Shown here piece by piece: positions 1-64,000 of a stretch of DNA of 64,000 nucleotides (positions within the stretch are counted from its first letter, which is position 1; each line of letters starts with the position of its first letter). The notes under the pieces were generated by a model that saw only the letters and a list, made by a program, of their open reading frames with translations, did not search any database and was not told the origin of the DNA. Origin of the DNA: Thermoanaerobaculia bacterium (GTDB lineage: Bacteria; Acidobacteriota; Thermoanaerobaculia; UBA5066; Gp7-AA6); the NCBI GenBank assembly GCA_046261875.1, contig JBHENW010000050.1, forward strand, positions 2,875 through 66,874, read 5' to 3'. Both the position numbers and the translations under genes were made by a program.

Positions 1-454
1 CGTCGCCAAAACGCTGGGCCTCGACGACGTGCTCGCTGAAGTGCTCCCGGGCCAAAAGGCCGAGATCGTGAAGCGGCTCCAGGGAGAGGGCCGAATCGTC
101 GCGATGGCTGGCGACGGTGTCAATGACGCGCCGGCCCTGGCTCAGGCGCAGGTCGGCATTGCGATGGGGACGGGCACCGACATCGCCATGGAGAGCGCCG
201 GGGTGACCTTGGTCAAAGGAGACCTCCGCGGCATCGTCCGGGCTCGGGCTCTTTCGCGCGCAACGATGCGCAACATCAAGCAGAATCTCTTCTTCGCTTT
301 CGTATACAACGCCCTCGGGGTCCCGGTCGCCGCAGGGGTCCTCTACCCGATCTTTGGCATTCTTCTCTCTCCGATCATGGCTGCTGCCGCAATGAGCTTC
401 AGCTCGGTCTCGGTCGTGGGCAACGCGCTGCGTCTGCGGCGGCTGCCGATCTGA
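1..454 (+). CDS. Heavy-metal translocating P-type ATPase (CopA/ZntA-like), C-terminal fragment; 5' end lies outside the window
   Basis: Frame-2 ORF reads from the window edge ([49 protein letters not shown]...). It contains the P-type ATPase hinge motif [10 protein letters not shown] and the C-terminal TM helices. Stop at 452-454. Confidence 0.8.
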
Positions 455-503
455 GCTCGCTGAATGTCAGCGGCCTGGAAAAGGGGCAGGTTTTCCAGCG
501 GGC

Positions 504-748
<245 letters not shown>

Positions 749-920
749 TACACGTCGGCTTCGCTTGCTCGGCTTGCCCTCGCTGCCTTCCGCCTCCCGC
801 GGCGCGAGCTCCTTCGCTCGGTTACTTCGCGGAGACTCCTCGCGCGCGAACCGGGGTTTTCCCTTTGGTGGCGCGAGCGATTTCGGGAATTCCGTGACCT
901 CGCGCGGATTCTAGAAGACC

Positions 921-2198
921 ATGCGATCGCCTCTCACGATCCTCGTCCCCGCCATCAGTCTGGTCACTTCCATCGCCGCCTGTAGCCCCCGCCCGGTGGA
1001 GCCGGGGCCCGACGGCGGGTCGCCGACTGCGACGCAGGGAACGACCGCGGGCACGGCCCCCTGCCGTCCGCTCGAGACCCGGAATCCGAGCGCATCCGGC
1101 CAGCGCCCGGCCTTTCCGGGCCAGACCCGAGCGTGCGCCGTCTCGTCGAACGTCGCATTCGCGGTCGTCGTTCTCGCGCGGGGGCTCGAGAATCCGTGGG
1201 CCGTCGAGCCGCTGCCGGGCGGGGACCTGCTCGTCACGGAGAAGCCGGGCCGCATGCGCATCGTCTCCACGGCGGGGGAGCTCGGAGAGCCGCTGGCGGG
1301 CGTGCCGAAAGTCGATGACCGGGGGCAGGGCGGGCTGCTCGACGTCGCGCTCAGCCCGCAGTTCGCGTCCGACCGGACCGTTTACTGGAGCTGCTCCGAG
1401 CCCCGGCAGGGCGGCAACGCGACGAGCGTCGCGCGCGCCGTGCTGTCGGCCGACCGCCAGCGGCTCGAAGGGGTGCGCGTGATCTTCCGGGCGATGCCAA
1501 CCTACGACGGTCGCGCGCACTACGGGTCCCGGCTCGTGTTCGCTCCCGACGGAATGCTCTTCGTGACGCTGGGCGAGCGCTCGGACATCCGGATCCGGCC
1601 CCAGGCCCAGGAGATGAACAGCCACATGGGCAAGATCCTGCGCATCCGGCCGGACGGGTCCGCGCCTCCGGACAATCCGTTCGTCGGGCAGGCCGGCGCG
1701 CTGCCGGAGATCTGGTCGCTCGGCCACAGGAACGTGCAAGCCGCGGCCCTGGATCCTTCCGGACGCCTCTGGGAAGTCGATCATGGTCCGCAGGGAGGCG
1801 ACGAGGTCAACCGGGTCGAGAAAGGAAAGAACTACGGCTGGCCGCTCGTCACCTACGGGGAGGAGTACTCGGGGGCTGCGATCCGCGGCGCGGTGACGGA
1901 CCGGCCCGGTTTCGAGCGCCCCCTGTATTACTGGGACCCCGTCATCGCGCCTTCCGGCGCCGAGTTCTACACCGGCGAGGCGTTCCCGGCGTGGCGCGGG
2001 AGCCTTTTTATCGGCGCCCTCCGCGATCAGAAGCTCGTGCGGCTGACCCTGGAGGGAAATCGGGTGACCGGAGAGGAGCATCTCCTCGCCGACCGGAAAC
2101 AACGCGTGCGCGACGTGCGCCAGGGGCCGGACGGGGCTCTGTACGTCGTCACGGACGAGAGCAACGGCGAGCTCTGGAAGATCACGCCGCGGCGCTGA
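921..2198 (+). CDS. PQQ-dependent soluble sugar (glucose/sorbosone) dehydrogenase family lipoprotein
   Basis: 425-aa ORF with a lipoprotein signal (LVTSIAAC). Beta-propeller sGDH-like motifs (LENPWAVEPLPGGDLLVTEKPGRMRIV, HMGKILRIRPDGS, DHGPQGGDEVN, KNYGWP). Confidence 0.75.
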   Translation: MRSPLTILVPAISLVTSIAACSPRPVEPGPDGGSPTATQGTTAGTAPCRPLETRNPSASGQRPAFPGQTRACAVSSNVAFAVVVLARGLENPWAVEPLPGGDLLVTEKPGRMRIVSTAGELGEPLAGVPKVDDRGQGGLLDVALSPQFASDRTVYWSCSEPRQGGNATSVARAVLSADRQRLEGVRVIFRAMPTYDGRAHYGSRLVFAPDGMLFVTLGERSDIRIRPQAQEMNSHMGKILRIRPDGSAPPDNPFVGQAGALPEIWSLGHRNVQAAALDPSGRLWEVDHGPQGGDEVNRVEKGKNYGWPLVTYGEEYSGAAIRGAVTDRPGFERPLYYWDPVIAPSGAEFYTGEAFPAWRGSLFIGALRDQKLVRLTLEGNRVTGEEHLLADRKQRVRDVRQGPDGALYVVTDESNGELWKITPRR

Positions 2199-2199
2199 G

Positions 2200-2652
2200 C
2201 TAGGAGGCCGCGGCTCTCCGGCCTCCGGCTCCCGCCTTCAGCAGCCATTCCTTCATGCGGGCGCTCGGCACCAGCCCCGCCTGCTGCGAAACGAGCAGGC
2301 CGCCCTTCAGCACGACGAAGTTCGGGATGCTCTGCACGTTGAACTCGGCGGCGAGCTGAGGATGCGCCTCGGTATCCACCTTCAGGACGATCGCTTCGCC
2401 CGCCATCTCCGCGGCCGTCTTCTCCACCTCCGGAGCCGCCGTACGGCAGGGGCCGCACCAGGCCGCCCAGAAATCGACGAGCACAGGGACGCGCGCCCCG
2501 CGCGTGATCTCCCGAAAGGTCTCCGGATCCGCCTCGATGGGCCGCGCGAGGGGCGTGATCTGGGTCTTGCAGGCTCCGCAACGGCCCACGTCGGTTAACC
2601 GCTCCGCCGGGGACCGGTTCTTCTTTCCGCAGTGGGAGCAGGTCGTGATCAT
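2200..2652 (-). CDS. trxC: Thioredoxin, Trx2 type (N-terminal CxxC..CxxC zinc finger plus WCGPC active site); no stop separates it from the upstream hydrolase ORF
   Basis: C-terminal 150 aa of the 794-aa ORF: MITTCSHCGKKNRSPAERLTDVGRCGACKTQI...VLVDFWAAWCGPCRTAAPEVEK...IPNFVVLKGG. Internal ATG at 2652..2650. Confidence 0.7.
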   Translation of the reverse strand: MITTCSHCGKKNRSPAERLTDVGRCGACKTQITPLARPIEADPETFREITRGARVPVLVDFWAAWCGPCRTAAPEVEKTAAEMAGEAIVLKVDTEAHPQLAAEFNVQSIPNFVVLKGGLLVSQQAGLVPSARMKEWLLKAGAGGRRAAAS

Positions 2653-4488
2653 GCCGGCCTGTCGTTGCAACGGGCCTGCCGGGATCAGAGGCCCGGCCCC
2701 CGGTTTACGGCCCGGACGCTCGGCAACGGCCGGAAGGATGTGCTCAGGCACATAGACCCGCTGGGGGATGAAGAGGGCGGGGTCGCTGTAATTGCCGCCC
2801 ATGAAGCCGATCATCACGTCCAGCTCCGGGACGCCCATGACGACCTGGCCGCCGTTGCCTCCCGCGAAGAACGCGCGAACCTTCCGCCCCCGATAGGGAT
2901 ACTCCGTCACCCACCACTGATAGCCGTAGTGATAGGCGCGCAGCGGGTAGAGCGGCGAGACCGACCGCCGCGCCCAGTCCTCGCCGATTATCCGGCGGTC
3001 CTTCCAGCGGCCGCCGTCCATCATGAGCTGGCCGAGCTTGAGGAAGTCGCGCGGAAGCAAGTGTGTCCCGCCGCCCATGTACGCGTCGCCGGTCGGCGTG
3101 AGGTTCATGGCGTATCGCCCGAACTGCAGGGGCGTGGCGACCAGCTCGTGGTAGAGCTCGGGAAGCCAGCGCCCCGTCGCGCGCCCGAGGACGCCGCCGA
3201 TGAGGTTGGAAACGCCGCTGCAATAGACCGCCTTCTCGCCCGGTCGGCGGACCAGCCGGAGGTTCAGCATGAAGCGGTACCAGTCCGGCTCCTCCGTCTG
3301 TTCCTGCATCGTGTCTTCCTGGCCCGGAGATTTTGGATCGGCGTCGTCGCAGTCGAGACCGGGCGACATCGTCAGGAGGGTCTCCAACGTCATCGCCCGG
3401 CGCCGCGGGTCGCTGTCGCGCGCCGCGGCCGCGCCTCGCAGGGCGTCGTCCACGATGGTCGTCGTCGCGACCGGCAAGCCGCGATGGATGGCGGCGCCGG
3501 CCAGCACGGATGTCGCGCTCTTCGAGGCCGAGCGCGTGTCATGCGGCTCGTCCCGGTGAAAGCCGTGGAAGTACTCCTCCAGGACGAGCTTGCCGTGCCG
3601 CGCGATCAGCACCGCGTGCACGTCGGATGCATGAACGGAGTCCATCGGAACGTCGAGCAGCGTCCGGACGAAGCGCTCGATCGCCTCGCGCGAGATCCCC
3701 GCTTCGTCGAGGGATCCGACCGCCCAGCCGTCGGCGGTCTTCGGCGGGGGCCGGTAAGCGTAGGGTTCGCGCGGCTGGCCCCGCGGATAGAAAGCGGCCT
3801 CGTCCGCCGCGGACGCCCGCTGGAAGTCGTAGGTTCCGCCGCGCCAGGGCAGGTAGATCGAGATCCGCTGGCTTTCCGGGTCGAAGGTCCCTTCGGCTAC
3901 GGTCGTCCGGGGCGCCTGGTCGGAGCGGCGGCCGAGCAGCTTGACGGAGCGGCCGTCGATCGCGATCTGCTCCACGCCGAGAAAGCGTCCCAGGTTCCGC
4001 TCGGGGTTGCGCAGGAAGGCCCCCATCGTGCCGTCCTCGTTGCGCCGGACCGGCATATAGATCGTGTTCCGGTCCTCCAGCGGCTCGACGGTTCCTCGCC
4101 ACCGGTCCGGCCCGTCGGGTTCCATGAAAACCGGTGTCGCCCACCCGTACCGGTGCGACGCCGTGCTCGACTGAATCCAGTGGCCGACGATCCGGCCTTT
4201 CGAAGAGCGTCCACGGAAGTCCCCCTCGGCATCCGCGAGCTGGAAGGAGACGCGGTCGCCTTCGAAGCGCACCGGAGCGATCCGCCCGGCGATCTCCGCG
4301 CGGCCCCGCGTTCCCTCGCGCGTGATGAGGAGGGTTCCCCGAATCTGCGGACCGAAGTGGCGGCGCGCGCTCCAGAGCCCCACGATCTCGGACCCGGACG
4401 AGGGCGGATCGGTGCGCGCCGCCGTCCCGGCCGCGCTCAGCGTGGCGACGGCGATCAGGGACGCGATGAGTCGGTTCGCTTGTCTCAT
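2653..4488 (-). CDS. Secreted beta-lactamase-family serine hydrolase (S-x-x-K motif SASKSAT), reading through into the trx ORF without a stop
   Basis: Signal peptide MRQANRLIASLIAVATLSAAGTAA (ATG at 4488). Beta-lactamase/esterase-like core (HASDVHAVLIARHGKLVLEEYFHGF...RSASKSATSVLAGAAI). Confidence 0.65.
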
Positions 4489-5147
4489 GATTCCTCCACG
4501 GCCGGACCCTTCCCCTCGCCCTCTTCGAGCCACGCGGCGATGGGTCCGCTTCCGATCTCCATGTTCCGCCGCAGCAGGGCGCATGCCTCGTCCAGGTCAC
4601 CCGCCCGGAGCGCGCCGAGGACCGCCTCGTGGCTGTGGATCGACCCTTCCACGTTGCGGCGCTCGCGCATCAGGGCGAGCTCGTAGCGCCGGGTCCGCCG
4701 CATGAATTGTTCGATCAGGGCAACGAGGATGCGGTTGGTGCACCCGTCGACCAGTTCGAGGTGCCACGCGTCGTCGAGTCGGATGACGGCTCCCGGATCG
4801 GAGGTCTCGCGAAGTTTTCGGTTGAGCGCGGCAAGCCGGTCCAGGCGTTTCCGAGAGGGAACTCCGGCGAGCCGGAGCGCTTCGGGATCGAGCATCGCTC
4901 GAATGGGGTAGATCTCCCGAAATTCCTCGAGTGTCAGGGGCCGGACGAAAAACCCCGAGCGGGGGAGAACGCTCAACGCGCCTTCGGCCGCGAGACGTAC
5001 GAGCGCCTCGCGCAGAGGGGTCCGGCTGATCCCCAGCGCGGCGGAAAGGCGGACTTCGTTGACCCGCGACCCCGCGGCGAGCCGGCCGTCGAAGATCATT
5101 TCGCGCAACGCCTCGCAGGCGGCGTCGCTGAGGTTCGCGCGAAGCAA
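4485..5147 (-). CDS. GntR-family transcriptional regulator (FadR/FCD subfamily)
   Basis: 220-aa ORF. N-terminal wHTH (RVNEVRLSAALGISRTPLREALVRLAAEGAL) and C-terminal FCD-like helical domain. The stop overlaps the hydrolase start. Confidence 0.8.
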   Translation of the reverse strand: MLRANLSDAACEALREMIFDGRLAAGSRVNEVRLSAALGISRTPLREALVRLAAEGALSVLPRSGFFVRPLTLEEFREIYPIRAMLDPEALRLAGVPSRKRLDRLAALNRKLRETSDPGAVIRLDDAWHLELVDGCTNRILVALIEQFMRRTRRYELALMRERRNVEGSIHSHEAVLGALRAGDLDEACALLRRNMEIGSGPIAAWLEEGEGKGPAVEES

Positions 5148-5163
5148 TTTGTCTACGGACAGC

Positions 5164-5173
5164 CTGTATACAG
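5164..5173. promoter_or_regulatory. Perfect 10-bp palindrome CTGTATACAG 17 bp upstream of the gntR-family gene start; fits the GntR operator core (GT-N3-AC)
   Basis: Seen directly in the 5148-5358 intergenic region. Hand-read coordinates, +/-1 nt. Confidence 0.3.
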
Positions 5174-5358
5174 TATTTCAGTACGCGGGGAGTGCCCGGA
5201 GATTTGCGGATGACGGGCTTGACTTGCGCCTTTTTCTCGCCTAGGCTCTGCGTGTGAAGGCCGATGGGCTGTCTCGAGGCCACGGGACGGCCGCGGTGGT
5301 CCCCTCGGCCTTACTTTTTAAACTCTCGGTGGCCATTTGCCATACGAAATAAGGAACA

Positions 5359-5964
5359 TTGATGAACCTCACGAAGAGACAGAAAGAAATTCTGGATTTC
5401 ATCAAAAAGTACCGGGCGGACCAGGGGATCTCGCCGACCCAACGTGAAATCCGGGAGAAGTTCGAGCTCTCTTCCTTCGGCACGGTTCAGAAGCATCTAA
5501 AAAGGCTCGAGGAAAAAGGCGCCCTTTCGCGCGAATGGAACCGCAGCCGGGGAATTTCCCCCTTCGCGGAGACCGGCGCCCGGGTGGCTCTGCTCGGGTC
5601 CGTCGCGGCCGGCCGCCCCATCGAGCCTTTTCCCGACGAGGAATCCATCGAGGTCCCCGCGTCCCTCTTGGGCAAGGGCGAGCACTTCGTCTTACGCGTG
5701 CGCGGCGATTCCATGGTCGAAGACGGAATCCGCGACGGCGATTACGTGATCGTCGCCAAACGGGCGAGCGCTCAGAACGGACAGACAGTCGTGGCTCTGA
5801 TCCGCGGAGAGGCGACCTTGAAGCGCTACTACCTCGAGGGCGGCCGGATCCGACTCCAGCCGGCGAACACGCTCATGAAGCCCCTGACCGTTGATGCGCG
5901 CGACGTCACCGTCCAGGGGGTCGTGACCGGCTTGATCCGGGACTACTCCGCCTCGGCCCGCTGA
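5359..5964 (+). CDS. lexA: LexA repressor (SOS regulator, S24 peptidase)
   Basis: MNLTKRQKEILDFIKKY...GTVQKHLKRLEEKG (wHTH) and the C-terminal VRGDSM..DGI.DGDYVIV...NGQTVVALI catalytic domain (Ser/Lys dyad region). Likely ATG at 5362. Confidence 0.9.
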   Translation: MMNLTKRQKEILDFIKKYRADQGISPTQREIREKFELSSFGTVQKHLKRLEEKGALSREWNRSRGISPFAETGARVALLGSVAAGRPIEPFPDEESIEVPASLLGKGEHFVLRVRGDSMVEDGIRDGDYVIVAKRASAQNGQTVVALIRGEATLKRYYLEGGRIRLQPANTLMKPLTVDARDVTVQGVVTGLIRDYSASAR

Positions 5965-6048
5965 TCGGGGCCGGAGGGCCGAGCCGCGCTCACGCGAAGG
6001 GCCTTGCGGTCCCCGGGGCCTTTCGGGGTCGGATAAAATGCAGGCGAC

Positions 6049-6124
6049 GGCGACGTACCCAAGTGGTTAAGGGAGAGGTCTGCAAAACCTTTATTCGGCG
6101 GTTCGAATCCGCCCGTCGCCTCCA
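6049..6124 (+). tRNA. tRNA-Cys (anticodon GCA)
   Basis: Cloverleaf: acceptor GGCGACG/CGTCGCC, anticodon loop CTGCAAA, T-arm GGCGG-TTCGAAT-CCGCC, encoded CCA. Hand-folded; ends +/-2 nt. Confidence 0.8.
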
Positions 6125-6209
6125 AAGACGTAAAGCGTAAACGCAAAACGTAAAACGGCGAGGGAGGGGACATGTCGGCTCTCCACGTTTTACGTTTGCC
6201 GTTTCACGG

Positions 6210-6299
6210 GCCGGAGTGGCGGAACTTGGTAGACGCACGGGACTTAAAATCCCGAGGGCTGCGAGGCCCGTGCCGGTTCGATTCCGGCCTCCGGCACCA
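6210..6299 (+). tRNA. tRNA-Leu (anticodon TAA) with long variable arm
   Basis: Acceptor GCCGGAG/CTCCGGC, anticodon stem-loop CGGGA-CTTAAAA-TCCCG, variable arm GGGC-TGCGAG-GCCC, T-arm GCCGG-TTCGATT-CCGGC, encoded ACCA. Hand-folded. Confidence 0.8.
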
Positions 6300-6316
6300 T
6301 CCGCGAAAGTGAGGCT

Positions 6317-7033
6317 TTGTTGAGCACGGTCACCGAGACCCTCTCGGACTTCCAGGTCCGCCTGGGATACAGCTTCCGCGAACCCGCGCTGCTCGCGCGC
6401 GCCCTGACCCATCGGTCCTTCACCAACGAGCACCGCGACCCGCGATCCCCCAACAACGAGCGGCTGGAGTTCCTGGGCGACACGGTCCTCGGTTTCGTGG
6501 TGGGCGAGTACATCTACCGCGCCTTTCCGAATCTCCAGGAAGGGGCTTTGTCGAAGATCAAGGCACACCTCGTCTCCGCGACGATGCTCGCCGCGAAGGC
6601 GCGGGAGCTGGGAATCGGAAGGTTCCTCCGGATGGGGACCGGGGAGGCCCGGTCGGGTGGGGCCGAAAAGCTCTCCCTTCTCGCCGACGCTTTCGAGGCC
6701 GTGGTGGCCGCGGTCTACCTCGACGGAGGCCTCTCGGCGGCGGAGACGCTCGTGCGGAGGGTTTTCGCGCCCGACGTCGCCGGCATCGACATCGGGGACC
6801 TCTCTTTTCACGATTACAAGACGGCGCTGCAGGAGTGCGCGCAGAGTCTCGGCCTTCCTCTCCCGGAATATCGCGTCGTGGACGAGTACGGGCCGGACCA
6901 CGAGAAGTCCTTCGTCGTGGAGGCCTTCTGGGACGGGGTGGCCTTCGCTTACGGGCGCGGCAGCTCGAAGCGGGAAGCGCAGCGCAAGGCCGCCAAGGAG
7001 GCGCTCAAGAAGCTGGGGAGACTCCCGCCGTAG
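6317..7033 (+). CDS. rnc: Ribonuclease III
   Basis: 238 aa with the RNase III signature ERLEFLGDTVLGFVVGEYIY and a C-terminal dsRBD. Confidence 0.9.
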   Translation: MLSTVTETLSDFQVRLGYSFREPALLARALTHRSFTNEHRDPRSPNNERLEFLGDTVLGFVVGEYIYRAFPNLQEGALSKIKAHLVSATMLAAKARELGIGRFLRMGTGEARSGGAEKLSLLADAFEAVVAAVYLDGGLSAAETLVRRVFAPDVAGIDIGDLSFHDYKTALQECAQSLGLPLPEYRVVDEYGPDHEKSFVVEAFWDGVAFAYGRGSSKREAQRKAAKEALKKLGRLPP

Positions 7034-7068
7034 TGGCGGCGGGGAAGACACGACCGCAGGAGCCGACG

Positions 7069-8787
7069 CTAAGGAGCTCTGGCCAGCCGTTCGAGGAATT
7101 TGTCCGCGTCCTCGAATCCCACGAGGCGCAGATCGGTTCGCTCCTGTCCCGCCCCGTCCAGGAAGACGATGGTCGGTACTCCCAGCACGCGGAACTTGTT
7201 CGTCAGGGCGAGTGCCTCCGCCGTTCCGCCGCGAGTGAGGTCCACTTTGAAGAGGGCTCGCTGCGAAAGCTCCTTCTGCACGCGTTCGTCGGAGAACGTG
7301 CGCTGGTCGAGCTCGAGACACGGCACGCACCAGTCGGCGGTGAAATCTAGCACCGCGGGGCGGCCCGACTCGGCCAGGCCGGTCTCTGTGTAGGGCTGCC
7401 ACCCGAGCGCCTTGCGCGGGTAGAAGAACGCGGCGCCCGCCAGAAAGAGAACGGCCGTGGCAAAGCGCGCCAGCCGCGCGAGGCCGAAGCCCCGGATGAG
7501 CAGGACGATCGCGCCGAGGACGAGCGTCGCCGGCAGCAGCCACTCGCTCCAGGGCCGCGGGAGGACAAGCCGGAGGAAGTACGCGGCCATTGCGAGGAGA
7601 AGCCAGCCGAAGACTTTTTTCACGCCCTCCATCCATTCCCCGGCGCGCGGGAGGCGAGAGAGGCTCCCCGAGAAAAGCGCGAGGAAGAGATAGGGCAGGC
7701 CGAGCCCGAGGGAAAGCACGCCGAAGAAGAGCACACCGAGGAGCAGGTTGCGGCGCTCCGCGACGAATGCGAGGAGCCCGAGCGTGAACGGAGCGACGCA
7801 GGGGGCCGCGACGATGCCGACGAGGAGTCCCATTCCGAAGGCCCCGGCGGCTCCGGTGCGAGACCCGCCCCCCGCCAGGCGCATCAGGACCGTCGGCGTC
7901 TTCAGTTCATAGAGTCCGAACATGGAGAGGGCGAGGGCGACCAGGATCGCGGCGATGCCCGTCAGAACCCACCGGTTCTGAAGAGCCGCGCCGAAGAGCT
8001 GGCCGGAGAGGGATGCAGCGACACCGAGGGCCGAGTACATGACCACGATCCCCAGCACGTACAGGGAGGCAAGGGTCAGGATCCGGCCGCGGCTCCCGGC
8101 CGCCTGACGGCCGAAAAATCCCACCGTCAGCGGGATGACCGGGTAGACGCAGGGGGTCAGGTTCAGCGCCAGCCCGCCGACGAATAGGCTGAGGAGGACG
8201 AGGAGGTAACCCCGGTCGGCGAGGTTGCGTCCGAACTCGCTCTCCGCGACCGCCTGACCGGAAACCGCGGGCGCCGCGCTCAAGGGCACCGCGCCGCCCG
8301 GCAGGCCCCCCGTCACGCCGGCGGCCCCCCCGGCGCTCTCCCCGGTCCGGAAGGCGGCCGTAGCCGGGGGAAGGCACTGCGTGTCGTTGCAGGCCTGATA
8401 CTCGAGCTGCCCGGCGAGGACGGGCGGAGAAGCGGAGCCCCAGCGGACAGGCACCGCGATCACGAACTGCCCCTCGTAAACGGAGAGGGGACTTTTCGAG
8501 AACGAGAACTTGCGCATGACGCCGGGCGGATAGACGGGGTCGTCCCAGCGCACGCCGGGGATCGGGCTGGAAGTCAGCGCCGTCGGGATCAGGTAGTCCT
8601 CCGACGGCCGGTGGCTGTTGACGTGCCATCCCTCCGCGATGCGGACCTGTACCCGCAGCGTCCCCCGGCCCGGCTCGGCGGTCTCGACCCGGGCGCTCAC
8701 CTCGACCAGGTCGGCCGGTCTCTGCGCGGCCGCCGGAGCGGCCGCGAGCGGGGCGAGACACGTCGCGAGCAGCGCGAGCCGCTTCAT
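7069..8787 (-). CDS. dsbD: Thiol:disulfide interchange protein DsbD (CcdA-like membrane core plus C-terminal thioredoxin domain)
   Basis: 572 aa. Signal peptide, N-terminal DsbD alpha-like domain, multi-TM core with LNLTPCVYPVIP and AAPCVAPF motifs, C-terminal Trx domain (DFTADWCVPC). Confidence 0.85.
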   Translation of the reverse strand: MKRLALLATCLAPLAAAPAAAQRPADLVEVSARVETAEPGRGTLRVQVRIAEGWHVNSHRPSEDYLIPTALTSSPIPGVRWDDPVYPPGVMRKFSFSKSPLSVYEGQFVIAVPVRWGSASPPVLAGQLEYQACNDTQCLPPATAAFRTGESAGGAAGVTGGLPGGAVPLSAAPAVSGQAVAESEFGRNLADRGYLLVLLSLFVGGLALNLTPCVYPVIPLTVGFFGRQAAGSRGRILTLASLYVLGIVVMYSALGVAASLSGQLFGAALQNRWVLTGIAAILVALALSMFGLYELKTPTVLMRLAGGGSRTGAAGAFGMGLLVGIVAAPCVAPFTLGLLAFVAERRNLLLGVLFFGVLSLGLGLPYLFLALFSGSLSRLPRAGEWMEGVKKVFGWLLLAMAAYFLRLVLPRPWSEWLLPATLVLGAIVLLIRGFGLARLARFATAVLFLAGAAFFYPRKALGWQPYTETGLAESGRPAVLDFTADWCVPCLELDQRTFSDERVQKELSQRALFKVDLTRGGTAEALALTNKFRVLGVPTIVFLDGAGQERTDLRLVGFEDADKFLERLARAP

Positions 8788-9698
8788 GGCTTGCCGACGG
8801 CCGATTCCAGCTTCTGGACGAGCTCCTGGACCTGGGCCAGGTGGGGAGACTTCGGATGGTCCTTCACGAACTTCCGGAAGAGGACCAGCGCTTCAGCCGG
8901 CTTGTTCTCGGCCAGCGGAATCTGCGCCCGGAAGAGCTCCGCGCGCTCCCGCCGCTCGCCGCTCTTCGTCGTCGCGATGAGGCGGTCGATCGTCCGACGC
9001 GCCGCCGCAGGTCTCGCCAGCTCCATCTCGACGGCCGCCAGGACCTCCCGCGCTTCGTCGCGCTGGGCCGCGGTCGCTTTCGGGTGGGAGGCGGCGCGCA
9101 CGAGCCGCGGAAGGGCGGCGCCCGGGTCGGATCGCTCGTAGAGCTCGCGGCCGGTGGTCAGAGCTTCCCCCGCAGGCAGCCGCGGGACGTCCTGCGCTTC
9201 GACCTTTCGAGCGAACTTGCGGTACGCGTCGAGGTCCTGATGCACGTGTCGGTAGAAGTCGGGGGCGTTCATGAAACCTTCCATGCGGAAGACGATGCGC
9301 CCCTCGGGGGAGAGGATCAGGATCGCGGGCGCCTCGTGGACTCCGTACCGGTCGCGCAGCTCCCGGGCCGCGGCGGATTCCAGATCCACCTTGACGGGCA
9401 CCATCCCGATCAGCAGCGCCTCGAAATCGAAGGCGGGGTAGAGGAGGCTCTTCATGCGCTGGCAGTTCCCGCACTCCTCGTTCTCGAACTCGACGAAGAC
9501 GAGCTTGTTCTCGGCGACCGCGCGGGAGCGGGCCTCCTCCGGGTCCGCCGCCCAGACGGCGTTGCCGGGGCTCTGCAGGACCCGGGGCCCGTCGTTGGGG
9601 AGCTCCTGGGCCGTCGCGGCGCCCGCGGAGAGGATGATGAGGGCGCTCAGTCGCAGCGCGAGCTTCAAGCTGGCTTCTCCATCGGTGATGGTCTGCAA
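8784..9698 (-). CDS. Secreted thioredoxin-fold protein (CGNC active site) with C-terminal helical/TPR-like extension
   Basis: Signal-peptide-like N-terminus, LVFVEFENEECGNCQRM Trx motif. Overlaps dsbD by 4 nt (operon). Confidence 0.7.
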   Translation of the reverse strand: MQTITDGEASLKLALRLSALIILSAGAATAQELPNDGPRVLQSPGNAVWAADPEEARSRAVAENKLVFVEFENEECGNCQRMKSLLYPAFDFEALLIGMVPVKVDLESAAARELRDRYGVHEAPAILILSPEGRIVFRMEGFMNAPDFYRHVHQDLDAYRKFARKVEAQDVPRLPAGEALTTGRELYERSDPGAALPRLVRAASHPKATAAQRDEAREVLAAVEMELARPAAARRTIDRLIATTKSGERRERAELFRAQIPLAENKPAEALVLFRKFVKDHPKSPHLAQVQELVQKLESAVGKP

Positions 9699-9748
9699 AC
9701 GCCCGGCGCGGGCGCGGAATTCCAGAGTCTCCTCAACGGTTTGACAGC

Positions 9749-9777
9749 CTCTGGCCCCTTTGCTACGGTAGCGCGCC
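9749..9777 (+). promoter_or_regulatory. Putative sigma70-type promoter for tRNA-Phe (TTGACA-17 nt-TACGGT)
   Basis: TTGACAgcctctggcccctttgcTACGGT ends about 4 nt upstream of the tRNA 5' end. Confidence 0.3.
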
Positions 9778-9780
9778 CTC

Positions 9781-9856
9781 GCCCAGGTAGCTCAGTTGGT
9801 AGAGCAAGGGACTGAAAATCCCTGTGTCGGCGGTTCAATTCCGTCCCTGGGCACCA
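9781..9856 (+). tRNA. tRNA-Phe (anticodon GAA)
   Basis: GCCCAGGTAGCTCAGTTGGTAGAGC...anticodon loop CTGAAAA...GGTTCAATTCC...CCTGGGCACCA; canonical 76-nt cloverleaf. Confidence 0.9.
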
Positions 9857-9895
9857 CCCCGCAGAGCGGCCGCACCGCCCGGCTAAGATCTCCAT

Positions 9896-10411
9896 GTGAT
9901 CCTCAAAGTGGCCAAGCTCGGGGTCCCGACGCTGCGGTCGAAGTCGCGAGAGGTCGATCCGCGCGCCGTCGCCCGGGGGGACTACGAGCCCTTCCTCGCG
10001 GACCTGGAAGACACGATGCACGAATACGAGGGGACCGGGATCGCGGCGCCGCAGGTCTTCACGCCGCTCCGCATCTTCCTCTACGAGGTCCATCCGGAGA
10101 CCCGCAAGCGCAAGGAGAAGGAGGTCCCGCTGACCGCTTTCTTCAACGCGACCTACGAGGGGGTGGGAGAGACGATCGAGGAAGACTCCGAGGGCTGCCT
10201 CTCCATGCCCTTCCTCTGGGGGGGTGTGGTTCCGCGCTTCCAGACGATCCGGGTCAACGCGCTCGAGCGGTCGGGCAAACCCGTGAGCTTCGAGGCGTCC
10301 GGCTACCACGCCCGCGTGCTCCAGCACGAGATCGACCACCTCGATGGCCTCGTCTATCTCGACCGCATGAAGGACATGAAGTCCCTGACCTACACCGTGC
10401 GGTTCGGTTAG
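9896..10411 (+). CDS. def: Peptide deformylase
   Basis: 171 aa with the three PDF motifs GTGIAAPQV, EGCLS and HEIDHLDG. Confidence 0.9.
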   Translation: MILKVAKLGVPTLRSKSREVDPRAVARGDYEPFLADLEDTMHEYEGTGIAAPQVFTPLRIFLYEVHPETRKRKEKEVPLTAFFNATYEGVGETIEEDSEGCLSMPFLWGGVVPRFQTIRVNALERSGKPVSFEASGYHARVLQHEIDHLDGLVYLDRMKDMKSLTYTVRFG

Positions 10412-10516
10412 GGGTCAATCGTGCATTCCTGCATTTTTCTCCGCCGACTGGGGCGATACGAGCTTGTGAAAAATTTCACATTCTCCCCGTCCGGCGGATA
10501 GAATCGCCGCCGGCCG

Positions 10517-11061
<545 letters not shown>

Positions 11062-11065
<4 letters not shown>

Positions 11066-12792
11066 CCGTCGCCGAGGCGCCGCCGCTTTCGCGCGGAGCC
11101 GAGCGGATCCGCGAGAGCCTCTCCCGCCATCCCGTTTCCAGCCGAGTCGAGATCCGCGACCTCGACCTGCCGACGCTCGAGCTCGGGCCGGAAGACTGGA
11201 CGAGCCTCGCCCGGTTCCTGCGGGACGACCCGGAGTGCCGCTACGACCTCTTCCTCGACCTCGCCGCGGTGGACAACCTGCGCCGGAAGGGACGTCCCAC
11301 GCGGTTCGAGGCCGTGTTTCACCTCCGCTCGCTCTCCCGCGAGAACCACCTCCGCGTGAAGGTCCTCCTGCCGGACGGGAAGGAGCCCGTGCTCCCTTCG
11401 GTGCACGAGATCTGGCCCGCGGCCAACTGGTTCGAGCGCGAAGCCTTCGACCTCATGGGCTTCCGGTTCACCGGCCACCCGAACCTGCGACGGCTCCTCG
11501 TGCACGACGCCTTCGTCGGTCACCCGCTGCGCAAGGACTACGCCCCCGGCCAGCGCTGGTTCTTCTCCGAGGACGACCTGCGGATGCCCGACTGGGCCCA
11601 GGAAACCGACGAGCGCGCCGGCCACTTCGAGACACAGACCCTCTCGATCGGCCCCTCCCATCCGGCGACGCACGGGATCATCCACCTGATCGCCCGCCTC
11701 GACGGCGAGCGCGTTACACGGGCCGAGACCCAGATCGGCTACATGCACCGCTGCTTCGAGAAGATGTCGGAGACGCACACCTGGAACCAGGTCATCCCGT
11801 ACTGCGACCGGCTCAACTACGTCTCCGCGATGATCAACGGCGTCGGGTACGTGAAGACCGTCGAGAAGATGCTCGGCATCGACGTCCCGGAGCGCGGCGT
11901 CCTCATCCGCACGATCCTCTCGGAGTTCTCGCGGATCATGGACCACTGCGTGAACATCGGGACCAACCTCGTGGACATCGGCGCGCTGACGAACTTCTGG
12001 TACCTCTACCAGCCCCGCGAGAACATCTACGGCCTCCTCGAAGCGTGCTGCGGGGCGCGCCTGACGGTCTCCTACGTGCGGGTCGGCGGGCTCGCGATCG
12101 ACGTGCCCGACGACTTCGTTCCGCGCTGCCGGGCGCTGCTCGAGTCGATCCCGAACTTCCTGGACGACGTGGACCGCCTCGTCACGCGCAACCGGATCGT
12201 CCGTAACCGGCTCGGCGGGACCGGCGTCGTCACGGCCGAGCAGGCGATCGCCTGGGGCTTCACCGGCCCGATGCTCCGCTCGACGGGCGTGCCCTACGAC
12301 GTCCGGCGGGCGCGGCCCTACGACTTCTACGACCGGTTCGACTGGGACGTGGCGATCTCGAAGAACGGCGACAACTACGCCCGCTACTCCGTCCGTATGG
12401 AGGAGATGCGGCAGTCGTTGAAGATCATCCGCCAGGCACTCGACATCTTCCCGGCGAGCGGCCCCGTGAACTCCTCCGACTGGCACGTCGTCCTCCCGCC
12501 GAAGGACGCCGTGTACCACGACATGGAGTCGCTCATCTACCACTTCAAGCTCATCATGGAAGGCATCCGCGTACCGAAGGGGGAGCGCTACGACTGGATC
12601 GAAGGGGCCAACGGGGAGCTCGGCTTCTACGCGATCTCGGAAGGCGGCGGAGGCCCCTATCGCCTGAAGCCCCGGCCCCCGTGCTTCCCGATCCTGGCGG
12701 CCTACGAGCACATGATCGTGGGCGGCACGATCTCCGACGCCGTCGCGACGCTCGGCACGCTCAACATCATCGCCGGGGAGCTCGAGCGGTGA
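11062..12792 (+). CDS. nuoCD: Fused NADH-quinone oxidoreductase subunits C/D (NuoCD)
   Basis: ATG at 11062 overlaps the nuoB stop. N-terminal 30-kDa NuoC domain, then the NuoD domain ([22 protein letters not shown], ...GELER). No hydrogenase-type RxCGxC / DPCxxC Ni ligands. Confidence 0.9.
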
Positions 12793-13874
12793 GCGGCGTC
12801 GTCGACGTCTCCATCCGCGACCCGCGCAAGCTCACCTTCGCCGAGCGCCTCTATTTGCCCGAAATCTTCAAGGGGATGGCCGTCACGATGAGGCATTTCC
12901 TGCGCAACGTCGTCCGCGTCGGCCGTCTCCCGACGATCCTCTACCCCGAGCAGAAGCGCGACTACTCCGGCCGCTTCCGCGGCAAGCACATCTTGACGAC
13001 CCGCGACGACGGGACGCTCAAGTGCGTGGCCTGCTACATGTGCGCGCAAGCCTGTCCGGCGGAGTGCATCACGATCGTCGCCGGCGAGCATCCCAAGCTC
13101 GCTTACGAGAAGTACCCGGTCGTCTTCGACATCGACATGCTGCGCTGCGTGTACTGCGGCTTCTGTGTCGACGCCTGCCCCAAGGACGCGATCTGGATGA
13201 CGCGCGACTACGAGATGGCCTTCTTCAACCGCCAGGAAGCCGTTTTCGGCATCAACAAGCTCGTGGCGAAGCCGGGTCTGCCGGTCAAGGACGGGGTCGG
13301 CTACCGGCCGTACTACCCTGGGGACGGAACCGTGCCGCCGACCGACGCGGCGGTCGCTCCCGTGCCGCCCGGCGACGGGGAGCGTTTCCGCCTGCGCGAG
13401 GAGGGCCTTCCCGTCGTCCCCCGTCCGTCCGCGCCGCAGCTCGAGCCGGAGACCCGGGCGGACGCCGCGCCGGCGGCGAAAGTCGTCGGAGCGCTGCTCC
13501 TGGCGGTGCTGCCGCTCCTGCCGGCTTGCGCGAGCCGGGGAAAGGGGCGGGTCGTGGCGGTCACCCGGGTCCGCGAGCAAGTTTCGCCGTGCAACTTCCT
13601 CGGGCGGGTCACCGGGACCGAGGTCGGGGAGACGGAGACCGCCGAAGCGGCTCCCTCCGGAACGACCGAGTTCGCCATGCGCCAGGCCGCTGCCGCGCTC
13701 GGCGCCGACACGGTCCTGGTCCTTCCGGGCGGGTTGGCGGGCGAAGCCTCTCTCTGCGGGGAACGCTCGCCGGTCGTCGTCGAGAAGCCCGATCGGCGCC
13801 GCCGGACGCACGCCGGGATTCCGGTCGCCACGACCCCCACGCCCTCCGGCGTCTGGCCCGCCGGACTCCGATAG
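12789..13874 (+). CDS. nuoI: NuoI-like 2x[4Fe-4S] ferredoxin subunit (about 175-aa core) with an unusual roughly 185-aa C-terminal extension
   Basis: GTG at 12789 overlaps the nuoCD stop. CVACYMCAQACP and CVYCGFCVDACP motifs. The extension is Pro/Ala-rich, then a lipoprotein-signal-like segment (AAKVVGALLLAVLPLLPAC) and a small Cys-containing domain. Confidence 0.7.
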   Translation: MSGVVDVSIRDPRKLTFAERLYLPEIFKGMAVTMRHFLRNVVRVGRLPTILYPEQKRDYSGRFRGKHILTTRDDGTLKCVACYMCAQACPAECITIVAGEHPKLAYEKYPVVFDIDMLRCVYCGFCVDACPKDAIWMTRDYEMAFFNRQEAVFGINKLVAKPGLPVKDGVGYRPYYPGDGTVPPTDAAVAPVPPGDGERFRLREEGLPVVPRPSAPQLEPETRADAAPAAKVVGALLLAVLPLLPACASRGKGRVVAVTRVREQVSPCNFLGRVTGTEVGETETAEAAPSGTTEFAMRQAAAALGADTVLVLPGGLAGEASLCGERSPVVVEKPDRRRRTHAGIPVATTPTPSGVWPAGLR

Positions 13875-13883
13875 GCGGCGCTC

Positions 13884-14906
13884 GTGCTGCCGCTCGATCA
13901 GATGCGTCGGGAGCTGACCCACCGGGCGCGAACGCTCCTGCGGCGGCTCGGCTCCGGCTTCACGACGAGGCCGCGGGCGGACGCCCGATTCCGCGATCGC
14001 TACTTCGCGGAGGAGCCGGTCCACCTGCGCCGGATGAAGGAGTACCGGCTCGACCGCTTTCCGAAGTCCGGGCCGCTGCCCTGGCTCGACCGGCCCGACG
14101 CGCAAGAGGAGATCGCACGCCGGCGCGCGGCCGGGGAGATCTCGGAGGAGGAGGCTGCGCGTTGCCGGCAATGGGCGCGGGACGGCTTCGTCCTCCTGCC
14201 CGGCCTCTTCTCAGCCGCGTATCTGGACTCGGTCTGGGCCGCCTACGAACGGGGCATCGCGGACGGCACCGTCGTCCTGCAGCCGGAGCAGCCGATCCGC
14301 GGCGACCCGCTGCCCCCGCGTTCGCTCGACCCGCACCTCAAGGTGACCGAGCTGGACGGCCTGCTGCGCCATCCGCAGCTCCTGAAGTGCAGCAACCTGC
14401 TCCTCGGGCGCGAGTCCGTCCCTTTCCAGACGCTCCTGTCCCACAAGGGGAGCCAGCAGAAGCCGCACTCCGACTCGATCCACATGACGACGTATCCGCC
14501 GGGCTACCTGACGGCCTGTTGGGTCGCTTTCGAGGAGATCCATCCCGACTGCGGACCCGTCGAGTACTACCCCGGCAGCCACCGGCTGCCGTTTCTCTCG
14601 AGCGACGCCCTCGGGATCTCGACCGCCGACTTCCGGCGTCGCGGCTATGCGACCTACTTCGAGCGCTACGAGCCCGCGATCGCCAACCTGGTCCAGCGGG
14701 AGAGCCTGGTGCCCGTTCCCTTCCGGGCCCGGAAGGGAGACGTCCTGTTCTGGCACGCGAACCTGATCCACGCCGGGTCGCCCCGCCGCAACCTCTCGCT
14801 GTCGCGCAAGGCGGCGGTCTGCCACTACTTCGCGAAGGGGGCGGTCTGTTACCACGATCTCGCGGGGACTCTGGCCGACCCGGGACGGGTCGGGGCCGCC
14901 CACTGA
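13884..14906 (+). CDS. Phytanoyl-CoA dioxygenase (PhyH) family Fe(II)/2-oxoglutarate oxygenase
   Basis: 340 aa. HSDSIHMTTYPPGYLTACWVAFEEIHPDCGPVEYYPGSHRLP resembles the PhyH His-x-Asp...His facial triad region. Confidence 0.65.
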   Translation: MLPLDQMRRELTHRARTLLRRLGSGFTTRPRADARFRDRYFAEEPVHLRRMKEYRLDRFPKSGPLPWLDRPDAQEEIARRRAAGEISEEEAARCRQWARDGFVLLPGLFSAAYLDSVWAAYERGIADGTVVLQPEQPIRGDPLPPRSLDPHLKVTELDGLLRHPQLLKCSNLLLGRESVPFQTLLSHKGSQQKPHSDSIHMTTYPPGYLTACWVAFEEIHPDCGPVEYYPGSHRLPFLSSDALGISTADFRRRGYATYFERYEPAIANLVQRESLVPVPFRARKGDVLFWHANLIHAGSPRRNLSLSRKAAVCHYFAKGAVCYHDLAGTLADPGRVGAAH

Positions 14907-14919
14907 GTCCGACGGAGGC

Positions 14920-17760
14920 CTAGAAGGAGACGCGCAGCCCCAGGCGCGCGCTCCGAGGCGCCTGGCGGAGGAAGGCCTCGCCGAACCGCTCGTTGCATTT
15001 CTCCTCGTCCGGGTCCGTCGCGCTCGAACCGCAGACGTAGTCCGCGTTGGAGAACTCCGCGAAGTTGTAACGCTGATCCAGAAGGACGGCCTTCTGCGCG
15101 TTCAACAGGTTGAACACGTCCAGGAGGAAGTTCACGGTGACCGGCCCCACCGCGAGCGGGTAGCCCAGATGCAGGTCGGCTTCGTAGGTGTCCGGCGTGC
15201 GCCCCTCCGCCCCCCTGCGCATCAGGAAGAACTCATAGCGGCCGTACGCGTCGGAGAAACCGTAACGGGTCACCGGCGTCCCGGTGCGGTAGTACGCCGC
15301 GAGACCGACGGAAAGCTGGAACGGCGTCACGTACACGCCGGAAACCTTGAACTGGTGCCGCCGGTCGTTGGAGAGGGGGCCCCGGTTGGTGATCTCGTCC
15401 CGATTCTGCCCGTCCGTGAAGAAGTCGTAGTAGTCGTAGGCCGCCGTGATGTTCGGGTCCGGTCCGATGTTGGTGAAGGGCGCGTACTCCCCGTCGAAGT
15501 TCCCGTCCAGCTTGGACCAGAGATAGGACGCGATCGCCTGCCAGTTGTTCGAGAAGCGTTTGACGACGTCGAGCTGCACGCCCCGGAAGATGCGCTTGGG
15601 GTCCGGCGCCTCGAAAGTCGTCGCGTAATCGAGCGTGAAAACGCGGTCCATGATCCCCTCGCCCGGGTTCCCGATGCAGTACGTCCCGTCGTCCGCGCAG
15701 AGGAAGTCCTCGACGACCTGGCCGTAGTCCCGGTAGATGTACTTCGCCCCCACGGCGAGGTCGCGCAGGATCTCGCGCTCGCCTCCGAAAATGATCTCGC
15801 GGATGTACTGATTCTCCAGGTTCGGCTCGACGGGCTCGGTGAAGCCGCCGAAGATCCCGCTCTCGCTCTCGAGCAGGGCCTCCGCCGCCGGATCCGGCTC
15901 GATCCCGAGCGGATCGAAGTTGTTGACCCGCGGTTGCCGCTCGAATGAGAAGGAGCGGATGACGAGGTCCATCGGGATTTCTTCGTAGTAGTGGCCGTAG
16001 GATGCGAAGACCTTCGTCTTCCGATCGCCGGCCGGGTTCCAGATCAGGCCGAGCCGCGGCGCGAAGTCCTCGTCGAGGGTGATCCGCGTGACGCCGGAGG
16101 CGTCGATGATTTCCTGGCGGTCCCACCGCACGCCGGCGTTCAACGTGAGGCTCGGGAGGACGTTCCAGCGGTCCTGCAGGTAGACCGTCCAGATCTCGTG
16201 CTCGGGGCTCGCGGTGAGCTGCGACAGCGGCGCGTTGAAGGGCGACGCCGTCGCGTCCGGCGTCGTCCAGTAGAAGTGCTGGTAGATGGGGCGCGAGGGA
16301 TCCGCCGGGTTCGCGAAGATGGTCACCTGCTGGCCGCCGGACATGCGCTTGACCACCTCCGCCGTGGTGTTCTCGAACTCGATGCCGCCCTTCACCTCGT
16401 GCTTGCTCAGGTAGAAGCTCGCCGCGGTCGCATAGTGGTCCCGCACGAAGTCCTTCTTCTGGATCAGGCCGAAGCCTCCGGTCTGGAAGTTGTCCGCCCG
16501 GGTGTCGATGAACTCGACGACGTCTCCCTCTTCTCCGGCCGGGCCGATCGAGTTTCGCTCCTCGTGCCGCGCCGCCTGCGCGGAGACGGACATCGCGGCG
16601 CCGAGGAGACCGTCATAGCGCAGGGAGTAGTTGCGGCCCCCGTAATCCTGCCGTCCCTCGAAGGTCGTGCGCTCGCCGTTCAACGTATGGTTCGCGTCGT
16701 TGATCGCGCCGCTGTCGGTCCGGGGGTCCTGGATCAACGAGGCCACGAGGGAGTGGCTCGGCGCCACCCGCCAGGTGATTTTCCCCGCTCCGAGGTTGCG
16801 ATGGCTCTCCGACTCCACGACTTCTCCGGCGAACGGCCCCGCCGTCAGCTCGTTTTCCACGGTGTGGGTGACCCGGTCATACGCCGCGAAGAACCAGAGC
16901 CGGTCCCGCAACACGAAGCCGCCGAGGTCCGCCCCGTAGTCCTCCCGAGTGACGCCGAGGGCTGCGCCCTGGAGGGTCTCGCCGACGTTCTTGTTGTCCG
17001 CCTGGAGAGAGTCGTCGTCGTAGTAGCCGAAGAGGTCTCCATGGAACTCGTTTCCACCCGACTTGGTGATCACGTTGACGATCCCGCCGGTCGATCGCCC
17101 GTACTCGGCCTCGTAGCCGCCGGTCTTGACGTCGACTTCCTGGATGAACTCGAAGTTGAGCTCCTTGCCCTGCAGACCGTACTCGACGCCCGTCGTGTTC
17201 GCGCCGTCGATGAGATAGGCGTTCTCGGCGCCCGAAGACCCGTAGACGGTCAGACCGGTCTGGTTGCTGTCGGCGTTGTCCGTGGCCGTGCCGGGGACGA
17301 TCTGGACGACCGAGGAGTAATTCCGACCGGTCGGAAGCGACTGGATGGCGCGCTGGGAGATGCTGGCGCCGAGCGTCGTCGACGTGGAATCGATGACCGG
17401 GGCTTCGCCCGTGACCAGGACTTCCTCCCGGGCGGTCGGCCGGAGGCGGAAGTCCGCCGTGACCGTCCGGTCGAGCGGGACGATCACGTTCTGGTCGGCC
17501 CGGCCATAGCCGGACAGCGACGCGGACACGGCGTACGTGCCCGGAGGCAGGAGGGCGAGACGGTAGGAGCCGTCGTTGGCGGTCGTCGTCCGTTGAGTCC
17601 CCTGGCTCGCCGGACTCGTGGCTTCCACCGTGACACCGGGCAATGGCGACCCGTCGGGGTCGGAGACGGTGCCGATCATCGAGCCCGTGGTCTGGGCGAG
17701 CGCCGGAAGCGCGGCGATCAAAGCGGCCGTGAACGAGAAAACCGTACGGAGTCGGCTCAT
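14920..17760 (-). CDS. TonB-dependent receptor-like outer membrane protein with N-terminal carboxypeptidase-regulatory-like domain (Oar-like)
   Basis: Signal peptide MSRLRTVFSFTAALIAALPALAQ (ATG at 17760). The CarbopepD_reg-like segment SGYGRADQNVIV...RTVTADFRLRP, plug and a beta-barrel ending in the aromatic terminus ...LGLRVSF. Confidence 0.75.
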   Translation of the reverse strand: MSRLRTVFSFTAALIAALPALAQTTGSMIGTVSDPDGSPLPGVTVEATSPASQGTQRTTTANDGSYRLALLPPGTYAVSASLSGYGRADQNVIVPLDRTVTADFRLRPTAREEVLVTGEAPVIDSTSTTLGASISQRAIQSLPTGRNYSSVVQIVPGTATDNADSNQTGLTVYGSSGAENAYLIDGANTTGVEYGLQGKELNFEFIQEVDVKTGGYEAEYGRSTGGIVNVITKSGGNEFHGDLFGYYDDDSLQADNKNVGETLQGAALGVTREDYGADLGGFVLRDRLWFFAAYDRVTHTVENELTAGPFAGEVVESESHRNLGAGKITWRVAPSHSLVASLIQDPRTDSGAINDANHTLNGERTTFEGRQDYGGRNYSLRYDGLLGAAMSVSAQAARHEERNSIGPAGEEGDVVEFIDTRADNFQTGGFGLIQKKDFVRDHYATAASFYLSKHEVKGGIEFENTTAEVVKRMSGGQQVTIFANPADPSRPIYQHFYWTTPDATASPFNAPLSQLTASPEHEIWTVYLQDRWNVLPSLTLNAGVRWDRQEIIDASGVTRITLDEDFAPRLGLIWNPAGDRKTKVFASYGHYYEEIPMDLVIRSFSFERQPRVNNFDPLGIEPDPAAEALLESESGIFGGFTEPVEPNLENQYIREIIFGGEREILRDLAVGAKYIYRDYGQVVEDFLCADDGTYCIGNPGEGIMDRVFTLDYATTFEAPDPKRIFRGVQLDVVKRFSNNWQAIASYLWSKLDGNFDGEYAPFTNIGPDPNITAAYDYYDFFTDGQNRDEITNRGPLSNDRRHQFKVSGVYVTPFQLSVGLAAYYRTGTPVTRYGFSDAYGRYEFFLMRRGAEGRTPDTYEADLHLGYPLAVGPVTVNFLLDVFNLLNAQKAVLLDQRYNFAEFSNADYVCGSSATDPDEEKCNERFGEAFLRQAPRSARLGLRVSF

Positions 17761-17838
17761 GGGGGGACCTCCTTCCGCAGATGGGAAGGCTAGCACTTTA
17801 GTGCCACCAGGCCCACCCTCCCGGATCGAGGCTTTTTC

Positions 17839-19220
17839 CTAGAAGGCTTCCGTGTCCGTGACGCTCGCCACCTGCTGGATGTTCCGGTAAGTCCTGGTTC
17901 TTCCCGTCTCGTTGTCCGTCACGGTGATCTCGTACTCGATGTTCGACAGCGAGCCGTAGAAGACCCAGAACCTGCCGTTGATCCGGGTCCCGTCGAGGAC
18001 CTTGAGCATGACCTCGAGGTTGGAAGCGTCGAAGAACCAGAACGCCGCGGTATCGGGCGTGAGCGTGACAGCGGAAGCCCGGCGTGGGAGCGCGTCCGAT
18101 CCGATGCCCCAGGTGATTCCGACGCAGAACCGGCCGCCCTGAAGGCAGGCAATCACGTCGTGCTGCGGGCAAAGGGGAGCGACGGCCGGCGAGCTCATGT
18201 CGTAGTCGAAGACCCCCGCCCATTGGGTTCCGACGTGAAGCGCGTTCCCGGCCGGGCTGACGACGATGTCCGTCATCGAAAGGTGAGGAAGAAGGCAGTT
18301 CAATTGTGTGAAGTGGAAGCCACCGTCCTCGCTCGCGAGGACCCCGCGCGACGCCGTGGCCGCATAGACACGAAGGGAGCTCTTGGGGTCGACCGCGACG
18401 GAGTTCACGACGCCGACGGCGGGATCGAGAGGAATGGGAAAAAAGCTCTCTCCGGCATCGACGCTCCGGTAAATCTCGCTGCCAAAGCCCCCGGCGAAGA
18501 CAGTGTGGGGACGGCTCGGATCGACGGTGATCCACCGGACCGTGAGGAAGGCGAGCCGTGGAAAGATTTCCTCGACGTCGGCCGAAGTCCAGGTCAGTCC
18601 GCCATCCAGCGTTCTGAGCACGCCGAGGCCGTCTCCGAGAAGGACGAAGTCCAGAACGTATGCCGCGGCGTAGACGACCGACGGAGAGACGGGGCTCACG
18701 ACCAGCGCGTAAGTACCTGTTTCCCGGAACTGTGCCCTGAGATTCGTCGGGGACCAGCTCAGACCGCTGTCCGTGCTCTTGAACACATTGCCGCCGGCCC
18801 CCGCGTACATGACGTACGGATCTGACCGCGCGAGAGCCAATGTTTCAATGCCGGACGACAGGGCAGTTACGTCTTCGGGAAAGGTGCTGATGGCCTCCCA
18901 GGACCGGCCCGAGTCGGTGCTCCTCAGGACATGGGGTCCTGGAATGTGCGTACAGAAGAGACGGATTCGATGGATGAACGATGACTCGACGGACGGGCAG
19001 CGGGCTTCGTGTTTCCCAACTCTGCCCGGCGTTGACGCTCGCGAACAACCGCCCTGTCCCCGAGATTGCATAAAGGACAGACGGATCGGAGGGCGCTATC
19101 GGGAGAGCCATGATTCCTCGTTGTTCCGGCGGGCCGCTCGTCGTCCAGCGGCCGGTCCGGCGAGGAGAGAAGCGGGAACGAACAAGGCCGCGAAGCTCGC
19201 CGCGAACGGGATACGCATGG
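17839..19220 (-). pseudogene. BNR/Asp-box repeat beta-propeller protein; reading frame broken into three phases (signal peptide, N-terminal repeats, main body). Pseudogene or assembly errors
   Basis: Signal peptide MRIPFAASFAALFVPASLLAGPAAG (19220..) stops after 40 codons. The next frame carries MALPIAPSDPSVLYAISGTGRLFASVNAGQSWETRS...LLYAHS. The main 410-aa frame carries STDSGRSW, STDSGLSW, TLDGGLTW and SVDAGESF repeats. Frame switches at about 19100 and 18945. Confidence 0.45.
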
Positions 19221-19235
19221 GGACCTCCTCGAGTT

Positions 19236-21461
19236 CTACGGAACTCGCGCGGGAGCCGTGGAAGCTCCTTCGAACAGCCGCTCTACCGTCACGGTCGCGT
19301 TGTAGTCCGGCTCGCCGGACTCGGGATCCATCCCTCCCTCCCCGAGCAACGCCATACCCTCCGGCCAGTGGACCTCGAGGTTGCCGGCCTTGATTGGCGC
19401 GATGCGGACGCGCCCGCGGAACTCGCCGGAGTCCGAGGCGAGCCGGACGGAATCTCCGTCGGCGAGACCGCGCGCCGTGGCGTCCGATGCGCTCATGAGC
19501 ACGTCTTCCCGCGATGCCCCCGTCAGGGGGTCGCGGTCGCGTTGCACCATCGAGTTGAACTGCTTGCCGCGGCGGGTCGAGAGCCGGAAGCGCCCGTCGG
19601 CCTCGGCGCGGCGGGGCAGGCGGAACGGGCTGAACCGCGCTTTCCCGTCGGGCGTCGCGAACCGACCGTCCCCGTAGAGCTGCGGTCCGCCCCACTGGAC
19701 CTGCTCGCCCGCCGCCGACAGTGTCTCGATGCCACGATAGAGCGGTATGGCGCGCGCCATCTCTTCGCGCAGCGCGGCGGTCGAGGGGAGGCGCCAGGAT
19801 CCCGCCTGCTCCGGCCGCGCCTGAATGCAGACGTCGCGGAAGACCTCCCACTCGGGGCGCGCGCCGGCGATCCGCCGGCCCGGGATCTCCGGCGAAAAAA
19901 TGATCCGGCGCTCCGTCGAGGTCTCCGTGACGCCGCCGGGCGTCTCGTAGCGGGTCGCGGCCGGAAAGAGAAATACGGTGTCTGACGGCTCGACGAGCAT
20001 CGCGGAAGAGAGAACGATGTCCTGGTGGATGCGCAGCCCCGGCTTCTCCAGAGCTGCCCGTCCGCGCGCGGCGTTCGGAAGCGTCTCGAGGAAGTTGCCG
20101 CCGACCATCCAGAAGACGTCGATCTCTCCGCGGGCGGAGGCGTCGACCTGCTCGGCGGCGCTCAAGCCCGGAGCGTCGTTGACTGGAAAGCCCCAGACCT
20201 CACCCCACCGGTCGCGGGCCCAGGCCTCGACCTGCGGCACGCAGCCGACCTCGGCGCCTCCCTGGACGCCGGAGTGGCCGCGGATCGGCATGAGGCCGCG
20301 CAGGGGCCGGCCGGGCAGGCCCCGCGCCAGCCCCACGTTGACCAGGGCGCGCACCGTGTCCACGCCGTGCGCGTGCTGCGTCAGGCCCATGGACCAGACG
20401 AAATGGGCGTTGGGGTGAGACGTCAGGAGCCGCGCGAAATCACGCATGCGTTCGGGCGTGGCGCCACTCGAGCGCTCGAGTTCCTCCCACGGCACGGAGC
20501 GCGCGGAGGCCTCCGCCTCTTCGAACCCGGCCGTGAGCTCCCGTACGAAAACCGTGTCCACGCCACCGGGCTCCTCGAGCAACGCCTTGAAGACGCCGGC
20601 GAGGAATGCGAGATCGCCGCCGGTGTCCACTTCGAACCAGTCATCCGCCAACCGCGTCCCGAAGACGGCGCTCTCGAAGGCCGAAGGGACCCAGTAGGCC
20701 TCGAGCCCCGGTTCCCGATACGGATTGACGACGGCGATCCGGGCGCCCTTCTTCTTCGCTTCGTAGAGGTACTTGGTCGTCACCGGCTGGTTGTTGGGCA
20801 CGTTGGAGCCGAAGAACACGATGAGGTCCGAGCCGATCCAGTCGCGGTAGGTGCACGTCGAAGCGCCGTGGCCGAGCATTCCCTTCATCGCCGTCGTCGA
20901 AGCCGCGTGGCAGAGGCGCGCCGCGTTGTCCACGTGGTTCGAGCCGAAGAAGCGCGCTGCCCGCTGGGCCGCGTAGTACGTCTCGTTGGGGATCCCGCGC
21001 GAGGTCAGGTAGAAGGCGATCCGCCCGGGAGCGGCGGTGCGAAGGCCGCCGGCGGCCGCCCCGATCGCCTCGTCCCACGGTATGGCGCGGAACCCTTTCT
21101 CCCCGCGGCGCCGGATCATCGGCTCCGAGAGGCGTCCGAGCGACCGGAGGTCGCGCGAAGTCAGCGCGGCGAGAGGGCCCGCGTCACTGAGCCGTCCCGG
21201 ATCCATCGCGGGCATCGTGTTGAGCCGCATCAGCTCGAGCCGCACCATGCAGAGGTGCGTCCCTTCGATCGTCCAGTCGCGCATCCCGGTCGTGCCCAGG
21301 GCGCAGCCGTCGCACACACCCTTTTTCAGGATGCGCCAGGCGAAGGGGATCTGGTCGCGGTTCTCCCAGGCGATCCGAGCCATTTCCCGGAAGTGGTGCG
21401 GCTTGGGAAGGCCGAGACCGAAGGGGCGAAGAGAGGCCCGGGAGCTACCGGGACGTGGCAT
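19236..21461 (-). CDS. Molybdopterin-dependent oxidoreductase, FdhF-like/YdeP-family catalytic subunit
   Basis: 741 aa. N-terminal Cys cluster (KKGVCDGCALGTTG), MopB and C-terminal molybdopterin dinucleotide-binding domains. No in-frame TGA. Confidence 0.7.
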   Translation of the reverse strand: MPRPGSSRASLRPFGLGLPKPHHFREMARIAWENRDQIPFAWRILKKGVCDGCALGTTGMRDWTIEGTHLCMVRLELMRLNTMPAMDPGRLSDAGPLAALTSRDLRSLGRLSEPMIRRRGEKGFRAIPWDEAIGAAAGGLRTAAPGRIAFYLTSRGIPNETYYAAQRAARFFGSNHVDNAARLCHAASTTAMKGMLGHGASTCTYRDWIGSDLIVFFGSNVPNNQPVTTKYLYEAKKKGARIAVVNPYREPGLEAYWVPSAFESAVFGTRLADDWFEVDTGGDLAFLAGVFKALLEEPGGVDTVFVRELTAGFEEAEASARSVPWEELERSSGATPERMRDFARLLTSHPNAHFVWSMGLTQHAHGVDTVRALVNVGLARGLPGRPLRGLMPIRGHSGVQGGAEVGCVPQVEAWARDRWGEVWGFPVNDAPGLSAAEQVDASARGEIDVFWMVGGNFLETLPNAARGRAALEKPGLRIHQDIVLSSAMLVEPSDTVFLFPAATRYETPGGVTETSTERRIIFSPEIPGRRIAGARPEWEVFRDVCIQARPEQAGSWRLPSTAALREEMARAIPLYRGIETLSAAGEQVQWGGPQLYGDGRFATPDGKARFSPFRLPRRAEADGRFRLSTRRGKQFNSMVQRDRDPLTGASREDVLMSASDATARGLADGDSVRLASDSGEFRGRVRIAPIKAGNLEVHWPEGMALLGEGGMDPESGEPDYNATVTVERLFEGASTAPARVP

Positions 21462-21494
21462 GCCACGCGATTCTAAAGGTCGCGCGGCCTCGGT

Positions 21495-21926
21495 TCAGCG
21501 ACCGCTCTCCGGCGCGCTCGTCGCAAGACCAAGCGCCTGGGCCGCTGCGGCGAGCCGCGTATCGAACGTCACGAGGGCCCCGGCGGAGGCGGACAGCGCA
21601 AGCGCGATGTGAAGTGCATCGGAGGCTCGGAGGACGCCGGGGGATACGAGAAGGAGCTGCTCCGCGCGTCGGTGCGTCGTCCGATCGAGCTCGACCCGTA
21701 TGTATCGATCCTCATCGAGATGCGACACGAGAGTCCTCGACAGGTGAGCGGCCGTCGCTCTTTCCACCGTCCCCTCTCTCAGCCGTCGGGCGAAGGAGGA
21801 GACCGCTTCGGTGACGGCGAGATCGGATACCAGGATGTCCTGGCGCCCCAGGAGCGCCCGCTCCATCGCTTCGCTGTCAGGTTCGGGCAGGTACAGCTTG
21901 ATGAGTGCGCTTGCATCCAGGTAGAG
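21495..21926 (-). CDS. vapC: PIN-domain toxin (VapC-like); start codon uncertain
   Basis: LYLDASALIKLYLPEPDSE...LVSDLAVTE...LVTFD PIN acidic residues. The ORF track starts it far upstream (22103). There is no ATG/GTG/TTG near the expected start just after the antitoxin stop. Confidence 0.55.
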   Translation of the reverse strand, partial: LYLDASALIKLYLPEPDSEAMERALLGRQDILVSDLAVTEAVSSFARRLREGTVERATAAHLSRTLVSHLDEDRYIRVELDRTTHRRAEQLLLVSPGVLRASDALHIALALSASAGALVTFDTRLAAAAQALGLATSAPESGR

Positions 21927-21954
21927 CCACGGGGGAGGTTCCCAGTCCGGGTCC

Positions 21955-22194
21955 TCAGTAGGGGCTATCTTCGCGCTCCTGGATGATGGTCTGAGACAGC
22001 GGCGGATCGAGCCGGGGCATTCGACGGCGGAAAGCCGCGAGGCTCTTGAAGGGTTTGGCTGAGCGGCGCAGCGGCGGCACGAGACGCGCCACCGGCTTTC
22101 CACGGTCCGTGATGGTGACCTCCCGGCCCCTCTTGACCTCTTCGAGGAGCGCGGTCAGGTTCTGACGCGCCTCGCGGATACCCGCGCTCTTCAC
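21955..22194 (-). CDS. Phd/YefM-family antitoxin
   Basis: 79 aa, MKSAGIREARQNLTALLEEVKRGREVTITDRGKPVARLVP. GTG start at 22194. Confidence 0.7.
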   Translation of the reverse strand: MKSAGIREARQNLTALLEEVKRGREVTITDRGKPVARLVPPLRRSAKPFKSLAAFRRRMPRLDPPLSQTIIQEREDSPY

Positions 22195-22246
22195 ACGGAG
22201 ATTGTGCTACATGTAGAACAACGGGTCAAGGGGGGAGGCGCCGGAT

Positions 22247-22732
22247 CTAACGGTGGTGATCGTGGGTGGGCGCGTGGCCGTCCGTCTTGAAGCTGCCCTC
22301 CACGAGCGTCTCGATCTCCGCGTCCGAAGCCCCTCGTCCCTTCAGCTCCGCCGCGACGAGAGCCTCCTTGATGCAGATCCCGCAGCCCGCGGCGTGCTCG
22401 TCGGTGAAGCACGTGAGGAGCGTTTTGTGCTCGAACTTGGGGCTCTCCTGGCACTCGCAGAAGCAGTGGAGGCGGTCGAGGGTGGCCGGGTATTTCCGGG
22501 CGACCTCGTAGGCGCGGGGGACTTCCGCCTCGTAGATGCGCGTGTCGGCGAAGAGCTTCGGGTCGAGCACGACACGCCGCTCGATGCAGGTGGCGCAACC
22601 GTTCTGCGCGGGCCCTTTCGCGCTCTTCGCCGGCGCGTTCCGAGTGCCGGCCGTCTTACCCGAAGAGGCCAGTGCCGCTCCCGCGGCGAGCGCGGCGGCG
22701 ACCAGGATGACGGACAGGTTTCGAGCGCGCAT
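22247..22732 (-). CDS. Secreted PCYCGC-motif domain protein (variant HCFCECQ ... AGCGICIKEA), C-terminal His-rich tail
   Basis: 161 aa from the ATG at 22732. Signal peptide MRARNLSVILVAAALAAGAALASS. Cys motifs recalled as PF13798-like. Confidence 0.5.
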   Translation of the reverse strand: MRARNLSVILVAAALAAGAALASSGKTAGTRNAPAKSAKGPAQNGCATCIERRVVLDPKLFADTRIYEAEVPRAYEVARKYPATLDRLHCFCECQESPKFEHKTLLTCFTDEHAAGCGICIKEALVAAELKGRGASDAEIETLVEGSFKTDGHAPTHDHHR

Positions 22733-22779
22733 GAAGGTCCTCCGGGCCTGGAGAACGGGATCCGGACCGCGGTTGTTCC

Positions 22780-23823
22780 CTATTTCAGCGACTCCATGAT
22801 CCGTTGCAGGGCCTCCCGCCCCGGCCGGAGCTTCTCCTCGCCGATCTGGACGAGCGGCTCGTCGGAGAGCCCGAGGAGGCTCACGAAGTCCTTCTTCTGC
22901 GGCTCGACGTATACGAGGCCCGTGAGGAACTCCTGTTTCTCCTGCGACTCGAGGAGCATCTCCAGAGCGATGCGCTTGTTGGTCGGGTCGTAGTCCGGGC
23001 GCAGCTTCTTGAGGCGGATGTGGGACCCGTCGTGGAGGACGACGTCCTGGGTCGTGCCGGGGTCGTAATCCACCATGATCTCCTCGAAGAACGGCACGAA
23101 TCCGATCTCCTGGATCTGGATCTCGTGGTCCTTGGCCCACTTGTACGACTTCGTCGAGTCCTCGTGGTTGTTGAAGGTCACGCAGGGAGACACGACGTCG
23201 AGCATCGCCGTACCGCGGTGGGCGATCGCGCCCTTGATCAGGGCGAGGAGCTGCTTCATGTCGCCCGAGAAGGAGCGCGCGACGTAGCCGCAGCCCAGCT
23301 CGATCGCCAGGGCGCACAGATCGATCGCGGGCAGGTCGTTCACGACGCCCGTCTTGAGCTTCGATCCCATGTCCGCCGTCGCCGAGAACTGCCCCTTGGT
23401 CAGGCCGTAAACGCCGTTGTTCTCCACGATGTAGAGCATCGGCACGTTACGCCGCAGCAGGTGGACGAACTGGCCGGCGCCGATGGAAGCCGTGTCGCCG
23501 TCGCCGGAGACGCCCAGGTTGAGCAGGAGGGGATTGGCGAGCGCTGCTCCTGTCGCGACGGCCGGCATCCGCCCGTGCACGGCGTTGAACCCGTGCCCTC
23601 GGTCGGCGAAATACGCGGTCGTCTTCGAAGAGCACCCGATGCCGGAGAACTTCGCGACCCGGTGCGGGGGCACGCCCATGTCGTAGAGCGCCTGGGTGAT
23701 CTGTCGCGTGATGACGTCGTGCCCGCAGCCGACGCAGAGCGTGGACTTCAGGCCGCCGTACTCCTTGACGGTCAGGCCGATGCGGTTCGAGAGCGGAGCT
23801 TTCGGCTCGGAGACGGAAGACAT
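22780..23823 (-). CDS. korB: 2-oxoglutarate:ferredoxin oxidoreductase beta subunit (TPP-binding)
   Basis: Start MSSVSEPKAPLS (ATG at 23823). TPP motif GCGHD...GIGCSS...GDGD. Confidence 0.85.
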   Translation of the reverse strand: MSSVSEPKAPLSNRIGLTVKEYGGLKSTLCVGCGHDVITRQITQALYDMGVPPHRVAKFSGIGCSSKTTAYFADRGHGFNAVHGRMPAVATGAALANPLLLNLGVSGDGDTASIGAGQFVHLLRRNVPMLYIVENNGVYGLTKGQFSATADMGSKLKTGVVNDLPAIDLCALAIELGCGYVARSFSGDMKQLLALIKGAIAHRGTAMLDVVSPCVTFNNHEDSTKSYKWAKDHEIQIQEIGFVPFFEEIMVDYDPGTTQDVVLHDGSHIRLKKLRPDYDPTNKRIALEMLLESQEKQEFLTGLVYVEPQKKDFVSLLGLSDEPLVQIGEEKLRPGREALQRIMESLK

Positions 23824-25718
23824 CAGGCCTTCTCCCCGGCTTCGACTCCCTCGACCACGGTCTCCGCGTCGAGGGGAAAGCCGTCGTAGTGACGGATGGA
23901 ACGCAGCTTGCCGGACTCGCTGCCGACTTCCAGGCGGAGCAGGTCGCACATCTGGCCGTCGCGGTTCTGGTCCACGACGTAGACCCGCTCGTGCCCGTGG
24001 ATGAACTCCGCGACATCGGGCGTGAAGGGAAGGGCTCGGAGCCTGAGGTAGTCCGTCGCGACCCCTTTGCGACGGAGGATGTGCCGGGCTTCCTCGACGG
24101 CGAAGTCGGAAGAGCCGTAGGCGATGATCCCCACCGCGGACCCGCGTCCGTTGTCCACGACCGGCGCGGGGACGTACCTCTTCGCGGTCTCGAACTTTCG
24201 CGCGAGCCGCTCCATGTTTTCTTTGTAATCGTCCGGCTTCTCCGAGTACGTCGCCCGGGCCGTGTGCCCGGACCCCCGCGTGAAATAAGCGGCCGCGGGG
24301 TGGTCGATCAGGCCGGGCAGCGTTCGCCAAGGGATCGCGTCGCCGTCCACGTCGGCATAGCGGCCGAACTCACCGAAACGGCGGATGTGCTCCTTGAGCT
24401 CTTCTTCGGTCCGGATCACTTTGCCCCGATCGAAGGGCTTCTCGGGGTAGGGGAAGGGGTCCGACATCCAGTTGTTCATTCCGAGGTCGAGGTCCGACAT
24501 CAGGAAGACCGGGGTCTGGAGCCTATCGGCGAGGTCGAAAGCCTCCTGGGCGAAGAGGTAGCACTCCGTCACGCTCCCGGGGAAGAGCAGGACGTGCCGG
24601 CAGTCGCCGTGCGACAGGTAGTACGTCGAGAGGATGTCCCCCTGCATCGTCCGCGTCGGAAGGCCCGTCGAGGGTCCGACCCGCTGGACGTCCACGATGA
24701 CGGCCGGAACCTCGGCGTAGTAGCCGAGGCCGGTGAACTCCGACATCAGCGAGATGCCGGGGCCGGACGTGGTCGTCATGGCGCGCGCCCCCGCCCATCC
24801 GGCGCCGAGGACCATCCCGGCGGCGGCGAGCTCGTCCTCGGCCTGCACGATCGCGAACGTCGGTTTTCCGGTCTCCGGGTCCATGCGGTATGCGCGGCAG
24901 TAGTCGATCAGGGACTCGGCGAGGGACGAAGAGGGCGTGATCGGGTACCAAGCGACGACCGAGACGCCCCCGAGCATGGCGCCGAGCGCGGCCGCCGCGT
25001 TGCCGTCGATGATGATCTTGCCTTCCGTGCCGTTCATGCGCTCCAGCCGGAACGGATCGGTCTTTTTCAGGTTCTTCTCCGCCCAGTCGTAGCCGCCGCG
25101 GATGGCCGTCCAGTTGATCTCGACGGCCTTCTCTTTCCCCCTGAACTGTCTGACGACCGCCTTGTGGATCTCCTCCATGTCGATGTCCAGGAGCCACGCG
25201 GAGACGCCGACGTAGATCATGTTGACGGCCAGGCGGCGCAGCTTCCCGTCGTGCACGAGCTCCAGCACGAGCTTGGAGAAGGGCACGGGGTAGAGGTGGA
25301 CGTCGGAGCGGACGGCGTCCAGCTTGAGGGTCTCTTCGTAGATGACCGCGGCGCCGGGCGGGACGGAGCGGATGTCCTCCTGCGCCGTTTCGGGATTCAT
25401 GCAGATCAGGACGCCGACGTCGCGCCGGCGGGCGATGAATCCTTCTCGGGACGTCCGGATCGTGAACCAGGTCGGCAGCCCCTGGATGTTGGAAGGGAAC
25501 AGGTTCTTGCCCGAAACCGGGATCCCCATCTGGAAGATGGAGCGCATCAGGATGTTGTTAGAGGACTGGCTGCCGGAGCCGTTGGCGGTCCCGACGTGGA
25601 TGGAAAAGTCGTTGACGACGGGCGGCCGGCCGGCCTCCGCGGGCGCCGTTTGTTCCTCGAGAACTGTGCTCACGAAGCTCCCTCGCAAACGAAAGTCAGG
25701 GACCCGGAATGATAACAA
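23823..25718 (-). CDS. korA: 2-oxoglutarate:ferredoxin oxidoreductase alpha subunit
   Basis: 631 aa. NDFSIHVGTANGSGSQSSNN start region, pyruvate-flavodoxin/ferredoxin oxidoreductase domains. 1-nt overlap with korB. Confidence 0.85.
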   Translation of the reverse strand: MLSFRVPDFRLRGSFVSTVLEEQTAPAEAGRPPVVNDFSIHVGTANGSGSQSSNNILMRSIFQMGIPVSGKNLFPSNIQGLPTWFTIRTSREGFIARRRDVGVLICMNPETAQEDIRSVPPGAAVIYEETLKLDAVRSDVHLYPVPFSKLVLELVHDGKLRRLAVNMIYVGVSAWLLDIDMEEIHKAVVRQFRGKEKAVEINWTAIRGGYDWAEKNLKKTDPFRLERMNGTEGKIIIDGNAAAALGAMLGGVSVVAWYPITPSSSLAESLIDYCRAYRMDPETGKPTFAIVQAEDELAAAGMVLGAGWAGARAMTTTSGPGISLMSEFTGLGYYAEVPAVIVDVQRVGPSTGLPTRTMQGDILSTYYLSHGDCRHVLLFPGSVTECYLFAQEAFDLADRLQTPVFLMSDLDLGMNNWMSDPFPYPEKPFDRGKVIRTEEELKEHIRRFGEFGRYADVDGDAIPWRTLPGLIDHPAAAYFTRGSGHTARATYSEKPDDYKENMERLARKFETAKRYVPAPVVDNGRGSAVGIIAYGSSDFAVEEARHILRRKGVATDYLRLRALPFTPDVAEFIHGHERVYVVDQNRDGQMCDLLRLEVGSESGKLRSIRHYDGFPLDAETVVEGVEAGEKA

Positions 25719-25771
25719 AACGAAGCCGTTTCACGATTTCCGCCCGTTAGAATCCCGCGCCGGAGGACCGC

Positions 25772-27871
25772 ATGAAATCCATCCGACCGCTCCCGGCCGG
25801 CCTCGCGGCCGCCGCGCTCGCCGCCGCCCTCGCCGCGCCGCTGGCGGCGCAGAGCCGCCCGTTCCGATTCAACGACCTCGCGCGTGTGCAGCGCCTCGGC
25901 GCGTTCTCCCTCTCTCCGGATGGCGGCTGGATCGCCTACGGCGTCGGAACGCCGGACGTGCCCGGCAACCGCACGCGCTCGGCGATCTGGCTGGTGTCGG
26001 CTCGAGGGGGGACGCCGCGCAAGCTGACGAGCGGTGAGGCCAGGGACTCGGACCCGGCCTTTTCCCCCGACGGCAAACGCATCGCCTTCCTGTCGAACCG
26101 CGGCGGCTCCTCGCAGATCTACCTCGTGGACGCCGCCGGCGGCGAGGCGGTCCAGGCCACCTCGTTTCCAACGGACGTCAACGGATTCCGGTGGGTTCCG
26201 GACGGGAGCGCATTCCTCATAACGGCCGACGTTTTCCCGGAGTGCTCCGACGCCGGCTGCATCGCGCAGCGGCTCGCGGACCGGGAAAAGAAGACGGTCA
26301 AGGCGCGGGTCGCCGAACGGCTGCTCTTCCGGCACTGGGACTCCTGGAAGGACGGCATGCGCACGCACATCTGGAGAGTCCCGGTCGGAGAAGGCGCGGC
26401 CGTGGAACTCACGCCCGGCGACCGCGACGCGCCGCCGTTCGAGGTGGGCGGGTCGATGGACTTCGCCGTCTCGCGCGACGGCCGGGAGCTCGTCTTCGCC
26501 GCGAACCCGGACGAGGCGGAGGCGCTCTCGACCAACTGGGACCTCTGGATCCGGCCGCTCGACGGCAGCGCCCCCGCCCGCAACCTGACCGAAAGCAACA
26601 AGGCGTTCGACGGGTCCCCCGAGTTCTCTCCCGACGGCCGCTCGGTCGCCTATCGCGCGCAGAAGCGCCCCGGCTTCGAGGCGGACCGCTTCGAGCTCAT
26701 GGTCCTGGACCGGTCCACGGGGCGCAGCCGCTCCCTGACGCCCGGCTTCGATTCCTGGGTGGAGGACATCCAGTGGGCGCCGGACTCGAAGACGCTCTAC
26801 TTCACGACGCACGTGAAGGGCCGCGGCGCGCTATATCGCGTGGAGCTCTCCGGGAGTTCGCCGCAGGAGCTCTGGAACGAAGGGACGATCAGCCAGTTTG
26901 CGATTTCGCCCGACGGCCGCCAGGTGTTTGCCGCGGCGAACTCTCTCGTGCGGCCCGCGGAGATCTATTCGTTCCCTGCCCGCGGCCGCGCGCGGCCGAA
27001 GCCGACTCCCGTCACCCGCGTCAACGACGCGCTGATGGCCGAGTACTCGCTCCGCGTTTCCAGCCGCAACGTGAAGTCCGCCGACGGCAAGGATCTCCAG
27101 GCCTGGGTGGTGAACCCGCCGGACTTCGACCCCGCGAAGAAGTACCCGGCGATTCTCCTCATCCACGGCGGGCCGCAGAGCGCATGGACGGACTCCTGGT
27201 CGTACCGGTGGAACCCGCAGGTCTTCGCGGGCTACGGATACGTGGTCTATGCGGCCAATCCCCGGGGGTCCACCGGGTTCGGGCAGGATTTCATCGACGC
27301 GATCTCCAACGACTGGGGGGGCAAGGTCTACGACGACCTCATGCGGCAGACCGACGATCTCGTGTCTCTCGCGTACGTGGACAAGGAGAAGGTCGGGGCG
27401 GCCGGGGCGTCCTACGGCGGATACATGATCGCATGGATCGCCGGGCACACGGACCGCTTCAAGGCGCTCGTCTGTCACGACGGCATCATCGATACGCTCT
27501 CGATGGGGCTCGAGACGGAAGAGCTCTGGTTCACCACGTGGGACATGGGCGGCCTTCCGTGGACGTCGGAGGGCTACGAGAAGTGGAACCCGATCCGCCA
27601 TGCGAAGAACTTCAAGACCCCGACCCTCGTCATCACAAACGAGAAGGACTACCGCGTCCCCTTCGGACAGGGTTTGCAGTTCTTCACGGCGCTCCAGGTG
27701 CAGAACGTCCCGTCGCGACTGCTGACCTTCCCCGACGAAGGGCACTGGGTATTGAAACCGGGAAACTCGCGGGTCTGGCATGCGTACGTCATGGACTGGT
27801 TCCACCGGTATCTCGGCGGGGCCGACCCGGATCCCGAGGCCCTCGACGCCGTCTACAGCATCACCCGATAG
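25772..27871 (+). CDS. S9-family serine peptidase (prolyl oligopeptidase/acylaminoacyl peptidase-like) with N-terminal beta-propeller
   Basis: 699 aa. Signal peptide, repeated SPDG propeller motifs, catalytic GASYGGYM (GxSxGG) and the C-terminal DEGHW region. Confidence 0.85.
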   Translation: MKSIRPLPAGLAAAALAAALAAPLAAQSRPFRFNDLARVQRLGAFSLSPDGGWIAYGVGTPDVPGNRTRSAIWLVSARGGTPRKLTSGEARDSDPAFSPDGKRIAFLSNRGGSSQIYLVDAAGGEAVQATSFPTDVNGFRWVPDGSAFLITADVFPECSDAGCIAQRLADREKKTVKARVAERLLFRHWDSWKDGMRTHIWRVPVGEGAAVELTPGDRDAPPFEVGGSMDFAVSRDGRELVFAANPDEAEALSTNWDLWIRPLDGSAPARNLTESNKAFDGSPEFSPDGRSVAYRAQKRPGFEADRFELMVLDRSTGRSRSLTPGFDSWVEDIQWAPDSKTLYFTTHVKGRGALYRVELSGSSPQELWNEGTISQFAISPDGRQVFAAANSLVRPAEIYSFPARGRARPKPTPVTRVNDALMAEYSLRVSSRNVKSADGKDLQAWVVNPPDFDPAKKYPAILLIHGGPQSAWTDSWSYRWNPQVFAGYGYVVYAANPRGSTGFGQDFIDAISNDWGGKVYDDLMRQTDDLVSLAYVDKEKVGAAGASYGGYMIAWIAGHTDRFKALVCHDGIIDTLSMGLETEELWFTTWDMGGLPWTSEGYEKWNPIRHAKNFKTPTLVITNEKDYRVPFGQGLQFFTALQVQNVPSRLLTFPDEGHWVLKPGNSRVWHAYVMDWFHRYLGGADPDPEALDAVYSITR

Positions 27872-28059
27872 GGGAATTATGGCGCCTTCTCGCCGTCTTC
27901 TCGTTCGCGGCGCTCTCCGGGATGGCGCAGGCCGCCGCGCACGCGCCCGCCGATCCCGCCTCCGCCGCGCTCCCCAGGGGTTGGGGGACCGCAAGGTGCC
28001 CGCCGAGCTTGCCGGCGGACCGAAGGGCCGCGGGCAAGCGGGGATGGGCCGCCGTTCTT

Positions 28060-29544
28060 TCAGTCCGCAGGAACACAACGGCCGGCGGCCCACGCCCGCA
28101 ACGCGGAAACCTTCTCCGCGCGGACGACCGAGAGGGGGCGAGTGGAGCGCAGCGCCACGAGGATGGCACTGTCGTCCAGGGGCAGATTCGCCGAGCGCGC
28201 CTCGTAGAGGGCGGAGACGATCACCTGCTCGATTTCGGCGCCCGAGAAGCCCTCGGCCGCCGCGGCGAGGGCGTCCAGGTCGAAGCGCGCCGCTTCCTCC
28301 CGCCGCTTGGCCAGATGGAGGCGGAAAATCTCCCGGCGCGCGGCCTCTCCGGGCAGGTCCACGAAGAACACTTCGTCCACGCGGCCCTTCCGCATCATCT
28401 CCGGCGGCAGTTCTTCGACCGAGTTCGCCGTCGCCACGAGGAAGACGCGCGCTTTGCGTTCCTGCATCCACGTCAGGAGGGCTCCCAGAAGCCGCTTGGA
28501 GACCCCGCCGTCGGACTCGGTGGATCGTGTCGAGACGAAGGCTTTTTCGATCTCGTCGATCCAGAGGACGCACGGGGCGATGCGCTCGACACGGCGCAAG
28601 GCATCGCGCAGGTTCCGCTCCGATTCGCCGATGTAGGGCGCGAGCAACCTGCCGGCATCGAGCGACAACAGCGGCAGGCCCCAGGCGGTCGCCACGGCCT
28701 TGGCCGCGAGGCTCTTGCCGCAGCCCTGGACGCCGAGCAGCAGGATGCCGCGCGGCGCGTCCAGGGGGTGCTCTCCCGGGGCCGGCGTGAAGCCGGACTG
28801 GCGCGTCCGAAGCCACCGCTTGAGCCGCTCCAGACCGCCGATCTGATCGAGGCCTTCCGGAGCGGGGATGAATTCGAGCAGGCCGCCTCCCTGCACGAGG
28901 TCCCGTTTCGTCGCGCGGACGCGGTCCCGATCATCGCCGTCCAGGGCACCGTCGTCGAAGTACGCGCGCGCCAGGGCACGCTCCGCTTCGAAGAGGGTCA
29001 GGCCCTGGAGGTCCGACGCGAGTCCTTCGACGTCGTCCTTCGACAGCCGTACGCGCGCCCCGGGGTGGTCCCGCGTGATCCGCCGGACGGTGTCGGTAAT
29101 CAGGGCGTGCAGCTCGGGCGTGCCGGGCAGGTCGAAGGTGAACCGCACCTCGACGTCGTCCAGTTCGGCCTTGGGGGGCAGCCAGGGACCGACGAGGACG
29201 AGAGTCCGCGCCGAGCCCGCGAACTCCTGCGCCGTCTCGCGCAGACCGCGCAGTGCGCCCGGGCTCTCGAGGTGGGCTTGCGGGTCCTTCAGGAGCCAGA
29301 CACCGTCCCCCTTGCACTCGCGGATGTGCCTCAGCGCGATGCTCAGGTCCGCCGTCTTCGAGGCGTCGGCCGGATGGGAGGGGGACAACCCGCTGGCGGC
29401 GCTCCAGGTGGAGACCGGAAGGCTCAGCTCCGACGCGACGCCCCGCAGCAGCGACTCGAAGCGCTTTTCCTCGACGGTCTCGCAGAGCACGAGCGGATGC
29501 CGCGAGCGCAGCAGGAGCGCGAGATCCTTGGCGGGGACGTCCAA
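28060..29544 (-). CDS. AAA+ ATPase with a roughly 240-aa N-terminal domain of unknown function
   Basis: Walker A GVQGCGKSLAAKA, Walker B VLWIDEIEKA and sensor/arginine-finger region in the C-terminal half. Likely TTG start at 29544 (MDVPAKDLALLL...); upstream in-frame sequence is Arg-rich junk. Confidence 0.65.
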   Translation of the reverse strand: MDVPAKDLALLLRSRHPLVLCETVEEKRFESLLRGVASELSLPVSTWSAASGLSPSHPADASKTADLSIALRHIRECKGDGVWLLKDPQAHLESPGALRGLRETAQEFAGSARTLVLVGPWLPPKAELDDVEVRFTFDLPGTPELHALITDTVRRITRDHPGARVRLSKDDVEGLASDLQGLTLFEAERALARAYFDDGALDGDDRDRVRATKRDLVQGGGLLEFIPAPEGLDQIGGLERLKRWLRTRQSGFTPAPGEHPLDAPRGILLLGVQGCGKSLAAKAVATAWGLPLLSLDAGRLLAPYIGESERNLRDALRRVERIAPCVLWIDEIEKAFVSTRSTESDGGVSKRLLGALLTWMQERKARVFLVATANSVEELPPEMMRKGRVDEVFFVDLPGEAARREIFRLHLAKRREEAARFDLDALAAAAEGFSGAEIEQVIVSALYEARSANLPLDDSAILVALRSTRPLSVVRAEKVSALRAWAAGRCVPAD

Positions 29545-29605
29545 TGTGAGAAAAGTGTAACGCCCCAGTCTCCGGCCTGGCGCTTCCCGCGGACTCCGAC
29601 TGTCA

Positions 29606-30130
29606 TCAGGTCGTCGCGGTTGGCCCGGAACTCGACGGCATCGTCCCGGGCACGTCGGTGACGCCGAGGGCCGAGGCCAGCTCGTTGACCGCCGCGGTCT
29701 CAGCCGGGCTGACGAGAGTGCCGCCAATGCCCAGAAACCCACCCTCTTTCGCGGCTTCCGTCGCCGTCTTCGCCAGAACGACCAGCCATCGGCCGTACTC
29801 CGCCGCTTCGGTGGGGGATTTTCGGGCCACGGTGTCCATTGCCCGCCGGCACGCGCCGATGAGCGCTGCACGGGCTTCGGCCGCGGTCTTCGCCCCCTGC
29901 GGCATTTCGGGCTTCGCCTGGCGGGTGCGAAGGGTCTCTACCACCGACCGGATGAGTTCGCTCGACGTCGATTGCGCCGCGGCGGATGCGGCCTTGGCGA
30001 CGGCAAAGGCCTCTTTCACGAGCCCGACGGGACCGCCCATGTCAGAAAGGGTGACGATCGTGGCCGCCGCCATCGGGGCCGCCGTGATGAGTTCCCATTC
30101 TTCGGCCGTGTATTCGCTCTGCTTGGACAT
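29606..30130 (-). CDS. Hypothetical Ala-rich helical protein (174 aa), upstream partner of the AAA+ ATPase
   Basis: ATG at 30130 preceded by AGGAGG 7 nt upstream. MSKQSEYTAEEWELITAAPMAAATIV... Confidence 0.5.
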   Translation of the reverse strand: MSKQSEYTAEEWELITAAPMAAATIVTLSDMGGPVGLVKEAFAVAKAASAAAQSTSSELIRSVVETLRTRQAKPEMPQGAKTAAEARAALIGACRRAMDTVARKSPTEAAEYGRWLVVLAKTATEAAKEGGFLGIGGTLVSPAETAAVNELASALGVTDVPGTMPSSSGPTATT

Positions 30131-30207
30131 GAACATTCCTCCTCTTGCTCTCACCCACTCTGTCATACCGGCGAAAAGAGGATTGACGCGAATCAGAGTC
30201 TCTCGCG

Positions 30208-31323
30208 TCAACGCGCGATCGAGAACTCCGCGCCGATGCCGATCACGATCTGGGGAGAGCCGAGGGCCTTTAAACTGCCCGTTCCCTTCCCGATGTCTCC
30301 GCTGCGCTTGATCGTGATGCGCTCGGTCGGGCGGAGGCCGCGAGAGTCCGTGAGCGTCACCGTCTCTCGCCCGTAGATCGCCCGCAGGAAGAGGCGGGCG
30401 CGCAGCGTGAAGGAGAAGCGCTGACGCACGGCCAGGTCCCAGACGTTCTCATCCGACCGGGATTCGGGGTGGTAACCGTCGTCGAAGCGAACCGTCTCGA
30501 AGCCCAGGACCGCGTGCGAGACGAAGGGGAGCCGGGAACGGTCATGGGCGAAAGAGAGCAGAGCATCGGTTCGGCCGCGGGAGTAGGTCACGGCCGCGGT
30601 GACGGCGCGGAAGCTCGCCGGGGCGTCGAAGTCCCGGGACGCGAAATCCGGCGCGCTCTCCTCGTGGACCTCCAGGTCACCGCCCGCGGCCTCGGCGCCC
30701 AGCCGCACGGTCCACGGCCCCCGGTTCCAGCGCACGTCGAGCTCGCCCCCGAAAAGCGATCCCTCCGCGAAGTGGAAGGCCGCCGCGGTCGTGTTGGCTC
30801 CATCCGTACTGACGTACCGGCCGGCCGCAGCGATCTCCAGCCCGCGCCAGCGGTGCCGCCAGCCCAGCGCCACGTCCGCGCGCTCGGAGGAGAGCGTGCG
30901 CTCTTCGCCGATCTCGAAGTTCTCACCCCCCAGGTTGACCAGGTCCGTGGCCTTGTGGGTTCGCCGGTTCCACGCGATCTCCGCCGAGTCCGTCGGCGAG
31001 ACGCGGTGGCGGTAGAGCGCCCCGACGTTCTCGTACCGTCCGGTGCCCGTGGCGCGGACCCGGCCGGTCACGATCCTAGGCTGCTGCCTCTGCTCGTCGT
31101 GCGACGGCCCGAGAGCGACCCGCAGGCGCCATTCCCGCGCCGGCGTGCCCGCCCCCAGGCCCGCCGCCGGCTGTCGCGCCCCGCGCATCCCGATCGCGAT
31201 GAACTTGGGCGTGACGTCGGAGATGTCCGTCAACTCGGAATCGGGGAGCTCCGCCGTGCGTGCGAAGGTGGCGTACGCGACCGACATTTCTGCCGTCGTC
31301 CCCTCGAGAGGTGCCAGGTCCAT
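30208..31323 (-). CDS. Hypothetical protein with beta-strand-rich amphipathic pattern (possible outer-membrane beta-barrel; no signal peptide in the annotated frame)
   Basis: 371-aa ORF. Alternating hydrophobic patterns (VALGWRHRWRGLEIAAAGRYVS, SFTLRARLFLRAIYGR). Start uncertain. Confidence 0.35.
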   Translation of the reverse strand: MDLAPLEGTTAEMSVAYATFARTAELPDSELTDISDVTPKFIAIGMRGARQPAAGLGAGTPAREWRLRVALGPSHDEQRQQPRIVTGRVRATGTGRYENVGALYRHRVSPTDSAEIAWNRRTHKATDLVNLGGENFEIGEERTLSSERADVALGWRHRWRGLEIAAAGRYVSTDGANTTAAAFHFAEGSLFGGELDVRWNRGPWTVRLGAEAAGGDLEVHEESAPDFASRDFDAPASFRAVTAAVTYSRGRTDALLSFAHDRSRLPFVSHAVLGFETVRFDDGYHPESRSDENVWDLAVRQRFSFTLRARLFLRAIYGRETVTLTDSRGLRPTERITIKRSGDIGKGTGSLKALGSPQIVIGIGAEFSIAR

Positions 31324-31422
31324 CCCCAGGAGGAGACCCGCGCAGAAGACGCACGCGCTGACGAGATCCGTACCCAGCTGTATCTCTCCCGGTGGCGGGC
31401 TCCGTGAGCCGCTTCTACGGGG

Positions 31423-32220
31423 CTATCGGGGCCGGGCGAAGAGGGACGCTGGCAGGTCCACGTTCCACCGGACGTCCTCGTAGATGATCTCACTGTTGCG
31501 CCGGCCGAGCTTTCCCTTCGCATTCGCGTTGTAGCCCAATCGGCGCATCGGGAGGAGGAGGTCGCCGGTCGGCCGCTCGTCGAGGTATTCCGTGTAGTCG
31601 TACTTGCCCTCGCCGTACTGCAAGTTGTTCGCGAGGAGCCGCCCGGTCCCGGCGTCGAAGAAGTAAACCCAGGTGTGCAGTCCTCCGGCGTCGCCGGCCC
31701 CCCGTTCGTAGGTCACCTTGATCCGATCTGCGGTCGTGCGCCCGAGAGGCACGCGGCCCTCGTATTGGAGGATCGCGCCGCGGTCCGTGAGCTTGAAAGG
31801 CATCCCGAAGACGTAATGCGATCCGAAAGTGTTGTTGCGCGCCGAGTTGCGGTCCTCCTGGGTTTTCCCCGGTAAGCCGTCCACGATCTTCCAGGCGTCA
31901 TTCCCGTCGTTGATCATGACGACGCGCTTTCCCTCCTCTTCCCACTCGATCCGCCCACGGAACTCCGGCCGCAGGACGTACTGGTGCGTCTGGACCCGGT
32001 GCCTCTCGATCTTGCCGTCCGGCCGGTAGCGGGTGACCGTCTTACGGAACTGCACGGTTCTCTTGGAATTCCAGGCCTTCCAACCGCCCACATGCTCGAT
32101 GCTCTTGCGGACGACTTCACCCGCCTGTCCGGTAAGCCGGCTCGCGGCCGGCGCTTCCGAGGCGACGTTGCCGACGGCCAGCAACAGTGTGGTGGCGACG
32201 GCGGACAGATGGAGCGGCAC
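31423..32220 (-). CDS. Hypothetical secreted protein (265 aa)
   Basis: GTG start at 32220 gives the signal peptide MPLHLSAVATTLLLAVGNVASEAPAA. The upstream part of the track ORF overlaps hypE out of frame. Confidence 0.5.
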   Translation of the reverse strand: MPLHLSAVATTLLLAVGNVASEAPAASRLTGQAGEVVRKSIEHVGGWKAWNSKRTVQFRKTVTRYRPDGKIERHRVQTHQYVLRPEFRGRIEWEEEGKRVVMINDGNDAWKIVDGLPGKTQEDRNSARNNTFGSHYVFGMPFKLTDRGAILQYEGRVPLGRTTADRIKVTYERGAGDAGGLHTWVYFFDAGTGRLLANNLQYGEGKYDYTEYLDERPTGDLLLPMRRLGYNANAKGKLGRRNSEIIYEDVRWNVDLPASLFARPR

Positions 32221-32248
32221 GGGGCGGGAGCTTAACTCACGCGCCCGT

Positions 32249-33304
32249 TCAGCAGATTCGCGGCAGGGCTTCTCCGAACGGCAGGTCGAGAATCCGTTCG
32301 CCGCCGATGGGAGTTCGGAGCGTGACGAAGCCCGGATGATCCGCGGTGACGTGGCCGATACGGACCGCCTGGCGTCCGAGCGGATGCTGCCGCATCCTTT
32401 CCAGCACCGCCTCGGCTCCCTCTTCGGGCACGAAAGCGACGAGCTTGCCCTCGTTCGCCACGAGGAGAGGATCGAGGCCGAGGATCTCGCAGGCGCCCCG
32501 CACGGTGTCTCGTACCGGTATCGTCGTCTCGTCGACGGCGATGCCCAGACCGCGGCGCGTCGCGATTTCCACCAGGACCGCCGCGAGGCCCCCGCGCGTG
32601 GGGTCGCGCATCGCATGGATGTCCGGAAACGCGTCCATGAGCGAGAGCGCGAGCTCGTGGAGGGGAGCGGTGTCGCTTTCGATCTGACCCTCGAACTCGA
32701 GGCCCTCCCGCTTCGAGAGGATGGCCACCCCGTGGTCCCCGATCGTTCCCGAAAGCAGGATCGCATCGCCCGGTCGCACCCGCCGCGACGACAGCTCCAC
32801 GGCGGGAGCCAGAACGCCGATCCCGGCGGTGTTGACGAAGACCTTGTCGCCGCTGCCCCGGCCGACGACCTTCGTATCTCCGGTCACGATCTGGACCCCG
32901 GCGCGTTGCGCCGCTTGCGAGGCGGATGCGACGACGCGCTTGAGCTCTTCCAGTGAAAAGCCCTCCTCCAGGATGAAGGCGAGGGAGAGAAAGAGCGGGC
33001 GCGCCCCCCCGACGGCCAGGTCGTTGACCGTTCCGTTGACGGCGAGCTCTCCGATGTCGCCTCCGGGGAAGAAGATCGGCGTCACCACGTAGGAGTCGGT
33101 CGTGAACGCCAGCCGGCAGCCGTTGACCGTGATGACCGCCTGATCGTCCAGAGGCTCCAAAGCGGCATTGCGAAAGGCGGGAAGAATGATCTGCTCGATC
33201 AGCTGGCCGCTGAGCTTCCCGCCGCTCCCGTGTCCCATCAGGATCTCGCCCGTCTCGGCGATGGGGAGCGGGCAGTCGGAAAAGGGCACGACGGTGTCTG
33301 TCAT
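32249..33304 (-). CDS. hypE: Hydrogenase maturation factor HypE (carbamoyl dehydratase)
   Basis: 351 aa. PurM-like fold motifs and the characteristic C-terminal ...PRIC. Confidence 0.9.
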   Translation of the reverse strand: MTDTVVPFSDCPLPIAETGEILMGHGSGGKLSGQLIEQIILPAFRNAALEPLDDQAVITVNGCRLAFTTDSYVVTPIFFPGGDIGELAVNGTVNDLAVGGARPLFLSLAFILEEGFSLEELKRVVASASQAAQRAGVQIVTGDTKVVGRGSGDKVFVNTAGIGVLAPAVELSSRRVRPGDAILLSGTIGDHGVAILSKREGLEFEGQIESDTAPLHELALSLMDAFPDIHAMRDPTRGGLAAVLVEIATRRGLGIAVDETTIPVRDTVRGACEILGLDPLLVANEGKLVAFVPEEGAEAVLERMRQHPLGRQAVRIGHVTADHPGFVTLRTPIGGERILDLPFGEALPRIC

Positions 33305-33331
33305 CCGGCCGGCCGCCCGATCGAGAGTGCT

Positions 33332-33913
33332 CTAAATAACATCGTCCTCGCCCAGGGCGACGTGGAGGAGGTCCCAGAGCAGGTGGAGAAGCACCGTATG
33401 GGTTTCCTGCACGCGGTGGATGGACCAGGCGTTGACCGTGAAGCAGTAATCGCAGGAGTCGGGCATCTGCCCGCCGTCGCGTCCGGAGAAGCCGATCGTC
33501 AGGAGCCTCAGCTCCCGCGCCCGCCGCAGCGCCCGGTTGACGTTGGTGGAAGCCCCGGAGGTCGAGATCCCCAGCGCCATGTCTTCCGGCCGGGCGAGCA
33601 GCTCGAGCTGATCGGTGAAAACGCGGGAAAAGTCGGTGTCGTTGCCGATCGCCGTCAGGGTCGCGGTGTCCACGGTCAGAGCCGCCGCGGGGAGGGCCCG
33701 GCGCTTCTCGATGATGGGGTGCTGGAATTCCACGGCGACGTGCTGCGCGTCACAGGCCGAGCCGCCGTTGCCCATCACCCAGAGGCGTCCCCCGGCACGG
33801 AAGCGCTCCGCCATGGCCCGCACACAGTTCTCGAGCTGCTCCGCGTTCTCTTCGAAGAACCGGACCTTGACCTCGGCGCTTTCACGCGCTTTGCGAAGGA
33901 TGGCTTCTCGCAC
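33332..33913 (-). CDS. SIS-domain phosphoheptose-isomerase-like protein (GmhA/DiaA family) embedded in the hyp cluster
   Basis: [11 protein letters not shown] and [15 protein letters not shown] motifs. Probable GTG start at about 33913 (the track ORF start at 33982 overlaps the hypD end). Confidence 0.7.
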
Positions 33914-35006
33914 CGGTCCCCAGGTACCTCCCGTATTGATAGTAGGCCGCGCAGCTGCCCTCGGCCGAGACCATGGTCGCACCGAGCGGCGTCTGCGGCG
34001 TGCACTCGCGCCCGAAGGCGGGGCAGTCCGACGGCTTCTTGAGGCCCCGCAGAATCAGGCCGCTGATGCAGAGCGAGGACTCGGCCGTCTCGATCGTGTC
34101 GACCTCGAAGCGCTTCTCCGCGTCATGCTCGGTGTATTCGTACCGGACCTTGTAGCCGGATTTCGGGATGGACCCGACCCCCCGCCACTTGCGGTCGGCG
34201 ATCTCGAAGACCTCGAAGACCAGGTCGCGCGCCGGCTTGTTCCCGTCGCGCGTGACCAGCCGCGAATACTGGTTTTCCACCTCCGCGCGGCCCGCCTCGA
34301 GCTGGCGCACGATCATCAGGATTCCCTCCAGGAGATCGATCGGCTCGAACCCCGTGATCACGATGGGGACCCGGTATCGTGCCGCCAGAGACTCGTACTC
34401 CCGAAAGCCCATGACCGCGCAGACGTGTCCGGGTCCCAGGAATCCCTCGACGCGGTTTCCCGGGGCCTGGAGGATGGCCGCCATGGCCGGCGGGACCAGG
34501 ACATGCGAGACGAGCATCGAAAAGTTGCCGACGCCCTCCCGCTTCGCCCGATAAATCGCCATGGCGTTGGCCGGAGCGGTCGTCTCGAACCCGATGCCGA
34601 AGAAAACGACCCGCCGGGAGGGATTCAGACGGGCGATCTTCACGGCGTCGAGCGGTGAGTAGACGACGCGCACGTCGGCGCCGCGGCTCTTCAGCGTGAG
34701 CAGGTCGCCCCGCGACCCGGGGACCCGGAGCATGTCGCCGAAGGACGTGAAGATCACGTCCGGCAGGGCGGCGATCGCGTGAGCCCGGTCGATCATCTCC
34801 ATGGACGTCACGCAGACGGGACAGCCCGGCCCGTGGACGAGCTCGACGCTCGCGGGCAACATCTGGTCGATTCCGTAACGGATGATCGAGTGGGTCTGGC
34901 CGCCGCAGACTTCCATGAGCACCCAGGGACGGGTCGCGGTCCGGGCGATGCGCGAGGCGAGATGACCGGCGAGCCCCGCGTCGCGGTATTCGTCGAGGTA
35001 TCTCAC
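33882..35006 (-). CDS. hypD: Hydrogenase maturation factor HypD
   Basis: [13 protein letters not shown] and FETTAP motifs and C-terminal CxxC..C cluster ligands. GTG start at 35006 (MRYLDEYRD). Confidence 0.9.
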
Positions 35007-35278
35007 GACGGTCTCGTCTCCGGATTCTCGTCCAGGTCCGCGGTCAGCTCGCCGAGCTGACCTATTTCTTCCAGGATCCGCAGGGACTCCGCGGCCTGTT
35101 CGGGATCGATCTTGGAGATCGCGAAACCGACGTGCACGGCCACGTACTCGCCGGGGACCGCGTCGGGCACGTACGCGAGGCAGACGTCGCGCGTGATGCC
35201 CCCGAAACGCACGCGGCCGAACTTCAGACCCTTCTCGTCGCGGATCTCGAGGATTTCTCCCGGTATCGCCAGGCACAT
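35003..35278 (-). CDS. hypC: Hydrogenase assembly chaperone HypC/HupF
   Basis: 91 aa beginning [12 protein letters not shown] (essential Cys2). Confidence 0.85.
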
Positions 35279-35280
35279 GG

Positions 35281-37578
35281 TCAGCTCTCCCGTATCCGCC
35301 AGGCGGCTACGGCGGCCTGGCCGAGCGACAGCCCGCCGTCGTTGGGCGGGACCTGCCGGTGTAACAGGACCTCGAAGGCGTCTGTCTCGAGCAGCGTCGC
35401 GCAAAGCTCGGTGAGGCGCCGGTTCTGAAAGCAGCCGCCCGACAGGGCGACGACGCGGACCCCGGTCTCCTCCCGCGCGCGGGAACATCCCTCCCGGACC
35501 GCGGCGGCGAGGGTCGCGTGGAAGCGGGCCGAGATCTCCGCCGTCTCCGCCTTCGAACGGAGTTGCGCGGCGATCTCGCGGACGCAAGGACGCAGGTCGA
35601 CCTCGAACGGCGCCGGGCGATCTCCTCGGATGACGAAGGCGAAAGGCCGGGCGGCGTCCGAACCGGCGGCGGCCTCCAGCTCGATCGCCGCCTGGCCTTC
35701 GTAGGTGACGTGATCCCGGACGGCGCAGAGCGCCGCGACCGCGTCGAACCACCGCCCCGCCCCCGTGCTATCCGGCGAAGCGACCCTCTTCTCGATCAGG
35801 TGCGCGACGCCGGCCAGGCGCGGGCCGATCCGGCCGAGCAGGTCGAGCGGCTCTCCCGCGTCCCGCAGGACGGCCGCGGCGAGGCGCCAGGGCTCCCGGA
35901 TCGCCGCCTCCCCCCCGGGCAAGGCGACCGGCCGCAGATGGCCAATCCGGCGAAAGCCAGAAAAGTCAGCGAGCAGAAACTCACCGCCCCAGAGCTCGCC
36001 GCGCGGGCCGCAACCCGTTCCGTCGAACGCGACACCGATCGCGCGGTCCGTCCGGCCGTTGTCGGCCAGGCAGGAAGCGATGTGCGCATGGTGGTGCTGG
36101 ACCGGGATCCGCGGAAGCCCGCTCCGCAGCGCGAATCGCGTCGAGGCGTAGTCCGGGTGGAGATCGTGCGCGAGCGTGCGGGGGTTGGTTCCCAGCAGCT
36201 GCGAGAGCTTGACGCCGACCTCGCGGAAGAAGGAAAACGCCTGCAGGTTATCGAGGTCCCCCACGTGCGGAGACAGAAACGCCTCGCTCCCGCGCGTCAG
36301 GCAAACGGTGTTTTTCAGCTGGGCTCCCAACGCGAGGACCGGGGGAGCCTCGAACGGCAAGCGGATCGGGATGGGAACGAAGCCGCGCGAGCGGCGGACC
36401 GGCTGGGCGAACCCCGCGAGGATCCGCACGACCGAGTCGTCTGCCCGGGTATGTATCTCCCGGTCGTGGAGAAGAAAGGCGTCCGCGATGCCTGCCAGAC
36501 GCTCCAGAGCCTCCTCCTCGGTGCGCGCGATGGGCTCCTCCGAGCGGTTTCCGCTCGTCATGACGAGCAGGAGCGGGCCGCTCGCCAGGATCAGATGGTG
36601 GAGCGGCGCGTAAGGGAGCATGATCCCGTACTCGTTCAGCCTCGGCGCGACGGAAGGAGCGAGGGAGGTCCTCACCGGCATCAGCACGATCGGACGCTGC
36701 GGCGAGAGCAGAGCCTCGCGGGCGGCCGGACCGACCTCGCAGATCGCCTCGATTTCGTCGAGCGTTCCGGCCATGAGCGCGAACGGCTTGTCGGGACGGC
36801 CCTTGCGTTCCCGCAGCCGCCGCAGGGTCCGCTCGTTCGAGGCGTCCGCGGCGAGGTGGAAGCCCCCGATGCCCTTGATGGCGACGATCTGCCCCGCCCG
36901 AAGCCGATCAGCCGCCGCCAGGAGCGCGTCTTCGCGAAGGAGGGGCGCGCAACCGGGCGCCACGAGCTCCAGACGCGGGCCGCACCCGGCGCACGCGTTG
37001 GGCTCGGCGTGAAACCGCCGGCTCGCCGGGTTCTCGTATTCCCTGCGGCAGGGATCGCACAGGGTGAACCGGGCCATGGTCGTCCGTTTCCGGTCGTAAG
37101 GCACGTCGCGGACGATCGTGTACCGGGGACCGCAGTCCGTGCAGTTGATGAACGGATAGCGGTACCGCCGATCCGCGGAATCGAAGAGCTCTTTCAGGCA
37201 CGCGGCGCAGGTGGCGGCGTCGGCCGGGATGCTCGTGGCGGCGGACGTGGCTTCGCCGCTCGCCACCACGCGAAATGCAGTCTCCCCGAGGGGCGCCAGC
37301 TCGGACATCTCCACGGCGTCGATTCGCGCCAGCGGCGGAGCACCGGCGCGCAGCAGGGCGGCGAAGCCGCTCACCGTTTCCAGGGGCCCCTCCAGCTCGA
37401 TCCAGACCCCTTGCGAGTCGTTGCGGACGATGCCGGCAAGGCCCGCTTGCCGCGCCAATCGAAACACGGCGGGACGGAACCCCACCCCCTGCACGGTTCC
37501 GCGGACGCGCAGGCCGCGCCGGACGGCGGGGCTTGCGGCGGGCGCCTCCGCAGACCGGGTCGCGCTCATGACGTCCAT
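35281..37578 (-). CDS. hypF: Carbamoyltransferase HypF
   Basis: 765 aa. Acylphosphatase domain ([14 protein letters not shown]), two Zn-finger CxxC pairs (CAACLKE...CTDCGPRYT), YrdC and Kae1-like domains. Confidence 0.9.
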
Positions 37579-38333
37579 GCGTTCGCGACCGCTCCGATCG
37601 CGACCACGGCGGGCGACCCGGGGGCGTAATCGAGGAGGGCCTTTCCGGCTCGCTCCGATTGGAGCACCGCTTCGTCGAAGGGGACCCAGCCGGCGATGGG
37701 GATCCCGCGCGCCTCACAGAACTCACGGACCGCGATCTCGTCCTCGGCCGTTCGCGCCTTGTTCGCAACGGCCTCGACCCTCGGGATGCCGAGCTCGCGG
37801 CCGAGCTCGACCGCGCGCGCGCCCGTCTCCAGCGCCCGGAAGTACGGCTCCATGACCACCACGAGCGCATCGACGTGCCGCGGCGTCCCGCGGCTGAAGT
37901 TCTCGAGCCCCGCCTCCATGTCCGCGACGACGGGGCCCGTGGAGGCGCCGACGAGCTGGGCGAGCAGGCTACGCACGGTAGCGTGGTTGCGGCACATTCA
38001 ACCGGTCCCCGCGTGCCCCACGCGGCCCAGGATCAGGAGCCGGACGCCGTCCGGCGCCTCGACTCCGTAGCGCTCCGCGATCTCTTCCGGGGAGGCCACC
38101 AGCATCAGCTTTTCTTCGCCGTCGATGTCTTTGCGGCGCTCCATCACGTCGCGGGGCACGGTGGGGAGGCGCATCGCGTCCGACGGCGAGAGCCCCAGCG
38201 CGACCGCCAGGTTCGGGTTGGAATCGCCGTCCACCGCGAGAGCTCTCCCCTCGCGTCTCCCGAGCAGGCGGGTGAGGGTCGCCGCGATCGTCGTCTTCCC
38301 GACGCCACCCTTCCCGCCGATGGCGATCCTCAC
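37566..38333 (-). CDS. CooC-like MinD/ParA-family Ni-insertion ATPase interrupted by one in-frame TGA (37998-38000) at the conserved C-x-C motif; selenocysteine candidate or nonsense pseudogene
   Basis: The 111-aa ORF (MRIAIGGKGGVGKTTIAATL...ILGRVGHAGTG*) and the 143-aa ORF (MCRNHATVRSLLAQLV...) are in the same frame, separated only by TGA. They total 255 aa. Confidence 0.6.
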
Positions 38334-38638
38334 CTGTTCCTCCGATCGTCAACCCTCGGCTCGCCCGCGGATCCCGGCTCGTGCTCGTGATCCTGCTGGC
38401 AGGAGAACCCGCATTCCCCGTGTCCCTCCGCCAGCATCTCCCGGAAGTTGTCGACGAATCGCCGGCGGGCCTCGGGGAGACCGGACTCGGTCAGAGCGTA
38501 TCGTTCCTCGGGCCGCCGCTCGACGGCGCCCAGCGCTTCCAGAGTCTGAAGCGTCGCCGCGATCTCCGGCTCGGGATAGACCAGAAACCCGGCGAGGTCG
38601 CGGGCGGAAAGCTGCTCGCCAAAACCCTGTCCCCGCAT
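38330..38638 (-). CDS. Small hypothetical protein (about 102 aa) with wHTH-like N-terminus and Cys/His/Glu-rich C-terminal tail (HGECGFSCQQDHEHE); possible metal-binding accessory protein
   Basis: Internal ATG at 38638 (MRGQGFGEQLSARDLAGFLVYPEPEIAATLQTLEALGAVER...). Position between the Rieske gene and the CooC-like gene. Confidence 0.4.
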   Translation of the reverse strand: MRGQGFGEQLSARDLAGFLVYPEPEIAATLQTLEALGAVERRPEERYALTESGLPEARRRFVDNFREMLAEGHGECGFSCQQDHEHEPGSAGEPRVDDRRNR

Positions 38639-38712
38639 CCAGAAGAGAAGCTCCAGGACCTCGTCCCGGCGCGCGACCTCCCGGACCGCCTCCCCGTCGG
38701 GCGTGGGCCGGC

Positions 38713-39489
38713 TCACAGCCCCACCAGCACGGCCGTGGCGTCGAGGCGGACCGGAAGGAGCTCGAGCGAAAGCTCGGGGCGATCCACGCAATGGCCGTCG
38801 GAGAGATCGAAGCGGTGTCCGTGACAGGGGCACGTGATCACGCGACCCTCGCGGCGCCATCCTTCGGGAGCCATCCCTCCCGACGGGCAGCGATCCCGGA
38901 ACGCGTACACCTCGCCTCCGACGTCGCAGGCGAGCACGGAGTCGTCGAACATCTGGATCCTGCGAAGCTCTTCGTCCTCGAGCTCGAAGCGGTGCACGAG
39001 CGGAAGCCAGTTCCGCCGTTTTTCGGCGTAGGCCATGTTGACCGATGACGTCACGATGACGGCGTGATCCGGCAGATCGTCTTTCAGGGACTTCTCGACC
39101 TCGGAAGCCAGAGTCTCGAGCGAGACCGCGGGGTCGAGCGGTCGGACCAGGTGGATTCGCACGGACCCGGGGGTCACTTCCATCAGCTGCGCGGCCGTTC
39201 GGTCTTTCTCGAGGAGCGGCCGGAGCCGTTCGAGCGCCGATCCGACCTGCCGGGCGACGTCGGTTTCGATGAGCCCATAGCCCTCGAGGATTCCCGCCAC
39301 CACGGGATCCCGGCGGAGCTTCTCGACAAGGCCCGGGTCGGACGCGCCGGCGATCGCGAGGGTGCGCGCGAACGCGTCGCGGTGCAGATCGAGAACGGCC
39401 CCGAGCGCTTCGACGATCCGATTCCGGCCGTCGTCGTAGGAGTACATCTCGAGCACTCGAAGAAGCTCCTCCAGCTTGTCATCGCCCAT
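38713..39489 (-). CDS. Hydrogenase-associated Rieske-type [2Fe-2S] protein (N-terminal helical domain plus C-terminal CxH...CxxH)
   Basis: C-terminus DRCPSGGMAPEGWRREGRVITCPCHGHRFDLSDGHC. Recalled resemblance to HucE/HhyE proteins of actinobacterial high-affinity hydrogenases. Confidence 0.6.
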   Translation of the reverse strand: MGDDKLEELLRVLEMYSYDDGRNRIVEALGAVLDLHRDAFARTLAIAGASDPGLVEKLRRDPVVAGILEGYGLIETDVARQVGSALERLRPLLEKDRTAAQLMEVTPGSVRIHLVRPLDPAVSLETLASEVEKSLKDDLPDHAVIVTSSVNMAYAEKRRNWLPLVHRFELEDEELRRIQMFDDSVLACDVGGEVYAFRDRCPSGGMAPEGWRREGRVITCPCHGHRFDLSDGHCVDRPELSLELLPVRLDATAVLVGL

Positions 39490-39970
39490 GTTCGGCCGCC
39501 AGGACTTCGCGCACCCGAATGGCCGCCTCGTTCACCGCAGCCCGGACCGGCGGGGAGAGGGTGAGATCCAGTTCACAGCTCTGGGGTTCACATCCCACGA
39601 TCGTCACATCGTCGGGAAGATAGCCGAGCGTCCGGGCGACTTTCATGGCCCGCGTCGGTTCCGCGAAGTGCGGATCGATCCCGGGCTCGGAAGCGGGGGC
39701 GAGATCCGCCTGGCTCGGGTGGAACACGTAGAGGGTTCCCGGCGGCTGCCCGCGGCGCACCGCGTCCACGATGACGAGCCGGCCGCAGCCGTTCATCAAT
39801 CCGAACACGAGCTCCATTCCGCCGATGCCGACTTCGAGGAGCTCCGCTCCCGGAGGAAGCGGATCCTCGGCGAGCCTCCGAACGACTTCCACCCCGAACC
39901 CGTCATCGCCCAGGAGGAGGTTTCCGAACCCGGCCACGACCGCCCGCCCGGATGTCACGACGGCAGCCAT
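39479..39970 (-). CDS. Hydrogenase maturation endopeptidase (HupD/HybD/HyaD family)
   Basis: 163 aa. GFGNLLLGDDGFGVEVVRRL and the GMELVFGL...HF region. Confidence 0.85.
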   Translation of the reverse strand: MAAVVTSGRAVVAGFGNLLLGDDGFGVEVVRRLAEDPLPPGAELLEVGIGGMELVFGLMNGCGRLVIVDAVRRGQPPGTLYVFHPSQADLAPASEPGIDPHFAEPTRAMKVARTLGYLPDDVTIVGCEPQSCELDLTLSPPVRAAVNEAAIRVREVLAAEHGR

Positions 39971-40539
39971 CCGGCGATGGCGCGGCGGATCTCCTCGATC
40001 ACGCGGGGCACCGCCCGCTCGACGACGGGAGAGAGCTCCTCTCCCCAGTCGTCATCCAGGGCCTCGACTTCGATGACGACCACGTCCTGCGGCAGCTTGT
40101 CGAAGTAGGTGGCGATGATGAGGATGTTGTCGAGGCTGATGACGCCGGTCACGGCCTCGGCGACGCGCGCCTGGATCTCGTCTGCATCGGGAAGCGTACG
40201 GCGCCACGGGTAACGCAGGACGTCTCCCGGGGGGCGGCCCCGCTTGACGGCTCCCACGAGAACGATCCGGTCGTACGGGGGGCGGGCGTCGAGATTGTGC
40301 ATGACGCCCACCGGTCCATAGCTCAAATCCTCGAACTCGACCCCGTCCGGCCAGCTCTCCCGTGCGAGGCGCTCGATGAGAAGCGGGCCGAAGGAAAGGT
40401 CCCGCAGGAGGCGGTAGCCCACCCCGCCCACCAGAAGGCGTGGACCTCTCGAGGATTCGAGCTCTGTGGTCAGGCCGGAAGCGTCCGGATCGGGGCCGGT
40501 GAGCTTCCGCGAGCTCTCAATCGTCGGTCCCGCAGGCAC
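39955..40539 (-). CDS. Second, divergent hydrogenase maturation protease-like paralog
   Basis: LLVGGVGYRLLRDLSFGPLLIERL...GPVGVMHNLDA pattern. Overlaps the large-subunit 3' end and the hupD-like start. Confidence 0.6.
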   Translation of the reverse strand: MPAGPTIESSRKLTGPDPDASGLTTELESSRGPRLLVGGVGYRLLRDLSFGPLLIERLARESWPDGVEFEDLSYGPVGVMHNLDARPPYDRIVLVGAVKRGRPPGDVLRYPWRRTLPDADEIQARVAEAVTGVISLDNILIIATYFDKLPQDVVVIEVEALDDDWGEELSPVVERAVPRVIEEIRRAIAGWLPS

Positions 40540-42379
40540 AGGTGTTCACCTCGCACGTGATGTGCTGGTCGCCGGCGTAGATGTGGGTCGTGCACGGCAT
40601 GCACGGGTCGAAGCTGCGGATGGCGCGGAGGATGTCGATTCCCCGGAACTTCTCCGGGCTGGCGAACTCCTCGAGGATCGGAGTCGCCAGGACGGCCTCT
40701 TCGTAGGGGCCCGGGTTGCCCCACGGGTCTTTCGGGCAGGCGTTCAACGTGGACGGCGTGATGATCTGGTAGTTGACGATCGCCCCCTTGTCGAGCTCCA
40801 GGTGGTGCGAGAGCCAGCCGCGTCCCGCGCCCCAGAAACCGACCCCCATCCGATGGTCCTTCGGAACCTCGAACGGAGTCGACGTGCGGTAGTCGCCCGT
40901 TTTCAGGATATCCATCCCGATCAGCCAGTTGTCGTAGGCGACCACGCACTGGTACGCGATCGAGTACGCCCGCGCGCGATTGCGCTCGAACGCGTTGAAA
41001 ACCGGAGGGATCTTCCACTCGACCTCGACCGCCGGATCGATGTACTTCGGGATCAGGATCTTCATGCCGTCCGGCGTCAGATCGAGGAACCGCCGATGGG
41101 GGAGCTTGCCTGCGAGCACGGTGATCCACGGTCGGGCGTAGGTCCCGGCTTCCACAGCCACCCGGTCCCATCGAGGCGCGGTGGCCCAGCTGTACTTCTC
41201 GCGCCAGTTGGTTCCGCCCGGTTTCGGTTTCGTTTCCTTGTTCCAGGGGTGGTGGGGCGACAGGGGAGCTCCGAGCGGGTCCGTCTTGTGGGGGTGGCCG
41301 GTCCACTGCTCGTAGTAGGAGTGCTCGATGAACTCCTCCATGCCGAGATTTATCTGCTGGAGCTTCGTCGTAACGAGCTTTCCATCGAGGATCACGCCGG
41401 GCGTCGCCCATCTCCGCTCCCCCCAGGCGTTGCAGTTCGCATAGGTGGCGTCGTAGGCGGTCGGGTCGTCCCAGATTCCGAGATCGGCCATGTTGACGGG
41501 CCGCGTGCCGCACTCTTTGTACTTTGCGTTCGCGTCGTAGAAGAAGTCCGCGATGTCGTTCCAGATCGCGATGGCCCGCTTGGCGAAGTCGAAGGTCTTC
41601 ATCAGTCGATTGAGGTACACGTTGAAGCTCTGGATCGTCACGGTGTGGCTGATGCCGCCGGGGACGATCGTCTCGGGGTGCGGATACTTGCTCATCAGGG
41701 TCACGTAACCCTCGCGCGCCATGCGGGAAAGCTCCAGACCCTCGAGATACAGCTTGCCCACGAGGGGGTTCATGTCGTGGAAGAGATCGCTCATCTTCGA
41801 GTACCCGTGGATGCTTCCCCAGCGCGTCTCCGTGCGCGTCGCCCGGTCCCAGAGCGTCGGCTCCGTCTTCTTGATCATGGCCTCGGAGTAGTCCGGGCCG
41901 GCCAGCATGAAGAGATGCATGCTGTTGTCCCACACGAACTCCATCGAAAGCGCGAGGTTGCGGATGACGACGGCCAGGGGCGGGGGGCAGATCCCGAACG
42001 CCATCTCGATCGCGAGAGCGGAGCAGGTCGAGTGGACGCCGCCGCACACCCCGCAGGCGCGGCTGCTGATGAAGATCGCGTCGCGCGGATCGCGCCCCTT
42101 CAGAATCACTTCGTATCCGCGAAAGAGCGTCGCGATCGAGCTCGCTTCGAGGACCATGCGGTTCTCGAGGTCCACGACGCTGTGGAAGCCGAGCGCTCCG
42201 GCCACGCGCGTGAGCGGGTCGTAGTCCATCGCCTTGACGTAGCCGTTCTTCGCGAGGAGCTTCTTGATCCCGTCGCGATCGATCGCCTTCGTTTCGTACG
42301 CGAACGGGTCGGCGGCCCCGCCTCGAAGGGTTGCGCCGCCCTGTGCGTCGAACTCGATTGGAAGGTTACGGAAGCACAT
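40517..42379 (-). CDS. hhyL: [NiFe]-hydrogenase large subunit, group-1h-like (high-affinity / actinobacterial type)
   Basis: 620 aa. L1 motif SSRACGVCGGVHS and L2 motif SFDPCMPCTTH (Cys, not Sec), followed by a roughly 20-aa C-terminal tail. Confidence 0.9.
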   Translation of the reverse strand: MCFRNLPIEFDAQGGATLRGGAADPFAYETKAIDRDGIKKLLAKNGYVKAMDYDPLTRVAGALGFHSVVDLENRMVLEASSIATLFRGYEVILKGRDPRDAIFISSRACGVCGGVHSTCSALAIEMAFGICPPPLAVVIRNLALSMEFVWDNSMHLFMLAGPDYSEAMIKKTEPTLWDRATRTETRWGSIHGYSKMSDLFHDMNPLVGKLYLEGLELSRMAREGYVTLMSKYPHPETIVPGGISHTVTIQSFNVYLNRLMKTFDFAKRAIAIWNDIADFFYDANAKYKECGTRPVNMADLGIWDDPTAYDATYANCNAWGERRWATPGVILDGKLVTTKLQQINLGMEEFIEHSYYEQWTGHPHKTDPLGAPLSPHHPWNKETKPKPGGTNWREKYSWATAPRWDRVAVEAGTYARPWITVLAGKLPHRRFLDLTPDGMKILIPKYIDPAVEVEWKIPPVFNAFERNRARAYSIAYQCVVAYDNWLIGMDILKTGDYRTSTPFEVPKDHRMGVGFWGAGRGWLSHHLELDKGAIVNYQIITPSTLNACPKDPWGNPGPYEEAVLATPILEEFASPEKFRGIDILRAIRSFDPCMPCTTHIYAGDQHITCEVNTCACGTDD

Positions 42380-42430
42380 GATTGTCAGCTTTCCGCTGTC
42401 ACCTCTCGTGTGTCAGCGTGTCGCGTTGCC

Positions 42431-43828
42431 TCAGGCGGGAGGACCGCCCTCCGTCCCGGCCGTCACGGTCTCCACGGCATGTTCGCGCGTTTCGGGGTCC
42501 CGGGAGCGCAAGTCGCGTTCGAGCTTCGCGCGCCGCCGTGCGTAGCCCCACCTCATCTCGCCCTCTTCCGGATCCTTCTTCCGTGCGTCATAAGCGATCT
42601 TGCCCTCGACCTCGTAGCCGTCCCGGAACCTCGTCTGCGGCTCCGCGCGGCCCGGCTTGACCGCCTGGCGGAACTGCAGCTTCCGGTAGAAGAAGTCGGC
42701 GAGCCGACCGAAGAGGGGGTCGCCGTGCTTTTCGAGAGCCCAGCCGCTCGGTGTCTCCTGGAGATGGTCCCAGAGGGGCTCGCGATTCTGATGATCCTGA
42801 GAGAGACGCCGCAGGGCGCGGATCACGCGTCCGACGTTTCTCGACGTGTGCGTGGACACCGTCGCTCCCGGCGGCTCCTTGTAGAAGGGCGTGAACTTGT
42901 CGGGGAACCCCGGCATCGTGCATCCGATGCAGATGCCTCCCTGGTTCATGCAGCCGCCGTGGTGCCGGATCGCTCCGCGCTCGACGATGTTGCACTGCAC
43001 GACCGGACCCCAGCATCCGAGCGGTACCAGACACTCCGGGTCCCCGTACTTCTTGGCGAACACTCCGCCCTCGTAGTAGCCGCCCCGGATGCACCGCTCG
43101 TGGACGGTGTGATGGAACTGCCAGGCGGGCCTTCCGAGCTCGTCGAACTCCGGGAGAGGGCCGGTTCCCTGGAGAAAATGCAGGACCATTGCGACCACTT
43201 CGGTGAAGTTGTCGCCGACGGGAGCGCATCCCGGGATGTTGATGACGGGCAACCCGAAGGCGCTGCGATAGTTCTTCCCGAGATAATCCATGAGACCCAT
43301 CGAGCCGGTCGGATTTCCCACGGCGGCGGGAATGCCCCCCCAGGTCGCGCAGGTGCCGATCGCGATGGACGCCGCGGCACCCGGCGCCATCCGATCGATC
43401 CACTCCATGACGGAGATGACCGCGCCTCCGTCCTCCTCCGGCTTCGCGGGGTGGGCGCCGAGGCCCACCCAGTAGCCCGGCCCGTCAATCAGCGAGTCAT
43501 CGACTGCGGACCCCTCCAGAATGATCACGTACGGCGCGTCGAGCTTTCCCTGGGCGGCGAGCTCGAAGTTGTGGACGAATTCTTCGCCCGCCTCGGCGTT
43601 CAGGACCGGATGGTAAAGGATGACTCGGGGGAGCCCGGGCACTGTCCCGAGGAGAAGGTCTTCGAGCGACGGATCGGAGGACCCCGAGACGGAGATCGTG
43701 CACCCGTCGCAGCTCATGCCGGCGAGCCAGAAAGCGTAGACCTTCTCGATCGGCCGCGTCAGCGACGGGGGCAAGGGCTCGAGCTCGACGGAGAGACCTC
43801 CGGGTTGGATTCCCGCAGGCTCCGGCAT
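42431..43828 (-). CDS. hhyS: [NiFe]-hydrogenase small subunit without Tat signal, with about 150-aa C-terminal extension
   Basis: ATG at 43828 (MPEPAGIQPGG...). FeS ligand motifs CDGCTISVSG, GTCATWGG, GCAPVG, HERCIRGGYYE, CWGPVVQCN and CIGCTMPGFPD. No RRxFxK. Confidence 0.85.
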   Translation of the reverse strand: MPEPAGIQPGGLSVELEPLPPSLTRPIEKVYAFWLAGMSCDGCTISVSGSSDPSLEDLLLGTVPGLPRVILYHPVLNAEAGEEFVHNFELAAQGKLDAPYVIILEGSAVDDSLIDGPGYWVGLGAHPAKPEEDGGAVISVMEWIDRMAPGAAASIAIGTCATWGGIPAAVGNPTGSMGLMDYLGKNYRSAFGLPVINIPGCAPVGDNFTEVVAMVLHFLQGTGPLPEFDELGRPAWQFHHTVHERCIRGGYYEGGVFAKKYGDPECLVPLGCWGPVVQCNIVERGAIRHHGGCMNQGGICIGCTMPGFPDKFTPFYKEPPGATVSTHTSRNVGRVIRALRRLSQDHQNREPLWDHLQETPSGWALEKHGDPLFGRLADFFYRKLQFRQAVKPGRAEPQTRFRDGYEVEGKIAYDARKKDPEEGEMRWGYARRRAKLERDLRSRDPETREHAVETVTAGTEGGPPA

Positions 43829-43842
43829 GGTCGTCCCTTCTT

Positions 43843-44136
43843 TCACGAGATGAGCCCGAGAGCGCGCGCCGCGCCGGGCAGGTTTTCGGCTGTCGATGTC
43901 AGGTGCTGCTGAACCGCCGTCAAGCCCCCTCCGATCGCTGTCAGCCCTCCCGCCACACCCGAGATCCCCGCGGGAAGGGGAGACGTCTCCACTTCGATGG
44001 CCCGCACGCCCCAGGCGATCTTCTCGAGGCTCCGGCGGATTCCGGAAAGAGCCTTGTAGATCATGGCGAGAGCCCAGGCGAGGGCCCCCAGAAGAACCAG
44101 AAACAGCAGCGCGGTCAGGATCGTCCAGAGGACCAT
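43843..44136 (-). CDS. Small single-pass membrane protein, paralog 4 of 4 (N-terminal TM helix plus Ala/Gly-rich helical domain; YtxH/DUF948-like architecture)
   Basis: MVLWTILTALLFLVLLGALAWALAMIYKALSGIRRSLEKIAWGVRAIEVETSPLPAGISGVAGGLTAIGGGLTAVQQHL... Its stop lies 14 nt upstream of the hhyS ATG. Confidence 0.55.
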   Translation of the reverse strand: MVLWTILTALLFLVLLGALAWALAMIYKALSGIRRSLEKIAWGVRAIEVETSPLPAGISGVAGGLTAIGGGLTAVQQHLTSTAENLPGAARALGLIS

Positions 44137-44432
44137 CACGCTTCCCGCGGGGGCGCCACGGCGTCGAGCGTGACGGCAATCTTTTGCGATACGGAGTCGA
44201 TGCCGCCCGCCACCGAGAGCAGCGTCGGCGCGAGCTTCAAGACCGCGCCCAGGTCCGCGATGGCGGCCGTGTTCCGGCCAATTCCCTGCGCCGCGGGAAC
44301 CGCTGTCCGCGCGAGCTCGCTGATCTGCTTGCAGCAATGGATCACCTTGAAGAGGTACCAGGCGGCCACCGCCGTCAGGAGGAGGGCCAGCCCGAGCGAG
44401 ATCCACCAGATCCAGAGAACCATCGCGCTCAT
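44136..44432 (-). CDS. Small single-pass membrane protein, paralog 3 of 4
   Basis: MSAMVLWIWWISLGLALLLTAVAAWYLFKVIHCCKQISELARTAVPAAQGIGRNTAAIADLGAVLKLA... Overlaps its neighbours by 1-4 nt. Confidence 0.55.
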   Translation of the reverse strand: MSAMVLWIWWISLGLALLLTAVAAWYLFKVIHCCKQISELARTAVPAAQGIGRNTAAIADLGAVLKLAPTLLSVAGGIDSVSQKIAVTLDAVAPPREA

Positions 44433-44725
44433 GCGGCGCTCGAGCGAAAACGCTTCGCGATACGTCCGAGGCTGCCGTCGGCGAGAACGAGCCAGTTCAG
44501 GACCGAACCGAGTCCCGCTCCGAGCTGCGCGAGCGCGCCGTTGACCTGCTCCAGGGCTCCGCCCAGGGGCCGGGTATCCGCTTCGACCTTCGCGAGGGCA
44601 TCGCGAATCTCGCGGATCGCCTTCGCCGTCGCCCAGAGGTACCGGGCGATCAGAATCAGTCCCACGGCGAGGACCGCCACGAGGATCCCCAGATAGGCGA
44701 GGGTTGCGACGAGAACGGGAGGCAC
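44429..44725 (-). CDS. Small single-pass membrane protein, paralog 2 of 4
   Basis: MPPVLVATLAYLGILVAVLAVGLILIARYLWATAKAIREIRDALAKVEADTRPLGGALEQVNGALAQLGAGLGSV... Confidence 0.55.
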   Translation of the reverse strand: MPPVLVATLAYLGILVAVLAVGLILIARYLWATAKAIREIRDALAKVEADTRPLGGALEQVNGALAQLGAGLGSVLNWLVLADGSLGRIAKRFRSSAA

Positions 44726-44726
44726 G

Positions 44727-45005
44727 TCAGCGGCCCCCGCGGGCCAGATCCGAGAGCTTCGCGTCGATCGCTCCCGCGCCCGCGGCGATTCCCTTCGCCG
44801 TCGCGAGGATGTCTCCGGCGACGGCGTTGGTCTTCTGCAGCATCCAGATCGAGACCGTGTTGGCCGCGATCTGCTTGCCGGCGATCCAGATCTCGTTGGC
44901 GCGCTTGTCGATGGACCGGGCCGCCGCGATGATGATCAGGAGCAGCGCCGCCACGATCAGCACGACGACCAACCCGATCGCCCAGGAGATCTGCCAGAGG
45001 GTCAT
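44727..45005 (-). CDS. Small single-pass membrane protein, paralog 1 of 4 (first gene of the hydrogenase operon)
   Basis: MTLWQISWAIGLVVVLIVAALLLIIIAAARSIDKRANEIWIAGKQIAANTVSIWMLQKTNAVAGDILATAKGIAAGAGAIDAKL... GAAGGGAGGGG RBS upstream. Confidence 0.55.
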   Translation of the reverse strand: MTLWQISWAIGLVVVLIVAALLLIIIAAARSIDKRANEIWIAGKQIAANTVSIWMLQKTNAVAGDILATAKGIAAGAGAIDAKLSDLARGGR

Positions 45006-45072
45006 GTCCGTCACGCGCCCCTCCCTTCGCCGATTCGCATTCTCCGGCGCGAGAAAGCGTCCGTCAAGGCAG

Positions 45073-45088
45073 CTTCGGAATTTCGAAG
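45073..45088. promoter_or_regulatory. Imperfect 16-bp palindrome CTTCGGAATTTCGAAG in the divergent psiE-like / hydrogenase-operon intergenic region
   Basis: Seen directly. A near-identical motif GTTCGATTTTTCGAAG at 47279-47294 lies upstream of the TonB receptor gene. Confidence 0.3.
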
Positions 45089-45153
45089 CGACGGGAGGCG
45101 GTGGATCTGACGCCGAGAGGTAGGATCCCGGCAAACGGACCGGACGAGGTTCC

Positions 45154-45678
45154 ATGAGAAAAGACGACGCCGAGACCGAGGGCCTGACCAGGTCGCAAGC
45201 GCCCGGATCCGAAGCCCGCGCGCGTGAATGGCTGTCGCGCCAGTTCACACGCGTCGAAGACGTTGTTTACGCGGGCCTCGGGATACTCCTCGCGGCTGTG
45301 GCGCTCGTGCTCCTGGTCGCGAGCGCGATCGCTTTCGCCCAGAGCTTCGGTGAGGGAGCGCTGCCTCGAAACGTCGTCGGGCTCCTCGATCGGATGCTGT
45401 TGATTCTGATGGTCGTCGAGATCCTCTACACGGTTCAGGTCTCGTTCCGAAGCCACGTGCTCACCCCCGAGCCCTTCCTCATCGTCGGCCTGATCGCCGC
45501 GACGCGGCGCATCCTCGTTCTGACCGCGGAGTTCCCTGACATCCTGGAAAAGGGAGAAACGCCCTTTCGGCACGCCATGGTGGAGCTCGGCCTGCTCACC
45601 CTGCTCATCGTTGCCCTCGTGGGGTCGCTCCGGTTGCTGCGGCAGCGCCCGTCCGAGGCCGCTGCCACGAACACGTAA
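45154..45678 (+). CDS. PsiE-family (phosphate-starvation-inducible) membrane protein-like
   Basis: 174 aa, four predicted TM segments. MVVEILYTVQVSF and LIVGLIAATRRILV resemble E. coli PsiE segments. Confidence 0.5.
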   Translation: MRKDDAETEGLTRSQAPGSEARAREWLSRQFTRVEDVVYAGLGILLAAVALVLLVASAIAFAQSFGEGALPRNVVGLLDRMLLILMVVEILYTVQVSFRSHVLTPEPFLIVGLIAATRRILVLTAEFPDILEKGETPFRHAMVELGLLTLLIVALVGSLRLLRQRPSEAAATNT

Positions 45679-45692
45679 CGCAAGACGCTTCC

Positions 45693-46466
45693 GTGAATCT
45701 GCCGCCACACATCTTGGGCCGGATCACGGCACGCCGGGACATCGCTTCACGATACTGGACCATTCGGATTGGCTGCGATCCCCGGCCGGTTTTCCGCCCG
45801 GGGCAGTTCGCGACGCTCGCCGTACGCGACCGGGACAAGATGGTCGAACGGCCGTACTCGATCGTTTCCTCGCCGCGGGAGGCCGAGCTGGAGTTCTTCC
45901 TCCAGCTCGTGCCGGAAGGAGCACTCACCCGGAGACTTCACGCTCTCCATCCGGGTGACCCGATCCACCTCCGGAAGGTCACGAAGGGGACCTTCCGCTT
46001 CGACGACACGAGCGGGCGGCGGAAGCACCTCATGGTCGCGACGTCCACCGGGGTCGCCCCGTTCGTGAGCATGCTTCGGACCTTCCGGCGGGAGCCCCTG
46101 GCCGATCATCAGGTCTTTCTTCTGCACGGAGCGAGCGATCCCTCACAGCTGGGCTACGACGAAGAGCTCGGGGGTCTCGCGCGGGAGGTCGAGTGGTTTC
46201 ACTACGTGCCGGTGATCAGCCGCCCAAGAGAGCACCCGGGATGGGCCGGCGAACGCGGCCGCCTGCCCGGCCTCCTTTCCGCTTACGCCGCTCGCTTTGG
46301 CTGTGAGCCGGGCGACACGACTGCCTACCTCTGCGGTAACCCGCACATGATCAAAGCCGCGAAGAACGCGGTGTCGGCGTTGGGCTTGCCGCCGGACGCG
46401 GTCAAGGAAGAGCGCTTCTGGGTGGAGGAAAAGGTGACGACCGGGGCGCCGGGTCAGACCGCGTAA
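45693..46466 (+). CDS. Ferredoxin-NADP+ reductase-like FAD/NAD(P)-binding oxidoreductase
   Basis: 257 aa. RPYSIVSSP (RxYS FAD motif) and the MVATSTGVAPF NAD(P) motif. Confidence 0.75.
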   Translation: MNLPPHILGRITARRDIASRYWTIRIGCDPRPVFRPGQFATLAVRDRDKMVERPYSIVSSPREAELEFFLQLVPEGALTRRLHALHPGDPIHLRKVTKGTFRFDDTSGRRKHLMVATSTGVAPFVSMLRTFRREPLADHQVFLLHGASDPSQLGYDEELGGLAREVEWFHYVPVISRPREHPGWAGERGRLPGLLSAYAARFGCEPGDTTAYLCGNPHMIKAAKNAVSALGLPPDAVKEERFWVEEKVTTGAPGQTA

Positions 46467-46873
46467 GGCTCCTTGAGGTATCGCTTCGGCGCCTTGAGAA
46501 ACGCGCTGCGCGTCTTCTCCGACTCGAAGAAGAAGCGCCGCGGCCACTCCTCGACCTTTCCGTCACTCTTGCGGACCTTCACCCGCCGGTCCACTGTAAA
46601 TGCCGTGCGGATCTTGTGGACACGAGCCCCGCTGACCGGGTCCGAGGCCCACACGTACTTCTCCGGGTTGGCTCGAATCATGTCGAGCTCGGCGGGACTG
46701 CAGAGCCAGATCTTCTTCCCTTCGTAGGTCGAAGGTCTTCCGTCGTTGCTGTCGAAGGTGTAATCGCCGCAGGCCACGCAGATGACCTGTTCGGAATGGG
46801 CTGCGGGCTGTCCCGCCGGTGCGATGCCGCCCAACGCCGCCGCCAGCGCCAAAGCGGCGGCGGCACCCTTCAC
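46454..46873 (-). CDS. Hypothetical secreted protein
   Basis: 139 aa. Signal peptide MKGAAAALALAAALGGIAPAG. CVACGDY...WLCSP Cys pairs. Confidence 0.45.
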   Translation of the reverse strand: MKGAAAALALAAALGGIAPAGQPAAHSEQVICVACGDYTFDSNDGRPSTYEGKKIWLCSPAELDMIRANPEKYVWASDPVSGARVHKIRTAFTVDRRVKVRKSDGKVEEWPRRFFFESEKTRSAFLKAPKRYLKEPYAV

Positions 46874-47193
46874 GGCGTGTCGGAGACCGTCGGAGGTTTG
46901 ACTTGCGCTTCCTCGGCGGGCGTGGGCCGGCGGCGGCGGGTGGCGAGCCTGGCCGCGAGCAGCACCGCCAGGCCGAGGCTCCCCTCGATCGCGATCGCCG
47001 GGTAGATTTGAGAGCCGAAGAGGGGGAGCAGGGTTGGCGCGTTGCGGACGGCGACGTATTTCGCCGGCGAGCAGGTCTGTCCCTTACAGAGCCAGGACTC
47101 GCAGGATTTTGCCTTCGGCGCCGCCGCGAGTGCGACGGACAATCCGCCGGCCGCAAGGAGTGCCGTGAACGCCGCGAGCTTCTTGACCTTCAT
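46870..47193 (-). CDS. Hypothetical small secreted/membrane-anchored Cys-containing protein
   Basis: 107 aa. Signal peptide MKVKKLAAFTALLAAGGLSVALAAAP, CESWLCKGQTC, C-terminal hydrophobic segment. Confidence 0.4.
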   Translation of the reverse strand: MKVKKLAAFTALLAAGGLSVALAAAPKAKSCESWLCKGQTCSPAKYVAVRNAPTLLPLFGSQIYPAIAIEGSLGLAVLLAARLATRRRRPTPAEEAQVKPPTVSDTP

Positions 47194-47319
47194 GCCGCCC
47201 TCCTCGCCCCGACAGGCTCGAGTCTAGCAGTCCTCGGGCCCCAAAGGAATCTTGACTTTAGGCCTCCCGAGGCAAACAGTTCGATTTTTCGAAGTCGAGT
47301 TGGGGGAGGAGTTTTAGCC

Positions 47320-49478
47320 ATGATCGTGAGAACTGTCGCCGGCCCTCGGGTGATCGCCGCTTGCCTCGGTCTTTTCGTCGTCTCGCTGCTCTGGGCCGGC
47401 CCGGCACGAGCGCAGGGCGCGCACCCGGAACCGACCGCGACCCCATCCAGCGACGCCGCTCAAAAAAAGAGCGACGAAAAGAAAGAGTCCGAGACCCGAG
47501 TAAGAACGGAGATCACGGTCTCGGCCGAAGCCCCCCCCGGAAGACGGAGGTCAGCCCCGACATCCGGACCCTGCCCGCCAACAGCAGCATCCTGGGCGCC
47601 GGCGCCTTCGAGACGAAGCTGTACCGGGAGCCGGGCGAGGTCATCCGCTCACTCTCGGGCGTCGATTTCGTCTCTTACGGCCAGGGCGGAGTCCCGTCCG
47701 GGCCGTCCGTTCGGGGCTACACCGACCGCAATTTCGGGCAGGACATCGCGGGCTTCCTGGACGGCATCCCGCTCAACATCTTCGGCTTCGTGGCGTCTCA
47801 CGGTGCCATGGACATGACGATCCTCCCGCCCGAGGCGGTCGAGCGGGTGGAGCTCGTCCGGGGGCCTCTGGACGCGCGATTCGGCGACTTCCACCGTGGC
47901 GCGAGCGTGAATTTCGTGACGAAGGATGGCGTGGCCGCTCCCTCGATCGCTCTGAGCGGCGGAAGCTACGGGCAGAGGCGCGCCCTCGCGACGTTCGGCA
48001 ACGCGGACCCGGGGGTTCGCAAGCTCAGCCTCATGGCCAGCGTGGACGCGCAGGGGAACGACGGGTACAGCGAGAACCAGAAGGTGGAACGCCTCCGCGT
48101 GTTCGGCAAGGCGGTGATTCCGCTGGGTCAGACCGATCTCGCCATCACGGGATTGCACTTCACGAGCGAGTGGGACGCGCCGAGCTATCTCGACCTCGCG
48201 GACATCCGCAGCGGGCGGGTCGACGAACGGGACGCCGTCAACCCGACCGACGGGGGGGAGCAGGACCAGACGCTCGTCTACCTGCGCTTCCGGCACGCCC
48301 CGGACACTCCGTCTCCCCTGGTCTTCACCGCCTACGGGAGCCAGAAGGACTGGACCCGCTACCGCTCGGATTTTCTGATCAGCCCGGCGCAGCGCCAGAC
48401 GCACCAGAACGACCAGCGCACGACCTTGGGTTGTCGGCTCGAAAAGAGCTTCGGTCTGTCGCTCGGCGCTCATCGCCTCCTGGTGCTCCTCGGGACGACG
48501 CTCCAGCGTGACGACGCGGAGACCCGGCAGAACGCGACGATCAACCGCGAGCTGTTCAGCCGGACGGACGACGTCGATGAGCTTTTGATGAACATCGGGG
48601 CCTACACGCAGGTCCAGTGGGCGCCGACGCCGTGGATGAAGGTGTTGGGGGGCGTTCGGTACTCGCACCTCGACTACGAGCTGGAGGACAACATCCGTGC
48701 GCCCGGGACCTACGTCGACTCGTACTCGGATGACCAGATCAGTCCCAAGTTCGGCATCTCCGTCGAACCGATTCGGAACGTCGAGCTCTATGCGAACTAC
48801 GCGACCGGAATGCGCTCGCCCACGCCGCGCACCGAGGTCCGCAACAGCCTCGGCAGCATCGCCAGAGTCGAGATCGCGGAAACGGAGAGCTTCGAGGTGG
48901 GTGTGACGGCGCGCGTTCTCGACCGGCTCCATTTCCATGCGGACGTCTTCCGGGCCGACAACAGCAACGAGATCCGGGGCATACCGCCGGGCGGCGTCCA
49001 GTTCGAGAGCCTGGGCGCTTCGCGGCGCGAGGGCATCGATTTCGAAGTCAACTGGTTTCCGGGGCCCTCGACGCGGGTCTTTGCCGGGCTCTCCTGGGTC
49101 GACGTGGTTCTTCAGACTCCGGTGACGCCGGCCGCGAATCATCTCCCCGACATCCCCGACTATGTCCACCAGGCCGGAGCCGAGACGCAACTCGACGCTC
49201 CGGGGAGCCTCCCGGGCCGGTTAACCCTCGCGGCCGACCTGTCACTGTACGGGAATCGCAATCTCAACACCCTCGGCACGCTGCAAAGCCAGAAGTACGA
49301 GCGCGCGACGGCCAAGGTGGTCTACCACGGCGAGCGCAGCTATCGCGTCTGGCTCGGGAGCGTCTGGTATCCGGGCTCGCGCTACGGCGAATCAGCCTTT
49401 CTTTTCGGGTCGAGGGTCGGTGTGCGGGCGAACCCCCGGCTCACGGTCGAGGGAGGAGTCGCCTACACTTTCGAGTGA
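47320..49478 (+). CDS. TonB-dependent outer-membrane receptor; frameshift at a C8 homopolymer (47531-47538) separates the signal peptide from the plug/barrel
   Basis: ATG at 47320 with RBS GGGGGAGGAG. Signal peptide MIVRTVAGPRVIAACLGLFVVSLLWAGPARA in frame 1. Plug and barrel (VDFVSYGQGG, IPLNIFGFVASHG..., C-terminal ...GVAYTFE) in frame 0 of the 47361..49478 ORF. Confidence 0.7.
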
Positions 49479-50035
49479 AACAGGAGACCGCCGCGCCGGA
49501 CATCGCCGTGGAGGAGAAACCGAGGGGGAGGTCACGCCGCGGGCTCATTTACCTGCTCTTTCCTCTCGTCGTTCTCGGCGCGGGGCTCGCGCTCGCTCCC
49601 GAGCGTCTCCCGCGGTTCCTTCTGGGGTTCGCGTACAGGGGGCCGCTCGTCGAGACGGTGCGATGGCGTGAGTGGGTCGAGCGAAATCCCACCCTGTTCG
49701 GGCCTCTGGGAGAGACGGCGCGGTTCGCGATCGTCGAAAGTCCCGAAGACTCGACCGGCCTGCTCTTCACCCGGGGGCCGGATGGCGTGCGCGTGGAAAA
49801 AACCCACTTCCTTCAGTTCCAAGGCATCCCGGTCATGCTGGCGATGCCTCCGACGGCAGCCGAAGAGCTTCTGCGGCTGGATCAGCGGGAGGGCAACAAG
49901 TTCTGGGACGGCGTGAAATTCCTCGTGCAGACTCGCCGGATCATCGCGTACGTACGCGCTCCACGCGCCGAGCTCGATCGCGTCGGTCTGACCGGCTTTC
50001 TCCAGGTGCTCGACGCCATTCCACCCAAATCCTAG
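49475..50035 (+). CDS. Hypothetical membrane-anchored protein, translationally coupled to the TonB receptor
   Basis: GTG overlaps the receptor stop (GTGA). N-terminal TM LIYLLFPLVVLGAGLALA. Confidence 0.45.
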   Translation: MKQETAAPDIAVEEKPRGRSRRGLIYLLFPLVVLGAGLALAPERLPRFLLGFAYRGPLVETVRWREWVERNPTLFGPLGETARFAIVESPEDSTGLLFTRGPDGVRVEKTHFLQFQGIPVMLAMPPTAAEELLRLDQREGNKFWDGVKFLVQTRRIIAYVRAPRAELDRVGLTGFLQVLDAIPPKS

Positions 50036-50046
50036 GCTCGGTGCGC

Positions 50047-50394
50047 CTATCCGCCCGGCGGTGATGGGAACAGCCGCCGGAGGGAGTCGCGCAGGGCCCG
50101 ACCGCGGCGCGTCAGGCGGTACTCCGTACGGGGATGGTCCTCGTCCTCGGCCTGACGCCGGATGAGGCCCACCTGTTCGAGCTCCTGGAGCCGGACGGTG
50201 AGGGTCGAGGACGAGAGCCCCCCGAGCTGCTCCTGGATCTCGTTGAAGTGCGCCAGTCCGCGAGCCGCCACCACGTTCAACACCTGGAGGGCATGGCGGC
50301 GTCCGACGGCCTGGACGAGAGGCTCCAGGACGCAATAACAGGAACCGATCTCCGAATCGGCGATGACGCAGCCGCAGTCCCCGGCGTCCGTCAT
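50047..50394 (-). CDS. HxlR-type winged-helix transcriptional regulator with N-terminal Cys cluster
   Basis: 115 aa. CGCV...CYCV, then RHALQVLNVVAARGLAHFNEIQEQLGGLSSSTLTVRLQELEQVGLIRR. Confidence 0.7.
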   Translation of the reverse strand: MTDAGDCGCVIADSEIGSCYCVLEPLVQAVGRRHALQVLNVVAARGLAHFNEIQEQLGGLSSSTLTVRLQELEQVGLIRRQAEDEDHPRTEYRLTRRGRALRDSLRRLFPSPPGG

Positions 50395-50447
50395 CCGTCG
50401 AGTTTATGCCGCGCCCAATCGCACCGCCCCCTCGTTAGACTGGCGCG

Positions 50448-51239
50448 GTGGAGCCCCGGCGCATCGTCTCGCTCTGCCCTTCGATTACCGAGACGCTCGT
50501 CGCGATCGGCGCCTACCCGCGCCTGGTCGGGATCACCCGGTACTGCGTGCGTCCGAAGGGGATGCTCTGGAGAGTCCCGAAGATCGGCGGGACGAAGAAC
50601 CCGGACGTCTCGAGGATCTTCGACCTGCGCCCGGACCTGGTCTTCGCCAACCAGGAAGAGAACCGGATCGAGGACGTCCGGGCCCTGGAAGCGAAGGGAA
50701 TCGCCGTGGACGTGACGTTCCCCACGCGTGTTGCGGAAGTGCCGGCGGCGATCCGGCACTGGGGGGAGCTCCTCGGGGGCGCCGAGGAGGCGGAAGCGCT
50801 GGCCCGGCGTATCGAGCGGGAGGCCGAAGCGCTGGGTGGCCCGGCCGCCCGGCCGTTCCTCTACGCCTGCTGGATCTGGAAGGACCCGTGGATGTCGGTC
50901 TCCGACGACACGTACGTGGCCGACCTCCTGCGGCTGGCCGGCGGCGTCAACGTATTCGGAGGCGCGGCCGACCCGTATCCGCGGGCGGAGCCGTCCGGGC
51001 CGGAGTCCCGGCGGGCGGAAGTGCATTTTTTCCCGAGCGAGCCGTACCCGTTCCGGGAAGAGCAGCACGCGGCCATGACGGAGGAGCTCTTCGGCGGAAC
51101 GCAGCGAATTTTTCTGGCGGGCGACGACCTGACGTGGCACGGGGCGAGGACACTCGAGGGTCTCGCCCTGGCCGGCCGTCTCCGTGGGCTGACCGGTGAA
51201 AGTCGAGAGCGGACGGCGCCCTTCAGCCCCGCCGGTTGA
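50448..51239 (+). CDS. Periplasmic-binding-protein (BtuF/FhuD, class III helical-backbone) family substrate-binding protein
   Basis: 263 aa. RIVSLCPSITETLVAIGA...LRPDLVFANQEEN pattern. Confidence 0.65.
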   Translation: MEPRRIVSLCPSITETLVAIGAYPRLVGITRYCVRPKGMLWRVPKIGGTKNPDVSRIFDLRPDLVFANQEENRIEDVRALEAKGIAVDVTFPTRVAEVPAAIRHWGELLGGAEEAEALARRIEREAEALGGPAARPFLYACWIWKDPWMSVSDDTYVADLLRLAGGVNVFGGAADPYPRAEPSGPESRRAEVHFFPSEPYPFREEQHAAMTEELFGGTQRIFLAGDDLTWHGARTLEGLALAGRLRGLTGESRERTAPFSPAG

Positions 51240-51825
51240 GGAGGTCCAGAAACTCCTCGCGCACCGGGCGGTCGTAGAAGATCCCGCGGATCGCGGAGGT
51301 GACCGTCAGCGCTCCGGGCTTCTTGACGCCGCGCATCTCGACACAGAGATGGCGCGCCTCGATGACGACCATGACGCCCTGCGGGTGGAGCTTGTCCGCC
51401 ATGAACTGCGCGACCTGTTCCGTCAGCCGCTCCTGGAGCTGCGGGCGCCGCGCATAGAACTCCAGGATGCGCGGCATCTTCGAGAGCCCGACGATCTTCT
51501 CGTTCGGGATGTAGGCGAGGTGCGCATGGCCGTAGAACGGGACGAAATGATGCGAGCACAGGGAATAGAACGGGATGTCCTTCTCCATGACCATGGCCTG
51601 GTAATGCTCGGAGTTGGGAAAGATCGTGATCTTCGGCTCCGCCCCCTCCGATAGCCCGTGGAACATCTCCAGGTACATCTTGGCGACACGGTCCGGCGTC
51701 TCGGTCAGGTTCGGGTCGTGCGGATCCAGCCCGAGGGTCTCGATGATGCCGCGAACGTGGCGGGCGATCTCCCGGACCTTCTTGGCCTCCTCGACGGGGG
51801 CGATGATGATGTCGGTCTCGCTCAT
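51223..51825 (-). CDS. folE: GTP cyclohydrolase I
   Basis: 200 aa. YSLCSHHFVPF and EARHLCVEMRGV motifs. Confidence 0.9.
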   Translation of the reverse strand: MSETDIIIAPVEEAKKVREIARHVRGIIETLGLDPHDPNLTETPDRVAKMYLEMFHGLSEGAEPKITIFPNSEHYQAMVMEKDIPFYSLCSHHFVPFYGHAHLAYIPNEKIVGLSKMPRILEFYARRPQLQERLTEQVAQFMADKLHPQGVMVVIEARHLCVEMRGVKKPGALTVTSAIRGIFYDRPVREEFLDLLNRRG

Positions 51826-51859
51826 GGCCGTGAGCCGCGCATTCTAGCCCTCCGGCGTC

Positions 51860-52969
51860 TCAGAGGATGGTCTTGCGGAACGCCCGGGTGCTCGCGGCCA
51901 CGAGCACGATCGCGATGGCGAAGAGCGCGAGGACGTGCGGCCAGAGGTCCAGGAACTGGGCGCCGCGGATGATGATCCCCCGTGAGATCGCGATGAAATG
52001 GGTCGCCGGGAGAACCTGGGCGGCCAAGCGCAGAGGCCCGGGCAGCGAAGAGAGCGGAAAGATGTAGCCCGACAGCATGATCGACGGCAGTAGGAAACCC
52101 TGCGCCACCTGGATCGCTTCCGTCTGCGTGCGCGCGCGCGAGGAGACGAGGAGACCGAGGGCCAGGAGCGAGAAAAGGTAGATGAAGGACAGCCCCAGCA
52201 ACAGCCAGATGCTGCCGTGGATCGGCACCTGGAACACCCAGCGCATGAGAAACAGGACGAGCAGGAGCTGCGCGAAGGCGACGGCGAGGTAGGGCAGGAG
52301 CTTCCCGAAGACGACGCCCACGGGCGAAGCGGGCGTCACCATGAGCTGCTCGAGCGTTCCCCGCTCCCGCTCGCGGACTATGGCGAAGGCGGCGAGCAGA
52401 GTCCCGGAGAAGGTCAGGAGGATGGCGATGAGTCCGGGGATCAGGAGGTTCGCCGTGCGTGAATCCGGATTGAAGAGCATCACGGGATGCACACGCAAGC
52501 TGAGGTTCTCGAAAGCCGCATCGTCGCCGAGGGTCTCTTCGAGCGAGCGGGCGAGGGCCAGGCCGTTGGCCGCGGCGAGCGTCTGCGAGGAGATCGTGGA
52601 ATCCGATCCGTCGATCGCCACGAGCACGTCGGCCGGACGACCCGCGAGGCGGTGCCGTGCGTAATCGGGGGGAATCTCGATGCCGACGGAAACGGTTCCG
52701 GCGACGATCATCGCGTAGAGCTCCGCGCGCGACGCCGCCTGGGCGACGATGTCGAAGTAGCTCGTGTTCTCGAATCCTCGGAGGAGCGCGCGGCTCTCTT
52801 CCGTCCGGCTCCAGTCCATCACGGCGGTCGGCACGTGCTGGACGTTCGTGTCGATGAGCCCGAAGAGGACGAGCTGGAATGCCGGCAGCGCGAGCGCGAA
52901 GCGGAGAGTCCCCTTGTCCCGAAGCATCTGCACCCACTCCTTGCGAAGCACCGCGCCCAGGCCCCTCAC
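51860..52969 (-). CDS. ABC-2 type exporter permease
   Basis: 369 aa, six TM segments, ABC-2 family pattern. Confidence 0.8.
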
Positions 52970-53982
52970 GGCGCCGATCCCCCGCCCGGAACCGCCGACG
53001 CCGGCTCTTCGCCCCGCTTCTCCGCCTGGATCTTCGTGAGGCGGACGAAGACGTCCTCGAGAGAGGCGTCGATCGGCCGGATCGTCACGCCCGCGCGTGC
53101 CGCGCGCTCGAGGTCCGCCGCGATCCGACCGTCGTGCACGTCCGCCCGCACGAGGAGGTGGAGCGAATTGCCGAAGATCGTGACGTCCTCGACGTACGGG
53201 AGCCCGCGGGCGACGTTCATGACCGCCGCGACCCCCTTCTGGCAGTCCGCCTCGACCCTCCGGGTTCCCTCGGGCGTCACCTCCGGCAGGGCCGTCAGGT
53301 CCGCCGGATCGCCCTCGACGAGCTTGCGGGAGAGGTAGAGATAGGCGACGCGGCCGCAGCGCTCCGCCTCGTCCATGTAGTGCGTCGTGACGAACAGTGT
53401 GACGTGCTCCGCGGCGAGCGTGAAGAGGAGGTTCCAGAGCTCGCGCCGGGCGACGGGGTCGATCCCGGCGGTCGGCTCATCGAGGAAGAGGACGCGCGGT
53501 TCGTGCATGAGCGCCGCCGCGAGCGCGAGACGCTGTTTCCAGCCTCCCGAGAGCTGGCCGGCGAGCCGGTCCCGGTAAGGCCCGATGGAAGTCAGCCCGA
53601 TCGCCCAGTCGCGGCGCTCGGTTAGCCGGGGTCCCTGGAGCCGGTACACCGAAGCGAAGAAGTCCAGGTTCTCCCGGACGGTCAGGTCTTCGTAGAGCGA
53701 GAACCGCTGGGGGACGTAGCCGATGCGGCGACGCACCTCCTCGCCCTGCCCGGCGACGTCGAGACCGTCGACCCGGGCGCGGCCCTCCGTCGGGGCCAGC
53801 AGGCCGCAGAGGATCCGGATGAGCGTGGACTTGCCCGATCCGTTCGGCCCGAGCAGGCCGTAGATCTCTCCGCGGCGCACAGCCAGGGAGACGCGGTCGA
53901 GCGCGCGCACCTTGCCGAAGTCCCGCGAGATCCCTTCGACCTCGATCCCGTAGTCCGGAGGCGTGGAGGACATCGCTCTCAT
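52966..53982 (-). CDS. ABC transporter ATP-binding protein
   Basis: [14 protein letters not shown] Walker [13 protein letters not shown] signature, [11 protein letters not shown] Walker B. Confidence 0.85.
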
Positions 53983-54911
53983 TCCTCCAGGCGCACGATC
54001 GCAGCCATGCCCGGCCTCAGGTCTCCCGGGTCGTCGATGGCGACCTTCACCCCGAAGACCTGGTCCATGCGCTGCTGTAGGGTCTGCACGTTGCGCGGCG
54101 TGTACTCCGCCTGGTTGCCGATCTCGACGACGCGTCCCGGAAACTCCCGCCCCGGAAAAGAGTCCACTCGCAGGTGCGCCTTCTGGCCCACCCGGACGCG
54201 GCCGAGGGAAGGCTCGGGCACATAAACGCGGACCCAGAGCTGTCCCGGCTCAAGAAGCCGCGCGACGGGCTGCTGCACCGCGACGAGATCGCCCGGCCGC
54301 AGGTCGAAGACCTCGACGGTTCCCCCCGCCGGGGCGCGCACGACCGCCTCCGCTTTCTGGCGCATCGCGTAGGCCAGCCGTCCTTCCTCCCGTGCGACGG
54401 CGGCTTCCGCCGCGTCGATGTCCTCCGGCCGGCTGCCGCGCGCGCGCTCCCGGTACAGCTCGAGCGCTGTGCGCGCGCGCGTGGCGGCCTCGTCGTACTG
54501 CTGGCGGCCGATGATGCCCTCGGCGAGCAGCCTTTCCAGGCGTCTGCGGTTGCTCTCGGCGTTGTCCCAGTCCGCCCGGGCCCGCGCGGTCTCCTCCGAC
54601 CGAGGTCCGCGCTGCGCCCGCGTCCGGATCGCGCGCGCTTCGTCCACGCGCGCCTGCTGCTCCCGGATCTGCGCGTCGATCAGGTCCGTCTCGAGCGTCA
54701 CGAGCGGCTGCCCGGCCGTGACTTGATCGCCTTCGTCGACGTGAACCTCCCGCACCCGGCCTCCGACGAGCGATCCCACGCCGACGTCCCGCGCCTCGAT
54801 CGTTCCGGAGAGGAGCAGCGGCTTCGCCCGCTCCGGCGGCCGGAGGGCCCAGAAGACGCCGGCGGCCGCGAGCAGAAGGATCACGATCGCGAGGACCACC
54901 CGCTTTGGTTT
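53979..54911 (-). CDS. HlyD-family membrane fusion protein
   Basis: ATG ([20 protein letters not shown]) 1 nt into the tetR stop. Coiled-coil and beta-barrel MFP domains. Confidence 0.8.
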
Positions 54912-55534
54912 CATCGCTTCCTCCCCTTCGCGAGGGCTCCTTGCGTCCAGATCGAGATGACCGTGTCGATGTAGCGCGGGAGGGGCATTGCTGGCTGGAC
55001 GCCGACGACGCGATGGAGAAACACGTACGCGTGGAGCGCGCCGAGGAACGCCAGGGCCGCCCCCCGCGCATCGTCTCCGCGGAAGGTGCCCGCTTCCCGC
55101 GCGCGGATCAGGAATCGCTCGAGCAGCGTCAGGAACCGCCGCGGGGGAGACTCGGCGGAGCGGGGATCGAAGGGGAGCCGGAGGGACGGGTTTCCGCCGG
55201 TGTTCGCGCGGAGCCACTCGACGAAGCTCTCGCCGATCTTCTTCTCCATGAAGGGGACCCAGCGCTCGGCGAGACGCCGCAGGGAGGCGGCCGGCGCGCG
55301 CGGGTCGATCTGCGCGAAGAGCTCGAGGAGCGATACGGCTTCGCCGCGGCCGGAGGCCATCGCGGCCCGGAACAGCGCCTCCTTGGTCGGCTCGTGGCGG
55401 AGGAGGGCGGCGGCACTCACCCCCACGCGGCGGCCGATGTCGGCGAGCGTCGCCCCTTCGTACCCCCGCGTGGCGAAGGCCTCGCGGGCGGCTTCGAGGA
55501 CGGCGTCGCGGGTGACCCGGGGGGATCGGCCCAT
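54911..55534 (-). CDS. TetR/AcrR-family transcriptional regulator
   Basis: 207 aa. HTH ATLADIGRRVGVSAAALLRHEPTKEALF. Confidence 0.85.
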   Translation of the reverse strand: MGRSPRVTRDAVLEAAREAFATRGYEGATLADIGRRVGVSAAALLRHEPTKEALFRAAMASGRGEAVSLLELFAQIDPRAPAASLRRLAERWVPFMEKKIGESFVEWLRANTGGNPSLRLPFDPRSAESPPRRFLTLLERFLIRAREAGTFRGDDARGAALAFLGALHAYVFLHRVVGVQPAMPLPRYIDTVISIWTQGALAKGRKR

Positions 55535-55619
55535 GTAAATAACTATACGTTAATTTATAAACTATGTCTGGCTGTCCCGGTTCGGGCGGGTTCCCCAGGG
55601 AGCTCGGGAGTGGGGAGCG

Positions 55620-57356
55620 CTAAGGCGCGGCGAGCGGGACCCCCCGGCGCGCGGTGAGCCACCGCTCGAGCTCTTCGGCGCTCCGTGCATTGAGCGTGGC
55701 TTCGGGAGTGACCCAGCCCTTGCGGGCGATCCCGACGCCGTACGGGACGAGCTCGAGCTCGCGAATCGAGTGCGCGTCGGGGTCGATCGAGATGAGGACG
55801 CCCCGTTCCACCGCGCGGCGGCCCAGCCGCCAGTCCAGCTCGAGACGGTGGGGGTTGCAGTTCATCTCGATGGCGCACCCGGACTCCGCGGCGGCGTCGA
55901 TGACCGCCTCGGCGTCCACCGCAATCGGCTCCCGGGAGAGGAGCAGCCTCCCGGTCGGGTGTCCCAGGACGGAGACGAGAGGATTCCGCACGGCGCGGAC
56001 GAGCCGCTCCGTCTGCTCCTCGCGGGACAGGCCGAAGCGGGAATGGACCGATGCCACGACGACGTCGAAGATCGGGAGGAACTCGTCACCGAAGTCGATC
56101 GAGCCGTCCGCGAGGATGTCGGCTTCCGTTCCGTGGAAGATGCGGAAGCCGGGAACCCGGCGCCGCAGAGACCGGATCGCCTCGCGCTGCGCGCGGACGC
56201 GGGCGGGCGTGAGCCCCCCGGCGTACGAGGCCGTCTCGCTGTGATCCGTGATCGCCGCATACGAATAACCGGAAGTCCGCATGGCAGCCACCATCTCCTC
56301 GACGGAGTGGCGGCCGTCGGACTCGGTCGTGTGGACGTGGATGAGGCCGCGGAGATCCGAATCCTGGACGAGCCGCGGCAGGTCGCCCCGCTCCGCCGCC
56401 TCGATCTCGCCCCGTCCCTCGCGCAGCTCCGGCTCGATGTAGCCGAGGCCGAGCGCCCGGTAGATGTCCGCTTCCCTCGCGCACGGGATGCGGCGATCGC
56501 CGCTCTCGGAGTAGAGGCCGTATTCGTTGAGCTTGAGCCCCTTCCGCCGCGCGCGTCCCCGGAGAGCCGTATTGTGCTCTTTCGAGCCCGTGAAATAGAG
56601 CAGCGCCGCGGGAAGGTCCTCCGGGTCGACGATCCGAAGGTCCGCGGAAAGGCCGTCGTGGAATCGGACGCTCACCTTGGTCGGACCATCCGCGAGGACC
56701 TCCGTCACCCCGGGAAGCGCCTTGAAAGCCCCGGCGACCGCCGCGGGCTTTCGCGCGGTCGCCACGAGGTCGATGTCGCGAATGACCTCGAGCCGACGCC
56801 GCAGGCTGCCCGCGATCTCCAATCGGTCGGCCAGACCCCGCAGGGCGGCGACGGCGTCTTCGGCCCGGGCGCGCGCCCGATGGTAGTGGTGATACCCGGC
56901 GCTCGCCCGCATGACCGCGATGCTCTTCAGGATCTTCTCCGCGCTTCGGGGACCGAACCCCTTCACCGCGGCGACGGTGCCATCCCGGCAGGCCCGTTCG
57001 AGGGACGCCAGGGAATCGATGCCGATCGCCTGGTAGAGCTGTTTCGCTTTGCGCGCACCGAATCCGGGGATGCGGAGACACTCGCGCAGTCCCGGAGGAA
57101 ACGCGGCTCGCAGCTCCGCGTGGTAGGGGAGGGCGCCCGTCTCGACGAGCGTCCGGATGTTCGAGAAGAGGCCGGCACCGATGCCGCGGACGTTCCGAAG
57201 CTCGCCGGTGCGAACCGCCTCGTCGAGATCGCCGCCGAAGGCGAGCACGGCCCGGGCACCGTTTTCGTACGCGCGGACCTTGAAAGGGTTCTCGCCTTTC
57301 AGCTCGAGCATGGCGGCGATCTCTTCGAGGATTCGCGCCACCTCCCGCCGGTCCAC
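55620..57356 (-). CDS. polX: DNA polymerase X family protein with C-terminal PHP domain
   Basis: 578 aa. HhH motifs (VRGIGAGL, IPGFGARKAKQL), Pol-beta nucleotidyltransferase (GSLRRRLEVIRDIDLV), PHP motifs (HVHTTESDG...DHS). Confidence 0.85.
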   Translation of the reverse strand: MDRREVARILEEIAAMLELKGENPFKVRAYENGARAVLAFGGDLDEAVRTGELRNVRGIGAGLFSNIRTLVETGALPYHAELRAAFPPGLRECLRIPGFGARKAKQLYQAIGIDSLASLERACRDGTVAAVKGFGPRSAEKILKSIAVMRASAGYHHYHRARARAEDAVAALRGLADRLEIAGSLRRRLEVIRDIDLVATARKPAAVAGAFKALPGVTEVLADGPTKVSVRFHDGLSADLRIVDPEDLPAALLYFTGSKEHNTALRGRARRKGLKLNEYGLYSESGDRRIPCAREADIYRALGLGYIEPELREGRGEIEAAERGDLPRLVQDSDLRGLIHVHTTESDGRHSVEEMVAAMRTSGYSYAAITDHSETASYAGGLTPARVRAQREAIRSLRRRVPGFRIFHGTEADILADGSIDFGDEFLPIFDVVVASVHSRFGLSREEQTERLVRAVRNPLVSVLGHPTGRLLLSREPIAVDAEAVIDAAAESGCAIEMNCNPHRLELDWRLGRRAVERGVLISIDPDAHSIRELELVPYGVGIARKGWVTPEATLNARSAEELERWLTARRGVPLAAP

Positions 57357-57422
57357 GCGCGGATTCTATGGGGCGGTGGCGGGAATGCTTGTTGCAGACG
57401 CAACCGGGCAAGGAGGACCCTC

Positions 57423-57632
57423 ATGGCGAGAGTCGCGAAGATCATCGAACTGGTCTGTTCGTCACCCAAGAGCTGGGAAGACGCCGTGCGCAACGGGATT
57501 GCCGAAGCCTCGAAGACGGTGCGAGGGATCCGCGGGGTGGACGTGCAGGATTGGACAGCGAGCGTCGAGGGCGACCAGATCCGCGAGTACAAGGTGAACC
57601 TCAAGATCGCATTCGGGGTCGAAGCCGAGTAA
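57423..57632 (+). CDS. Dodecin-family flavin-binding protein
   Basis: 69 aa, MARVAKIIELVCSSPKSWEDAVRNGIAEASKTVRGIRGVDVQDW... Confidence 0.65.
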   Translation: MARVAKIIELVCSSPKSWEDAVRNGIAEASKTVRGIRGVDVQDWTASVEGDQIREYKVNLKIAFGVEAE

Positions 57633-57690
57633 GGCTCCTGCGGCCGCGAGCTCAAGACGTCGTCCCGCTCGGGGTTAACATCACCCACCG

Positions 57691-58515
57691 GTGCGCGTCG
57701 ATCTACACACCCATTCCTCGGTTTCGGACGGGCTCGACTCGCCCGCCGAGCTGGTGCGCCTCATGTCCTACGCGGGCATCGATGCGTTCGCGCTGACGGA
57801 CCACGACACGCTCCAGGGCCTGCCCGAGGCGCGCGAGGAGGCGCAGCGGCTCGGCGTCGAGGTGATCGCCGGCGCCGAGATCTCCGCCAACTTCGGCGGC
57901 AGCGACGACATCCACATCCTCGCGCTCTTCGTGGATGAAGGGCACGCGGGCTTGCGGGCGACCCTGTCGGAGCGCCAGGAGTACCGGCGGACGCGGGGGG
58001 AACGGATGGCGCGGAAGCTCATCGACGCCGGCTATGCCATCGACCTGGTGGCGATCCGCGACGAGGTGGGAGGCGGCGTGTGGGGCCGGCCTCATCTGGC
58101 CCGGGCGCTCGTCCGCGCCGGCTACGCCACGGATCTGGATAACGCGTTCGACCGTTTCCTGGGGCACGATCACCCGTGGTACGTCCCATACGAGAAGTGG
58201 CCGGCCGTGGAGGTCGTGCACGCCGTCCGGGAGGCCGGCGGCGTTTCTTCGCTGGCCCACGCCGTCTGGTACCCGGACGTGGAAGGTATGGTGCGCACCC
58301 TCGCGGCGGAAGGTCTCGACGCCATGGAGGTCTTCCACCCGGATCACGGCCCCGAGGAGGAAGCCCGGTTCGGCGCCCTGGTGCGCGAGCTCGGCCTCGC
58401 CGCGACCGCGGGGAGCGACTTTCACGGCGCTCCCGAAGGGCGCAAGCACCCCGGCGGGGTCTGGGGTGATGCAGAGATGCTCGGGATTCTGCGCGCCCGC
58501 GCCCAGCGGGAATGA
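57691..58515 (+). CDS. PHP-domain metal-dependent phosphoesterase (TrpH/YciV-like)
   Basis: MRVDLHTHSSVSDG...ALTDHDT...HPD... motifs. Confidence 0.8.
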   Translation: MRVDLHTHSSVSDGLDSPAELVRLMSYAGIDAFALTDHDTLQGLPEAREEAQRLGVEVIAGAEISANFGGSDDIHILALFVDEGHAGLRATLSERQEYRRTRGERMARKLIDAGYAIDLVAIRDEVGGGVWGRPHLARALVRAGYATDLDNAFDRFLGHDHPWYVPYEKWPAVEVVHAVREAGGVSSLAHAVWYPDVEGMVRTLAAEGLDAMEVFHPDHGPEEEARFGALVRELGLAATAGSDFHGAPEGRKHPGGVWGDAEMLGILRARAQRE

Positions 58516-58889
58516 CCGATCCGGGGGGGGTGCCGGGCCGCTGGGTGGTCCTCGTCCAGCGGTCCGACGCGGCGTCCCTCTACGAAGTGGCTGCCATGAC
58601 GGCCTCGGCCACGGCGCTCGGCGTCGAGGTATTCCTGGTCTGGTTCGGGCAGGCCCTGGATGCGTTCGCTTCGGGTCAGCTCGACGAGCCCTCGCCCACG
58701 GGCGCGAGCGCGGCGGCCCTGCTCGCGGAGGCGCGCGAAAGCGGCCGCCTGCGCCACCTCGCCTGCTCGGCCTCGGCCGTCTCCTCCCGGAGCGGACCGG
58801 ACGGCGTGCGTGCCCGGGTGGACGATCTCGTCGGATGGCCGACGGTCGTTTCCCTGATGCGCGCGGCGGAGAGAGCCTTCGTCTGGTGA
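58512..58889 (+). CDS. Hypothetical protein (125 aa), possibly DsrE/YchN-like fold
   Basis: Weak resemblance only; conserved Cys in the ...RLRHLACSAS region. Confidence 0.35.
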   Translation: MTDPGGVPGRWVVLVQRSDAASLYEVAAMTASATALGVEVFLVWFGQALDAFASGQLDEPSPTGASAAALLAEARESGRLRHLACSASAVSSRSGPDGVRARVDDLVGWPTVVSLMRAAERAFVW

Positions 58890-59114
58890 GTCCCGCGCAG
58901 ACCGCCCTGCGCTGAAAATCGCTCCCTTCCAGTCTCTTTCCTCCGCGCCTTTCGGGGCGGACGTCATTTGTCCGTCGCGCGCGCGCTAATCGTTGTGGAA
59001 AAAAAGCGCGCTGCGGAAAAGAAATATTTTCCGCCGCGCGCGACGAAAGCCGGAGCGCTTTCCGGCCATGCGGAAATTTCTGGAGCGTTGACACTCCCCG
59101 AAGCAGTGAAAACA

Positions 59115-61100
59115 ATGCGCGCAATCTCCACAATGCTTCAAGAGGTCACCGCGGACAAGGGCCTGCCGCAGAACATGGAGGCCGAGCGCTCAGTCCTGGG
59201 CGCAATCCTCCTCGATCCGGCTTCGCTCACATTCGCCGTCCCCATACTCCGCGAGGAGGATTTCTTCCCCGACACGCACCGGCGGATCTACCGGGCGATG
59301 CTCGACCTCTTCCAGCGCTCCTCGGAGATCGACGTGCTGACGGTCAGGGAGGAGCTGGACCGGACCGGGGCCGTGGAGAAAGTGGGGGGAGCCGCTTACC
59401 TTTCCGCGCTGCTCGATGCGGTCCCCGACGTCGCCAACGTCGAGCACTACGCCCGGATCGTCAAGGAGAAATCGACGCTCCGCCGGCTCATCCAGGCCGG
59501 CCAGAGGATGGTCCGGGAGGGCATTTCCCAGGAAAAGACCGCCGAGCAGCTTCTGGGCGACTCGACCGGGGAGATCTTCGGCATCGCGGACGACGCGGTG
59601 CGCGAGGTCTTCACGCCGATCGGGAAGATCGTCCGACACAACCTGGAGCTCATCGAGGACGCGCGCAACCGCCAGGGGATGCTCTCGGGCCTCGCGACGG
59701 GCTTCACGGAGCTGGATCGCCTGACTTCGGGCCTCCAGACGACCGACCTGATCCTCGTCGCCGCGCGGCCGGCGGTCGGGAAGACCTCCCTCGCCCTGAA
59801 CGTCGCGCAGCACGTGTCGGTCCGCGAAGCGCGCTCCGTCGGCTTCTTCTCCCTGGAAATGTCGAAGGAGCAGATCGGATTTCGCGTCCTCTGCTCGGAA
59901 GCGGACGTGGACGCCAAGAAGGTCCGGGACGGGTACGCCTCGAAGGAAGCGATCGGGCGGCTCGTCCTCGCGCAGACGAAGATCGCGGGCGCGAACTTCT
60001 TCATCGACGACGCGCCGGGCCTCTCGGTGCCGATCATGCGGGCCAAGGCCCAGCGGCTGAAGCGCGAAAAGGGGCTCGATCTGATCGTTGTCGACTATCT
60101 CCAGCTCATGGCCGGGCACGGACGCTTCGACAACCGCGTCCAGGAGGTCTCGCAGATCTCGCGCGGCTTGAAGCTCCTGGCCAAGGAGCTGGCCGTCCCC
60201 ATCCTCGCGCTCTCCCAGCTCTCGCGGCAGCCCGAAGCCCGCAAAGGCGACCAGCGCAAGCCGCAGCTTTCGGACCTTCGCGAAAGCGGCTGCCTGACGG
60301 CGGGCACGCGGATCCTACGAACCGACGGCTCCCACGCGACGATGGGCGAGCTCCACGAGCGCCGCGAGCGGGACATCGGCGTCTGGACGCTCGATGAATC
60401 GATGGACTGGGTGCCCGGCCGGATGCCCCATGTCTTCGCGAGCGGATTGAAGCCGGTCTTCGCGCTCCACCTGGCGTCGGGCCGCAGCGTCACGGCCAGC
60501 GCCAACCATCCGTTTCTGACTCCGCGGGGCTGGAAGCCCCTCGCCGATCTCGCCGCCGGCGAGCGCCTCGCCGTCGCCGGCCGGGACCCCCGGCCTGAGA
60601 CCGGCGGAGCGCAGGGGACGCCCGGACTCGACCGGCGTCCGCCGGTCGGGATCCGACTCGAGCATCCCGGCCGCAAGCCCGACCCGAGCGTGGCGCGAGG
60701 CTTTGCGGTCGCCTTTGCGAGCGCTTTCGTCGGAGCCGTCGTCGGCGTGTTGAGCGAATCGGACCGCCGGCCCTCGGCGGACGTGGCCTGGGATCCGATC
60801 GTAAGGATCGAGCGGCGGGGAGAGGCGCCGGTCTTCGACGCCACCGTGCCCGGCACTCACAACTTCCTGGCTAACGGGATCGTCGCCCACAACTCCCTCG
60901 AGCAGGATGCCGACGTCGTGATCTTCCTCTACCGCGAAGAGCTCTACGACCGCGACACGGAGCGCAAAGGGATCGCCGACGTGCTCGTCGCCAAGCAGCG
61001 CAACGGGCCGACGGGGGAGTTCCCTCTGGTCTTCCTGGCGGATCACATGACCTTCGCGAACTACGCCGGCCCGTCGGTCGTCCCGGACCAGCCCTTCTGA
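59115..61100 (+). CDS. dnaB: Replicative DNA helicase DnaB containing a 201-aa mini-intein
   Basis: N-terminal MEAERSVLGAILLD. Walker A GKTSLALN, then ...LSDLRESG | intein | SLEQDADVVIFLYREELY... Likely ATG at 59115 (track ORF from 58968). Confidence 0.85.
   Translation: MRAISTMLQEVTADKGLPQNMEAERSVLGAILLDPASLTFAVPILREEDFFPDTHRRIYRAMLDLFQRSSEIDVLTVREELDRTGAVEKVGGAAYLSALLDAVPDVANVEHYARIVKEKSTLRRLIQAGQRMVREGISQEKTAEQLLGDSTGEIFGIADDAVREVFTPIGKIVRHNLELIEDARNRQGMLSGLATGFTELDRLTSGLQTTDLILVAARPAVGKTSLALNVAQHVSVREARSVGFFSLEMSKEQIGFRVLCSEADVDAKKVRDGYASKEAIGRLVLAQTKIAGANFFIDDAPGLSVPIMRAKAQRLKREKGLDLIVVDYLQLMAGHGRFDNRVQEVSQISRGLKLLAKELAVPILALSQLSRQPEARKGDQRKPQLSDLRESGCLTAGTRILRTDGSHATMGELHERRERDIGVWTLDESMDWVPGRMPHVFASGLKPVFALHLASGRSVTASANHPFLTPRGWKPLADLAAGERLAVAGRDPRPETGGAQGTPGLDRRPPVGIRLEHPGRKPDPSVARGFAVAFASAFVGAVVGVLSESDRRPSADVAWDPIVRIERRGEAPVFDATVPGTHNFLANGIVAHNSLEQDADVVIFLYREELYDRDTERKGIADVLVAKQRNGPTGEFPLVFLADHMTFANYAGPSVVPDQPF
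60291..60893 (+). mobile_element. DnaB mini-intein (no homing-endonuclease domain) at the canonical RESG/S insertion site
   Basis: Begins Cys1 CLTAGTRIL (block A), SANH (block B-like), and ends ...THNFLANGIVAHN followed by Ser+1 (blocks F/G). Confidence 0.8.
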
Positions 61101-61248
61101 GAGAGGCTTCGCGTCTTTACGCTCCGATGAGCTTTTCGGTTCGCGGCGCGAGGAGTCTCCGTCTCCGGAGGAGCCTCGCGCCGCGGGAGCCGGAGCGAGC
61201 GAACGGAGCAGCCGAGCGGCGTGCCGCGTTTGGCGAAGCCGCGAGGCG

Positions 61249-62388
61249 GTGCCGAAAGGCAGCGACGTCGCGAGCGAAGGCGAGGTTGTGAGACCGACGG
61301 TCGCGGTCATCGACCTGGGGGCAATCGCGCGCAACTACCGCCGGCTGGAGGGGCGGTTGGCCGGTCAGGCGATCATCGCGGTCGTCAAAGCCGACGCCTA
61401 CGGGCACGGGGCGCTCCCGGTCGCCCACCGGCTGGCCGACGAGGGGGCGGCCAGCTTCGCGGTCGCGCTCGTGGAGGAGGGGATCGCGCTGCGTCGCGGC
61501 GGTGTCGCCGGCGGCATCCTCCTCCTGGGCCATGCCGATCCGTCGGACATCCCGATGCTCCGAGCGTACGGCCTGACGCCGACGCTCCATGCCCTCGAGC
61601 AGGCCCGGGGCTTCGCTCGCGCGGCCCGCGGCTTGTCCGGCCCGCTGGACGTGCACGTCAAGCTGGAGACGGGGATGGGTCGGCTCGGCTTCCGCGAAGA
61701 AGAGGTCGCGGGCCTGATCGAGATCCTCCGCGATGCCCCGGGCCTCCGCTTGGCGGGCGCCCTGACGAATTTTTCGCAGGCCGACGAGCCGTCTTCTCCT
61801 GCCACGGCGCGACAGATCGCGCGCATGCGGTCCGAGGTCGAAGCGTTGCGCGCGGCGGGATTCTTCCCGGGAGCCGTGCACGCCGCCAACAGCGCGGCCG
61901 TTCTCGCGCATTCCGATTCCTTCTTCGACGCCGTCCGTCCGGGTCTCGCGCTGTATGGCGTGTCCCCCTTCCCGGAATCCGACGATGGCCTCGAACCGGC
62001 TCTGACGCTCGAGACGCGGGTGATCGCCGTGCACGAGGTGCCCGCGGGCGCCGCGCTCGGCTACGGAGGGCGCTTCGTGACGCGCCGGCCCTCGCGGATC
62101 GCGACCATCCCGATCGGCTATCATGACGGCCTCCGGCGCGTAATTTCCGGTCGCGGTTCTGTTTTGTTGCGGGGGAGGAGAGCGCCCCTGGCCGGGGCGG
62201 TGAGTATGGATCTGACGCTCCTGGATGCCACCGACACGGGCGCGGAGGCCGGCGACCGCGTCGTCTGTCTCGGCGCCGAGGGGTCCGAACGGGTCACGGC
62301 GTGGGACCTCGCCCGGGCCGCGGACACGATCCCCTACGAGATCCTCTGCGGAATCGGCCCCCGCGTTCCGCGCCATTACGTCGGCTGA
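61249..62388 (+). CDS. alr: Alanine racemase
   Basis: AVVKADAYGHG PLP-lysine motif. True start may be downstream of the first ATG. Confidence 0.85.
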   Translation: MPKGSDVASEGEVVRPTVAVIDLGAIARNYRRLEGRLAGQAIIAVVKADAYGHGALPVAHRLADEGAASFAVALVEEGIALRRGGVAGGILLLGHADPSDIPMLRAYGLTPTLHALEQARGFARAARGLSGPLDVHVKLETGMGRLGFREEEVAGLIEILRDAPGLRLAGALTNFSQADEPSSPATARQIARMRSEVEALRAAGFFPGAVHAANSAAVLAHSDSFFDAVRPGLALYGVSPFPESDDGLEPALTLETRVIAVHEVPAGAALGYGGRFVTRRPSRIATIPIGYHDGLRRVISGRGSVLLRGRRAPLAGAVSMDLTLLDATDTGAEAGDRVVCLGAEGSERVTAWDLARAADTIPYEILCGIGPRVPRHYVG

Positions 62389-63155
62389 TGCGGCTGCTCG
62401 AAGCCATCGGCCGCCTCATCCTCCGGGTCCTCGAGGAGATGGGACGCTTCTTCCAGATGCTCGGACGCGTGGCGAGCTGGACGTTCCGCCCGCCCTACGA
62501 TGGCCAGGAGCTGATGCGTCAGATGGTCCGCGTCGGATTCGACTCGATCCCGGTCGTCTTCCTCACGACCCTCTTCACGGGCATGGTTTTGGCGCTCCAG
62601 ACTTTCTCGGGGTTCGCGCGTTTCCACGCCGAGAGCCTCGTGGGGAGCGTCGTCGCGCTCTCACTCACGCGCGAGCTCTCGCCCGTCCTCACGGCCCTCA
62701 TGGTGACGGGCCGGGTCGGGAGCGCCATGGCCGCGGAGCTCGGCACGATGCGTGTGACCGAGCAGATCGACGCGCTGACGGCGCTGGGCACCGAGCCGGT
62801 GCAGTACCTCATGGTCCCCCGCGTGGTCTCGGCGATCGCGATGCTCCCGTTGCTCGTACTGCTCGGCGACGCCGTCGGCATCTACGGCGGCTACTTCGTC
62901 GCCGTCCAGCTGCTCGGCGCCAATCCTGTGACCTATCTCGAGAACTCCTTTCAGTTTCTGGAGATCTCCGACGTCACTTCCGGGATCATCAAGGCGGCCG
63001 TGTTCGGCTTGATCTTCTCGATGGTCGCGTGCGTGCGCGGCTATTACACGGAAGGCGGCGCGGAAGGAGTCGGGCGCTCGACGACCCGGGCGGTGGTCGC
63101 CGGAAGCCTGACGATCCTCTTCGCCGACTTCTTCCTCACGAAGCTGCTGTTCTGA
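62388..63155 (+). CDS. mlaE: MlaE-family ABC transporter permease (phospholipid/toluene-tolerance type)
   Basis: ATG overlaps the alr stop. Conserved MlaE segments (VTEQIDAL, YFVAVQLLG). Confidence 0.85.
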   Translation: MRLLEAIGRLILRVLEEMGRFFQMLGRVASWTFRPPYDGQELMRQMVRVGFDSIPVVFLTTLFTGMVLALQTFSGFARFHAESLVGSVVALSLTRELSPVLTALMVTGRVGSAMAAELGTMRVTEQIDALTALGTEPVQYLMVPRVVSAIAMLPLLVLLGDAVGIYGGYFVAVQLLGANPVTYLENSFQFLEISDVTSGIIKAAVFGLIFSMVACVRGYYTEGGAEGVGRSTTRAVVAGSLTILFADFFLTKLLF

Positions 63156-63156
63156 G

Positions 63157-64000
63157 CATGGAAGCGAAGCGCCGCCCCGGCCCCGCTTCCCCCGGCGGCC
63201 CCTCGCCCGCCGGGAAACAGAAGGCCAAGATCCGGGCAGAGGACCTGCGCAAGTCCTTCGGGGAAAAGGTGGTCCTGGAGGGCGTCAGCTTATCGGTCCC
63301 GGAGGGGGAGTCCCTCGTCATCGTCGGGCCGTCGGGGACCGGCAAGAGCGTGCTCCTCAAGCACCTCATCGGGCTGCTCCGGCCCGACTCGGGAAAAGTC
63401 TATGTGGATGGCATCGACGTGTGGGGGCTTTCCGAGCGCGACTTGAACACCCTGCGCAAACAGTTTGGCATGGCGTTTCAGGAGGGGGCTCTCTTCGATT
63501 CGATGAACGTCTTCGACAACGTCGCCTTCCCTCTGCGGCGCTCCGGACGGCCTCCGGATCAGGTCCGGGCCCGGGTGCGCGAGTGCCTCGAAATGGTGCA
63601 CCTCCCGGGCATCGAGCAGAAGAGGACCTCCGAGCTCTCGGGCGGCATGCGGCGGAGGGTCGGATTCGCGCGGGCGATCGCGCACGAGCCGGACATCCTG
63701 CTCTTCGACGAGCCGAACACGGGGCTCGACCCGATCATGACGGACGTCATCAACGAGATCATCCTGGAGCTGAAGGAGCGTCTCGATGTGACCATCGTGA
63801 CCATCACGCACCACATCGAAAGCGCTCGCAAGATCGCGGACCGCGTCGCGCTCCTGAATCGCGGGCAGATCGTTTTCGAGGCGACGCCGGATGAATTTCT
63901 CCGCTCGGACCATCCGGCGGTCCGCCAGTTCGTGGAGGGGCGCGCCCAGGGCCCCTTGACGGTCGAGGAGTACGAGCGGAAGCCCGCGGGGGCGGCGGAG
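63157..64000 (+). CDS. mlaF: MlaF-family ABC transporter ATP-binding protein, 3'-truncated at the window edge
   Basis: GPSGTGKSVLLKHL Walker A, LSGGMRRRVGFARA signature, LLFDEPNTGLD Walker B. Not in the ORF track because no stop occurs before the window ends. Confidence 0.85.

Follow-up and report, generated by a model that had tools for sequence, protein, structure and literature searches.

Group 1l (Hyl) [NiFe]-hydrogenases were defined by Ortiz et al. (bioRxiv 10.1101/2020.08.06.239558, Supplementary Note 1). Their hallmark is a set of HylTM genes between hylS and hylL, the genes for the small and large subunits, and CbiA and SIS are already named in the legend to Fig. S5 of that work. The relevant solved structure is that of a group 1h enzyme, 5AA5, in which the proximal cluster motif of the small subunit is CDGD. 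Amongst the CooC proteins, CooC1 of C. hydrogenoformans (3KJE) binds one Ni/Zn at its dimer interface through a CxC motif. Here, we compare with these systems a self-contained, operon-like cluster on the minus strand (32249-45005) of a 64,000-nucleotide stretch of DNA, referred to below as the window, the host of which is a high-GC, Thermoanaerobaculia-like member of the Acidobacteriota. From its sequence, we put at roughly three in four the probability that this is a group 1l (Hyl) cluster with a probable nickel-loading CooC-family ATPase that contains a UGA-encoded selenocysteine. If that is true, the ATPase represents an undescribed selenoprotein family spread across many soil bacterial phyla; a 2026 inventory that lists 119 selenoprotein families does not include it, and no NCBIfam model scores above its cut-off for it.

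The hydrogenase subunits and their group

Open reading frame translations, together with Pfam and NCBIfam, located at 32249-45005 every gene that a preliminary description had listed as a single minus-strand cluster. The four membrane paralogs of that list are tandem HylTM-like genes at 43843-45005 (individual translations at 44727-45005, 44429-44725, 44136-44432 and 43843-44139), each encoding a single-pass membrane protein of ~92-98 residues. None of the four has a Pfam or NCBIfam match. By tblastn, loci from Chloroflexota, Rubrobacter and Armatimonadota contain homologues (35-63% identity), placed between the genes for the two subunits. In the canonical group 1l layout, as seen in locus L084, five HylTM-like ORFs lie between hylS and hylL, with the same accessory genes, whereas the four described here lie upstream of hylS.

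The product of hylS (42431-43828; 465 aa; Pfam Oxidored_q6 and NiFe_hyd_SSU_C) has no twin-arginine motif, in agreement with the earlier description of a small subunit lacking a Tat signal, and its proximal cluster motif is the four-cysteine GMSCDGC, with CDGC in place of the CDGD of 5AA5. The best PDB match is 5AA5_A (1.3e-110), in an alignment that stops at residue 358, and there is a C-terminal extension of ~107 residues. The product of hylL (40517-42379; 620 aa; Pfam NiFeSe_Hases) carries the L1 (RACGVCGGVH) and L2 (DPCMPCTTH) motifs, just as previously read; both are identical throughout the homologues found in all linked loci (54-95% identity). A 21-residue tail follows the C-terminal His, for proteolytic removal. 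HylL is also matched best by 5AA5 (chain C; 492 bits), but at 42.8% identity; by comparison, a pair of true group 1h sequences taken from different phyla share 89% identity.

Because the CDGC motif and the HylS extension match the published definition, and since HylTM paralogs and a Rieske-like HylE accompany them, the enzyme fits the known group 1l, an air-tolerant hydrogen-oxidizing type, rather than group 1h, the assignment being a match of features to the published description combined with identity to 5AA5 and group 1h sequences. It would be a cytoplasm-facing, membrane-associated uptake enzyme, with the HylTM paralogs as putative membrane anchors and three predicted clusters in HylS, one of them the four-cysteine proximal cluster. 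Thus the earlier label ‘group 1h-like’ is right in so far as the [NiFe]-hydrogenase is a cytoplasmic uptake enzyme, lacks a Tat signal and is related to group 1h, but not as regards the group. A group 1h (Hhy) high-affinity hydrogenase with an undescribed local variant of the maturation set and an ordinary Cys-type CooC-like ATPase would agree with 5AA5 being the best solved-structure match of both subunits and with the missing Tat signal; Rieske and SIS genes occur in group 1h clusters too, according to part of Table S7. Such a reading is nevertheless very unlikely in view of the proximal cluster, which has four cysteines and no Asp, the gap in identity noted above (43% against 89%), the HylS extension and the HylTM genes, the presence of the same gene set in dozens of genomes, and the TGA that interrupts the ATPase reading frame.

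Maturation genes and the supply of nickel

The hydrogenase maturation endopeptidase gene hupD (39479-39970; Pfam HycI 2e-15; TIGR00072 127 bits) is accompanied by a HupD-like paralog (39955-40539; TIGR00072 66.8 bits, cut-off 47.45). When aligned to 5TTX, the paralog lacks all three metal-ligand positions (GDDGFG to RDLSFG, Asp to Gly and His to Gly) and is probably a non-catalytic protease homologue, so that one active HupD and one inactive paralog are predicted. The Rieske-like [2Fe-2S] protein HylE (38713-39489; Pfam Rieske 2.4e-12) has its domain at residues 160-256, where the first motif is CPSGG, without His; the 33 homologues examined all read C-P-x-G followed by C-P-(W/C)-H-G-(C/H). 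Cofactor building would involve the carbamoyltransferase HypF (35281-37578; Pfam Acylphosphatase, zf-HYPF, Sua5 and HypF_C), HypC (35003-35281; Pfam HupF_HypC 3.2e-25; N-terminus MCLAIPGE), HypD (33882-35009; Pfam HypD 8.9e-152) and HypE (32249-33304; Pfam AIRS and AIRS_C), together with a GmhA-like SIS-domain protein (33332-33913; Pfam SIS_2) that scores 141.8 bits against TIGR00441 gmhA, under the cut-off of 209, and the gene for which is kept beside hypD/hypE in related loci.

Neither hypA nor hypB was found in the 64-kb window by Pfam (a scan of its other high-GC3 ORFs, except two at 61249-63155), by motif scans or by tblastn with genuine HypA and HypB (E<=1e-2), or in any of ~83 related loci (+/-10 kb). 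Their absence had been claimed before and, within the window, it stands, as does the corollary that the CooC-family ATPase (37566-38333; Pfam CbiA) is the only candidate nickel factor there. Adjoining it is the gene for a small winged-helix protein (38330-38686) whose C-terminal tail of His and Cys residues (GHGECGFSCQQDHEHE) is conserved; the start of the ORF, which could reach 38860, is uncertain. No Pfam family matched this protein, which bears a weak NCBIfam resemblance to FeoC, and its AF2 model (pLDDT 80.9) has a fold like that of MarR/ZitR-type wHTH proteins (E ~2e-3). In related loci, where the tail reads H-G-E-C-x(2,3)-C-x-C-H, it adjoins the ATPase or the protease. We infer that the ATPase and its small neighbour form a nickel-delivery module for HylL, taking the place of HypA and HypB.

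The maturation set hypCDEF, SIS and CooC-like ATPase, without hypA/hypB, recurs in ~80 related loci and is therefore typical of the clade. Near-identical synteny is seen in other Acidobacteriota (L001, L004, L008, L011 and L013), and the same components accompany group-1l-type operons across phyla; the suggestion that the composition is an undescribed variant has to be given up. The preliminary description had itself named membership of another [NiFe] group, or an organization already known, as grounds for abandoning it, and with the fit to group 1l and the recurring synteny both are largely the case.

A nickel-insertion role for the ATPase is based on homology and gene neighbourhood, and hypA/hypB could sit elsewhere in the genome. 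It is possible, although we think it rather unlikely, that HypA and HypB encoded elsewhere supply the nickel and that the ATPase, with or without selenocysteine, is not the hydrogenase nickel insertase; it might instead act in Fe-S delivery or repair (Mrp/NBP35-like), in membrane positioning (MinD-like) or on another metalloenzyme. Nickel binding by CooC of Rhodospirillum rubrum is not tight, and CooC has been suggested to act in folding (PMC6006190). No hydrogenase gene lies within 10 kb of some Sec-type relatives (L065, L068, L074 and L078), and the absence of hypA/hypB covers this window and +/-10 kb in the other loci. On the other hand, in nearly every sufficiently flanked locus, across phyla and despite rearrangements, the ATPase adjoins hylS/hylL; hypCDEF are often, and hypA/hypB never, in its cluster; and, among characterized homologues, the closest is a maturation factor that binds Ni/Zn by precisely this CxC motif.

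The in-frame UGA of the ATPase gene

The ATPase had been reported as CooC-like, and its family homology is confirmed: the best PDB match is CooC1 (3KJE; 1.4e-32 over residues 2-233), with which it shares an identical Walker A motif, GKGGVGKTT. What was overlooked is that it is not one open reading frame. Its 255 codons include one in-frame TGA (37998-38000), which joins two ORFs (37998-38333 and 37566-37997). No other TGA in the window has coding signal both before and after it, and 39 of the 52 window genes end in TGA as their normal stop codon. In the alignment, the UGA takes the place of Cys112 of CooC1, which opens the nickel-binding CxC motif; G-T-G-U-M-C is predicted here in place of that motif. 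Full-length homologues read G-C-M-C where this protein would read G-U-M-C, that is, as Cys/Sec pairs, and all relatives above 65% identity are known as split ORFs only. L001, L002 and 66 of 79 related species-level genome loci share the TGA; the 66:13 ratio is biased, because sampling was seeded from Sec-type sequences. It is found in at least eight phyla (Acidobacteriota, Myxococcota, Armatimonadota, Gemmatimonadota, Chloroflexota, Actinomycetota and Planctomycetota, as well as Entotheonella).

The best reading of the gene is a selenocysteine-containing CooC-family chaperone, in which SelB and Sec-tRNA would most likely decode the UGA and the resulting U-x-C site would offer two selenium and two sulfur ligands per dimer. 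It may be speculated that, in aerobic nickel-poor habitats, selenolate ligation allows tighter or faster nickel handling or, alternatively, resists irreversible oxidation.

Were the UGA a genuine stop, the gene would be either a decaying pseudogene or a pair of halves, a 111-residue P-loop part and a 143-residue C-terminal part, made by UGA-AUG stop-restart and reassembling. An ATG does directly follow the TGA in the window and in other Acidobacteriota, gene callers annotate two ORFs, and neither the window nor the 60 related loci that were searched for tRNAs showed selA, selB, selD or tRNA-Sec. However, the UGA is followed by M, L, A, T or V, depending on the locus, and restart is thereby excluded for most lineages: outside the Acidobacteriota, most phyla have CTG, CTC, ACG, GCG or GTA as the next codon and no in-frame start for 8-26 codons. 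The Met itself is ancestral, since the Cys homologues read C-M-C. Furthermore, purifying selection acts on both halves in at least eight phyla, the stop falls exactly on a metal-ligand cysteine, and the one continuous alignment to 3KJE shows the two halves to form one MinD-fold domain. Together with the covarying hairpin and the synonymous-site suppression described below, these observations leave termination with a very small probability.

The hairpin past the UGA

Selenocysteine insertion would call for a SECIS-like element, and a candidate (GCUAC-CGUGC-GUAGC; 37968-37982) lies 16-30 nt past the UGA. Five base pairs form its stem; the loop, 5 nt long, begins at a distance of 20 nt from the UGA and has G and U as its second and third nucleotides (NGUNC). 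Loop, stem and spacing agree with the published bSECIS model. Across the alignment, 90.9% of stem cells are paired, against 20-48% in slid controls, and double-change cells number 37, against 13.6 expected; RNAalifold predicts the same helix. The hairpin is absent from the Cys forms (median energy +0.8 kcal/mol, compared with -4.75 kcal/mol for Sec forms). Synonymous variation is suppressed, to almost none, over the ten codons past the UGA, where codon entropy is 0.10 bits (codons +1 to +10), compared with 0.6-1.25 elsewhere. It should be noted that the hairpin in the window is short (5 bp, -4.4 kcal/mol), that the 74-nt region folds no better than shuffles (z = +1.06), that an MFE within the published limit (<= -7.5) is reached only by a different 48-nt fold (-9.7), and that in 12-13 Rubrobacter sequences two of the five pairs are broken and an alternative stem is needed.

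A SelB-like factor carrying cysteine would leave a hairpin-dependent signal that looks alike, and recent in silico work on selenocysteine considers tRNA-ReC as an alternative (PMC13582414). The UGA could in that case be recoded as Cys, through a system like that of tRNA-ReC and SelB*; alternatively, a suppressor tRNA, or an allo-tRNA such as those reported from soil bacteria, could insert some other residue. Such recoding is very unlikely: a costly apparatus for ordinary cysteine is hard to explain in 66 genomes of eight phyla, and the reversion to TGC/TGT in two nested clades is the usual pattern of Sec/Cys exchange. Moreover, systems of this type are known only from a few anaerobic lineages. 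The Sec-decoding trait, by comparison, has been described from Acidobacteria, Chloroflexi and Rubrobacter (PMC1794560).

Also in favour of selenocysteine is a second CooC-like subfamily, which has the motif C-x-U-C and a textbook 7-bp hairpin.

The hydrogenase cluster and its class

GC3-based gene calling, translation, and scans with Pfam and NCBIfam delimit a single minus-strand cluster, running from 45005 down to 32249, in a window whose GC content is approximately 68%. It opens with the genes of four single-pass membrane paralogs resembling HylTM, each of approximately 95 residues on translation (43843–45005). These are followed by hylS, which encodes a small subunit of 465 residues without a twin-arginine motif (42431–43828), and hylL, which encodes a large subunit of 620 residues with the motifs RACGVCGGVH (L1) and DPCMPCTTH (L2) and a C-terminal tail of 21 residues (40517–42379). 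Next come a HupD-like paralog (39955–40539), the HupD endopeptidase (39479–39970; Pfam HycI, TIGR00072), the Rieske-like domain protein HylE (38713–39489; Pfam Rieske), a small Cys/His-tailed protein (38330–38686) and a CbiA/CooC-like ATPase (37566–38333); hypF, hypC, hypD, a SIS/GmhA-like gene and hypE then complete the cluster in that order, ending at 32249. The preliminary description gave the same inventory, which gene calling and the Pfam and NCBIfam scans bear out, its single omission being that the ATPase is represented by two ORFs.

That description placed the enzyme in group 1h. For both subunits, the group 1h enzyme of Cupriavidus necator (5AA5) is indeed far ahead of the other solved structures as a match, and group 1h systems (Hhy/Hof) resemble the window in being cytoplasmic and Tat-less and in having Rieske-type partners and SIS genes in their clusters. 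They differ from it in having an aspartate as proximal ligand (CDGD), in having neither HylTM genes nor the long extension of the small subunit and, in the excerpts of Table S7 of Ortiz et al., in carrying hypA and hypB, neither of which occurs in the window. Where 5AA5 has GLGCDGD, the small subunit has GMSCDGC in the same alignment column, and CDGC was present in every linked locus in which the motif scan found the motif (24 of the 48 listed). With its 5AA5 counterpart the large subunit shares only 42.8% identity, and with a 1h fragment 46%, where some 40% or lower would be expected of group 1l; between two authentic 1h sequences of different phyla (5AA5 and, from the same excerpts, one from Geodermatophilaceae), identity over a comparable stretch is 89%. 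Amongst the large subunits linked to the ATPase, L1 and L2 are invariant, and identity is 54–95% to that of the window and 41–46% to 5AA5. With CDGC as its proximal motif and an identity of 43–46% to the 1h references, the enzyme is, as judged from its sequence, not a member of group 1h.

Group 1l has been defined, in Supplementary Note 1 of Ortiz et al. (bioRxiv 10.1101/2020.08.06.239558), by a four-Cys ligation of the proximal [4Fe-4S] cluster, where group 1h has Asp, and by a C-terminal extension of HylS of approximately 100 residues, together with a Rieske-like HylE, a maturation protease and five HylTM genes for small single-pass proteins that are situated between hylS and hylL. The alignment of HylS to the 351 residues of 5AA5_A stops at residue 358, which leaves approximately 107 extra C-terminal residues, and both a Rieske-type HylE and HupD are present in the window (Pfam Rieske, HycI; TIGR00072). 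The group 1l systems of Hymenobacter roseosalivarius and Antarctic soil MAGs (PMC13554262) likewise combine a four-Cys HylS, an extension of approximately 100 residues, small membrane proteins, a Rieske-like HylE and HupD, and those of Ortiz et al. share with the window the lack of a Tat signal and the nearby CbiA and SIS genes. It should be noted that the MGR MAG set of that study is also the source of several of the related loci compared here. The layout of the HylTM genes is different: the definition has five between hylS and hylL, whereas the window has four upstream of hylS, with hylS and hylL adjacent, and none of the four proteins has the C-terminal tri-Cys motif of the described group 1l. 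By tblastn, these membrane paralogs are nonetheless homologous to the small genes between hylS and hylL in loci from Chloroflexota, Rubrobacter and Armatimonadota, and one related locus (L084) has the textbook layout, hypF-hypC-SIS-SIS-hypD-hypE-hylS-(five small ORFs)-hylL-protease-like-HupD-small protein-CbiA. The arrangement with four HylTM genes upstream is common to the window and three related loci (L001, L002 and L004), and the coordinates of tblastn matches indicate that other acidobacterial loci probably share it. On the strength of the CDGC motif, the extension of approximately 107 residues, the HylTM homologues, the layout of L084 and the low identity to 5AA5, we file the enzyme, by the features described for that group, as a putative acidobacterial variant of group 1l in which four HylTM genes have moved upstream. 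On this classification, the island, though real, would be a commonplace representative of the group 1l clusters already known.

Some of the individual proteins have features of their own. Aligned to 5TTX, the second HupD-like protein (39955–40539) retains none of the three metal-ligand positions of the protease and is probably, on this alignment, a non-catalytic paralog; the gene call in L001 fuses it with HupD into a single gene of 363 residues. In HylE from the window and its homologues (33 loci), C-P-x-G replaces the C-x-H of the ‘Rieske’ domain and is followed by C-P-(W/C)-H-G-(C/H); because the first His ligand is absent, the ligation of the cluster is probably not that of a canonical Rieske protein. 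A Gemmatimonadota hylS has a TGA (L025:564–566, plus strand) at the Cys position of C-L-V-H-I-G-*-W-G-P, which is presumably that of the distal-cluster ligand in standard [NiFe] small subunits. It is seen in one of 54 loci, the rest having TGC or TGT, is not followed by any obvious hairpin, and represents either a mistake in the assembly or a second, rare site of Sec. In L001 (a 937-kb contig), gene calling splits the small-subunit gene into two ORFs that overlap, one of 178 and the other of 280 residues (8652–9979), which suggests a frameshift or long-read error there; no such split is seen in the window.

An in-frame UGA in the CooC-like ATPase gene

The ATPase gene (37566–38333, minus strand) is made up of two same-frame ORFs, of 111 and 143 codons, with a TGA between them at 37998–38000 (…H-A-G-T-G-TGA-M-C-R-N-H…), the only TGA in the window to have coding signal on both sides. 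Its best structural homologue is CooC1 of C. hydrogenoformans (3KJE; E=1.4e-32, in one alignment over residues 2–233), and residues 6–15 form a Walker A motif, GGKGGVGKTT, that includes the deviant P-loop GKGGVGKTT given for CooC (PMC6006190). The TGA aligns with Cys112 of CooC1, the first residue of the C-x-C pair (Cys112/Cys114) at the dimer interface, and the second Cys is present. As far as the alignment indicates, a C-x-C metal site in the ATPase would require the UGA to be decoded as Sec or Cys. Thus, the ATPase shares with CooC1, an ATP-dependent factor for nickel insertion and maturation of anaerobic CODH (reviewed in PMC6006190), a MinD/Mrp-type fold and a C-x-C at the same position, but differs in that the first Cys is UGA-encoded and predicted to be Sec, in its [NiFe]-hydrogenase rather than CODH gene context, in its aerobic host, and in that its cluster lacks cooS, cooJ and cooT. 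Pfam scans of the window for a CODH gene, as expected from an association with cooS/acsA, found none, and the neighbours of the ATPase are hydrogenase genes.

In protein searches, relatives that are more than 65% identical occur only as C-terminal fragments of approximately 143 residues starting MCRNHATVR…, which fall into 39 distinct clusters at 90% identity. The annotated start of these fragments could be taken to be a genuine one, with translation terminating at the TGA and restarting at the Met that follows. Full-length homologues share no more than 56% identity and have the sequence H-A-G-T-G-C-M-C-(G/R)-x-H-A; because these have C-M-C, the Met next to the TGA is an ancestral residue rather than a newly acquired start. 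With each GTDB species represented by a single genome, scanning gave 80 loci, 79 of them readable, in which the codon at this position is TGA in 66 and TGC or TGT in 13, a ratio biased by the seeding of the sample from Sec-type sequences. The residue after the TGA may be M, L, A, T or V (encoded by ATG, CTG, CTC, CTT, CTA, GCG, ACG, ACC or GTA). For most lineages, conservation of the C-terminal half thus cannot be put down to termination and restart. With this half as the query, an exhaustive HMMER search of 50%-identity representatives showed 92 of the 150 closest relatives to be without a P-loop and 38 to be full length, and 15 of the 92 start exactly at the residue following the Sec position.

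Two further explanations were considered and rejected. Global reassignment of UGA is ruled out by the use of TGA as the ordinary stop codon of 39 of the 52 window genes, and a frameshift or sequencing error by the recurrence of the same in-frame codon in independent assemblies with different synteny. The hosts of the TGA form comprise Acidobacteriota, ‘Deltaproteobacteria’/Myxococcota, Armatimonadota, Gemmatimonadota, Chloroflexota, Actinomycetota (Rubrobacter, Thermoleophilia and Acidimicrobiia), Planctomycetales and Entotheonella. Features expected of a selenoprotein gene, namely an in-frame UGA at a conserved Cys position, conserved coding sequence on both sides of it and orthologues elsewhere that also have the TGA, were found. 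We infer that the UGA would be decoded as Sec by SelB, and that the CooC-family ATPase is very probably a selenoprotein belonging to a widespread, unannotated family. No model in NCBIfam release 20 reaches its cut-off on the ATPase, and public annotations of the fragments read ‘hypothetical protein’ or ‘CO dehydrogenase maturation factor’.

The downstream hairpin and the distribution of the TGA form

Counting from the U of the UGA, positions 19–23 pair with positions 29–33 to give, at a spacing of 20 nt, a hairpin with a 5-nt loop of the form N-G-U-N-C; in the window, it reads GCUAC-CGUGC-GUAGC (37982–37968), with a 5-bp stem. Across 68 distinct sequences, pairing occurs in 90.9% of cells, compared with 20–48% when the 3′ arm is slid by 1–3 nt. 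Compensatory changes are present in three of the five pairs (U-A to C-G at 21:31, A-U to G-C at 22:30 and C-G to U-A at 20:32), with 37 double-change cells observed against 13.6 ± 5.1 in shuffles, and RNAalifold predicts the same helix unprompted. The covariation couples the wobble base of a synonymous Ala codon with a Ser/Gly choice four codons on, and a Thr/Ala choice with an Arg wobble base, a pattern that is not predicted by protein constraints. The median hairpin energy is −4.75 kcal/mol in the TGA forms and +0.8 kcal/mol in the TGC/TGT forms. For the ten codons that follow the UGA (+1 to +10), mean codon entropy across 12 acidobacterial genes is 0.10 bits, as against 0.6–1.25 elsewhere in the gene, and eight of the nine conserved-residue codons in this stretch are invariant.

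The bacterial SECIS model (PMC13188914) specifies the stem length, the loop size, a G within the first two nucleotides of the loop with a U after it, and a spacing of 16–37 nt. The window hairpin agrees with it in stem, loop, G-U and spacing; 12–13 Rubrobacter sequences deviate, and in that group an alternative stem fits instead. The energy rule of bSECIS requires a minimum free energy of −7.5 kcal/mol or lower. The window hairpin alone, at −4.4 kcal/mol, falls short of this, and the 48-nt minimum is −9.7 with a different fold; in many other lineages, the stem reaches 8 bp, the hairpin −6 to −8 and the 48-nt minimum −20 to −29. No signal came from single-sequence folding of the 74 nt downstream of the UGA (z = +1.06), the hairpin being seen only by comparative analysis, and an Rfam scan of 37700–38300 in E-value mode returned nothing relevant.

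ARAGORN found no tRNA-Sec in the window or in 60 related loci, and selA, selB, selC and selD were likewise absent from the window and these 60 loci. At the level of the phylum, there is precedent in that the Sec trait has been documented in Acidobacteria, Chloroflexi and Rubrobacter (PMC1794560). Elsewhere in the window, a YdeP/FdhF-like molybdopterin oxidoreductase (19236–21461, minus strand) has Cys (ARLCHAA) where Sec-type formate dehydrogenases have U, and gives no sign of Sec use.

In a neighbour-joining tree of the ATPase, the TGA forms are the majority and the Cys forms make up two nested clades, which is the usual pattern of Sec/Cys exchange. A second CooC-like subfamily, in two actinobacterial MAGs, has an in-frame TGA within G-C-(P/A)-U-C-G-L-S-x-E-Q-L-L. 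One copy lies at L083:3292–4032 on the plus strand, with its TGA at 3610–3612, and the other on the minus strand of L066. In the former, a 7-bp hairpin (CCCGAGC/GCUCGGG, loop AGUU) follows 17 nt after the UGA, and the 60-nt minimum free energy is −22.6 kcal/mol. Since this subfamily also has a UGA and a hairpin, Sec in the metal motif of CooC-like proteins appears to be recurrent. In three Thermoleophilaceae loci (L065, L068 and L074) and one from Acidimicrobiales (L078), Sec-type genes encode Gly in place of the second Cys (U-L-G or U-T-G) with the hairpin kept, and no hydrogenase genes were found within 10 kb of them.

An inventory of May 2026, which lists 119 prokaryotic selenoprotein families (PMC13188914), contains no CooC/MinD/ParA/CbiA ATPase and no hydrogenase maturation factor. 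Its nearest entries are the CobW-related selenoprotein NF041053 (UxxC) and metal transporters, including the SO_0444 Cu/Zn efflux protein (UxC). These two, and the large subunits of [NiFeSe]-hydrogenases, resemble the ATPase in having Sec in place of a metal-ligand Cys and a SECIS directly downstream in the coding region but, unlike it, none is of the CooC/MinD/ParA type (PF01656). Full-text literature searches found no report of Sec in CooC, CODH or hydrogenase maturation ATPases; a Sec-containing CooC-family ATPase is unreported in the literature searched.

Maturation genes and a proposed route of nickel delivery

The preliminary description also held that hypA and hypB are missing, and neither was found anywhere in the 64-kb window by motif, Pfam or tblastn searches. 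The motif searches used regular expressions, and the Pfam search covered all called window ORFs except two at 61249–63155. In the related loci, tblastn gave no match with E. coli HypA and HypB, and genuine 1h-cluster sequences from Table S7 had no match at E≤1e-2 in either the window or the related loci. A further proposal, that the composition of the cluster makes it an undescribed variant, did not survive a tblastn comparison of the window proteins with 83 related loci (approximately 1 Mb). The ATPase and the small Cys/His protein accompany hylS and hylL in nearly every locus with enough flank, and hypCDEF and SIS genes are often adjacent. Because the same set recurs across these loci, and because the legend of Fig. 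S5 of Ortiz et al. names ‘CbiA’ and ‘SIS’ amongst the neighbours (bioRxiv 10.1101/2020.08.06.239558), this composition is the norm for the group. No functional discussion of the maturation set was found in the literature.

We know of no description of how 1l enzymes acquire nickel. In the mechanism that we propose, the ATPase dimer would bind Ni via two Sec and two Cys residues and, perhaps with the neighbouring winged-helix Cys/His protein as its partner, would replace HypA/HypB in inserting Ni into HylL, after which HupD would cleave the 21-residue tail. A selenolate ligand might aid nickel acquisition or resist oxidation in aerobic, oligotrophic cells, although this is speculative. A MinD-family ATPase that replaces the GTPase HypB in [NiFe] nickel insertion has a reported precedent in the Mrp/MinD-type HypB of Thermococcales (Sasaki et al. 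2013, J Mol Biol). That protein reportedly acts alongside HypA, and it is not known to contain Sec. Two features of the small winged-helix protein may be mentioned here. Its tail, H-G-E-C-x(2,3)-C-x-C-H…C, is conserved across phyla and degenerate in the clade of the window (GHGECGFSCQQDHEHE), and its fold bears a weak resemblance to metal-sensing regulators of the MarR/ZitR/AdcR type.

The most far-reaching interpretation would be that most group 1l operons depend on an unrecognized selenoprotein, a CooC-family nickel chaperone that has a U-x-C site (UGA plus SECIS) and replaces HypA/HypB. It would be the first Sec-containing metallochaperone or maturation factor and a new family, annotated at present as two ‘hypothetical’ ORFs. 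We give this reading a probability of roughly one half. Much of the uptake of atmospheric H2 by soil, and ‘living on air’ in desert soils, is attributed to hydrogenases of groups 1l and 1h, the group 1l system being the reported dominant oxidizer of atmospheric H2 in Antarctic desert soils. If the reading is correct, aerobic soil bacteria in at least eight phyla require selenium for trace-gas H2 oxidation. If the ATPase is both nickel insertase and selenoprotein, the maturation of a globally important aerobic enzyme, and a major oxidizer of atmospheric H2, would be tied to selenium and would link the nickel and selenium economies of the cell, with selenium availability as a testable control on H2 uptake. 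The family would also join the rare cases of Sec as a metal ligand outside redox catalysis, here in aerobes. As the gene is at present annotated as two fragments, in dozens of public 90%-identity clusters, neither the protein nor the Sec trait comes to light in MAG-based metabolic surveys.

The flanks of the cluster are syntenic with those of an 81%-identical relative (window 45154–57356 and L001:1–7314), the shared genes being those for a YHS-domain protein, HxlR, a periplasmic binding protein, GTP cyclohydrolase I, an ABC-2 transporter and PolX. The YHS-domain gene adjoins the HylTM genes in both the window and L001; YHS proteins are a known selenoprotein family, and this one has Cys. Further out, a DnaB helicase gene (58968–61100, plus strand) contains an intein, the Pfam Intein_splicing match lying inside DnaB_C.

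Follow-up and report, generated by a model that had tools for sequence, protein, structure and literature searches.

A CooC-like ATPase Gene with a Candidate Selenocysteine Codon in a [NiFe]-Hydrogenase Cluster of a Thermoanaerobaculia Bacterium

An Interrupted Gene among Hydrogenase Genes

The window, i.e., the whole stretch of 64,000 nucleotides analysed here, contains on its minus strand a cluster of [NiFe]-hydrogenase genes, one of which is interrupted by an in-frame TGA proposed to encode selenocysteine (Sec). The relevant features, with the basis of each assignment, were the following:

37566..38333, minus strand: CooC-like ATPase gene (COG3640/PF01656, MinD-type); frame continuity, PF01656 and CooC1 matches, dN/dS
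37998..38000, minus strand: in-frame TGA, proposed Sec codon 112 and first position of a U-x-C metal motif; alignment to CooC1 Cys112, relatives
37992..37994, minus strand: TGC, Cys114, second ligand of the U-x-C motif; alignment to CooC1 Cys114, TGC in 20 of 20 Sec forms
38292..38315, minus strand: deviant Walker A (P-loop) GKGGVGKT, residues 7-14; translation, CooC1 P-loop alignment
37968..37982, minus strand: SECIS-like hairpin GCUAC-CGUGC-GUAGC; covariation, RNAalifold, synonymous minimum, bSECIS geometry
35281..37578, minus strand: hypF, 765 aa, directly downstream and overlapping the end of the CooC-like gene; ORF, HypF Pfam domains of the syntenic gene in the related locus L001
35281..35003, minus strand: hypC; Pfam HupF_HypC
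about 35000..33882, minus strand: hypD; Pfam HypD
33982..33332, minus strand: SIS-domain gene; Pfam SIS_2
33304..32249, minus strand: hypE; Pfam AIRS/AIRS_C
38860..38330, minus strand: unknown ORF with a His/Cys-rich C-terminus, upstream of the CooC-like gene; translation
39489..38713, minus strand: Rieske protein gene; Pfam
39970..39479 and 40539..39955, minus strand: two HycI-type endopeptidase genes; Pfam
42379..40517, minus strand: [NiFe]-hydrogenase large subunit with an ordinary DPCMPC motif; Pfam
ORF 44179..42431, minus strand: [NiFe]-hydrogenase small subunit, probable start near 43830; Pfam
43843..45248, minus strand: four short ORFs, each with a single TM (HylTM-like), preceding the small-subunit gene; one N-terminal hydrophobic segment each

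The interrupted gene consists of two ORFs, 38333..37998 (111 aa, stop included in the coordinates) and 37997..37566 (143 aa), which share one frame and are separated only by the TGA, as an earlier note on this DNA had described. Once joined, it comprises 255 codons (GTG start, 111 amino acids, the UGA as Sec112, and 143 further amino acids), ends at a TGA at 37568..37566, and shows no stop or frameshift besides the TGA at codon 112, whose context is GHAGTG-[TGA]-M-C-R-N-H. Its Walker A motif reads GKGGVGKTT over residues 7-15. Public annotation presents the two ORFs separately (~111 and ~144 aa), as “CO dehydrogenase maturation factor” or “hypothetical protein”, and gene callers treat the C-terminal half as a protein of its own, starting at M-C-R-N-H.

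A phmmer search of the joined product against the PDB matched CooC1 (3KJE) over residues 2-233 with E=1.4e-32, and Pfam assigned it to PF01656 CbiA (E=1.7e-13). In the former alignment, codon 112 falls on Cys112 of CooC1 and Cys114 on Cys114, so the CooC1 motif given in the note was right (CooC1 reads GGSQCYCREN), and the UGA does occupy the place of the first Cys of C-x-C. Both the Walker A motif and the metal motif (U-M-C here, C-Y-C in 3KJE) are aligned, as expected from the fold and motif of the CooC family. No HypB family appeared among the Pfam and NCBIfam matches, so that by sequence the protein is not a G3E-type HypB.

The gene was also found where hypA and hypB usually lie, as had been proposed: it sits directly upstream of hypF-hypC-hypD-SIS-hypE and overlaps hypF, and no HypA or HypB homolog was detected in the window. 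Searches by tblastn with the E. coli proteins as seeds, which a divergent HypA could escape, gave no match to either of them in the window, in 661 kb, or in 129 related loci, whereas an equivalent search over the 661 kb detected HypC and HypE in 26-27 loci.

The cluster as a whole partly resembles those of group-1l [NiFe]-hydrogenases. Rieske and HycI genes, which form part of the description of this group, are present. However, the four TM ORFs precede the gene of the small subunit instead of separating the two subunit genes; L001 has four ORFs of ~95-106 aa at the equivalent place. The large subunit shares 61% identity with its counterpart in a cluster that has the order small subunit, five short ORFs, large subunit, and its best PDB match was the group 1h enzyme 5aa5 (E=2e-146).

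Codon 112 in Related Genes

Counting the window, TGA stands at codon 112 in 29 loci with 28 distinct sequences; the 28 further loci correspond to 27 distinct contigs from different studies. The carriers belong to at least five phyla, namely Acidobacteriota (including Thermoanaerobaculia and Terriglobales), Armatimonadota, “Deltaproteobacteria”, Gemmatimonadota, and Actinomycetota, in addition to unbinned metagenomes, and the TGA is retained at identities as low as ~37-48%. Cys occupies this position in ~130 inspected homologs. It was seen in 81 full-length proteins, 25 distinct DNA sequences, and ~80 classical CooC-type relatives with G-C-x-C-P-E-N or G-C-Y-C motifs, with no exception in these sets. 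The relatives thus carry either Cys or TGA at codon 112, as Sec/Cys pairing predicts. In a neighbour-joining tree, Sec forms are interleaved with Cys forms, which points to several independent switches at this codon. The second Cys of the motif is invariant in the Sec forms, and so is the P-loop across nine diverse ones.

A scan of metagenomes with generic P-loop patterns returned mostly distant CooCs, plus four new Sec forms. One protein considered as a Sec form of classical CooC, P0251 (MCPANT...), was rejected, as its DNA has TGT at a contig edge.

Were it known from one assembly alone, an in-frame stop of this kind would ordinarily be taken for a recent nonsense mutation in a pseudogene, or for a mistake in sequencing or assembly, and the exact protein of the window has no record elsewhere. 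However, 27 further independent contigs, obtained in various studies and belonging to different phyla, carry the identical TGA, which speaks against this, and a search of representative proteins with the C-terminal half as the query found at least 15 clusters at 50% identity that start exactly past codon 112. Both halves of the gene are under purifying selection: where dS between two sequences is 0.7-1.5, dN/dS is 0.04-0.22 before the TGA and 0.12-0.26 after it, and no other stop or frameshift accompanies it. An assembly error shared systematically among these data is ruled out by a TGA/TGC polymorphism that tracks phylogeny. The recent nonsense mutation that the note had left as its alternative is therefore excluded by the wide conservation of the TGA and by the selection acting beyond it, and mutation and error taken together are left with a practically negligible probability.

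Alternatively, the gene could be truly split, with termination at the UGA, restart at the adjacent AUG, and non-covalent assembly of the P-loop and C-terminal fragments. The ATG that directly follows the TGA in the window and in 24 further loci would agree with this, as would the separate annotation of the C-terminal half. Yet four TGA forms have a different next codon (GCG Ala, CTG Leu, ACG Thr, and CTC Leu), and Met113 is also present in 28 of the 81 Cys forms, including those nearest to the Sec forms. In addition, the gene is interrupted by TGA in every case and by TAG in none, even though 10 of the 36 genes of the window end in TAG, and independent splits would have had to strike the identical metal-ligand codon several times. 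Nor would reinitiation account for a second CooC-like paralog found in related clusters, which carries TGA at both Cys positions (U-x-U) with one codon between them. Together with the hairpin described below, which lies 12 nt into the second ORF and would be unexpected at a start site, these data make a split gene very unlikely. Most likely, the apparently broken gene encodes an intact ATPase with Sec at its metal-binding site.

A Covarying Hairpin Downstream of the UGA

The hairpin noted earlier was confirmed at 37982..37968. It starts 15 nt past the last base of the UGA (18 nt from its U) and consists of a 5-bp stem, in which 37982..37978 pair with 37972..37968, and a 5-nt loop (37977..37973) with G-U at loop positions 2-3. 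Published criteria for bSECIS elements comprise a loop of 3-9 nt, a stem of 4-16 bp, a G in the first two loop positions, and a distance from UGA to loop of 16-37 nt (PMC13188914). Here, the loop has 5 nt (CGUGC or GGUCC) with G-U at positions 2-3, the stem has 5 bp, and the spacing is 20 nt. The G-U of the loop, however, doubles as the start of an invariant Val codon.

All five pairs are kept in 25 of the 28 distinct sequences. In L134, a 7-bp variant occupies the same place, and the exceptions L017 and L018 have the two basal pairs broken; overall, 96% of the alignment cells are paired across the stem. Variation in the stem is entirely compensatory and confined to two of the five pairs (10 cells): pair 30-40 is U-A in 13 sequences and C-G in 8, pair 31-39 is A-U in 19 and G-C in 2, and neither shows one-sided changes. 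None of 500 shuffles reached the observed covariation score, slid controls paired only 8-40%, and RNAalifold recovered the hairpin independently. Synonymous diversity, moreover, reaches its minimum for the whole gene over codons 112-122 (0.17, with a gene mean of 0.45), a region in which GCU and CGU, both of them rare codons, are fixed. Among the Cys forms, the hairpin was found in 0 of 25, including three that encode the identical H-A-T-V-R-S peptide. A SECIS-like structure downstream of the UGA, as the note had suggested, is thus conserved with compensatory changes and has the geometry of a bSECIS.

As for its stability, the core hairpin is weak (-4.4 to -8.0 kcal/mol), and the bSECIS threshold of <= -7.5 kcal/mol is reached only by the 48-nt context (-8.5 to -21 kcal/mol). 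When the 60 nt after the UGA were folded as a single sequence, they performed no better than shuffles (window z=+0.44), and thermodynamic stability was therefore left out of the evidence. Rfam returned no SECIS family, neither in the whole window at the gathering threshold nor in 37850-38100 at E<=10; just tRNAs and noise were obtained.

Decoding of the UGA

TGA ends 26 of the 36 genes of the window, the CooC-like gene among them; since it serves as an ordinary stop codon, UGA has not been reassigned in this genome. A search for the Sec machinery by tblastn with E. coli SelA, SelB, and SelD, and by ARAGORN for tRNASec, found none of selA, selB, selD, or tRNASec in the 64 kb of the window or across 129 related loci (1.28 Mb). 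The Sec trait in the carrier lineages is documented at the phylum level only (PMC1794560). Two other candidate selenoproteins of the window were rejected. The same-frame pair 58470-58889/58890-61100, considered as a Sec-containing formate dehydrogenase, turned out to be an unrelated small gene followed by an intein-carrying dnaB, and the molybdopterin oxidoreductase at 19236-21461 has a Cys (A-R-L-C-H-A-A-S) and an unrelated gene upstream.

The result for the sel genes would also agree with recoding of the UGA to Cys, Ser, or Trp. This could occur by near-cognate read-through or through a tRNASec-like suppressor, either an allo-tRNA as found in Acidobacteria or a tRNACys of the SelC* type that works together with SelB. 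In fact, allo-tRNAs of Acidobacteria may be nonsense suppressors, and a delta-proteobacterial SelC* tRNACys mimics tRNASec and may read UGA (PMC5389517). Nevertheless, SelC* has been reported from anaerobic Firmicutes, Thermodesulfobacteria, Nitrospirae, and Proteobacteria, and most of the phyla found here are not among them (PMC5389517). Inserting plain Cys would bring no gain over a TGC codon, yet TGA has been repeatedly gained or kept, whereas Ser or Trp at codon 112 would destroy an otherwise invariant metal ligand. The conserved, position-specific hairpin points instead to SelB-dependent decoding, and we regard the other forms of recoding as quite unlikely.

The Probable Client of the CooC-like ATPase

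In every relative with enough flanking sequence, Sec and Cys forms alike lie in [NiFe]-hydrogenase clusters, among structural and hyp genes, and often next to Nik/Opp-type ABC transporters. No CODH genes (cooS/acs) were seen near the gene in the window or in the relatives. As the neighbours are hydrogenase and not CODH genes, the protein is better described as a CooC homolog with a different likely client than as a functional CooC, and the presence of HypF, HypC, HypD, and HypE in a cluster that has no HypA or HypB suggests that it is probably the Ni-insertion ATPase of the hydrogenase.

A genuine selenoprotein ATPase could nonetheless serve another client, as a regulatory or partition ATPase of the MinD/ParA type, as a carrier of Fe-S clusters or other metals, or as the chaperone of a different Ni enzyme. 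Related clusters carry up to three or four CooC-like paralogs, among which roles may be divided, HypA and HypB could be encoded elsewhere in the genome, and the protein has weak Pfam matches to NUBPL-type ParA and NifH-type families. Against these options, its best full-length match is CooC1 with the C-x-C motif aligned, while MinD and FleN appeared in the PDB search with E values of ~1e-7 or weaker and do not have the motif. The constant association with hydrogenase genes points in the same direction, as does the overlap with hypF, which suggests translational coupling. On balance, a client other than the hydrogenase seems unlikely.

Considering all the above, we find it probable that the joined gene encodes a CooC-like ATPase in which UGA is decoded as Sec by means of a SECIS element, and which would deliver Ni to the adjacent hydrogenase in place of HypA/HypB. 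The two ORFs would form one gene, with the UGA at codon 112 decoded through the small stem-loop 15 nt downstream, and the protein would carry U-x-C where CooC1 has C-x-C. In CooC1, dimerisation depends on nucleotide and Ni, and the metal is chelated by C-x-C at the dimer interface (PMC3792862). By analogy, ATP binding would make two protomers dimerise, so that their U-x-C motifs jointly form a Ni(II) site of two Se and two S at the interface, and once ATP is hydrolysed the Ni would pass to the apo form of the large subunit of the group-1l-like hydrogenase encoded alongside; the protein would thus replace the HypA/HypB pair missing from the cluster. What selenium might contribute is a lower pKa, a quicker exchange of the metal, or, in aerobes, a site that withstands irreversible oxidation.

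Comparison with Known Systems

CooC1, the Ni-insertion factor for the Ni,Fe-CO dehydrogenase of Carboxydothermus hydrogenoformans, is like the protein described here in fold family, length, Walker A motif, and the motif at positions 112/114. It differs in having Cys where UGA (Sec) is found here, and the genomic partner here is a [NiFe]-hydrogenase with hypCDEF instead of cooS/acs. In its proposed job and place in the pathway, the equivalent of the CooC-like protein is HypB, which together with HypA forms the canonical Ni-insertion pair of [NiFe]-hydrogenases. However, HypB is a G3E GTPase and the CooC-like protein a MinD-type ATPase of another subfamily, although HypB, too, is an NTPase of the SIMIBI class and forms dimers around a metal site with Cys ligands (PMC3792862). 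The 2026 selenoprotein catalogue lists no Sec form of HypB. Homology and gene context make a Ni-insertion ATPase that stands in for HypB plausible.

A precedent for the replacement of the GTPase HypB by a MinD-type ATPase is the ATPase-type HypB of Thermococcales, of the Mrp/MinD family. This protein works with HypA, which is missing from the clusters of the CooC-like protein, and no Sec form of it is known. It was absent from the PDB matches of the CooC-like protein at E<=1e-3, with no detectable similarity between the two.

Within the 2026 catalogue, a single putative metallochaperone NTPase has Sec in a metal motif of the Cys type, namely a CobW-related selenoprotein (NF041053, UxxC), a G3E GTPase of an unrelated family with no link to hydrogenases. 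In [NiFeSe]-hydrogenases, Sec replaces a Ni-ligating Cys of the large subunit, with protection of the Ni site from irreversible over-oxidation as the proposed benefit (PMC13188914). In that case, it is the hydrogenase proper that contains the Sec, and the organisms are sulfate reducers and methanogens; in the present cluster, by contrast, the Sec would be in a maturation factor, and the hydrogenase has an ordinary DPCMPC motif.

Implications

The CooC-like Sec family is absent from NCBIfam and from the 119 prokaryotic selenoprotein families catalogued in 2026. If confirmed, it would add one selenoprotein family, and probably also a second, double-Sec one; the former would be of an unusual type, as a metallocentre-assembly ATPase and not a redox enzyme. 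It would also represent the first Sec in any hydrogenase maturation factor, identify the so far unassigned Ni-insertion step for group-1l-type clusters, and extend Sec use to lineages and habitats with little selenoprotein study. Because the genes are annotated as two ORFs, an intact maturation gene is overlooked when pathways are reconstructed, and the use of Sec is underestimated. Sec/Cys pairs that occur in nature, moreover, are ready material for testing the contribution of selenium at a Ni-thiolate chaperone site.

In a broader and more tentative picture, which we consider possible but somewhat doubtful, a HypA/HypB-independent, Se-dependent route of Ni insertion would mature hydrogenases of the group-1l type, enzymes proposed to oxidise atmospheric H2, in aerobic bacteria of soils. 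The group-1l hydrogenase has been reported as the most abundant hydrogenase of Antarctic desert soils. CooC-like ATPases would have changed repeatedly from C-x-C to U-x-C, and in the second paralog to U-x-U, which might make the Ni site faster or resistant to oxidation, and the scavenging of H2 in soils might in this way be tied to the availability of selenium.

In-Frame TGA at the Metal Site of a CooC-like Gene

Two minus-strand ORFs of the window share one reading frame and are separated by a TGA alone, as the earlier note had claimed, and their coordinates and translation bore this out, together with the length of 255 residues of the joined product:

38333..37998, minus strand: N-terminal ORF, 111 aa, same frame as the C-terminal ORF
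37997..37566, minus strand: C-terminal ORF, 143 aa, same frame as the N-terminal ORF
38000..37998, minus strand: in-frame TGA of the CooC-like gene, sole separator of the two ORFs

The protein carries a deviant Walker A motif (GKGGVGKTT), reads GHAGTG-[TGA]-MCRNH around the stop and belongs to PF01656 (CbiA/MinD/ParA) in Pfam, with no NCBIfam model matching at cut-off. Its top PDB match was the Ni-insertion ATPase CooC1 (3kje; E = 1.4e-32; query 2-233, chain 2-231), and the alignment placed codon 112 on Cys112 and Cys114 on Cys114 of GGSQCYCREN, confirming the proposal that the UGA occupies the first Cys of the CooC1 Cys112/Cys114 motif. Because TGA is the normal stop of 26 of the 36 genes in the window, the end of the CooC-like gene included, the code is not reassigned.

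TGA and Cys Forms among Relatives

Dozens of 90%-identity clusters came out of the homolog search, their members ~143-155 aa long, 65-98% identical to the C-terminal half and beginning with M-C-R-N-H, directly past the stop, while the identity of full-length relatives was in every case at most 56%. Public annotation enters the gene halves as separate proteins. The C-terminal half was also searched exhaustively against 1.84 billion representatives, which gave at least 15 distinct clusters at 50% identity starting with MC..HA.VR.

At the DNA level, in 43 species-representative genomes, TGA was present at codon 112 in the related loci L001-L023, from Acidobacteriota (including Thermoanaerobaculia and Terriglobales), Armatimonadota, "Deltaproteobacteria", Gemmatimonadota and Actinomycetota, and the Acidimicrobiia loci showed TGC or TGT. 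A metagenome scan detected four further TGA forms in more distant subfamilies (L054, L055, L061, L125), and L134 was a fifth addition, giving 29 loci with the window counted and 28 distinct sequences, since L001 and L010 are one contig. MAGs with the TGA form include JAIVJS01, CAWHTA01 (on a 937-kb contig), CAVXYF01, JBBRFL01, JALZAT01, CAZVIY01, JBHEMX01, JANXXR01 and JBQTJG01. Relatives carry either TGA or Cys at this codon: G-C-x-C was found in all 81 full-length homologs inspected and also in the classical CooC-type genes (~80 inspected). One seeming Sec form of the latter type was rejected as a contig-edge artefact, the DNA reading TGT.

In a neighbour-joining tree, Sec and Cys forms were interleaved (locus L015 with protein P0005, L018 with P0010 and L020 with P0018, and L022 adjoining an actinobacterial Cys clade), which implies several independent switches at a single metal-ligand codon.

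Pseudogene, Split Gene or Recoding

The earlier note had weighed a recent nonsense mutation against a selenoprotein. Nei-Gojobori dN/dS values, from pairs with dS of 0.7-1.5, were 0.04-0.22 before the TGA and 0.12-0.26 after it; translation and constraint thus extend to both halves, and a pseudogene is excluded. A more serious rival is a split gene in which translation restarts at an ATG adjoining the stop, an arrangement (TGA-ATG) present in 25 of the 29 loci. However, the codon after the TGA is GCG in L054, CTG in L055, ACG in L061 and CTC in L125, and Met113 also occurs in 28 of the 81 Cys forms, the nearest neighbours of Sec forms included. In addition, TAG is never the interrupting codon, yet it ends 10 of the 36 window genes, and the interleaving in the tree would require the repeated switches to a split gene to have fallen on the same metal-ligand codon.

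A minor rival is that the UGA is recoded with a residue other than Sec by a tRNASec-like suppressor, of a kind already described (PMC5389517). No selA, selB, selD or tRNASec was found within the 64-kb window or in the other 1.28 Mb of related loci; selenoproteins are on record in Acidobacteria, Actinobacteria, Deltaproteobacteria and Chloroflexi (PMC1794560). We consider it very likely that the UGA of the CooC-like gene is recoded and the protein produced full length, and likely, with somewhat less confidence, that the whole statement holds, Sec and a Ni-chaperone role included. The selenoprotein interpretation is supported.

A SECIS-like Hairpin Downstream of the UGA

The hairpin that had been noticed downstream of the UGA was recovered at the following position:

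37982..37968, minus strand: hairpin GCUAC-CGUGC-GUAGC, starting 15 nt past the UGA

In an alignment of 21 sequences, 96.2% of its cells were paired, with pair 30-40 as U-A in 13 sequences and C-G in 8, pair 31-39 as A-U in 19 and G-C in 2, and no one-sided stem change at either pair. The covariation score was reached by none of 500 shuffles, a control with a slid 3' arm gave 8-40% pairing, and RNAalifold found the same helix unguided. Some of the compensations couple a substitution in the protein to a silent one (Ser-to-Gly with GCU-to-GCC; Thr-to-Ala with CGU-to-CGC). Among 20 Sec forms, mean synonymous heterozygosity was 0.45, falling to the gene minimum of 0.17 at codons 112-122, where two rare codons, GCU and CGU, are fixed although GC3 is ~0.88.

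Not one of 25 distinct Cys-form sequences has the 5-bp helix intact (paired cells, 59%), including three that encode the identical peptide H-A-T-V-R-S. L134, despite its differing peptide H-R-A-V-R-G, has a hairpin of 7 bp in which the GGU loop likewise begins 20 nt past the UGA. The hairpin satisfies the geometry of the bacterial SECIS model (loop 3-9 nt, stem 4-16 bp, G within loop positions 1-2, spacing 16-37 nt), which also sets an MFE of at most -7.5 kcal/mol (PMC13188914); its energy was -4.4 to -8.0 kcal/mol for the core only and -8.5 to -21 kcal/mol in 48-nt context. Folding z-scores of the region were non-significant and Rfam gave no match. In L017 and L018 (L017:457-516, L018:5703-5762), Ser122-to-Glu breaks both basal pairs of the canonical hairpin; these loci may use alternatives (GCUAAU-GGGAAA-AUUAGU, 29 nt past the UGA, in L017; a 7-bp hairpin with a CCAC loop in L018), and the differences may reflect SECIS turnover. 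Given the weak core MFE, the z-scores, the lack of an Rfam match and these two exceptions, the case for a candidate SECIS is one of position, covariation, synonymous suppression and Sec-form specificity, and stability is not part of it.

A Second CooC-like Paralog with Two TGAs

A split CbiA pair in L046 brought to light a second CooC-like paralog, absent from the window, with two in-frame TGAs in the motif N-P-E-P-G-[TGA]-x-[TGA]-C-G-L-S-P-E-Q-L-L:

L046:5558-6349, plus strand: second paralog, two in-frame TGAs
L023:16975, L039:5108, L047:5867, L053:1546, L093:2159, L109:1267: second paralog
L061:1025 and L065:2617, minus strand: second paralog, with TGC-x-TGA (C-P-U) in L065

Its full-length homologs are numerous (61-74% identity) and have P-G-C-P-C-C-G here, which places a cysteine opposite each of the two TGAs. 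The hairpin [CU][CU]GAGC-AGUU-GCUCGG follows the TGAs in 9/9 loci, and the rare UUG is fixed there as the Leu codon; both Cys-form controls (n = 2) have CUC or CUG instead, and their loop thus lacks the G-U. In L023 and L061 the two types lie together on a single contig, and L039 and L046 combine a first-type Cys form with a second-type TGA form. The second paralog, probably a double-Sec protein, is independent evidence that these lineages tolerate UGA at the metal site and probably decode it.

Hydrogenase clusters of Actinobacteria and Acidimicrobiia have three or four CooC-like paralogs (L135:8204-11431, L136:8246-9741, L046:4762-8762). Often two of these genes stand in tandem and overlap, an arrangement suggestive of chaperones that work as heterodimers or in several steps.

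Hydrogenase Cluster and Likely Function

The CooC-like gene lies in a hydrogenase cluster with the following order:

Minus strand: four short single-TM ORFs, small subunit, large subunit, two HycI-type endopeptidases
Minus strand, continued: Rieske protein, unknown ORF, CooC-like gene, hypF, hypC, hypD, SIS-domain gene, hypE

The large subunit has an ordinary DPCMPC motif and is therefore not of the [NiFeSe] type; it is 61% identical to its counterpart from a cluster ordered SSU, five short ORFs, LSU, and its top PDB match was 5aa5, a group 1h enzyme. The cluster appears to fit the published picture of group 1l (Hyl) clusters; the source of that picture speaks of "conserved ORFs with no predicted function" and makes no mention of a CooC-like gene. 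L001 (76% identity) is syntenic, and Cys-form relatives from Chloroflexota, Acidimicrobiia and others have [NiFe] subunits, short ORFs, Rieske, HycI and HypF/HypC as neighbours, along with Nik/Opp-type ABC transporters.

With E. coli queries, tblastn gave no HypA or HypB match in 661 kb (the window plus 49 loci), and HypC and HypE were matched in 26-27 loci of the same DNA. CooC1 supplies CO dehydrogenase with Ni, and its C-x-C motif chelates metal at the dimer interface (PMC3792862); the C-x-C positions align in the protein described here, whereas its setting is a [NiFe]-hydrogenase cluster. In the most economical reading, the CooC-like protein would be the Ni-insertion ATPase of the cluster, its dimer forming a 2Se+2S site.

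Other features of the cluster were also recorded. The unknown ORF (38330-38860, minus strand), directly upstream of the CooC-like gene and overlapping it, has no Pfam match and a terminal tail rich in His/Cys/Glu (…EGHGECGFSCQQDHEHEPGS…); a small PadR or HTH gene takes its position in the Cys-form loci L046 and L048. The unknown ORF may encode a Ni-responsive regulator or partner metallochaperone. The short ORFs (window 43843-45248, minus strand; L001:2981-4191) are four paralogs that precede the small-subunit gene and have a single TM segment at the N-terminus; published group 1l, L045 and L048 have five short TM ORFs, placed between the small- and large-subunit genes, and the arrangement in the window and L001 is, on gene order, a variant architecture. 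The tandem HycI-type genes (39479-40539, minus strand; 163 aa, E = 2e-15; 194 aa, E = 5.6e-05) appear in L001 as one gene call of 363 aa. That long-read MAG also has the small-subunit gene as two overlapping ORFs in differing frames (L001:4204-5531), a single ORF in the window, probably through an assembly indel and not biology. The flanks (window 47262-51843; L001:1-2215, 16612-18795) encode a TonB-dependent receptor, a Peripla_BP_2 binding protein, an HxlR regulator and GTP cyclohydrolase I; Cys-form clusters have the Nik/Opp-type transporters instead, and the two sets may be alternative metal-uptake modules.

Other Loci in the Window

The DnaB replicative helicase ORF (58890-61100, plus strand) contains an intein-like insertion (…SGCLTAGTRIL … FLANGIVAHNSLEQ…); ORF 58470-58889, which ends in a same-frame TGA just before it, is an unrelated small gene. 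A YdeP/FdhF-like molybdopterin oxidoreductase (19236-21461, minus strand), with a PIN-like gene upstream, is not a selenoprotein, as it has Cys at the Sec-equivalent position (A-R-L-C-H-A-A-S).

Novelty of the Family

The catalogue of May 2026, which covers 119 families of prokaryotic selenoproteins, has no CooC, MinD, ParA or PF01656 entry, no hydrogenase or CODH maturation factor, and no entry for the double-TGA paralog. Its nearest entries are [NiFeSe] hydrogenase subunits and a CobW-related protein, a G3E GTPase with UxxC, whereas the CooC-like protein is a PF01656 ATPase with a proposed U-x-C. The family goes unmentioned in the main text of both the BSepDB and the deep-Sep paper, and full-text literature searches combining selenoprotein/selenocysteine with CooC or "CO dehydrogenase maturation" returned nothing relevant. 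The Sec form of the CooC-like protein would represent a new bacterial selenoprotein family, unusual in both its functional class and its ecological setting.

Follow-up and report, generated by a model that had tools for sequence, protein, structure and literature searches.

A four-gene, cysteine-free variant of the HylTM membrane-protein array next to a putative group 1l hydrogenase in a Thermoanaerobaculia genome

The DNA analyzed here (the window) is a 64,000-nucleotide stretch of contig JBHENW010000050.1 from a Thermoanaerobaculia bacterium. On its minus strand, four tightly packed open reading frames (ORFs) of 95, 98, 98 and 97 amino acids precede the small-subunit gene of a hydrogenase. 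They were designated gene A (44727..45014), gene B (44429..44725, GTG start), gene C (44136..44432) and gene D (43843..44136), and their predicted products belong to type I (A and C) or type II (B and D) of the HylTM family. An earlier reading of this DNA made without database searches (the sequence-only reading) had described four small membrane-protein ORFs ahead of the hydrogenase, 92 to 98 amino acids long, overlapping by 1 to 4 nt throughout and ending 14 nt before the small-subunit start. All four were located, and the distance from the stop codon of gene D to the small-subunit ATG at 43828 was again measured as 14 nt. Overlaps were found at the B/C junction (4 nt, ATGA) and the C/D junction (1 nt, TGATG), but A and B are separated by a 1-nt gap. 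Similarly, the lengths held for B, C and D (97 to 98 amino acids), but that of A probably needs revision. An ATG at 45005 would give 92 amino acids (45005..44727); the GTG at 45014, giving 95, is the more likely start because the NCBI annotation (ABR576_04650) uses it, orthologues begin with MDxMTLW, and a conserved GGAGG sits 6 to 8 nt upstream.

Downstream of the array and on the same strand lie hylS (42431..43828), encoding a 465-amino-acid small subunit with the Pfam domains Oxidored_q6 and NiFe_hyd_SSU_C, and hylL (40517..42379), encoding a 620-amino-acid large subunit of group 1l type with the NiFeSe_Hases domain. A Pfam scan and the ORF list placed a set of accessory genes beyond them (37566..40539, minus strand), in the order weak HycI-like gene (40539..39955), HycI/HupD protease gene (39970..39479), gene for the Rieske protein HylE (39489..38713), an ORF of ∼108 amino acids, and a CooC/CbiA-like ATPase gene (38333..37566), with hypF next. 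This accessory gene order was identical in two related loci, L001 and L003.

Upstream of gene A, an operator-promoter module consisting of a palindrome and −35-like and −10-like elements was identified at 45039..45088 (minus strand). The palindrome CTTCGAAATTCCGAAG (45088..45073), already noticed in the sequence-only reading, has the arms CTTCG and CGAAG with N6 between them and is followed, after 5 nt, by a −35-like TTGACG (45067..45062), a 17-nt spacer and a −10-like GAGAAT (45044..45039). Across 12 aligned upstream regions the palindrome, the adjacent TTGAC and the −10 positions were invariant and the surrounding flanks unconserved, and the exact palindrome together with the TTGAC −35 motif was present in 20 related loci. 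Allowing up to two mismatches, a single match to the palindrome motif was found in the window; where the array and hylS form separate units (L004, L032 and L056), the motif was present twice, once before each. Only one sigma-70-like site was predicted between 39800 and 45800, that upstream of gene A, and sequence prediction identified no terminator-like site between gene D and hylS. An Rfam scan of the 37- to 46-kb region returned nothing relevant. The promoter and terminator predictions support the earlier proposal that genes A to D and the hydrogenase structural genes are a single transcription unit.

The sequence-only reading had named the enzyme a group 1h hydrogenase (hhyS/hhyL). The published criterion for group 1l is a proximal cluster with four Cys, as opposed to three Cys and an Asp in group 1h. 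HylS carries the four-Cys motif SCDGC (43714..43700), with SCDGCT aligning to GCDGDS of the Cupriavidus necator (C. necator) 1h protein HofK, and C[DE]GC was found in all 17 array-linked small subunits inspected. At 465 amino acids against 351 in HofK, with the alignment stopping at residue 358, the window protein has a C-terminal extension of ∼110 residues containing a PSGW...FFYxKxQ element (42751..42674). This element was present in 17/17 small subunits inspected, including that of the Bacteroidota locus L087, whereas HofK ends before the region. The large subunit shares 59% identity with the enzyme of L087, a hylS-5TM-hylL locus, compared with 43% for HofG of C. necator 1h and 39.8% for a sequence that carries the label "Group 1h" in Ortiz et al. 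Its L1 motif is the shared SRACGVCGGVH, and the corresponding 1h motif is SRICGICGDNH. The four-Cys motif, the small-subunit extension, the L1 motif and the large-subunit identities thus assign the enzyme, by motif and pairwise identity, to group 1l (Hyl). Group 1h was rejected, as the three-Cys-plus-Asp cluster, the short small subunit, the SRICGICGDNH motif and a high identity to HofG are all missing. For annotation, this means that such enzymes should not be entered as group 1h and that the four adjacent "hypothetical proteins" can now be named. In some desert soils, group 1l is the hydrogenase reported to dominate.

Genes A to D were under purifying constraint in comparisons with dS of 0.4 to 1.3, with dN/dS ratios of 0.07 to 0.29 (A), 0.12 to 0.33 (B), 0.19 to 0.52 (C) and 0.12 to 0.26 (D); their GC3 was 0.80 to 0.96. 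Two higher ratios for A and B from locus L040 (0.64 and 0.93) were set aside as the product of a mis-assigned ORF start, with no biological signal. A profile search with A returned 567 clusters at 50% identity, and homologues of equal length number in the hundreds. The order ABCD was unchanged in ∼60 loci from Acidobacteriota, Chloroflexota, Gemmatimonadota, Binatia and Entotheonella, and each of the 60 complete arrays found with the A-type pattern had exactly four members in fixed order, with median intergenic gaps of 3, ∼21 and 1 nt. The comparative data identify the four ORFs as real, conserved genes.

Comparison of gene neighborhoods, a check suggested by the sequence-only reading, showed that the array adjoins hydrogenase genes in many genomes. 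Of 80 species-level loci, representing at least five phyla, 65 had hylS/hylL within the flank and the other 15 were contig ends; hydrogenase genes were therefore present in 65/65 loci with enough flanking sequence. Three arrangements occurred among the hydrogenase-linked loci. In 56 loci, as in the window, hylS is preceded by the array. Among four-gene loci, it is interposed (hylS-ABCD-hylL) only in L050, L058, L069 and L080, and in L004, L032, L041, L056 and L062 it follows hylL at a distance of 3 to 5 kb, after maturation genes. The array thus appears movable within the cluster, yet co-regulated with hylS via the common operator.

Each of the four proteins has one hydrophobic segment near the N terminus (mean Kyte-Doolittle value over 19 residues of 2.7 to 3.4), and no second segment was detected by the same 19-residue mean. 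Lys plus Arg counts were 0.07 to 0.36 before the transmembrane (TM) segment and 2.1 to 2.9 in the 15 residues after it, a bias that would place the tails of A to D in the cytoplasm, the same compartment as HylS, in which no twin-arginine signal was found. Conserved features were IWxAGKxIAxNTVSIWML in A, a T51-x-P53-L54 turn in B, TxPAAxGIxxNT in C and the highly conserved KIAxGVRAIExET in D. AF2 modeled A as a single helix (residues 3 to 88; pLDDT, 89.5) and D as a helix (2 to 50), a turn (51 to 55, TSPLP) and a second helix (56 to 92; pLDDT, 82), although the monomer models had pTM values of 0.38 to 0.50 and isolated helices are a poor guide to the assembled form. Hydrophobicity and models together bear out the N-terminal TM helix and helical domain described earlier. 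In a Foldseek search of the PDB, the D model had no match at an E value of ≤0.001; the weaker matches were unspecific helical hairpins and designed bundles.

The four proteins had also been described as a paralogous quadruplication. Single-sequence Smith-Waterman comparisons were significant for A and C (z = 6), B and D (z = 7.8) and C and D (z = 5.9), and not for A and B or B and C. With profiles built from the 60 loci, hhalign gave 99.3% for A-B, 99.0% for A-C, 99.5% for B-D and 93% for B-C, so that paralogy was upheld. The pairwise pattern from both methods, however, is more aptly viewed as an alternation of two types, I (A and C) and II (B and D), with type I predicted to form one long helix and type II a helix-turn-helix. 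No conserved Cys or His column was found in A to D or in the 60 orthologous sets, and the mean number of Cys per protein across orthologues was 0.05 to 0.41.

The sequence-only reading had regarded such a quadruplication as new among described group 1h loci. However, group 1l was described in 2020/2021 as having five single-pass TM ORFs, HylTM1-5, which have since been modeled with AlphaFold as tube-like membrane scaffolds (Nat Commun 2026, PMC13554262); HylTM4 has a published CPGCPxC tri-Cys motif and was first proposed as redox-active. Two arrays with five ORFs between hylS and hylL, L084 from a soil metagenome and the Bacteroidota-like L087, served as references, and their ORFs were compared by hmmscan with the four position profiles. 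Every member matched one A-to-D profile, with best E values of 1e−19 to 1e−25. TMa and the tri-Cys TMb were closest to A (1e−20 to 1e−25), TMc to D (8e−23 and 9e−22), TMd to C (1e−19 and 4e−21) and TMe to B (7e−22 and 4e−21). These matches indicate that A to D are homologues of HylTM1-5, the comparison being with arrays that have all published hallmarks rather than with the H. roseosalivarius type sequences.

Both systems consist of proteins of ∼90 to 110 amino acids with a single TM pass and weak mutual identity, encoded in a hydrogenase structural operon. In each enzyme the small subunit has four Cys at the proximal cluster and is extended at its C terminus, and a role as membrane anchor or scaffold has been put forward for both sets of proteins. 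They differ in number, order and position. The window has four genes rather than five, the missing one being the second A-type paralogue, which in the five-ORF arrays is the member with the CPGCPxC motif; no tri-Cys motif was found in A to D of the window. The order is A-B-C-D instead of A'-A(triCys)-D-C-B. Five ORFs are interposed between hylS and hylL in L084 to L087, whereas the window array is upstream of hylS (in relatives, a separate unit), and because it lies outside the interval hylS and hylL are direct neighbors. The window HylS is also longer, at 465 amino acids against 389 in L087. On this comparison, the window locus is best described as a HylTM variant with four genes, cysteine-free and relocated. 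The HylTM system would then extend beyond the five-ORF interposed layout, with the four-gene cysteine-free version widespread in Acidobacteriota and Chloroflexota (∼60 species-level loci).

The locus bears on how hydrogenases for atmospheric H2 that lack a signal peptide are attached to the membrane and wired to quinone; according to the literature, high-affinity hydrogenases without TM segments are membrane-associated. The products of genes A to D are probably HylTM-family subunits that, without binding a cofactor, anchor or scaffold the cytosolic group 1l enzyme at the membrane, and among the roles offered by the sequence-only reading an anchor for a soluble enzyme is the best supported, by topology, linkage, homology and the shared operator. 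Each protein would have a very short periplasmic N terminus, one TM helix and a helical cytoplasmic part of 60 to 70 residues. Synthesized with HylS and HylL from one promoter under the conserved palindromic operator, the four distinct chains may pack side by side as a hetero-oligomer, a bundle or tube of helices rooted in the membrane by four TM helices, and this would hold the (HylSL)2 core, itself without a signal peptide, at the inner face of the membrane. Electrons could pass to quinone from the distal FeS cluster of HylS or from the Rieske protein HylE, with A to D having a structural part (anchor, possibly conduit) and no redox-carrier role because conserved Cys and His are absent. Hetero-oligomerization, binding to HylS and the anchoring function itself are what we infer from several observations. 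All four genes are always present in fixed order, which can be read as stoichiometric design; arrays in separate units share the palindrome and −35 module with hylS; all array-linked HylS have the extension motif; and the AF2 models are confident and all-helical. The four-gene version narrows the mechanism toward structure over redox chemistry and offers a minimal set for structural and genetic work.

The nearest functional parallel is HucM of the Mycobacterium smegmatis (M. smegmatis) group 2a hydrogenase Huc, which Grinter and colleagues are said to have described in 2023. HucM, the small helical product of one gene, reportedly homo-oligomerizes to build a stalk or tube; through it an O2-tolerant, high-affinity hydrogenase of the cytosol is attached to the membrane and can reach quinone. 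The likeness to A to D is proposed as a functional analogy only. In place of a homo-oligomer, the window encodes four distinct chains that would form a hetero-oligomer, every chain having a TM helix of its own. By extension, A to D might form a 1:1:1:1 cofactor-free tube acting as a hydrophobic conduit that lifts quinone from the bilayer to the HylS distal cluster; we offer this tentatively and consider it unlikely. If true, the tube would correspond to the HucM stalk, but as a hetero-oligomer of independent evolutionary origin; the tri-Cys HylTM4 would be dispensable, and the four-gene Cys-free set would be the minimal anchor.

Classical membrane-bound group 1 hydrogenases are anchored, and connected with the quinone pool, by the cytochrome b HyaC/HoxZ, one polytopic protein with haem-ligating His residues serving a Tat-exported enzyme that faces the periplasm. 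The window, in contrast, encodes four proteins that each cross the membrane once and have no conserved His or Cys, and an enzyme without a signal peptide. Group 1m clusters also encode small single-pass TM proteins without known domains (82 to 92 amino acids) and combine a high-affinity hydrogenase with a CooC-type ATPase; they differ in having two such proteins rather than four and come from Actinobacteriota (Ray et al. 2022, PMC9561532).

Genes A to D could instead encode membrane-bound assembly or targeting factors that act transiently and stay outside the mature enzyme. Accessory genes are abundant in hydrogenase clusters, and the five relatives whose array follows the protease, Rieske and CooC-like genes instead of adjoining hylS (L004, L032, L041, L056 and L062) fit an assembly role as well as an anchor. 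However, other lineages have the array interposed between hylS and hylL, its operator is common to hylS, and its motifs are kept from Acidobacteriota to Bacteroidota. Four or five distinct paralogues with set and order fixed also suggest a stoichiometric structure over a chaperone, and an assembly role is accordingly judged improbable.

A redox-active relay, in which FeS or haem bound by A to D would carry electrons from the HylS distal cluster to quinone, has precedent in the literature hypothesis for HylTM4 and in the tri-Cys members of the same family. The Cys and His data given above for the window proteins and the 60 orthologous sets, with at most 0.41 Cys per protein on average, argue against it, and the four-gene version misses precisely the tri-Cys paralogue. 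Such a relay is therefore very unlikely; a haem- or FeS-binding anchor was rejected for want of conserved His/Cys, and the electron-acceptor tether of the sequence-only reading loses its redox-active form on the same ground.

The four proteins had further been likened to stress proteins of YtxH/DUF948 design, and generic proteins of this kind, or HAMP-like signaling modules, could in principle lie beside a hydrogenase by chance. An N-terminal TM helix followed by a helical region is shared with DUF948 (PF06103), to which B (E value, 0.06) and D (E value, 0.19) had weak matches, as did 13 of 15 D orthologues (best E value, 0.0013). One JGI record names an A orthologue "HAMP domain-containing," and CpxA-HAMP and chemoreceptor helices were among the non-significant Foldseek matches. 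The DUF948 scores (13.9 bits for B and 12.3 for D) are nevertheless far under the Pfam gathering cut-off of 37.2, with A and C unmatched, and neither YtxH (PF12732) nor HAMP was matched by A to D in Pfam or NCBIfam at an E value of ≤1. The domain scans that the sequence-only reading had recommended, run against Pfam and NCBIfam, gave nothing above cut-off for any of the four. Unlike a generic family, A to D are strictly tied to hylS/hylL across phyla and in all three arrangements, with the hylS operator in common, and a chance association has hardly any probability left. High-GC DNA does yield many long spurious ORFs, several of them listed on both strands of this sequence, but the idea that A to D are chance frames and no genes at all is extremely improbable and is refuted by the comparative data (dN/dS of 0.07 to 0.3 at dS of 0.4 to 1.3, hundreds of same-length homologues, start/stop coupling kept across loci, and a conserved ribosome-binding site and promoter upstream).

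A separate observation concerns the CooC-like ATPase gene, which contains an in-frame TGA. This UGA is conserved and falls at the cysteine of a CxC motif. Searches of the window and of 39 loci revealed no tRNA-Sec, and a literature search for a CooC selenoprotein returned nothing pertinent. Because of the conserved in-frame UGA at the CxC cysteine, the CooC-like protein is a candidate selenoprotein, and as such may be more novel than the array itself.

Four ORFs lie in succession on the minus strand at 43843-45014, ahead of the hydrogenase small-subunit gene hylS, and are termed A to D. The ATG-initiated ORF of A spans 45005..44727; however, a GTG start at 45014, giving 95 amino acids, is more probable because it is annotated by NCBI in a Thermoanaerobaculia MAG (ABR576_04650), lies at a conserved upstream start codon, and is accompanied by a GGAGG box. 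B (44725..44429; 98 amino acids, GTG start), C (44432..44136; 98 amino acids), and D (44136..43843; 97 amino acids) follow. Each protein carries a single strongly hydrophobic segment, located N-terminally, as described in the sequence-only reading. The overlaps of 1 to 4 nt described there were found for B/C (4 nt) and C/D (1 nt), whereas A and B do not overlap but have 1 nt between them; the 14 nt between the stop codon of D and the hylS ATG (43828) were as reported. Single-sequence comparisons against shuffles related A to C, B to D, and C to D (z = 6 to 8) and detected no relation between A and B or B and C. Using hhalign with profiles from 60 loci, matches of 99.3% (A-B), 99.0% (A-C), 99.5% (B-D), and 93% (B-C) were obtained. 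These profile-level matches indicate that all four are homologous, in line with the divergent paralogy first proposed, and form two alternating types, I (A and C) and II (B and D).

Compared with close orthologues, all four genes had dN/dS values of 0.07 to 0.3 at dS of 0.4 to 1.3, and their GC3 was 0.80 to 0.96. A four-sequence profile searched against 5.8 billion proteins identified 325 unnamed proteins of 92 to 99 amino acids, and the 120 listed of these sorted cleanly into four orthologous groups (≥64% identity). Spurious ORFs were excluded by the dN/dS values together with these orthologous groups of like length. Protein C also carries an H-x-C motif just past its TM helix (residues 32 to 35, HCCK; window 44328-44339), seen as VIHCCKQ, VIHSCSE, or VIHECGQ in the majority of listed C-group sequences from the Thermoanaerobaculia clade and absent from more distant orthologues.

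Scanning the A-group alignment over one genome per GTDB species identified 101 relatives, from which 80 loci were kept, a few of them the same contig twice (L012 = L001; L045 = L046). They came from Acidobacteriota (Thermoanaerobaculia, Pyrinomonadaceae, Chloracidobacterium, Blastocatellia, Bryobacterales, and Terriglobales), Chloroflexota (Herpetosiphonaceae, Thermomicrobiales, and others), Gemmatimonadota, Binatia, and "Ca. Entotheonella." When the window proteins were mapped by ORF and HMM analysis, A to D occurred in identical order in every complete array (n = 60 loci). The neighborhood comparison proposed in the sequence-only reading detected small- and large-subunit hydrogenase genes in 65 of the 80 loci; the other 15 are contigs ending near the array. 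Three layouts were seen: array-hylS-hylL, as in the window (56 loci); hylS-array-hylL (4 loci; L050, L058, L069, and L080); and hylS-hylL-accessory genes with the array 3 to 5 kb downstream (5 loci).

The enzyme had been labeled group 1h, which did not hold. As described in the group 1l paper, group 1l small subunits have a C-terminal extension of ∼100 amino acids and four Cys, in place of 3Cys+Asp, at the proximal cluster, their gene clusters encode HylTM4 with a tri-Cys motif, and their large subunits are <40% identical to 1h. The window small subunit has SCDGCT at the site of GCDGDS in HofK, the Cupriavidus necator 1h small subunit, and is 465 rather than 351 amino acids long. Its C-terminal extension includes PSGW-(∼15 amino acids)-FFYxKxQ (HylS residues 360 to 385; window 42674-42751), in a region past the HofK C terminus. 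This motif was conserved in each array-linked small subunit that was examined; these spanned Acidobacteriota to Bacteroidota and all three layouts. The region is a candidate site for docking of the TM proteins. Large-subunit identity to 1h was ∼40 to 43% (43% to HofG; 39.8% to a "Group 1h"-labeled sequence of Ortiz et al.) and 59% to the Bacteroidota-like locus L087, and the L1 motif is SRACGVCGGVH in all array-linked enzymes versus SRICGICGDNH in 1h. The window enzyme fits group 1l on each of these points. Two HycI-type endopeptidase paralogues follow hylL (39479-40539, minus strand), a divergent 194-amino-acid copy at the Pfam cutoff (23.4 bits) and a clear 163-amino-acid HycI/HupD (57 bits); the pair is kept in L001 and L003.

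An exhaustive A-group profile search (E ≤ 0.001) returned 567 clusters (50% identity), many of them proteins of ∼105 to 135 amino acids ending in CPGCPxC. The genomic context of the latter was the canonical five-ORF layout between hylS and hylL: hylS-97-110(tri-Cys)-105-100-87-hylL in L084 to L086 and hylS-98-105(tri-Cys)-98-96-90-hylL in L087, from a 4-Mb Bacteroidota-like genome. In L084 and L087, all five ORFs (TMa to TMe) each matched one of the four position profiles (E values, 1e−19 to 1e−25), with TMa and the tri-Cys TMb matching A, TMc matching D, TMd matching C, and TMe matching B. These matches identify the window array, at profile level, as a HylTM array. Its kind, taken in the sequence-only reading to be unfamiliar from described group 1h loci, is therefore already known as the published HylTM1-5 of group 1l. 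The window differs from five-ORF arrays in having neither the second A-type paralogue nor the tri-Cys motif, in gene order, and in the position of the array upstream of hylS. What is new is this four-member, cysteine-free, relocated variant, which occurs widely across Acidobacteriota and Chloroflexota, its two-type architecture with an orthology map onto five-ORF arrays, and a candidate operator common to array and hylS; a specialist would find the variant useful, not surprising. Longer proteins also belong to the A-type family, as do seeming fusions or repeats, for example P0207 (182 amino acids, two matched stretches) and P0257 (281 amino acids, four stretches).

K+R averaged 0.07 to 0.36 before the TM segment versus 2.1 to 2.9 in the 15 residues after it, so by the positive-inside rule the tails of A to D are predicted to be cytoplasmic; HylS has no signal peptide. 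AF2 modeled A as one helix (residues 3 to 88; pLDDT, 89.5) and D as helices 2 to 50 and 56 to 92 joined by a conserved TSPLP turn (pLDDT, 82), and Foldseek returned only generic helical hairpins and bundles. Beyond the TM segment, the cytoplasmic helical part carries conserved polar motifs (IWxAGKxIAxNT in A, GIxxNT in C), which in B (TxPL) and D (KIAxGVRAIExET) lie at or near the predicted turn. These motifs, the constant set of four genes, and intergenic gaps close to zero are most economically explained by a model in which A to D would together make up a hetero-oligomeric bundle of helices standing on four TM helices. The bundle would serve as a dock for the HylS extension and keep a cytosolic (HylSL)2 at the membrane; both the assembly and the HylS contact are inferred. 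An anchor role was proposed by the original group 1l authors and modeled in a 2026 AlphaFold study (PMC13554262), and association with the membrane is important in other systems for high-affinity H2 oxidation. That A to D instead act transiently, as assembly or targeting factors, we consider unlikely. A redox relay is highly improbable for this Cys-free version: no conserved Cys or His column was found in the A to D orthologue alignments, making FeS or heme binding unlikely. Also highly improbable, and not supported, are generic DUF948/YtxH/HAMP-like stress or signaling proteins, of which the YtxH/DUF948-like stress proteins were raised in the sequence-only reading: hits were confined to DUF948 and were weak (12 to 14 bits for B and D against a cutoff of 37.2; also 13 of 15 D orthologues, best E value, 0.0013), and linkage to hydrogenase is strict.

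A to D appear to share a transcript with hylS and hylL, as first suggested: one σ70-like promoter was found in 39800-45800 (TTGACG-17-GAGAAT, 45067..45039), directly downstream of the palindrome noted earlier at 45073-45088, and no terminator-like site was identified on the coding strand from array to hylS. An alignment of 12 upstream regions showed conservation only of the palindrome CTTCG-N6-CGAAG, TTGAC 5 to 6 nt on (5 nt in the window, module 45039-45088), −10 positions, RBS, and start codon. The exact palindrome and TTGAC occurred in 20 loci. The window has one copy, and in loci that carry the array as a separate unit two were present, one ahead of hylS and one ahead of the array (L004, 3469-3494 and 9919-9944; L032, 254-279 and 7730-7755; L056, 1630-1655 and 9924-9949). 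This arrangement provides regulon-type evidence that array and structural genes are expressed together, and the module is best read as a conserved operator-promoter of Thermoanaerobaculia-type loci, with the palindrome as candidate operator. Nearby regulators include HxlR-type genes in L001 and L003 and a TetR gene in L087. In several relatives, a YHS-domain gene ("...LKEPY*") stops directly ahead of the palindrome; in the window, the YHS-domain gene (46873..46454) and the array are separated by genes for a PsiE-family membrane protein and a ferredoxin-NADP-reductase-like protein (45154-46466, plus strand, opposite to the array).

The CooC/CbiA-like ATPase gene of the cluster (38333..37566, minus strand), for which the present annotation gives two ORFs (111 and 143 amino acids), contains a single in-frame TGA (38000..37998) that aligns with the first Cys of a CxC motif (GTG-*-MC versus GSG-C-MC in the L087 homologue). 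Across 58 loci including the window, this codon was TGA in 55, TGC or TGT in 3, and TAA or TAG in none. A 5-bp hairpin with a CGUGC loop (∼37969-37983) lies 15 nt downstream, with compensatory double changes in four of its five pairs. Together, these features are characteristic of a selenocysteine codon accompanied by a bacterial SECIS-like element, making the product a candidate UxC selenoprotein; tRNA-Sec was not found in the window or in 39 loci, sel genes were likewise not found in the sequence examined, and the literature searched held no description of a CooC-like selenoprotein. In Pyrinomonadaceae and Chloracidobacterium loci (e.g., L010, 11195-12073), the TGA-containing gene is inserted between D and hylS, which accounts for the ∼1-kb gap there.
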